Positions 1-24,000 are shown, numbered from the stretch's first letter. The stretch: DNA of 24,000 nucleotides from Pelagibacterium limicola (GCF_015694405.1 NZ_JADQDB010000005.1:589-24588); one strand, 5' to 3'. A program made the numbers and translations. Notes: generated by a model from the letters alone, not told the origin.

Positions 1-180
1 CCAAACCCGCATGAACGCGGTTATGCCCACGGCGACCTTGCCGGTGACTGCGATCCGCCATGCCGGTCGACGGGATGCCTCACGACAAAACGGAAGCAGC
101 CATTGTCGATTTTCGATGTAGCGGATCGCCGCGGCAGTCAGCTACTGGTTATGAGACCCTATTTCTGCTGATCTTACGAC

Positions 181-1026
181 ATGATTCCAGCCACCCGATT
201 CCACACACGCACTTCGGTCCGCGACGATTTGAAGAACCTCGGCGTTCAGGCCGGCGACATGGTCATGGTCCACGCGGCTGTCAGCCAGCTTGGACGACTG
301 CTCTATGGTCCGGACGCGCTTATCGGCGCTCTTCTTGACGCGGTTGGATCGGCGGGCACGATCCTGGCCTACACGGATTGGGACGGCGCTTACGACGAGC
401 TGCTGGACGAAGGCGGACGGGTCCTGGCCGAATGGCGCGTCCACATTCCGGCGTTCGATCCTGCCAGCTCCCGCGCCAACCGCGACAACGGCGTCCTCCC
501 CGAATTTATTCGCACGACGCCGGGCGCGCGACGCAGCGGCAACCCAGGCGCCTCGGTGGCGGCGATTGGCGCCCGGGCCGAGTGGCTAGTGGCTGATCAT
601 CCGCTCGATTACGGCTATGGTGAAGGCTCTCCATTCGCAAAGCTTGTGGAGGTCGGAGGCAAGGTTCTGATGGTCGGCGCCCCGCTCGACACGATGACAC
701 TTCTTCATCATGCTGAGCATTTGGCTCAGATTCCGAACAAGCGCCTGCGCCGCTATGAGGTGCCGTTTTCGGTATCCGGGGGCGTGGAATGGCGGTTCAT
801 CAATGAGTTTGATACGTCGGACCCGATCGTGCCTACCCTTGACGAGGACTACTTCGGCGTGATTGTGCAGGAGTTCCTGGCGAGTGGGCGAGGCAAGGAG
901 GGCCAGGTTGGCGAAGCACGGTCGGTGCTCGTCGATGCTGCCCCGGTCTGCGCGTTCGCTACCGTCTGGTTGGAACGTCATGTCGGAGGCACGGGCGTTG
1001 AACCGGAATATGAGACCTCACCCTAA
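181..1026 (+). CDS. AAC(3)-family aminoglycoside N(3)-acetyltransferase
   Basis: 281-aa ORF. It resembles AAC(3) enzymes over its full length as I remember them: LGVQxGDxxMVHA, PxFDPxxS, TPGARRSxxPxAS, GAPLDxxTxLHxAE and IPNKR blocks in the right order. G/C is strongly preferred at third codon positions. Confidence 0.85.
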   Translation: MIPATRFHTRTSVRDDLKNLGVQAGDMVMVHAAVSQLGRLLYGPDALIGALLDAVGSAGTILAYTDWDGAYDELLDEGGRVLAEWRVHIPAFDPASSRANRDNGVLPEFIRTTPGARRSGNPGASVAAIGARAEWLVADHPLDYGYGEGSPFAKLVEVGGKVLMVGAPLDTMTLLHHAEHLAQIPNKRLRRYEVPFSVSGGVEWRFINEFDTSDPIVPTLDEDYFGVIVQEFLASGRGKEGQVGEARSVLVDAAPVCAFATVWLERHVGGTGVEPEYETSP

Positions 1027-1038
1027 AGGCGACCTGTC

Positions 1039-1653
1039 ATGGACATCACCTCTCTGCTCATCTTCGCCGGTGCGTTGCTCGTCGCCGCCGGATCGCCGGG
1101 TCCCTCGGTAGCCGCTCTAGTGGCCCGCGTGATCTCGAAGGGTTTTCGCGACGTGTTTCCGTTCCTGCTCGCCATGTGGATCGGCGAAGGCATCTGGCTG
1201 TCGCTGGCGGTGTTTGGACTGGCGGTCGTGGCGCAGACTTTTCACCTCGCCTTCGTCGTCGTGAAGTGGCTGGGTGTTGTCTATCTGCTCTATCTGGCCT
1301 GGAAGATGTGGTTCGCGCCGGTGAAGCTACGCGACGGCGAGATACCGCGTGAGGATTCGCCGATAAAGCTCTTCATTGCGGGCATGGCCGTCACGCTTGG
1401 CAACCCGAAGATCATGATGTTCTACATGGCGCTTCTGCCGACAATCGTTGACCTCGCGGCAGTTACGGTCGTCGGCTGGCTGGAACTGACGCTTACAATG
1501 GCGATCGTGCTCATCGGGATCGACATCGCCTGGGTGTTTGCAGCCGCGCAGGCACGTAAGTTCCTGAAGAGCGAACGGGCCATGCGCGCCGCTAACCGTA
1601 TCAGTGCCGGTATGATGGGCGGTGCGGCGGCCGCCATCGCCGCGCGGACTTGA
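1039..1653 (+). CDS. LysE/RhtB-family amino-acid exporter
   Basis: 204-aa ORF starting 12 nt after the AAC(3) stop. It has multiple hydrophobic segments, an N-terminal AAGSPGPS motif and a size typical of LysE-family translocators. Confidence 0.8.
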   Translation: MDITSLLIFAGALLVAAGSPGPSVAALVARVISKGFRDVFPFLLAMWIGEGIWLSLAVFGLAVVAQTFHLAFVVVKWLGVVYLLYLAWKMWFAPVKLRDGEIPREDSPIKLFIAGMAVTLGNPKIMMFYMALLPTIVDLAAVTVVGWLELTLTMAIVLIGIDIAWVFAAAQARKFLKSERAMRAANRISAGMMGGAAAAIAART

Positions 1654-1658
1654 GCTAG

Positions 1659-2108
1659 TCAGGTTCCTCGCGCAACAGCCGGATATTCGCCCTTCGGCCG
1701 CGTATCAAACGAGGCGGCGACCCGTAAGAAAGCGGTGATGCCGACCGCGATAGCGCCGATAATGGAAAATATGACCTGCCATGCATCGGAAGGCATGACG
1801 TGCTTCACGATCCCATAGGTCGCATAGAAGCCGGCGATCGCCGCTGGAGCGACGAAAGCGGCGGCCACAATCAACTTGAGCCACATCTGCCTGGCGAAGG
1901 TTATCAGCAGACGTCCGGCAGCCAGCGTGATGGCAGCGGCGAAGGCGCCAACCAGAATGGCGCCGGGAATGCCAGCACCGGTGCCGTGCGCCCAGACGCC
2001 CACGGTCACACCGACGAATGCCGGCACCGCGAAGACGGCCAACGTGAAAAGCAACCAGCAAAGCAAGCCGATCGCCGCGAGGGACGCAAGCATAGCGAGG
2101 ACGATCAT
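1659..2108 (-). CDS. hypothetical integral membrane protein
   Basis: Hydrophobic 149-aa product starting at the internal ATG at 2108 (MIVLAMLASLAAIG...), with GGAGA 8 nt upstream. The longer track ORF to 2315 starts at TTG and adds a non-membrane, R/P-rich extension that looks spurious. Confidence 0.55.
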   Translation of the reverse strand: MIVLAMLASLAAIGLLCWLLFTLAVFAVPAFVGVTVGVWAHGTGAGIPGAILVGAFAAAITLAAGRLLITFARQMWLKLIVAAAFVAPAAIAGFYATYGIVKHVMPSDAWQVIFSIIGAIAVGITAFLRVAASFDTRPKGEYPAVARGT

Positions 2109-2250
2109 GGCGGTGGTCTCCGTTCGGACAAGGTCTGACGGTCGCGCCTTCCACCACCACCGCGGCGCGCTGAAAATGTAGCGTATAACGAGCCGCGTCG
2201 GGAGCGGAAATCTGGGGCCATCTCCGTTCGGCCCGAGCGGCTCGCTGTTC

Positions 2251-2418
2251 TCAGGAGGCGAAGGGGTCGATCTCGCGGATGATCGCGGCGCTGTCGCCAT
2301 CATACTCGCTGGCAAGCATCACCGAGAGGGTGCCGTCTCCGGCTTGAAGGATGATAATGGTCGTCATCAGCGTGGTGGCGAGGCTGAAGGCGAAGGCGTG
2401 AGCGTCGTTGAGGGACAT
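2251..2418 (-). CDS. possible small protein (55 aa, MSLNDAHAFAFSLATTLMTTIIILQAG...)
   Basis: It is below the track cut-off. The ATG at 2418 has AGGAG about 8 nt upstream, and most third codon positions are G/C. No recognisable family. Confidence 0.3.
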   Translation of the reverse strand: MSLNDAHAFAFSLATTLMTTIIILQAGDGTLSVMLASEYDGDSAAIIREIDPFAS

Positions 2419-2785
2419 CGATCCGGCTCCTGTTCCGAGCGGAGGATCATCCCCCGCTGACAGGCGCCCGATGTGTCGGACTGAACGCTGCGATCACCGC
2501 GCAGGCTGAGCCGCAGCGGCGGCATGCTCGCATAGCCGACCCTTTACGGGTTGATGGCGTCAAGCGATCAGTCGGACCAAGGATCAGCGCAGACAGGCGG
2601 GGTGGTGCTCCTGTGCCGGAGCTGGAGCGGGATGCCGAAGCGTCGAAGGGGCTTGTTGCGACCCCGTCACCGACGTTCAGCAGCAATTCCAGTCGGACGA
2701 GAAGCGGGTGTTCAACCGGAGGACGACGCGGACGCTGGATGGACCTACAGCTGCCGGCGGTCGTTCACTCGCACCACCTCCAGGG

Positions 2786-3145
2786 CTAGGCGGTCCCGAA
2801 CATCACATGGCGGCCATCTGGATCAATGACGGTGACCACGACATCGTCAACGGCACTCGGTGCGATTCCGAGCTGATCGAGATGCGCGAGGAACGCTTTC
2901 TGTTCCGTAATCTGGAAGTACAGGTGCGTGAGGTTAGATTCTCGCAGCGCGGGATGCGTATACGATGCAAAGGCCTGTGCGTCGTGGATCGACAATTGCA
3001 CGCCATCGAGATCAAGGCGCCAATAGACATAAGTCTCAGGTGTTCCGACGGCATCGATCGGGAGCGCGGCGACTTGCTGGTAGAATTTTGCTGCCTTTTC
3101 GGGGTTCTCGCTCGTTAGAAAGACCCCCCGCAACTTGGTTTCCAT
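2786..3145 (-). CDS. VOC-family (glyoxalase/bleomycin-resistance/dioxygenase fold) protein
   Basis: 119-aa ORF of the size and pattern of single-domain VOC proteins (N-terminal LRGVFLTSENPEKAAKFY..., C-terminal VIDPDGRHVMF). Confidence 0.75.
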   Translation of the reverse strand: METKLRGVFLTSENPEKAAKFYQQVAALPIDAVGTPETYVYWRLDLDGVQLSIHDAQAFASYTHPALRESNLTHLYFQITEQKAFLAHLDQLGIAPSAVDDVVVTVIDPDGRHVMFGTA

Positions 3146-3254
3146 TTGTTCCTCCTACAATGTTGCAACGAAGCGATGCTAATCGGCATCGATTGGGATA
3201 TAAACGGCAAGCCACTCATTGAACTCGATCTGGCGACCGTGTGATGGGCGGCGC

Positions 3255-4175
3255 TCAAGCGCCGCCAAACCTCCAGACCGGGATGCCGAGCTTCCTGGCC
3301 TTGTCAGCAAGGTTGTCATTGATGCCCGTGCCCGGGAAGTGCATCACGCCCCTCGGCACAATCTCGAGCATCTGGTCGTTGCGCTTAAAGGGCGCGGCTC
3401 GGCCGTGCTTCGTCCAGTCGGGTGCGAAGCCGATCTGCGGAACGTTGCGGTTCCTCGCCCAAAGTGAGGCGATCTTCTCGGCGCCCTTCGGCGACTTGCC
3501 GTGAACCAGCACCATGTCGGGGTGCTTCGCATGCGCCAGGTCGAGCTTAGCCCAGATCAACTGGTGGTCGTTGAAGTCGAGCCCGCCGGTGACGACGATC
3601 TTCGGGCCGGGAGGCAGCAGCACTTGCTGTTCCGCGCGTTTCTTCGCCATCAGGAAATCGCGGCTGTCGATCATCGCCGAGGTGAGATTGCGGTGGTTGA
3701 CCTTTGATCCGCTGCGCGGGAGCCAAGGCTTGCCGACGTGGCGCTCGTAGTGTTCGGCAGCCTGGTCGCGCATCAGCTCGAAGGCGTTCTGGCGCTCGAT
3801 CAGCGTTATGCCCTCAGCGATCAGGCGCTCGAGTTCGACCGACTTCACCTCGCTGCCGTCCTGTTCCCGTTGCGAGCGCTTCTGTGCCTGCTCGTTGTCG
3901 TCCAGCTGGCGAGCAATCCGCTCGGTCGCGCGCTGGAAGACGTTGGCCATCGACCAGAGGAGATCGTCGAGGTCGGGTTCGAGGCGCGTGTCCTCCAGCG
4001 TAACGATCAGCGCGTCGAAGATGTCTGCGACGGCGCCCGCTACCGCGTTGCCATCCGGGAGGAGTCGCTGGTCGGGTTCGTCGGCGAAGGGCCGGTAGCC
4101 GTGGAGTTGGAGTTCATTGAGCACATGGTCGGTGGGTGAGGATTCGTGGTGCGGTTCGTCGTCGTGCTCGCGCAT
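3255..4175 (-). CDS. DUF2493 (SLOG-type) domain protein of ICE backbones
   Basis: The C-terminal ~130 aa (KIVVTGGLDFNDHQLIWAKLD...MVLVHGKSPKGAEKIA...PDWTKHGRAAPFKRND...) match my memory of DUF2493. The start is placed at ATG 4175 (MREHDDEP), which has GGAG 6 nt upstream. The track ORF extends to 4232. Confidence 0.75.
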   Translation of the reverse strand: MREHDDEPHHESSPTDHVLNELQLHGYRPFADEPDQRLLPDGNAVAGAVADIFDALIVTLEDTRLEPDLDDLLWSMANVFQRATERIARQLDDNEQAQKRSQREQDGSEVKSVELERLIAEGITLIERQNAFELMRDQAAEHYERHVGKPWLPRSGSKVNHRNLTSAMIDSRDFLMAKKRAEQQVLLPPGPKIVVTGGLDFNDHQLIWAKLDLAHAKHPDMVLVHGKSPKGAEKIASLWARNRNVPQIGFAPDWTKHGRAAPFKRNDQMLEIVPRGVMHFPGTGINDNLADKARKLGIPVWRFGGA

Positions 4176-4470
4176 GGGGGGCTCCGTCGATTGGACCGCG
4201 ACCATCGCGGCCTTCATGGCGACGAATCCCACAGGCCGGTCGGCCGGGCACCCGGAGCACAGCGCAGGGCCTGATGGCTAAGGCCGGCTATTTTGCCTCG
4301 CGATGGAAAGTGGCCTTCAGGCCGCGCCGGAAAATAGTCGGCCGCCGCCATTGCCGGCTGGCCGGCTTGTGGGCCGATCGCCCTCTCGAAGGCCGAGGCG
4401 CGGTCCTCCCAGACGGAATGACGCATCCCGAGGGGCACGATGGCGCCCGCCGCCACGTTCCTCGTGCCGG

Positions 4471-5502
4471 CTAGGCCGCCAGCGTCATGAAGCGTTGGAC
4501 GTCCTGCGGCCCGATCTGCATCCGGGTTCGGCTGCGCAGAGCTTCAAGGCCGAGGGTGCGCAGATCCTCGTTGAAGTCGCCCAGTTGAGGCGAGATGACG
4601 ATCGCCTCTATCCCGGCTTCGTTTGCCCGTGCGACCAGACTGTCCCGTGCGACATCGCCGGCCGGATCGTCGTCGCGCAGGATGTAGAGCCGGCGCAGCG
4701 TGTCCGGGAACAGGACGGCAGCGAGATGCGCTGCCGAGAGCGCCGCCATCATCGGCATGTCGGGCAAGACCTGGCGGACCGACAAGACGGTCTCGATGCC
4801 TTCGCCGGCCGCCATGACCTCGCCGCCGATGCTGAAGCGGACCGCATTTCCGAGAAGGTCGCCCATTGCCCGACGCGGCGTGTCGAGTGGCGCCTTGTCT
4901 CGTCGTCCCGGATCGAGCCAGGTTCGATGCGCTCCGGTGATTCTGCCGTCGACGCCGGTGACCGCGGCGATCATGGCCGGCCAGGTCTCGGTCGGCGAAT
5001 GCTCGTCCGGCCGATAGTAGCAGCGCGGGTGGAAACGCAGATTTCCGGTTCCGCGCAAATCCGTAATCCCGCGTTTGCGGAGATACGATTCTACGAGCGT
5101 GCCCGTGATCGGCCGCGCCATGGCGAACAGGCGGCGGGCGGCCTCGGGTGAGCCATGCGGCGCCGGGGCCTCACGCATAGCGGTCGGTCTCGGCTCGGGT
5201 GGCGGCATGCTGAGGAAGGATCGGGCCTCGTCGGCAACGTCCTTGAAGTCGGCGAGACCACAGCTTTGCCGGATGACGTCGAGCAGATCGCCGTGCTCTC
5301 CGGTGGCGGCGTCGGTCCACTTGCCAGCAGACCCTTTCGGCGAGTCCTTGAGCCGGACAAACATCGAGCGGCCCGACGTGTTACGCACGTCCCCTACAAG
5401 CCAGTAGCTTCCGTGGCGGCGACCGTTCGACAGATAGTGGCGGCAAACCGCCTCGGCTCGGTCGGCGAGGCGGCGTGAGAGGCTGTGCGGCGAGTCCGCC
5501 AT
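4471..5502 (-). CDS. toprim-domain (DUF7146-type, primase-like) protein of ICE backbones
   Basis: The N-terminus AVCRHYLSNGRRHGSYWLVGDVRNTSGRSMFVRL and a C-terminal toprim-like region (GEGIETVLS...YILRDDDPAG) fit the family. The start is placed at ATG 5502 (MADSPHSL), preceded by GAGGAG. The track ORF extends to 5571. Confidence 0.75.
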   Translation of the reverse strand: MADSPHSLSRRLADRAEAVCRHYLSNGRRHGSYWLVGDVRNTSGRSMFVRLKDSPKGSAGKWTDAATGEHGDLLDVIRQSCGLADFKDVADEARSFLSMPPPEPRPTAMREAPAPHGSPEAARRLFAMARPITGTLVESYLRKRGITDLRGTGNLRFHPRCYYRPDEHSPTETWPAMIAAVTGVDGRITGAHRTWLDPGRRDKAPLDTPRRAMGDLLGNAVRFSIGGEVMAAGEGIETVLSVRQVLPDMPMMAALSAAHLAAVLFPDTLRRLYILRDDDPAGDVARDSLVARANEAGIEAIVISPQLGDFNEDLRTLGLEALRSRTRMQIGPQDVQRFMTLAA

Positions 5503-5514
5503 GATGTGCTCCTC

Positions 5515-5545
5515 AAAAAAGAAGGCCCGCCGTTGCCGGCGGGCC
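5515..5545 (-). terminator. intrinsic terminator between the ParB-like gene and the toprim gene
   Basis: A perfect 9-bp GC stem (5524-5532 ggcccgccg / 5537-5545 cggcgggcc) with a 4-nt loop. On the minus-strand transcript it is followed directly by UUCUUUUUU (5515-5523). Confidence 0.7.
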
Positions 5546-5567
5546 CAGTCATACAAGTCGTTGACGT

Positions 5568-7679
5568 TCACTCGGCCGCGATCGCGTGGGGTGCGTCGTC
5601 GGCAGGGTCATTCTCCTCCGTCGGCTCCTCATCGGCCATGGCCGTTTCGCCGCCGTCGCCCGCCGTTTCTTCGCCGGTTGGCTCGGCCTCGGCACCATCA
5701 GCGTCGAGCGTCTCATTCAACGCTGGCCCGGGCGTGTGCAGCGGTTCGGGAAGCCAGCCGCTACCAACCAGCAGGCGCTCGGCTTCGGTCGCCATGTCGC
5801 CCTTCTTGAGATGGGCGATGCGGTCGGCGGCATCCTGACCCTTCGCCTCCGCAACGGCATGGAGGATGCGCGCTTTGGTGACGCGGCCGAGGAAGGCATC
5901 CACGGTTGGCGTCCAACCCGCGGCGGCCATGTCGAGGCCGACCGCTCCGGCCAGACGATCCGCATGAGCGAGCGCGCGGGGCCGCCTGTTCCACGGTTCG
6001 TGCACGGCGTTCACCGAGAGGCCGACGACGTGAGCGAACAGATCCGCCTGGCTCTGCCCATCGAGGCGCTGGAGAGCATCCCACAGGTCAGCGGAATCCT
6101 TGGGCAGGCGCTTGCCCCAGCGCTCGTGCCGGGCGGTGATCGCCAATGCGGACGCGCTGTCGTTCAGCCCCGGCGCCTGCGCGCTGAAGCCCACGCTCTT
6201 GAGATCAAGCTCGAGGCAGCTGTCCGAGCCATAGTGATAGAAGACCTTAAGCGTCAGAGCGTGAAGCGCTGCAACGAACGCGACATCGGGTCGCTCGCCA
6301 AGCGCCTTACGCAGGCCCAGGGTACGATGCGCGGTCAGCTCCGTCAGGAGGCGGTCCGAGATCGGCCCCAGGCCATCGTCCTCATCCGGATCGGCCGGAG
6401 CCTCGGACGCGGCGCTCGTCTCGCCGCCGTCCATATCATCGTTCGCTGCATGGACCGGCTCCTCGGATCCGTCGGCCGAGGCGGCGTCCGGGACGACGGG
6501 CTCCTCGTCCTCCGGGCGGACATGCCCTCGCTCCACGCGGAGCCGGCCGTCATGTCCGATGCTGACGAAAGCACCCGCGCGTGCGATCTCGGCCGGATCG
6601 AAGGTCAGCGGCCTCGCCTCGAAAGCTTCGAGCGCGGTTTCGAGCTCGCCGAAGCGCTCATCGATTGCCTCCGGCAGTTCGTCGGCGTCGGCGTATTCCT
6701 CGGTCAGGCGGTCAAACTCCGCCTGCAAGGCTTTGCGGGCCTCCTCCTCCTCGACCGAGAGCGGCGCGGGTTCACCGCGGAGCTGGCGAAGTCCGAAAGT
6801 ATGGCCATAGGCGAAATCGGGGGCGACCTCGATCCACTTCCAGCCTTCGGCGGCGATCGCCTGCGATTCCTCGCGCAGCTTCTCGGCGACCATCATGTCG
6901 ACGAGCGCGACGTCCTGCAGCCAGCCCCCGTCGTCGCCCTGGAAAAGGTCACGCAGGATCGTGCCGCCTGCCTCGACATAGGCGTCGATGCCGATGAACT
7001 GCGCCCGCTTGTCGGAGGCGCGCACGGCGCCCTCGGTGAGCATGCGCCGGATGACATAGGGCTGCTTGTCGTAGGACTGCTGCAGCCGCTCGAACACCTG
7101 CTCCTGCCGCTCGTGATCGCCCGAGACGGTGAAGGCCATCAACTGGTCAAGCGTCATGCCGTCCTCGGCATAGAGATCGAGCAGCTTGGGAGAGACCGAG
7201 GCGAGCTTCAGCCGCTGCTTGACGACATTGACCGAGACGAAGAAGGCGGCCGCGATCTCCTCCTCGGACTGGCCTTTCTCCTTGAGCGCAAGGAAGGCGC
7301 GGAACTGGTCGAGCGGATGGAGCGGCGCGCGCTGGACGTTCTCTGCGAGCGAGTCCTCCTCGGCGATGCCGCCCTCGCGCACGACGCAAGGCACGGGCGC
7401 GGTCTTCGCCAGCCGCTTCTGCTTAACCAGCAGTTCCAGCGCGCGGTAGCGACGTCCGCCCGCCGGAATCTCGAACATACCGGTCTCAGCGCCGGCTTCG
7501 TCCACGACAGGCCGGACGCTGAGGCCCTGGAGCAGGCCCCGACAGGCAATGTCCTCGGCGAGTTCCTCGATCGAGACGCCGGCCTTCACGCGCCGGACAT
7601 TCGACTGGCTGAGAACGAGCCTGTTGAAGGGAATGTCGCGCGAGGGCGACAGGGTGATCTTCTTCGCAGCAGTAGCCAT
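5568..7679 (-). CDS. ParB/Spo0J-like N-terminal-domain protein (large ICE type, 703 aa)
   Basis: The N-terminal ParB-like nuclease/CTP-binding region includes LLQGLSVRP...IPAGGRRYRALELL and an HTH-like FVSVNVVKQRLKL. It has an acidic C-terminus, and the ATG follows GGAG. Confidence 0.9.
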   Translation of the reverse strand: MATAAKKITLSPSRDIPFNRLVLSQSNVRRVKAGVSIEELAEDIACRGLLQGLSVRPVVDEAGAETGMFEIPAGGRRYRALELLVKQKRLAKTAPVPCVVREGGIAEEDSLAENVQRAPLHPLDQFRAFLALKEKGQSEEEIAAAFFVSVNVVKQRLKLASVSPKLLDLYAEDGMTLDQLMAFTVSGDHERQEQVFERLQQSYDKQPYVIRRMLTEGAVRASDKRAQFIGIDAYVEAGGTILRDLFQGDDGGWLQDVALVDMMVAEKLREESQAIAAEGWKWIEVAPDFAYGHTFGLRQLRGEPAPLSVEEEEARKALQAEFDRLTEEYADADELPEAIDERFGELETALEAFEARPLTFDPAEIARAGAFVSIGHDGRLRVERGHVRPEDEEPVVPDAASADGSEEPVHAANDDMDGGETSAASEAPADPDEDDGLGPISDRLLTELTAHRTLGLRKALGERPDVAFVAALHALTLKVFYHYGSDSCLELDLKSVGFSAQAPGLNDSASALAITARHERWGKRLPKDSADLWDALQRLDGQSQADLFAHVVGLSVNAVHEPWNRRPRALAHADRLAGAVGLDMAAAGWTPTVDAFLGRVTKARILHAVAEAKGQDAADRIAHLKKGDMATEAERLLVGSGWLPEPLHTPGPALNETLDADGAEAEPTGEETAGDGGETAMADEEPTEENDPADDAPHAIAAE

Positions 7680-7688
7680 GACGATGTA

Positions 7689-7782
7689 CTCCGCGACGGG
7701 CCGCCGAAAGCCTCTCTCTCGGCCTCCAACCCGTCACGAAGCGCAGCGCCGCCCTCTCACTCTGGGGGACGGCGCCGCAGAA
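7689..7782 (-). promoter_or_regulatory. conserved 5' leader, copy A (upstream of the ParB-like gene)
   Basis: It shares identical blocks with 8821-8925: ctccgcgacgggc, gccgaa, gcctctc, caacccgtcacg, ctctcactct and ccgcagaa. It ends in the gene's GGAG ribosome-binding site. Confidence 0.6.
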
Positions 7783-7853
7783 CCGATGATCAGGAAAAGC
7801 GTAAGGTCGCCGAGCCGGAGAGCCGTGAATCCGGTTCTCCGGCTTTCCGGAGT

Positions 7854-8813
7854 TCAGGCGACCGCCCATTCGACGGGAGCTTCGGTACCTTCTCCGGGAT
7901 GGTGCTCCGGCAGGAAGCCGAGCAGATAGTCGGCGGCCTTGCTCGCCTGCGAGGCCGCGCGGACGATCGCGCGATTGTCATCCCGCAGGAGCTGGAGCCA
8001 GGAAGCGATATAGTCGGCGTGCCGCACCGTCGGCACGATGCCGAGCGAGGCGCAGCAGAAGGCGGCGTTCATCTCCGCAACCAGTTCCTCGAAGGCGTAT
8101 TTCTTGGAGCCGAAGGAACCGGTGAGGTCGCGATCGAGGCGCGATCTATGCCCGGTCGCATGCCCGAGCTCGTGCAGCGCCGTGCGATGCCAGTTGATGG
8201 GCTCGAAATAGGCCTGCGGCGGCGGGACCTGCACGTAGTCCTGCCCCGGCGCATAGAAGGCGTGATTGCCGCCGATGCGAAAGTCGATGCCGGTCGACTC
8301 GATCAGCGCTTCGACCCTGGGCTCAATCAGGTCTGGCGGCGGTGGTGGCGCTGTCGCCGTAATGCTCTCCGGCAGGTTTTCGCACTGCGCGGTATTGAAT
8401 ACGGTGAAGCGTTTGAGGAACGGAATCGCCTAGGCTTCCTCGCCAACCTCGCGAGCGCGCCTCTTCTCCTCGTCGGGAATGAACCTGTCGGCGTAAACGA
8501 CGGTCGTGCCGCGCTCGCCTTTGCGGACGTTGCCACCGAGGGAAAGGGCCTGGCGGAAGGTTAGCCAGCTCTGGCCGGGAAAGCCATGCTCGATGACGGC
8601 GCCCCAGAGGATTAGGACGTTGATCCCGGAATATTGGCGCCCTGTCGCCGCGTTCCCGGGCATCGCGAGCGGCGCCTTCGCCCCGGCGGTCCCCCATGGC
8701 TGGACCCAGGGGACGGAGCCCCTCTCGAGCTCGGAGATGATCCTGTTCGTGATTTCGTCATAGAGGCCGGCCCTCTCGGAGCCATGCCGGACGCGTGCGC
8801 CTTTCGTGGCCAT
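7854..8813 (-). pseudogene. ardC: ArdC-type antirestriction protein (N-terminal ssDNA-binding domain plus HExxH metalloprotease domain), interrupted by an in-frame TAG at 8430-8432
   Basis: Track ORFs 8430..8813 and 7854..8234 are in the same frame. Translation reads ...REVGEEA*AIPFLKRFTVFNTAQCENLPE...VQVPPPQAYFEPINWHRTALHELGHATGH..., a continuous ArdC-like sequence with one stop. Confidence 0.8.
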
Positions 8814-8820
8814 CGCGGTT

Positions 8821-8925
8821 CTCCGCGACGGGCGCCGAAGGCCTCTCCTCCAGCTCTCAACCCGTCACGGCAAGCCGGGTCCGCACTCTCACTCTTTAGG
8901 GGCGTTGCGGGGTGTCCCCGCAGAA
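8821..8925 (-). promoter_or_regulatory. conserved 5' leader, copy B (upstream of ardC)
   Basis: Paralogous to 7689-7782 with the same block order. Its GGAG lies 7 nt before the ardC ATG at 8813. Confidence 0.6.
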
Positions 8926-9170
8926 GGGGTCGGCCGAGACATATAGCTCGGCCGCAGGGGAAGGCCTTCCCCACTCTGGTTCATTTTGCGATTACGGCTC
9001 TGCAATAGCCGATCTGCAGACTGCCGATTTCCAGCTGTCAAGTGTCGCGCCTGCAGCGTGCGGGGGCGGCGCCAATCGGCGGTCGCTTCCGATATAAAGG
9101 CATATTGGGGACACAGGCTGGCCAGCGCCACATTTCATGTCCGAAGTATGCGACTTATTTCGGACGTGGG

Positions 9171-11081
9171 TCAGGCGACTTCGACTATCTGAACCCCGGC
9201 ACCGAGAAGTAGCTGATACAGCGTTGCGATGGCCTGCCGAGCGCCTCGGCGGGCGCAATAGGTGAAAAGTACGCGCTGCTTGGCCCGAGTGAAGGCCACG
9301 AAGAACCCTGCGGTCGCTTCGACCTGATCCTCAACGAAGCTGCGGCGCCACGCATCATCATCGAGGCCAACGAAGATGACAGTGTGGTATTCTAAGCCCT
9401 TGCTCTTGTGGATCGTCATCAGCGGAACTGCGTGGACGCCTTCATAGGCGTCGAGTGCGGCGGACCAGTCGGCGGCACCCGCGGCAGAAGCAGTCAGGTG
9501 AAGCACGGCGGCTTCTAGGATCTTGCCAAGCCAATTGCCTTGGGCATAGGCGGGATGAGCGGCGAGCAGGCGGTCGCGGCCAATAAATCGCACCGCCTCG
9601 CGGACCACAGCAACCGTTTGGGCCCGATCGGTAGTGGGTGCTGGATGACGCTTAGCGAGGCCTAACGCAAATTCGTCGAGCTCGCGGGCGAAACGCCCCT
9701 GCGCGCTTGCGTCATCGGGACCAATTCCCCGAAGCACGGATAGTGCTTCCTGGCATTCTGACCAGTAGCGTCCGGCGCGTGGGCTCGTGGCCAGGCGAAG
9801 TAGGCCGATGATAAGCCGTGACGCCTCATCTGGCAAAAGGTCTTGTAGCGCGACAGCGCCGATCATGCTCGCCTCGTTGCGGAGCGAGAGCCCGGCAGCT
9901 TGAAAGGCTGGTTCTAGCACTGCAGCATAGCGGTCAGCACGCTGACGGATGAGCAGGACAAAATCGCGCGGACTGAGCTCGAATGCCTTCATATCTGCCG
10001 CAATGAAGGCTGCGAGCCGCGCGGCTTCGACTTGGGGCGTCGAGAAATCCCAGATCGCGCAACTCGCGCCGTCAATCGTGGGTTTAGCCTTCGACACCGG
10101 CTCGGCCGCCATGGGATCGAGCGCTTGGGCGAGGACGTGCTGGATGCGGACGAGTTCGGGGGAGGAGCGATAATTGTTGAAAAGTGGCGTGCGGACTGCG
10201 CCGAAGTCGGCGTCGAACGCAGCGAACGGATCGTCCATCGCCATCGCCCAGCGCATGATCTGCTGCTTGTTGTCGCCGACCGCCGTGATGACGGTCCCGC
10301 TCCCGAGAAAGATGGTCTTGACGAGATCGTACTGGACTTGGGTGGTGTCCTGAAACTCGTCCATGAACAGATGCGAGTAGGTCAGGCGCAGCGCTTGGCG
10401 AGCCATCGGGTTCAATCGAAGGAGGAGTTCGACAAGCCGTCCGATCATCGGGAAGGAGAGCCGAGTCTTGGCTCCCTCGTGAAGCGAGGACTGCCAGAAG
10501 CGATCAGCGGCCCATTGCGCGGGTGCGGGCCGCCACCCCTCGACCGGGAGCGGGTGCCCGACGAGATGGTGTCGCTCGAAAGCCTTGACGCCGATCGCCT
10601 GAATGTCAGCCATGGTGCCGATTTCAGGTGGCGGCGCGCCGACTTGTTGGTGCAGGAAGCCCCGGAACAGGTCGTCGTTGGTCCACATGATTTCGTAGTC
10701 AGGGCGCGGCCGCCAGCGTTCGGGTAGGACTTGGCCAAATCGGTCGAGTAGCCCCTTGGCGAAGGCGTCGAAGGTCATCGAATCAAAACGTGCAGCATGG
10801 CTGCGATGGCAGCGCTGGCGCACGCGCGTCGCGAGATTGGTTGCGGCGTCACGCTTGTAGCTGATTGCTAGTATGCGCTGCGGCGCGGGGGTCGCGCCGG
10901 TCTGGAGGAGGAAGGCGGCGCGCTGGGCGAGCAGCTCGGTCTTGCCCGCTCCGGGGCCGGCAATCACCGAGCGATGGTCATCGGACTTTGCGACGATCAG
11001 GGCATTGGCTTCGAGCGCCTCAACCCCCATCGGTGTCCAGTCATCAGGGCGGATGCGGCGCGCGAGCACTGCCATGGTCAA
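9171..11081 (-). CDS. UvrD/PcrA/Rep-family SF1 helicase (GajB-like partner of the OLD nuclease)
   Basis: Motifs seen: AGPGAGKT (Walker A), FMDEFQDTT (motif II), NYRSS, TIHKSKGLEYHTVIFVGL and VAFTRAKQRV. The start is TTG 11081, overlapping the upstream stop as TTGA, or ATG 11075. Confidence 0.9.
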   Translation of the reverse strand: MTMAVLARRIRPDDWTPMGVEALEANALIVAKSDDHRSVIAGPGAGKTELLAQRAAFLLQTGATPAPQRILAISYKRDAATNLATRVRQRCHRSHAARFDSMTFDAFAKGLLDRFGQVLPERWRPRPDYEIMWTNDDLFRGFLHQQVGAPPPEIGTMADIQAIGVKAFERHHLVGHPLPVEGWRPAPAQWAADRFWQSSLHEGAKTRLSFPMIGRLVELLLRLNPMARQALRLTYSHLFMDEFQDTTQVQYDLVKTIFLGSGTVITAVGDNKQQIMRWAMAMDDPFAAFDADFGAVRTPLFNNYRSSPELVRIQHVLAQALDPMAAEPVSKAKPTIDGASCAIWDFSTPQVEAARLAAFIAADMKAFELSPRDFVLLIRQRADRYAAVLEPAFQAAGLSLRNEASMIGAVALQDLLPDEASRLIIGLLRLATSPRAGRYWSECQEALSVLRGIGPDDASAQGRFARELDEFALGLAKRHPAPTTDRAQTVAVVREAVRFIGRDRLLAAHPAYAQGNWLGKILEAAVLHLTASAAGAADWSAALDAYEGVHAVPLMTIHKSKGLEYHTVIFVGLDDDAWRRSFVEDQVEATAGFFVAFTRAKQRVLFTYCARRGARQAIATLYQLLLGAGVQIVEVA

Positions 11082-13060
11082 TCGCGCCTCAGGCTTTTCG
11101 CGATGTGGGCGAGCAACTCGGCTAATACTGGCGGCATGTCGGCCTTGAGAGCGCCATTCTTGATGTGGGTTAGCGCGGCAAGGTGCGTCGCCGGCTTGCT
11201 GTGCGTGAGGAAGTGGTAGCGGTAATCGGGGAAGAGAGGCGGATGGTCTTTATAGGGACCGGTGTAAAGAGTCAGGCCGGGGCCTTTGGCCCCCAGAACG
11301 GCCTTGGCCGCGTCATCGGGTTCCATACGCGGGCCGCCGCCGGCGGGGATCGTCGCTTCATAGGCAGCCGGGAATGCTGCAAGCATCGCGAGGTCCAGAT
11401 CTAGCGGTTCGGAGAAGTAGACCCCGTATTTCTTCAGGCAGTTGATCCAGCCGCGGAGAATCTTGCGGTCTTCCTCATCCTGCCAGGTGTGCATCTTGGC
11501 GAAGTCGGCGTCGGACAGGACACCCTTGTCGAGCTTGAGCAGTTCCTGCTTTGGCGCGCCGAACTCGACGAGATTCTCGATAGCCGTTTTGATGCGGCCG
11601 AACCCCCCTCCTGCCCGGCCTAGATCGAGGTCGATTAGGGTGGCGTAGGGGATTTCAAGCTGAGCGAGCAGCCGCCAAAAGTGCTGCACATGGCGCCCGC
11701 CAAGCGGAACAATCGCGACAAAGGCCGGATCGATCAAGAGATCGAGCGCCTCGGCCAGGCGCGGCAGCACCACACGTTCGGAGTCGCCTTCGACCAGAAG
11801 AACGAAGCGCGCGAAATAGAGCTCGGGGAATGCGAGCATCCCGCCGCGGACGAACTTCGCCTCCTCACCGATGCCCTTCGGCAACTTGATCTTCTTGATC
11901 GTAGAGATACGCGTGGTGGGATTGCTGCGGCAATAGCGCACCTCGCGCGGCTCGACCCGGCTGAGTACCGCGGGCGAGTGGCTTGTCACGAGCGCCTGGG
12001 CGCCTCCATCTTCGGTTAGCGATCGAACCTGATTCAAGATGCGCGCGAGGAAATACGGCGACAGGTGATTTTCCGGCTCTTCCAGAGCGAAGATCGACAG
12101 GGCCGGGATTCGCAGCTGATCTTTGTGAAAGCCTTCGACTTTGCCGGTGACCACCTGGCGTTCCATGTCGAATACGGCGGCGGCAAGTGCGAAATAGAAG
12201 AGCGACTGCTGGCCGTCACTGAGACCGTCGAGTCCCCGCTCTTGCCCGTCGGGTCCCTGCTCAAAGATGACCGCAATCCTGCTGACTACTTCCTCGAAGC
12301 GGCGGCCAACCAAGCTGAGGCGGGGCTTAGTGTCGACAACCTCGTCATGGAGGGACGACCAGCGTGCCTGGAGCGCCTTGCCGATCGCCGCAATCGCCCT
12401 CTCGCCCTCGAAGGCTTCGGTCAACGCCTCCGCTGCCTCGTCGACGCTGTCGCGAGCATTGTCGGACCATTCAATTGCGCGCAGAAGGCGAGCGGCAAGC
12501 GCGCCGGTTGTCGCGCGCACCTGCGCGCTCGCGTCTCGGCTCGCCGGCGTATAATAGAGCTGGATGAGCCCGCGGTCCGCGGGCGGCACCGGGTGCTTTT
12601 TGGCGTCCGCCGGCGAGTCGTCGAGCGTATCAACCCAATAAAGGTCTTGGGACACTTCGCCTTCGACCGTGCTGTCGTCTTCCCAGCGCGCCTCCAGCCG
12701 CATGCGGCACACCGGCGGCTTGTCTTCGCGGGCGATGAGCATGTGCCGAAAGGATGGTGCGACGGTCTCAGGCGTGGCGGTTCCATCGGCCAGTTCGGGT
12801 AGCGCGATCAGCACGTCGATGACCAGATCCTTCGCCAAGCGGTCATCTGGATCAGCGTCCGCAGCCAAATGAAAATCGGAGCGATGGATCGTGCGCTCGG
12901 CGCGGCTAACGCCAAAGACCTTGGAGAGCGCCTTGAGTAGAGCTGTCTTGCCGGCCGCGTTGGAGCCGACGATGGCGGTGACCTCGGGGCTGAAGGGAAC
13001 CTTGAGCGGGTCGGGACCGAAGCAGCGGAAGCCGGAGATGGTGACGCTTTCGAGACGCAA
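11078..13060 (-). CDS. OLD-family ATP-dependent endonuclease (ABC-type ATPase plus TOPRIM; class-2 OLD / GajA-like)
   Basis: The N-terminus MRLESVTISGFRCF...GSNAAGKTALL provides Walker A. Also present are FALEEPENHL (Walker B), TSHSP, and a TOPRIM with LLVEGDSERVVLP and LIDLDLG. TTG start. Confidence 0.9.
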   Translation of the reverse strand: MRLESVTISGFRCFGPDPLKVPFSPEVTAIVGSNAAGKTALLKALSKVFGVSRAERTIHRSDFHLAADADPDDRLAKDLVIDVLIALPELADGTATPETVAPSFRHMLIAREDKPPVCRMRLEARWEDDSTVEGEVSQDLYWVDTLDDSPADAKKHPVPPADRGLIQLYYTPASRDASAQVRATTGALAARLLRAIEWSDNARDSVDEAAEALTEAFEGERAIAAIGKALQARWSSLHDEVVDTKPRLSLVGRRFEEVVSRIAVIFEQGPDGQERGLDGLSDGQQSLFYFALAAAVFDMERQVVTGKVEGFHKDQLRIPALSIFALEEPENHLSPYFLARILNQVRSLTEDGGAQALVTSHSPAVLSRVEPREVRYCRSNPTTRISTIKKIKLPKGIGEEAKFVRGGMLAFPELYFARFVLLVEGDSERVVLPRLAEALDLLIDPAFVAIVPLGGRHVQHFWRLLAQLEIPYATLIDLDLGRAGGGFGRIKTAIENLVEFGAPKQELLKLDKGVLSDADFAKMHTWQDEEDRKILRGWINCLKKYGVYFSEPLDLDLAMLAAFPAAYEATIPAGGGPRMEPDDAAKAVLGAKGPGLTLYTGPYKDHPPLFPDYRYHFLTHSKPATHLAALTHIKNGALKADMPPVLAELLAHIAKSLRRD

Positions 13061-13085
13061 GTAGTGGACTTTCGATTAGCGGTGA

Positions 13086-14267
13086 TCAGGTGGCTGGGAG
13101 CGGATCGGTGCCTTCGCTGAGGATGGCGAGATAGCGGCGATACCCAAAGACGCGGCCGCGGCGCCGGCCAGTCACTTCATCGACGATGCCGAGGCGCTGC
13201 AAGTCAGTGAGAGCGGCGTTCACCGTAGGTGCCGACAGCCCGGTCCGCTCGACGAGCTGATTGCTGGTTACGTAGGGGTTTTGCTGCATCAGGTCGTGTA
13301 TGCGTAGAGCCGAGCCGGCGCGCTCGCTCTCGGCGGTGATGCGTTCGCGATCTTGCTTGAATAGATTTACGATACGGGTCGCGGCGTCGAAGGCCTGGTT
13401 GGCGGTCTCCGCGACTCCATCGAGGAAAAATTCCAGCCAGGCCTCCCAAGAACCATGCTCGCGGACTTCCTGGAGGAGCCGGTAGTAGTCTGCGCGGCGC
13501 GTTTTCAGATAGAGGCTGAGGTAGAGTAGCGGCTTGCGCAGCACGCCATGGACGCAAAGGTAAAGAGTTACCAGCAGTCGCCCGATGCGTCCGTTACCGT
13601 CAAGAAACGGGTGAATCGTCTCGAACTGGACGTGAAGGAGCCCCGCCTTGATGAGCGCCGGCAGCCTTGAGTGGTCCTCGTGCATGAAGGCTTCCAGAGC
13701 ACCGAGGCTCGCGTCGAGCTCAGTGACAGGTGGCGGGACGAATAGGGCGTTTCCCGGTCGGCTGCCGCCGATCCAGTTCTGAGAGCGCCGGAATTCCCCT
13801 GGGTGCTTGGTACCGCCGCGCCCACTCTGCAGGAGCCGGGCGTGCATCTCCCGGATGAGGCGGAGCGATAGCGGCAGCTCGTTGAGGCGTTCGAGCCCGA
13901 ACATCATCGCGTCGACGTAGTTCGAGACCTCGCGGATGTCGTCGATCGGCTCACCGGCCTGAGCCTCGGTTTCGAAACGGAGGAGATCGGAGAGAGTCGA
14001 TTGGGTGCCCTCGATCTGGGACGAGAGGACCGCCTCCTTGCGAACGTACATGTAGAGGAACAGCTCCTGGCGGGGCAGGAGCATGGTGATGCCGTCGAGG
14101 CGTCCCAACGCGCGCTCGGCGACGCTTAGGCGGTCGAGCAGCGAGAGAACATCGATTGGTGGAACGGGCGGGAGCGGGGGCGGCACAAAGGCGCGGACGA
14201 TCTCGCCCGCGACGGGAGTCTCGATAAAGCGGCCAAGACGGCTATCGTTGGTTGAAGTGTCAGCCAT
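13086..14267 (-). CDS. Fic-family protein (class II, N-terminal inhibitory helix, C-terminal winged-helix-like region)
   Basis: The Fic motif HPFLDGNGRIGR (residues 219-230, nt 13578-13613) is intact. An SxxxEG inhibitory motif (S82-SQI-E86-G87) lies upstream of the core. Confidence 0.9.
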   Translation of the reverse strand: MADTSTNDSRLGRFIETPVAGEIVRAFVPPPLPPVPPIDVLSLLDRLSVAERALGRLDGITMLLPRQELFLYMYVRKEAVLSSQIEGTQSTLSDLLRFETEAQAGEPIDDIREVSNYVDAMMFGLERLNELPLSLRLIREMHARLLQSGRGGTKHPGEFRRSQNWIGGSRPGNALFVPPPVTELDASLGALEAFMHEDHSRLPALIKAGLLHVQFETIHPFLDGNGRIGRLLVTLYLCVHGVLRKPLLYLSLYLKTRRADYYRLLQEVREHGSWEAWLEFFLDGVAETANQAFDAATRIVNLFKQDRERITAESERAGSALRIHDLMQQNPYVTSNQLVERTGLSAPTVNAALTDLQRLGIVDEVTGRRRGRVFGYRRYLAILSEGTDPLPAT

Positions 14268-14289
14268 GTCATTATCATGGCCGAAATGA

Positions 14290-14323
14290 GCTATTTAAGC
14301 AAACGCCTCTTGGCTTAAATAGC
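14290..14323. promoter_or_regulatory. perfect 11-bp inverted repeat in the AT-rich divergent fic / orf212 intergenic region (candidate operator)
   Basis: gctatttaagc (14290-14300) and gcttaaatagc (14313-14323) are exact reverse complements. A third, related half-site ggccttaaataag starts at 14342. Confidence 0.5.
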
Positions 14324-14365
14324 TAGATTGCTAAGGTAAGTGGCCTTAAATAAGGAGGCTGCTGA

Positions 14366-15004
14366 GTGTCCGGCTATACACAAAGGGTTCGGGACAGCAT
14401 TCTGCCGCGCTCGGTCGCCGGCACCCTCCCGGCTGCCTTTGCGGAGTGGACGTTCACCGAGAATACGATCGACCATGAAGCGACGATCGAGATCTGCGAA
14501 CTCTGCGGCCAGCAAGATCTTCGATATCATTTCGAGATTGCGAACCGTTACACAAAAGCGACGCTATGGGTAGGATCCCACTGCATTCTCCAGTTCGGCG
14601 TCGCGGTACTCGAAGATGGCCGGCAGCTGTCATCGGATGAGGCCAGGCGCCGGCTTGCGAAGCTGACGCAGCAGATGCAACTCCAGGGCTGCGTCAAGGC
14701 CTTGGAGCGCCTCGCTGCCGCCGAGGCCAACCCCATCCTGACCGGCGCGCTCGACTACTACCGACGCAACAAGAAGCTCACGCCGAAATATGCTGCGGTC
14801 GTGTTCTGGAAACTCCAGAGCTTCGGCATTGATCATCATCCCTCCTTCTTCCAGGTCGAGTTGCGGCGCGCGCAACACATTGAGGACCTGCGTCAGATGC
14901 CCACCGGCCGGGTGCATCGGTTCTGGGGCGCGCTCAGCCCGGCTCAGCGCCGCAAAGCTATTGAGCTTGGTCATCGCCCCCCAGCTCGCAGGAGCACGGC
15001 ATGA
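14366..15004 (+). CDS. hypothetical protein (212 aa) with a CxxC...HC putative zinc site
   Basis: The GTG start has AAGGAGG 8 nt upstream. Third codon positions favour G/C. C44-x2-C47 and H72-C73 are present. No family recognised. Confidence 0.6.
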   Translation: MSGYTQRVRDSILPRSVAGTLPAAFAEWTFTENTIDHEATIEICELCGQQDLRYHFEIANRYTKATLWVGSHCILQFGVAVLEDGRQLSSDEARRRLAKLTQQMQLQGCVKALERLAAAEANPILTGALDYYRRNKKLTPKYAAVVFWKLQSFGIDHHPSFFQVELRRAQHIEDLRQMPTGRVHRFWGALSPAQRRKAIELGHRPPARRSTA

Positions 15005-15777
15005 TCAATCTCCACGAACGATTGTCGGAGTTTTCCTATGGCTATGGCGTCACGCGCGAGATGGAGCGTCGGCTCGCCACTGCCGGTGTTCGCGCGACAC
15101 CGTTCCTGCCGAGTCTGCTGCATGAAGCGAGTTTGGGCTTTGATGTCGCCTTCTCTGGCCCTGGCCAGGTCGTCATGTTGCAATTCAAGTTGGGGCAGCA
15201 GTTGTCGCGGTTTCGGCGTCTCAGCCCGGCCGAGAGCATCCCGGTACTGCAGAAGCCATTCTGGCGCTACCACGTCGATCTTGATGAACACCAGTTCCAG
15301 CGTCTGGAGGAGTTTGAGCAAGAGGGCGCGGACGTGTTCTATGTTGCGCCACGCTTCTCCAACTGGGCCGGTTACGAGAGGGCATTCCACGCGAGCGAAG
15401 TCCTGCGACGATCGTTGTTGCTTCGGCCTTCGCAGATTCGGCTAGGGGCGGCTGGCGCGCCGGGCGAGCATCGCATTGTCTATGATAGGGTGAGCCGATA
15501 CGTCTGTTCCGACCCTCGTGCCATTGACGAGGTGCGGCCGGAAGACGCGGTCGAAAAGACGGCCGCAAGAGCACGCGAGCCCGGTCCACCTCTTGCAGCT
15601 CAACTGGAGAGGCTTGTTACGCGAGAGAGAACCCGCGATCTACCGCGGTTGTCGCGACCTCGTCAGCGCGATCTTCGGTCACGGGCTCGCACCCCTGCGG
15701 ATGCCACGGCGGCTGAGATCGGGCTGGAGGCTTGGCTACAAGGAGCACAGGTCCTGTTCGTCACGCCCGTTGACTGA
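15001..15777 (+). CDS. hypothetical protein (258 aa), possible PD-(D/E)xK-like nuclease fold
   Basis: The ATG overlaps the upstream stop (ATGA), with AGGAG 7 nt upstream. Residues E10, then GFD48VAF, then MLQ61FK63 resemble an E...D...(E/Q)xK layout. The C-terminal ~80 aa are R/P/A-rich. Confidence 0.55.
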   Translation: MINLHERLSEFSYGYGVTREMERRLATAGVRATPFLPSLLHEASLGFDVAFSGPGQVVMLQFKLGQQLSRFRRLSPAESIPVLQKPFWRYHVDLDEHQFQRLEEFEQEGADVFYVAPRFSNWAGYERAFHASEVLRRSLLLRPSQIRLGAAGAPGEHRIVYDRVSRYVCSDPRAIDEVRPEDAVEKTAARAREPGPPLAAQLERLVTRERTRDLPRLSRPRQRDLRSRARTPADATAAEIGLEAWLQGAQVLFVTPVD

Positions 15778-15850
15778 TTTCTTGATACTGCCGTCTTCGA
15801 CAAAACTGTTGGCGCGGCTCATCAGCAGACGACTGAAAGTTGGAAAGGTG

Positions 15851-15870
15851 CCGCTCTATCCAAAGAGCGG
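15851..15870 (+). terminator. weak terminator-like hairpin after the two-gene operon
   Basis: A 7-bp perfect stem (ccgctct / agagcgg) with a 6-nt loop, followed only by tt. There is no real T-tract. Confidence 0.25.
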
Positions 15871-15998
15871 TTCCCCGAGGGCGAAGGTAAAGGCTTACTC
15901 AGCAGAGTTACGGACACCGAATTTGCTCGAGTGAGGATGCCGCGCATGCTATGTTCTCACGACGATATCGCCCTCTGTCGACGACCGGACCAGTTCAT

Positions 15999-17240
15999 AT
16001 GTATTTGAAATCGATCCTCGACGTAGAAGCTCCTCCGCCTGGAGTTGAGGTTGATGCACGGTGCGTACCAACAGGATCGTCACCAGAACAGTTAACGGTA
16101 GCTGGGCTGTTCGCGGGAATTGGCGGACTTGAGCAAGGATTTCATAATGAGGGCCATCGCAGCGTACTGCTCTGCGATGCTGATCCGCGCGCCCGCGACG
16201 TGCTCGCGCTACGCTTTCCGAGAGCCGCATTGTCGGAGGATGTTCGGGCGTTGAAAGCGCTGCCGGCTTGCGACGTCCTCACCGCAGGATTCCCCTGCCA
16301 AGATCTGAGCCAGGTCGGGCGTCGAAAGGGCATCTCGGGACCGAACTCCGGTCTCATCGACGTTGTACTCGACCTTCTCGCCAAGGCGAGACCCGGGCCG
16401 ACCTGGCTCGTCCTTGAAAACGTTCCTTTCATGCTGAGCCTTGATGGTGGCCGCGCGATCGATCGGATCGTCACCTCACTTGAGGAGATGGGGTTCGCCT
16501 GGGCCTATCGGACTGTCGATGCGCGGGCGTTCGGGCTCCCGCAACGTCGCCGTCGCGTTGTAATCCTGGCATCACGAGCAAAGGATCCTCGCCCCGCGCT
16601 GCTCGGCGTCGATGCCGCTGCGCCGAAGCCGACAAAGCGCGGGGTCCACGCTTGCGGCTTCTATTGGACGGAAGGCAATACCGGCCTTGGGTGGGCGATC
16701 GATGCGACGCCACCCCTTAAAGGCGGATCGGCGCTGCACATTCCCTCGCCACCCGCAATCTGGTTTCCCCAACGGCGACTTATCGGTGTGCCGTCGATCG
16801 AGGATGCCGAGCGCTTGCAAGGATTCGAGGCCGGCTGGACGCACATCCCGGGCGAAGATGTCCGCCAGACTCGCCAACGTTGGCGGCTGGTCGGCAACGC
16901 GGTCAGCGTACCATTCGCTAGCTGGATCGCCCGGCGGCTGACGGCCGACGCGGACTATGACGGCGACGGTGATCCGGATATCGTCGCAGGAGCCCGATGG
17001 CCGAGCGCCGCCTGGGGCATGGATGGCCGCAGAGGCCTTGCCTCGGTGTCGGAATGGCCCGAGGTGGCTGTGCAACAGCATCTGGCGACATTCCTTACGC
17101 GTAGCGTGATGCCATTGTCCCGCAAGGCGACCGCCGGGTTCCTTTCCCGCCTTGAGCAGAGCACGTTGCGATACGAGGAGGCTTTTCGCCTCGATTTGCG
17201 GCACCATATCGAGATGCATGACGCGGCCGACACGCCCTGA
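15999..17240 (+). CDS. DNA (cytosine-5)-methyltransferase
   Basis: Motifs seen: I FAGIGG, IV GFPCQDLS (Cys codon 16296-16298), VI ENV, VIII QRRRRV and X GNAV. The start is uncertain, either ATG 15999 or ATG 15951. Confidence 0.9.
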   Translation: MYLKSILDVEAPPPGVEVDARCVPTGSSPEQLTVAGLFAGIGGLEQGFHNEGHRSVLLCDADPRARDVLALRFPRAALSEDVRALKALPACDVLTAGFPCQDLSQVGRRKGISGPNSGLIDVVLDLLAKARPGPTWLVLENVPFMLSLDGGRAIDRIVTSLEEMGFAWAYRTVDARAFGLPQRRRRVVILASRAKDPRPALLGVDAAAPKPTKRGVHACGFYWTEGNTGLGWAIDATPPLKGGSALHIPSPPAIWFPQRRLIGVPSIEDAERLQGFEAGWTHIPGEDVRQTRQRWRLVGNAVSVPFASWIARRLTADADYDGDGDPDIVAGARWPSAAWGMDGRRGLASVSEWPEVAVQQHLATFLTRSVMPLSRKATAGFLSRLEQSTLRYEEAFRLDLRHHIEMHDAADTP

Positions 17241-17661
17241 TCCGATCGCCGCTACGACCACCAAACGAATGGCGGCAACGACGGGACGCGATAATCCGCG
17301 TGAACGGGCGCTGCGATCCGCGCTGCACTGTCGTGGCCTGCGGTTCAGGCTGCATCGACGGCTGCTGACCAATTCGCGGCGAACGGTCGATATCGTCTTC
17401 CCGCGCGCCCGGCTCGCCGTCTTCCTCGACGGCTGCTTTTGGCATGGATGCCCGTCGCACGGCACTTGGCCCAAGAACAACGCCGAGTGGTGGCGGGAGA
17501 AGATCGAGACCAATGTCGCGCGCGATCGCGACACGGATCGTCGTCTGGAGGCGCTGGGCTGGACGGTGATGCGTATCTGGGAACACGAGCCGATCGAGGA
17601 CGCCGCCGATCGGCTCGGGCATTGGCTGCGCCGCATTCAAACCGAGAACACTCGCGCCTGA
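17218..17661 (+). CDS. vsr: very-short-patch repair endonuclease
   Basis: VFLDGCFWHGCP, NAEWWREKI and GWTVMRIWEHE are Vsr hallmarks. The ATG at 17218 gives 147 aa and overlaps the methyltransferase 3' end by 23 nt in another frame. Confidence 0.9.
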   Translation: MTRPTRPDPIAATTTKRMAATTGRDNPRERALRSALHCRGLRFRLHRRLLTNSRRTVDIVFPRARLAVFLDGCFWHGCPSHGTWPKNNAEWWREKIETNVARDRDTDRRLEALGWTVMRIWEHEPIEDAADRLGHWLRRIQTENTRA

Positions 17662-18983
17662 TCCTTGAGCGAGGTCCAGATGCGGCGGTGCGCTTCGAAA
17701 CCGGACCATGTGCCGTCCTCCGCGCCGGCGGCGACCGTGTCGCAGCCATGGACGTAATCGGCGATAACACCGCGAACCGCCTCGCGTGCGACGACCACGC
17801 AGCCGATCTGATGGCGGGACAGCGACACGCACCACCGGCCTGCTTCGAGATCGAAGGCGACCGGTCGCTCCGGGAGCGAGAGCGGGTGACGAACAACCGA
17901 GATCGGCAGCTGGAGGCCCTGCCATCGTTCGACCGTGTCGACGCGCAGCCCGCCGCGCCCGCGCTGCCGCAGGCGATCGGCGATGGCACCGCCCGACACG
18001 ACGTGGGGATCGATGCAGCCGACGTCGTCCTCGCGCAGCGCGCGCTCCCCGATCCATTCGCCCTGCCGGACCAGCACGCGATCGGCGACGTGCGCAATGA
18101 GCTCGGCCAACTCGAGATCGGCCTCCTGATGGGCGGGCGCACGGCCTGGTAAGGTCAGGGCTACGAGACTCCGCCCCGCAGCGATCGCATCGAGCGCATC
18201 GTCGATGCCGCGCTCGAGCCCGGAGACGGCGAAGCGCAACCGACGCTTGTTGGGGTCGACGACCGAGTCGAACGGCAGGTCGGGATAGAAAGATGCCTGA
18301 ACGAGGGCAGCGGTGTCCGGTAGCAAGCGGCGCGTCACGGGAAGCCCGAACACGGGCGTGCCGGGGAAGCGATCCAAGACATAGGCAGGGGCCGACCAGT
18401 GGATCTTGTGCGGCGCGGCCTCAAGGTTGGTCGTGTCGGCCGAGGTAACCGGATCGAGCTGCCCTGGATCGCCGACCATCAGCACGCGAGTGGCGAGGCT
18501 CGCGATCGGCATGAAGTCGGAAGCGGCCAATTGATAGGCTTCGTCCACGATCATCAGGTCGAATGTCCCGATCGGGAGCTGGTGCAGATAGGCGGCAAGG
18601 AGGTGGGCGTTGGTGACGATCACGCCTGGGCCGATGTTCAGGCCGGGCGCCCATCCGCTCGACGCCGTGATGCGGCCGATGAGGTCGACCGGCAGGACTC
18701 GATGCTTGGCATGAGCGAGTTCGGTGCGCGGAAAGCGATAGTCCAGCAAGCGGCGCGCCACGTCATAGAGCTGCGATACGCCTGGGGTGACGATGACCAC
18801 GCGCATGGCGGGACGCGCCACAGCAACCGCCGTGGCGCACTCGACGAGGAAGGTTTTGCCGGCACCGGGCGGCGACTTCACGATGGTGAGCGGCGCGGTG
18901 CCGAAGAGAGCATGATCGATCGCGGCATCGAGCACGCGGTCCGCGTCGTCTTGGCGCTGCCGAATGGCCGTGGTCATGGTCAT
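17637..18983 (-). CDS. SF1 helicase, compact Upf1/Dna2/RecD-like type (gene 4 of the four-gene operon)
   Basis: Motifs seen: SPPGAGKT, MIVDEAYQ, MVGDPGQL, TVERWQGLQ and VSLSRHQ. The ATG at 18983 overlaps the upstream stop (ATGA). The track ORF extends to 19073. Confidence 0.8.
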   Translation of the reverse strand: MTMTTAIRQRQDDADRVLDAAIDHALFGTAPLTIVKSPPGAGKTFLVECATAVAVARPAMRVVIVTPGVSQLYDVARRLLDYRFPRTELAHAKHRVLPVDLIGRITASSGWAPGLNIGPGVIVTNAHLLAAYLHQLPIGTFDLMIVDEAYQLAASDFMPIASLATRVLMVGDPGQLDPVTSADTTNLEAAPHKIHWSAPAYVLDRFPGTPVFGLPVTRRLLPDTAALVQASFYPDLPFDSVVDPNKRRLRFAVSGLERGIDDALDAIAAGRSLVALTLPGRAPAHQEADLELAELIAHVADRVLVRQGEWIGERALREDDVGCIDPHVVSGGAIADRLRQRGRGGLRVDTVERWQGLQLPISVVRHPLSLPERPVAFDLEAGRWCVSLSRHQIGCVVVAREAVRGVIADYVHGCDTVAAGAEDGTWSGFEAHRRIWTSLKDQARVFSV

Positions 18984-20380
18984 CGCCTCGCTGCGCGCGC
19001 AATCGCGAGCGCCGATTGGCCGGTCGAGGGGCGGGGTGGAATCGCAGGGGCCGCATCTCCGTAGAAGATCCAAGGCTGCCGATTCCTCGTCTCCTTCAGA
19101 GCCTTGTGATTCACGAAGGCATAGGCGTCGCGCAGCAGTTCGACGCGCGCGCCCACGGTGAGCACTCCGGTCTGGCGGACGCCTTCGGTGATCTCTATCG
19201 AGATGCGCGTGCCGCCGGCGGCGGTCGCGCCGAGCGCCCTCACGACGCCTTTCACCCCGCAGCCAACGATCTTGATCTTGTCGTCGAGCCGGAAGCGGAT
19301 GACGTTCTGGTCCGACTCCACGTCGATGTCGCAGGGCTTGAAGTTGCGGCGGGGTTGGCTGACGTTCGTGACCGTGCCAATCACGACACCGCCCGCTCGT
19401 ATGGCCTGTTCGCGCAGTGCCGGGTCATTCTCTAGGGCCGCGAGCTCCGCTTTGTCACGGCCGGCCTCGAGCGTGCCCAGCTCGGCGGCGAGCCGATGGG
19501 GCGCGCGGGCCGGGTAGAAACCGTTCTGCAGGTCGTATTCGACGCGCTTGGCCGAATCCTCGACCAGGCTGCCGAGGCCCGTCGCCGGCAATCCCAGGGC
19601 CAGGAAGGCGCCGCGCCCTTCGACCAACAGGTGCCATTCCCGAACAATCCAATGCCGCAATGTATCGGCGATCTGCGCTTGCAGCGCGTGCCGGCGTGCG
19701 CCTGCCGCGTTCTTGGCCTCCTTGCGCAGACGATCGATCCGGTCATCGATGGGTTGGTCCGGCGTGTTCGGGAGAATGCCCGACGCGGGCAGTCGGATGC
19801 GTTCGCGCGATTCGGTCAGGGGATCAGTCACGGTGGCATCGAACCAAGCCAGGATGGCGTCGAGGTGGCCCGCCTCGATCGGGGCCATGCCCGTGACGCA
19901 ATGGTCCTGCAGCAGGGCCGCCGCATCGGCAACGAGCTGCTGGCCCGGGACCATCGCTTCGCGCGCTATGATTCGACAGGTCTCGCCCATGCGCCGGATC
20001 TCATCGGGCGCATTCTCGTTGCGCCAATAACGATGGCCGAGCACGTCGAGCGCTTCGAGCGTGACGCCATGGGGAATCCAGACGCGCATCGCACTGGCGG
20101 TCGCAAGCGCCCGATCGACCGTCGCGTTGAGGAAATCGGCGAACGGGCACAGATCCCCCACGTCGCGGCCGATCGGGTCGAGCCGCACGACGATTTGAGG
20201 ATCGCGATCCAAGGTGCCGAACGCGATCGCCTGAATGTGCTCCTCGGTGACGATCTTGATCGTGGCAATGCCGATGGTGATCGCCGGATCGGGCGAGAGG
20301 CCACTCGACGTGCGCGTCGCGAGTGCGCGGCCGGTATACCGGGCGACCACGCGATTGATGGTATCCTCGAACGCGTTCAT
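18980..20380 (-). CDS. hypothetical protein, 466 aa (gene 3 of the four-gene operon)
   Basis: Third codon positions are strongly G/C over the whole ORF. ATGA overlaps occur at both ends. No motif recognised. The C-terminus looks beta-rich (IRFRLDDKIKIVGCGVKGVV...). Confidence 0.7.
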   Translation of the reverse strand: MNAFEDTINRVVARYTGRALATRTSSGLSPDPAITIGIATIKIVTEEHIQAIAFGTLDRDPQIVVRLDPIGRDVGDLCPFADFLNATVDRALATASAMRVWIPHGVTLEALDVLGHRYWRNENAPDEIRRMGETCRIIAREAMVPGQQLVADAAALLQDHCVTGMAPIEAGHLDAILAWFDATVTDPLTESRERIRLPASGILPNTPDQPIDDRIDRLRKEAKNAAGARRHALQAQIADTLRHWIVREWHLLVEGRGAFLALGLPATGLGSLVEDSAKRVEYDLQNGFYPARAPHRLAAELGTLEAGRDKAELAALENDPALREQAIRAGGVVIGTVTNVSQPRRNFKPCDIDVESDQNVIRFRLDDKIKIVGCGVKGVVRALGATAAGGTRISIEITEGVRQTGVLTVGARVELLRDAYAFVNHKALKETRNRQPWIFYGDAAPAIPPRPSTGQSALAIARAARR

Positions 20381-21426
20381 GCCGCTCTCCCCACTTCATG
20401 CTGGTCAGCGAGGGTCCGAAGCCGTTCGGCGACGATCCGTTCGTGCTCATCGGCCGGCGCTACAGCGCCCGTCAGGAGGCCGATGACCCGATCCATCGCT
20501 ATGTCACCGAGCACCTCGCCGGCGACATCACCCATGTCGGCGGCGCGCCCTGCCACGCGTTCGCGGCACCATTGCGCCATGACGCAGCTGGCCAGGCACG
20601 CATCCTGGAAATTGGGTTCGAGATCGGTGGCCACGGTATAAGGCGCCGCGCCGGCGCGCAGCATGTTGATACGTTCGCGATGACGCAGGAACGCCGCGAT
20701 ACCGATGCGAATGGCCTCGACCGCCCCGCCGAGATCCTCGATGCGCGGTGCATGGGGGCGCAGGCCGTTGGGCCGGGAGAAAATCAGCAAGCCCTTTGGG
20801 GCGACCAACATCGCTGGGTCGAGGCGATGATATTCGTGGCGAAGCGCCAGAACCTGCGCCCCGAGCTGGAGGCGGACGCGCGCAAGATCTCCCCGGGGGA
20901 CCTCATTTTCGCGAACGATGAACGATTTGAGATCGCCGGGCAGATAACAGCCCAGTTCCACCGACCAGACCAGCAGATCGGGCGCGATGAAGAAATAAGG
21001 CCGCGGGCCCGGGCTAGTCGGAATGAGCAGCTGCGGCTGGACGATGATGTGCGGTGCGGTCCCGCCACGGATGCTGTCGGTGAGGATCGCGCGCGTGATA
21101 TTGAGCCGTGCGATCCTCGCATCGTCCTTGCTGCCGGGGTGGTCGTCGGTGAGATTGCGCACCCGGACGTCGTCGGGATCGAGCCCGATAAGCGGGCTCA
21201 GCGTCTCGCGCAGCAGGCGAGCATCGCCGGCATACGCGTTGCTCTCGAACTGAGCGCCGCGGCGCTTGGATGATTGGCGTTCACCGAACTCGCGATCGTA
21301 GCGCTCGCCCACGACCTGCTCGTAGAAGCGCTTCTCCGAGCCCTCCTGCATGACCATGGCCCCGAGGATCTCGCATGTCGGGTTGCCAGCGAGACGGACT
21401 AGGGCGGTGCTGCCCTTAACGCTCAT
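20377..21426 (-). CDS. PD-(D/E)xK nuclease, Cas4/RecB-like with a possible Fe-S cysteine set (gene 2 of the four-gene operon)
   Basis: GAQFE (57-61), FFIAPD (145-150) and GDLK (164-167) are present. Cys18 plus C277-x3-C281-x5-C287 resemble the 1+3 cysteine pattern of Cas4/AddB/Dna2 nuclease domains. Confidence 0.65.
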   Translation of the reverse strand: MSVKGSTALVRLAGNPTCEILGAMVMQEGSEKRFYEQVVGERYDREFGERQSSKRRGAQFESNAYAGDARLLRETLSPLIGLDPDDVRVRNLTDDHPGSKDDARIARLNITRAILTDSIRGGTAPHIIVQPQLLIPTSPGPRPYFFIAPDLLVWSVELGCYLPGDLKSFIVRENEVPRGDLARVRLQLGAQVLALRHEYHRLDPAMLVAPKGLLIFSRPNGLRPHAPRIEDLGGAVEAIRIGIAAFLRHRERINMLRAGAAPYTVATDLEPNFQDACLASCVMAQWCRERVAGRAADMGDVAGEVLGDIAMDRVIGLLTGAVAPADEHERIVAERLRTLADQHEVGRAA

Positions 21427-22177
21427 CGGCGCTCACCCAGCCCGGCTTCGAGCCCGGCAGCGACACCAGCGGCGCCCGGGCTCCGAACAGAAGATCGCGT
21501 TCGGACAGGCGCGTGGCGAGCGTCTCGGCCGCTTCGATGCGGGTCCTCTCGTCCTCAGCACGATGGCGCCCGATCAGTTCCGCGATCGCCTTCAGCCATT
21601 CGTCATAGGGGAACATGCCGCGCTGCACTTGCAGGCCGGCGTCGCGCGCCTGGTCGGCCGCGACATAGTTCAAAGTCTCCGGGTTGGCGGCGACCAGCTC
21701 CTTGCGGTGCGCGGCACGCGCCAGGCGGATTGTCCAGGCTGCGCCCTCGAGAAAGAGCAGCCGCCCAGACATCGGCCCGATGATGCGGTTCTGGAGCGGC
21801 CAGTCCGACCGCGCCCAGAAGCGCTTCACCGCCTGCCCCTGATCATGGGTCAGGCAATGGCAGAGATAGACTGGCTTGGCCCGGGACGAGTCGAAGGACT
21901 TGGCCTCATCGTTGGAGAGCGTTCCGAAGCGGGTCGAAGGGATCGTGCGGTCCTGGAGTGGGCGCAGCACGTTCGCGATCAGAAGCGAGTTGAGCGGCAC
22001 CATGGCATCGCCCAGCAAGTCGAGGACGATCTCGCGGAGCGGCCGCCCGCCATCCGGCGTCCGCGGCCGGCTGCGTCGTTCGAGACGGGCACGATGCTCG
22101 CGCACCTCAAGGAGGCGGCGTTCGAGTTCAGCTTCCTCTGCGCGGAGACGGTCGAGATCGGTCGTATGTGCGTTCAT
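21416..22177 (-). CDS. hypothetical protein, 253 aa, N-terminal coiled-coil-like region (gene 1 of the four-gene operon)
   Basis: ATG 22177. The N-terminus is charged and heptad-like (DLDRLRAEEAELERRLLEVREHRARLERR). It overlaps gene 2 by 11 nt. No family recognised. Confidence 0.6.
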   Translation of the reverse strand: MNAHTTDLDRLRAEEAELERRLLEVREHRARLERRSRPRTPDGGRPLREIVLDLLGDAMVPLNSLLIANVLRPLQDRTIPSTRFGTLSNDEAKSFDSSRAKPVYLCHCLTHDQGQAVKRFWARSDWPLQNRIIGPMSGRLLFLEGAAWTIRLARAAHRKELVAANPETLNYVAADQARDAGLQVQRGMFPYDEWLKAIAELIGRHRAEDERTRIEAAETLATRLSERDLLFGARAPLVSLPGSKPGWVSADER

Positions 22178-22187
22178 GAGTCGTATC

Positions 22188-22227
22188 CTATAGAACTCTA
22201 TCGGACTTGTCTATAGGAAACTATCGG
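22188..22227 (-). promoter_or_regulatory. four phased CTAT(A/C)G motifs directly upstream of the four-gene operon (candidate operator/promoter)
   Basis: ctatag 22188, ctatcgg 22198, ctatag 22211 and ctatcgg 22221 are spaced 10, 13 and 10 bp apart. cctataga (22187-22194) and tctatagg (22210-22217) form an inverted repeat. The 59-nt gap is AT-rich. Confidence 0.45.
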
Positions 22228-22236
22228 GAAACTCCA

Positions 22237-23187
22237 TCAGGGAATGTAGACCGCACTGCGGTGGTGGTGGAAATAGGCTCTGCTCTCGTCCCGGAGTGGC
22301 CGTGGTGGCGGTCTCTGGACGGTGTGCATCCCGAGCTTGACCGCGTCCGTCTCCTGTAATTGGGAGGAAAAGAGCGCTCGACCATCGTCTTCGAACCCGA
22401 TCAGCCCCCGATCGAACAGGAAATCGGCGTGCGGCGCGAGCATCAGGCCATTGAACCCATCGAGACGTTCCGCGGCCGTGCCGCAAGCGCGCCATGGCTT
22501 GATATGGCTCGCGATCAGCAGATTGGGCTTGTCGATCCCCGTGATCCGGCAAATGGGCTCGACGTCGAGGACACGTTTGCGGAAGAGGCCCTGACCGCGC
22601 CGTGCACGGGTCAGCTGCTCGCGGACCGTTCGATCGATGGACGTGTCCTCAAGAATGCTTCGCTCGACGAGATCGTCCAGCGTCGTCGCGAAATCGGAGA
22701 TCGTCTTGGCCGGCGCCACGAGGAGATCGGCACGAGGCAACCTCGCGGCCTCAAGGACGAGATCGACGAGGGCGCGGTCGACCTCCGCCAGATAAGCCTT
22801 TTGATTGCCGTTCCCGGTCGTGGGTTGGATCGGCGAGTGCGTAGCGGGTAGGAGTGGCGCCAGCCGTGCGAGCATATCTTTGGGCCGGACGGCCAGGGCG
22901 GCGTCGAGCCACTCGACTGGGAGTAGCCATCCGACGGCATTCCAATAGGCACCGATCGAACCGAACTCCTCGGGCTTGGGAGCGCTGATCGCGAAGTCGG
23001 CGACGATCCCAATCCGACCCACTCTACCCTCGGCATAGGAGAGAACCAGATCGCCGGGTGCGGCAAGACGCATGTTGTCATAGAATCTGCTGCGGGCGCC
23101 GTTGGCCTCGGTCACGGGAGACCAGAGATAGCCGCCGGCGATTTCCTGGCGCATCGTCTGCGCATGATTGACCCACCAATATCGCAC
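22237..23187 (-). CDS. HNH endonuclease with an N-terminal PUA-like (EVE/ASCH-type) domain; putative modification-dependent (type IV-like) restriction enzyme
   Basis: The C-terminal HNH_2-type motif is ASH228IKPW...GFN246GLMLAPH253ADFLFDRG. The N-terminus MRYWWVNHAQT...GGYLWSP... is typical of PUA-like reader domains fused to nucleases. GTG start. Confidence 0.8.
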   Translation of the reverse strand: MRYWWVNHAQTMRQEIAGGYLWSPVTEANGARSRFYDNMRLAAPGDLVLSYAEGRVGRIGIVADFAISAPKPEEFGSIGAYWNAVGWLLPVEWLDAALAVRPKDMLARLAPLLPATHSPIQPTTGNGNQKAYLAEVDRALVDLVLEAARLPRADLLVAPAKTISDFATTLDDLVERSILEDTSIDRTVREQLTRARRGQGLFRKRVLDVEPICRITGIDKPNLLIASHIKPWRACGTAAERLDGFNGLMLAPHADFLFDRGLIGFEDDGRALFSSQLQETDAVKLGMHTVQRPPPRPLRDESRAYFHHHRSAVYIP

Positions 23188-23276
23188 AAAGCGATGATGA
23201 TCTCATCGATCCGGATTTTACAAGCCGAGAGGAGAGAGCGTCAGCGCCAACAACGAGTTAATCTCATCAGGCGTAG

Positions 23277-23429
<153 letters not shown>

Positions 23430-23454
23430 TGAACTTTTTGCGAGTTAAAAGCCA

Positions 23455-23483
23455 AGAACGAGGACCTCGCAAATCCTTGTTCT
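23455..23483. terminator. terminator-like hairpin between the two tRNA-Arg sequences
   Basis: agaacgagga (23455-23464) pairs with tccttgttct (23474-23483): 10 bp with one G-U pair on the plus transcript, or one A-C mismatch on the minus transcript. On the minus strand it is followed by UGGCUUUUAA. Confidence 0.35.
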
Positions 23484-23522
23484 CACTGTCTATTTTCGTC
23501 TCCTTCCTTGCCCAAACCGACT

Positions 23523-23572
<50 letters not shown>

Positions 23573-23696
23573 TTCGGGCGGTGGGCCGCACGCGAACTGG
23601 CCGGAACCTACTTTAAGGTCGAACGAAGCGCAACCACTAGATTGGGCCGGGAGACAGCAGCGTCGACAGCGTTCCGGACATGAAAGGCAAGCGTAT

Positions 23697-24000
23697 TCAA
23701 AAAGGAACGGGGGCGTGGAAATCGACGCTTTCACCGGTCGCTGGGTGGATGAAGCCGAGATGGGCGGCGTGCAGGTTCAAGCGGTCGGCGGCGGCAAGGG
23801 CTTCGCCCGTTGCGTAAAATTCGTCGCCAATGATCGGATGGCCGATTTCCCGCATGTGCACTCTCAGCTGGTGGGTACGCCCGGTGAGCGGGGTAAGCTG
23901 CACACGCGTCACCTGACTTTCACGGGCAACGACCTGCCAGCGGGTCTGGGCGGGTCGTCCGCGTGCGTGATCCACCTGTTGGCGGGGCTTGTTTTCCCAA
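23697..24000 (-). CDS. RluA-family pseudouridine synthase (C-terminal part; the ORF stays open to the window edge)
   Basis: LTGRTHQLRVHMREIGHPIIGDEFY is the conserved RluA-family C-terminal block. The frame remains open upstream of 23975. Confidence 0.8.
   Translation of the reverse strand, partial: WENKPRQQVDHARGRPAQTRWQVVARESQVTRVQLTPLTGRTHQLRVHMREIGHPIIGDEFYATGEALAAADRLNLHAAHLGFIHPATGESVDFHAPVPF

What the first reader, a model, noticed from the sequence alone, without database searches (positions are those of the whole stretch)
17637..22177. Unrecognised four-gene, translationally coupled nuclease-helicase operon: best candidate for a new defence system
Seen: four minus-strand ORFs (21416-22177, 20377-21426, 18980-20380, 17637-18983) are chained by 11-nt, ATGA and ATGA overlaps. 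All four favour G/C at third codon positions on that strand. Gene 2 carries PD-(D/E)xK motifs (GAQFE, FFIAPD, GDLK) plus Cys18 and C277-x3-C281-x5-C287. Gene 4 has SF1 helicase motifs I, II, III, V and VI (SPPGAGKT, MIVDEAYQ, MVGDPGQL, TVERWQGLQ, VSLSRHQ) in a compact ~450-aa format. Genes 1 (253 aa, coiled-coil N-terminus) and 3 (466 aa) have no motif I can place. Established: Dna2, AddB and Cas4 combine or use a RecB-type nuclease with a 1+3 cysteine Fe-S cluster, and Dna2 fuses it to an SF1B helicase. Inference: this looks like a Dna2/AddB-type machine split into separate polypeptides with two unknown partners. It sits between a methyltransferase/vsr pair and an HNH enzyme in a defence island. 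As far as I recall their compositions, it does not match Gabija, Hachiman, Nhi, Zorya, Druantia, DISARM, Wadjet, Shango, Azaca or Menshen. The HNH gene lies only 59 nt upstream on the same strand and could be a fifth member.
Basis: partly seen in the sequence, partly recalled or inferred. Interest (0 to 1): 0.85.

Follow-up and report, generated by a model that had tools for sequence, protein, structure and literature searches.

The report
Unnamed methylase-linked nuclease-helicase defence cassette
Four tightly coupled genes (an iron-sulfur-type nuclease, a helicase and two proteins of unknown fold) form a conserved, mobile, so far unnamed cassette that almost always travels with its own cytosine methylase and mismatch-repair gene, which makes it a strong candidate for a new restriction-modification-like phage defence system.

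Summary
Four minus-strand genes (253, 349, 466 and 448 aa) overlap by 11, 4 and 4 nt, have GC3 of 0.77-0.81 and are conserved as a block in all but one of about 45 related loci.

- **Gene 2** is predicted to be a RecB/Cas4-type PD-(D/E)xK nuclease. Its catalytic D/(D/E)xK residues and its 1+3 cysteines are conserved.
- **Gene 4** is a minimal SF1B helicase with all its motifs conserved.
- **Genes 1 and 3** match no Pfam, NCBIfam, PADLOC, PHROG or PDB entry. The gene 3 model is confident but has no global structural match.

1. The neighbouring Dcm methylase (usually with Vsr) is not just a neighbour. It lies convergently next to gene 4 in 22 of 27 informative loci, and it co-diverges with the four genes (Mantel r 0.90-0.94).
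2. The operon has its own conserved promoter/operator. This is four CGATAR boxes ending about 10 nt before the gene 1 start codon.
3. The "HNH" gene is a full-length VcaM4I-type EVE-HNH Type IV enzyme. It is present in only about 40% of loci.

Distant four-gene relatives exist without any methylase.

My best reading is a new, untested, methylation-gated ATP-dependent nuclease-helicase (split Dna2-like) defence cassette. Confidence is about 0.5.

The parts
21416..22177 (-). Gene 1 (253 aa). It has a variable N-terminal coiled-coil helix and a conserved ~190-aa domain of unknown fold (hallmark RFGTLSxDE, C106-H107-C108). It is the first gene of the operon.
   Evidence: ORF. There is no Pfam, PADLOC, NCBIfam or PHROG hit. 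An exhaustive profile search found 338 clusters at 50% identity. PDB profile searches returned only coiled-coil noise. My winged-helix reading comes from inspecting the sequence and was not tested.
20377..21426 (-). Gene 2 (349 aa). A RecB/Cas4-family PD-(D/E)xK nuclease with a predicted four-cysteine (iron-sulfur type) site: C18 plus C277-x3-C281-x5-C287.
   Evidence: The catalytic residues and cysteines are conserved. The AF2 model has pLDDT 87.9. The top 29 Foldseek PDB hits are all MGME1, Cas4, EXO5, ACE1, RecE, lambda exonuclease, AdnAB or RecBCD. No Pfam hit.
18980..20380 (-). Gene 3 (466 aa). Its parts are a conserved N-terminal alpha/beta domain (about residues 1-200, with invariant E46, R72, D73, D112, R117, T163, G164, E169), a long helical stalk (about 210-330) and a C-terminal beta-barrel (about 332-417). 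No family can be assigned.
   Evidence: The AF2 model has pLDDT 89.1 and pTM 0.84. It has no global PDB or BFVD match. Only local matches appear, attributed to the barrel/stalk part by hit type: Sen1/SETX, HerA and EF-Tu domain II, with E about 1e-3 and TM 0.17. No family hits. The N-terminal domain is the part kept in distant homologues.
17637..18983 (-). Gene 4 (448 aa). A minimal SF1B (Upf1/Dna2/RecD-like) helicase with Walker A K43 and motif II D147-E148.
   Evidence: Pfam AAA_11 (40.7 bits) and AAA_30 (39 bits) both exceed their cut-offs. The nearest solved chain is IGHMBP2, weakly. Motifs I, II, III, V and VI are conserved in 29 homologues.
22185..22226 (-). Conserved promoter/operator of the four-gene operon. 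It is two tandem CGATAG-N4-CTATAG units, that is four C[G/T]ATA[G/A] boxes spaced 10/13/10. Embedded in them are a -35-like TAGACA and a -10-like TAGGAT that ends 8 nt before the gene 1 ATG. No Shine-Dalgarno sequence is visible.
   Evidence: The pattern occurs only here in the window (0.36 expected). It occurs immediately upstream of gene 1 in 26 of 40 loci and nowhere else in them. The promoter scan is. Leaderless transcription and binding by gene 1 are inferences.
15951..17240 (+). Dcm-type C5 cytosine DNA methyltransferase (429 aa). It is the co-inherited modification partner, convergent to the operon.
   Evidence: Pfam DNA_methylase 2.5e-42 and PADLOC MTase_II 1.2e-126. An orthologue is convergent downstream of gene 4 in 22 of 27 informative loci. 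Mantel r is 0.90-0.94 against genes 2-4.
17152..17661 (+). Vsr very-short-patch (T:G mismatch) endonuclease. Its 3' end overlaps the 3' end of gene 4 by 25 nt. The true start is uncertain.
   Evidence: Pfam Vsr 1.1e-13 and PADLOC Vsr 2.3e-17. It is present in 19 of 27 informative loci. It is missing or degenerate in L007, L017, L018 and L030, although Dcm is kept there.
22237..23187 (-). Facultative neighbour: a VcaM4I-family EVE-HNH modification-dependent (Type IV) restriction endonuclease (316 aa). It is not a subunit of the four-gene machine.
   Evidence: phmmer E 1e-73 over residues 1-284 to PDB 6YEX, which is VcaM4I (identity of 6YEX from PMC7897488). It has its own promoter-like site at 23244-23215. 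It is upstream of gene 1 in 11 of 28 informative loci.

Best explanation
In this window and its whole clade, the unit is a mobile six-gene cassette that resembles a restriction-modification system.

**Modification arm.** One arm encodes a Dcm-type m5C methyltransferase that marks host DNA. It also encodes Vsr, which repairs the T:G mismatches that m5C deamination creates.

**Restriction arm.** The convergent arm is a separately transcribed, translationally coupled operon for an ATP-dependent nuclease-helicase machine.
- Gene 4 is the SF1B motor.
- Gene 2 is a Cas4/RecB-type nuclease with an iron-sulfur-type cysteine cluster.
- Gene 3 is a large scaffold. Its helical stalk and beta-barrel may supply, in trans, the accessory domains that the minimal helicase lacks. 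Its conserved N-terminal domain has an unknown role.
- Gene 1 is a coiled-coil protein with a conserved domain. I guess that it binds DNA and also represses the operon through the four CGATAR boxes at its own promoter.

**Proposed action.** DNA that lacks the Dcm mark is engaged, unwound and degraded, in the manner of Dna2 or AddAB.

**What is shown.** Gene order, coupling, conservation, the fold and catalytic residues of gene 2, the helicase motifs of gene 4, the co-inheritance with Dcm, and the conserved operator.

**What is inferred.** Complex formation, the Fe-S cluster, methylation sensitivity, the roles of genes 1 and 3, and the defence phenotype.
For: - The four genes overlap by 11, 4 and 4 nt. 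They stay together in every related locus that covers them, except L013, which lacks gene 1.
- Gene 2 has the RecB/Cas4 fold. Its D150, (D/E)165-x-K167, Q187 and 1+3 cysteines are conserved, even in very distant cassettes.
- Gene 4 passes the Pfam AAA_11 and AAA_30 cut-offs and keeps all SF1 motifs.
- An orthologous Dcm (53-88% identity) sits convergently, directly after gene 4, in 22 of 27 informative loci, with Vsr in 19. The 3' ends overlap, so there is no room for an unrelated insertion.
- Dcm distance matrices track those of genes 2-4 (Mantel r 0.90-0.94, p 0.0005). That is as tight as the four genes track each other (0.93-0.97).
- Two of the exceptions carry a different C5 methylase nearby: L011 (27% identity, with Vsr, 6 kb away) and L025 (31% identity, upstream).
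- The context is a defence island next to tRNA-Arg, with Gabija, SoFic and an EVE-HNH enzyme. In P. aeruginosa the cassette sits with an integrase gene and a NikA-like gene.
- A conserved repeat operator sits at the operon promoter. This fits the tight expression control typical of toxic restriction genes.
- There is a precedent: UvrD-Cas4 fusions have been found in Dcm+Vsr neighbourhoods and were predicted to be defence systems (PMC5704561).
Against: - No experiment exists. No component has been shown to read DNA sequence or methylation.
- Genuine but distant four-gene cassettes have no methylase within 4-8 kb: L013, L026, L046 and L048. The core machine can therefore apparently work, or at least persist, without a linked methylase.
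- Co-divergence with Dcm could simply reflect long physical linkage on the same mobile element.
- Genes 1 and 3, together 719 of the 1516 residues, have no assignable function.
- The similarity of the gene 3 barrel and stalk to Sen1/SETX is weak (E about 1e-3, TM 0.17).
- A 5mC/5hmC-dependent EVE-HNH enzyme next to an m5C methylase is awkward unless their specificities differ.
Confidence: 0.5

Rival explanations
1. The four genes are a methylation-independent nuclease-helicase defence system. It would sense DNA ends, single-stranded DNA or replication intermediates of invaders, in the way proposed for Gabija, Hachiman or Nhi. On this reading Dcm-Vsr is an independent orphan or epigenetic module that became fixed next to it on one mobile-element lineage.
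For: - Distant homologous cassettes lack any nearby methylase: L013, L026, L046 and L048.
- The closest structural relatives of gene 2 (MGME1, EXO5, Cas4, RecE, lambda exonuclease) are end- or ssDNA-processing enzymes, not sequence-specific endonucleases.
- No target-recognition domain was identified in any subunit.
Against: - Dcm is adjacent and convergent, with overlapping 3' ends, in 22 of 27 loci across divergence down to 43% identity.
- It co-diverges as tightly as the core genes do with one another.
- Where that Dcm is missing, a different C5 methylase is nearby in two lineages.
Confidence: 0.27
2. The cassette is not a defence system. It would be a DNA-processing, repair or recombination module of the mobile element. 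For example, the helicase and exonuclease could act after Vsr nicking in very-short-patch repair, or they could process ends for island or ICE maintenance.
For: - It is adjacent to Vsr.
- The nuclease family includes recombination and repair exonucleases.
- The distant cassette L046 lies in an ICE-like region with a TraG-type coupling protein, and RNase T-like and DNA ligase genes follow it.
- NikA-like and integrase genes are neighbours in P. aeruginosa.
Against: - Vsr is lost or degenerate in four loci that keep Dcm and the four genes.
- By established knowledge, E. coli VSP repair needs only Vsr, Pol I and ligase.
- The distribution is patchy, as accessory cargo in defence islands beside Gabija, SoFic and a Type IV enzyme.
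- There are no hits in plasmid or phage collections, where maintenance modules would be expected.
Confidence: 0.1
3. The HNH gene, the four genes and Dcm-Vsr form one seven-gene system with HNH as the effector.
For: - The HNH gene is on the same strand, with a 59-nt gap and no terminator-like site between it and gene 1.
- An HNH homologue lies immediately upstream in 11 of 28 informative loci, including the widespread P. aeruginosa version.
Against: - It is absent from about 60% of loci.
- It is a complete homologue of VcaM4I, a stand-alone NTP-independent Type IV enzyme (PMC7897488).
- The four-gene operon keeps its own conserved promoter/operator downstream of the HNH stop codon.
Confidence: 0.08

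Closest known systems
Dna2 and its bacterial relative Bad (fused Fe-S PD-(D/E)xK nuclease plus SF1B helicase; PMC7430649)
   Same: - The nuclease is RecB/Cas4-type with a 1+3 cysteine set.
- The motor is a Upf1/Dna2-like SF1B helicase (AAA_11/AAA_12).
- A stalk-plus-barrel accessory element may be present, here in gene 3 on weak fold evidence.
   Different: - Here the parts are three separate polypeptides, with a 466-aa gene between the nuclease and the helicase, plus a fourth protein.
- The cysteine spacing is CX3CX5C in this clade rather than CX2CX5C.
- The cassette is linked to a methylase on a mobile island, not a housekeeping replication or repair enzyme.
UvrD-Cas4 fusion proteins in Dcm+Vsr neighbourhoods (predicted defence; Hudaiberdiev et al. 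2017, PMC5704561)
   Same: A Cas4-family nuclease and an SF1 helicase are encoded next to a Dcm methylase and Vsr, and the arrangement was interpreted as restriction-like defence.
   Different: - That helicase is UvrD-like (SF1A) and fused to a pfam12705 nuclease.
- Here the helicase is SF1B and separate.
- Here the nuclease matches no Pfam model.
- Two further conserved proteins are obligatory here.
ATP-dependent restriction-modification systems with a separate C5 methylase (CglI/NgoAVII type) and the DISARM and BREX class
   Same: A methylase is paired with a multi-protein, helicase-containing restriction arm on a mobile island.
   Different: - There is no PLD nuclease, B3 domain, DrmA/DrmB, PglZ or other hallmark protein.
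- PADLOC models for these systems do not match genes 1-3.
- The features of the CglI/NgoAVII system are quoted from my own knowledge and were not tested here.
AddAB / AdnAB / RecBCD helicase-nucleases
   Same: The nuclease has the RecB fold with an iron-staple cysteine pattern and is coupled to SF1 motors. AdnAB and RecBCD appear among the fold hits.
   Different: - Those are large fused SF1A (or SF1A plus SF1B) housekeeping repair enzymes.
- There is no sequence-level match.
- The context here is defence-island cargo.

Membership tests
RecB/Cas4-family PD-(D/E)xK nuclease (gene 2) | Catalytic D ... (D/E)xK motif, plus the conserved Q of the QxxxY-like motif | tested here: met
   D150, K167 and Q187 are invariant, and D/E165 is at least 90% conserved, in 30 homologues. 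All are kept in the distant cassettes L011, L013, L045, L046 and L048.
RecB/Cas4-family PD-(D/E)xK nuclease (gene 2) | RecB-like nuclease fold | tested here: met
   The AF2 model has pLDDT 87.9. Foldseek PDB ranks 1-29 are all MGME1, Cas4 SSO0001, EXO5, ACE1, RecE, lambda exonuclease, Cas4-Cas1, AdnAB or RecBCD. The best E is 2.3e-4, and TM-scores are modest at 0.22-0.35.
RecB/Cas4-family PD-(D/E)xK nuclease (gene 2) | Match to the curated family models (Pfam Cas4/PDDEXK_1, or PDB sequences by profile) | tested here: not met
   No Pfam, NCBIfam, PADLOC or PHROG hit. The profile search against PDB sequences returned only noise.
Fe-S 'iron staple' nucleases (AddB, Cas4, Dna2, EXO5) | One N-terminal and three C-terminal cysteines flanking the nuclease core | tested here: met
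   C18 is at least 90% conserved, and C277, C281 and C287 are invariant. The spacing is CX3CX5C here and the canonical CX2CX5C in distant L046.
Fe-S 'iron staple' nucleases (AddB, Cas4, Dna2, EXO5) | A bound [4Fe-4S] cluster | not testable with these tools
   This needs UV-vis, EPR or iron analysis of purified protein.
SF1B helicase (Upf1/Dna2/RecD-like) (gene 4) | Helicase motifs I, II, III, V and VI, and family models above cut-off | tested here: met
   AAA_11 scores 40.7 bits and AAA_30 scores 39 bits, against a cut-off of 27 for each. The motifs are conserved in 29 sequences. The nearest solved chain is IGHMBP2, weakly at E 0.004.
SF1B helicase (Upf1/Dna2/RecD-like) (gene 4) | 5'-to-3' translocation polarity | not testable with these tools
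   This needs a biochemical unwinding assay.
Dna2 / Bad | Nuclease and helicase fused in one polypeptide | tested here: not met
   They are separate genes, with gene 3 between them, in all loci examined.
Restriction-modification system (generic) | A cognate methyltransferase genetically linked to, and co-inherited with, the nuclease arm | tested here: met
   22 of 27 informative loci have it. Mantel r is 0.90-0.94. This is not met in the distant cassettes L013, L026, L046 and L048.
Restriction-modification system (generic) | Cleavage is blocked by the cognate methylation, and the two arms share sequence specificity | not testable with these tools
   The recognition sequence of the Dcm is unknown, and no target-recognition domain was identified in genes 1-4.
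Named defence systems in PADLOC-DB 2.0 (Gabija, Hachiman, Nhi, Zorya, Druantia, DISARM, Mokosh, Hhe, MADS, PDC candidates and others) | HMM match of the component proteins | tested here: not met
   Genes 1-3 have zero hits. Gene 4 has only about 50-residue local hits, around helicase motifs II-III, to MkoA, MkoC and Hhe. NCBIfam release 20 behaves the same way.
VcaM4I-type EVE-HNH Type IV restriction enzymes (the upstream HNH gene) | Full-length similarity covering both the EVE and the HNH domains | tested here: met
   phmmer E 1e-73, aligning residues 1-284 to residues 1-278 of 6YEX. The 6YEX entry is VcaM4I. Pfam HNH_2 scores 4.9e-11.

The most novel reading that the evidence does not exclude
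This would be a previously unnamed class of ATP-dependent restriction-modification-like immunity. A Dna2-like Fe-S nuclease/SF1B helicase has been split into separate subunits. One new protein (gene 3) supplies the helicase's missing stalk and barrel in trans and carries a novel conserved domain. That domain, alone or with gene 1, reads the methylation state set by a co-evolving Dcm. Methylase-less relatives in other phyla would represent the ancestral, self-standing form of the same machine.
Probability: 0.35. Interest if true: 0.75.

Novelty: new variant of a known kind. Interest (0 to 1): 0.62.

Why it matters
If it is confirmed, this would add a new multi-subunit helicase-nuclease system to the catalogue of bacterial immunity.

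- **It is widespread.** It is present in hundreds of P. aeruginosa assemblies and in many soil and marine Proteobacteria. Current annotation tools call all of it 'hypothetical'.
- **It offers a natural experiment.** Methylase-linked and methylase-free versions of the same four-gene core exist, which could show how self/non-self discrimination is bolted onto a DNA-degrading motor.
- **It contains uncharted protein.** There are two protein families with no known fold relatives. One of them is a confidently predicted 466-aa protein.
- **It may contain a new regulatory element.** The repeat element at the promoter is conserved and may be a new kind of restriction-gene control element.

Tried and rejected
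**Searches of genes 1-3 that found nothing**
- Pfam, PADLOC, NCBIfam and PHROGs scans.
- Profile searches of all PDB sequences with alignments of gene 1 (narrow and broad), gene 2 and gene 3. These returned only noise: coiled coils, ribosomal L17 and a CBS domain.
- A Pfam scan of 57 distant gene 1 relatives, which found no shared domain.

**Structure searches**
- Foldseek of the gene 3 model against PDB and BFVD found no global match. Only local matches appeared, to proteins whose shared element is a beta-barrel.

**Other collections**
- tblastn of gene 3 against plasmid and phage collections found no match.
- Five literature searches found no description of this gene set.

**Ideas rejected**
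- HNH as a fifth subunit. It is facultative and is a known stand-alone enzyme type.
- A Type IV (modification-dependent) role for genes 1-4, given the co-inherited methylase.
- ORFs arising by chance in GC-rich DNA, given the protein-level conservation and the GC3 bias.

Full report
**1.

The four minus-strand ORFs are at exactly the stated coordinates. Reading the junctions shows an 11-nt overlap (ATGAGCGTTAA) and two ATGA overlaps. GC3 is 0.77-0.81, against GC2 of 0.47-0.49.

For gene 4 the mechanical ORF extends to a TTG at 19073. Homologues align from residue 2-5 of the ATG-18983 form, so that start is right.

Each protein has more than 100 homologous clusters, almost all called 'hypothetical'. 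Two of them are 100% identical to Pelagibacterium limicola proteins, which identifies the source of the window.

**2. What the four proteins are.**

*Gene 2.* It has no hit in Pfam, PADLOC, NCBIfam or PHROGs, nor in a profile search of PDB sequences.
- An alignment of 30 homologues down to 36% identity shows E61, D150, K167, Q187, C277, C281 and C287 invariant. D/E165 and C18 are at least 90% conserved.
- The AlphaFold2 model is confident (pLDDT 87.9, pTM 0.83).
- Its Foldseek hits in the PDB are a clean list of RecB/Cas4-type nucleases: MGME1 (E 2.3e-4), Cas4 SSO0001, EXO5, the Argonaute-associated Cas4 protein ACE1, RecE, lambda exonuclease, Cas4-Cas1 complexes, AdnAB and RecBCD. TM-scores are modest (0.22-0.35), because the protein carries extra helical regions.
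- The catalytic residues and the 1+3 cysteines survive in very distant cassettes. One of these has the canonical CX2CX5C spacing.
The cluster itself is untested.

*Gene 4.* It passes the Pfam cut-offs for AAA_11 and AAA_30. Its closest solved relative is the Upf1-like helicase IGHMBP2, weakly. All SF1 motifs are conserved in 29 homologues. At 448 aa it is essentially two RecA domains with no accessory domains.

*Gene 3.* It has no family hit anywhere.
- Its model is confident (pLDDT 89.1, pTM 0.84).
- The model shows an N-terminal alpha/beta domain, a long helical stalk and a C-terminal beta-barrel.
- Neither the PDB nor BFVD holds a global match. Only local matches appear, to the Sen1/SETX helicases, the HerA N-terminal barrel and EF-Tu domain II, at E about 1e-3 and TM 0.17. 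The hit tables give no query coordinates, so assigning these matches to the stalk and barrel rests on the kind of proteins hit.
- Stalk plus barrel is the accessory module of Upf1/Dna2-type helicases, and gene 4 lacks it. Supply in trans is an attractive idea, but the support is weak.
- The N-terminal domain is the part conserved in the most distant homologues, with E46, R72, D73, D112, R117, T163, G164 and E169 kept. Its function is unknown.

*Gene 1.* It has a variable N-terminal coiled coil and a conserved ~190-residue domain. Nothing in Pfam or the PDB resembles it, even with a broad 57-sequence profile. My reading of a winged-helix-like pattern is by eye only.

**3.

I fetched about 45 related loci from genomes, metagenomes and viral contigs.
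- Genes 1-4 always occur together and in the same order, except in L013, which lacks gene 1.
- In 22 of 27 loci with at least 1.5 kb of sequence beyond gene 4, an orthologue of the window's Dcm (53-88% identity) lies convergently right after gene 4. Vsr lies between them in 19.
- In the window the 3' ends of Vsr and gene 4 overlap by 25 nt.
- Pairwise distance matrices of Dcm correlate with those of genes 2, 3 and 4 at Mantel r 0.90-0.94. The four genes correlate with one another at 0.93-0.97.
- The methylase has therefore been inherited with the operon through divergence down to about 43% identity (L040).
- Two exceptions carry a different C5 methylase nearby: L011/L012 (with Vsr, 6 kb away) and L025 (upstream).
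- Some loci add an ArsR-type HTH gene in front of Dcm. The window does not.

**4. But the four-gene core is older than the methylase link.**

An exhaustive profile search with gene 1 found 338 clusters at 50% identity. Sampling their contexts gave four further loci.
- Three of them hold four-gene cassettes or parts of one: L045 (cut off within gene 3), L046 and L048. The gene 2, gene 3 and gene 4 homologues in L046 are significant: E 8e-18, 1.7e-10 and 1e-34.
- L046 and L048 have no methylase within 4-8 kb. L045 ends within gene 3, so it says nothing about a downstream methylase.
- L046 sits in an ICE-like region, and RNase T-like and ligase genes follow it.
- In the fourth locus, L047, a gene 1-like protein sits beside an SNF2 helicase and an N6/N4 methylase.
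- L013 and L026 also lack a nearby methylase.

This is the main evidence against a strict dependence on methylation.

**5. A conserved control element.**

Immediately upstream of gene 1 lie two tandem CGATAG-N4-CTATAG units (window 22188-22226).
- The pattern occurs nowhere else in the window (0.36 expected by chance).
- It occurs at the same place in 26 of 40 loci, and only there, whether or not an HNH gene lies upstream. It is inverted in the divergent clade.
- The promoter scan places a TAGACA-17-TAGGAT promoter inside it, ending 8 nt before the ATG. No Shine-Dalgarno sequence is visible.

I infer a self-contained, probably autoregulated and possibly leaderless operon, analogous to the C-box control of restriction genes. 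The binding protein is unknown. Gene 1 is my guess.

**6. The HNH gene.**

It is a full-length homologue (E 1e-73) of PDB 6YEX, the EVE-HNH modification-dependent enzyme VcaM4I. It has its own promoter-like site and is present in 11 of 28 informative loci. It is therefore a frequent companion Type IV enzyme, not a subunit.

Its coexistence with an m5C methylase is unexplained. The VcaM4I paper expects little sequence-context dependence for the EVE domain.

**7. Context.**

The window is a defence island next to tRNA-Arg(CCG). It contains:
- Gabija: GajA E 2.6e-242 and GajB E 1.5e-218;
- SoFic, E 2e-124;
- an unassigned two-gene pair;
- the cassette and the EVE-HNH gene.

In P. aeruginosa the same eight-gene arrangement lies with a phage-type integrase gene and a NikA-like gene about 1-5 kb upstream. 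The gene 2 protein there is indexed in 388 blocks of the collection. No copy was found in the plasmid or phage collections. Two copies are on IMG/VR contigs.

**8. Comparison and verdict.**

The machine works most like a Dna2/Bad or AddAB-type helicase-nuclease. However, it fails membership on the defining fusion and on every curated model.

The closest published idea is the UvrD-Cas4 fusion in Dcm+Vsr neighbourhoods (PMC5704561). That case uses a different helicase class and no extra subunits.

No PADLOC 2.0 or NCBIfam (June 2026) model, and no paper I could find, covers this gene set.

I rate it a new variant of a known kind: a methylase-linked helicase-nuclease defence system. It is real, widespread and untested.
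- The methylation-gated restriction mechanism is my best estimate (about 0.5).
- Methylation-independent defence is next (about 0.27).
- A repair or maintenance role comes after that (about 0.1).

Noticed in passing
window 22185-22226 (minus strand): Four C[G/T]ATA[G/A] boxes, arranged as two CGATAG-N4-CTATAG units, overlap a promoter-like TAGACA-17-TAGGAT that ends 8 nt before the gene 1 ATG. There is no Shine-Dalgarno sequence. The element is conserved at the same place in 26 of 40 related loci and is inverted in the divergent clade. It may be a new restriction-gene control element driving a leaderless transcript.
   Followed up: partly
window 22237-23187 (minus strand): The 'HNH enzyme' is a VcaM4I-family EVE-HNH endonuclease that depends on 5mC/5hmC (E 1e-73 to PDB 6YEX). 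It sits beside a C5 cytosine methylase in 11 of 28 informative related loci. How self-restriction is avoided is unexplained.
   Followed up: partly
window 14366-15004 and 15001-15777 (plus strand): Two coupled ORFs (212 and 258 aa, with an ATGA-type 4-nt overlap) lie between SoFic and Dcm. Neither has a Pfam, PADLOC or NCBIfam hit, and the 212-aa ORF has only borderline PHROG hits (E about 0.02). Neither has a homologue in any of the related loci. They may be another unassigned two-gene defence candidate.
   Followed up: no
window 9171-13060 (minus strand): A complete Gabija system. GajA is at 11078-13060 (PADLOC E 2.6e-242) and GajB at 9171-11081 (E 1.5e-218), overlapping by 4 nt. SoFic at 13086-14267 is adjacent.
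   Followed up: yes
window 23320-23396 (minus strand), and 3255-7679: tRNA-Arg(CCG) flanks the island, with a pseudouridine synthase fragment beyond it. Further left are genes typical of mobile elements: ParB_N-like (703 aa), DUF7146-Toprim and a YAcAr/SLOG-domain protein. This suggests an integrative element inserted at the tRNA. No integrase was identified among the ORFs I scanned.
   Followed up: no
L042-L044 15485-15811; also L001, L002, L006, L008, L015, L018: An ArsR-type HTH_20 gene (108 aa) lies directly upstream of Dcm and overlaps its start in a subset of the cassettes. It is absent from the window. It is probably a controller of the methylase arm.
   Followed up: partly
L047 331-8141: A gene 1-like protein (373 aa, E 4e-31) sits in a different neighbourhood: an SNF2 helicase, a 641-aa N6/N4 methylase and two unknown proteins. 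The gene 1 domain may be a shared module of several helicase and methylase systems.
   Followed up: no
L011 12844-14529; L013 13883-14470; L046 13274-16316: Divergent cassettes carry different extra genes right after the helicase. L011 has a 561-aa unknown protein. L013 has a GIY-YIG_2 nuclease. L046 has DUF6218, an RNase T-like exonuclease and a DNA ligase.
   Followed up: no
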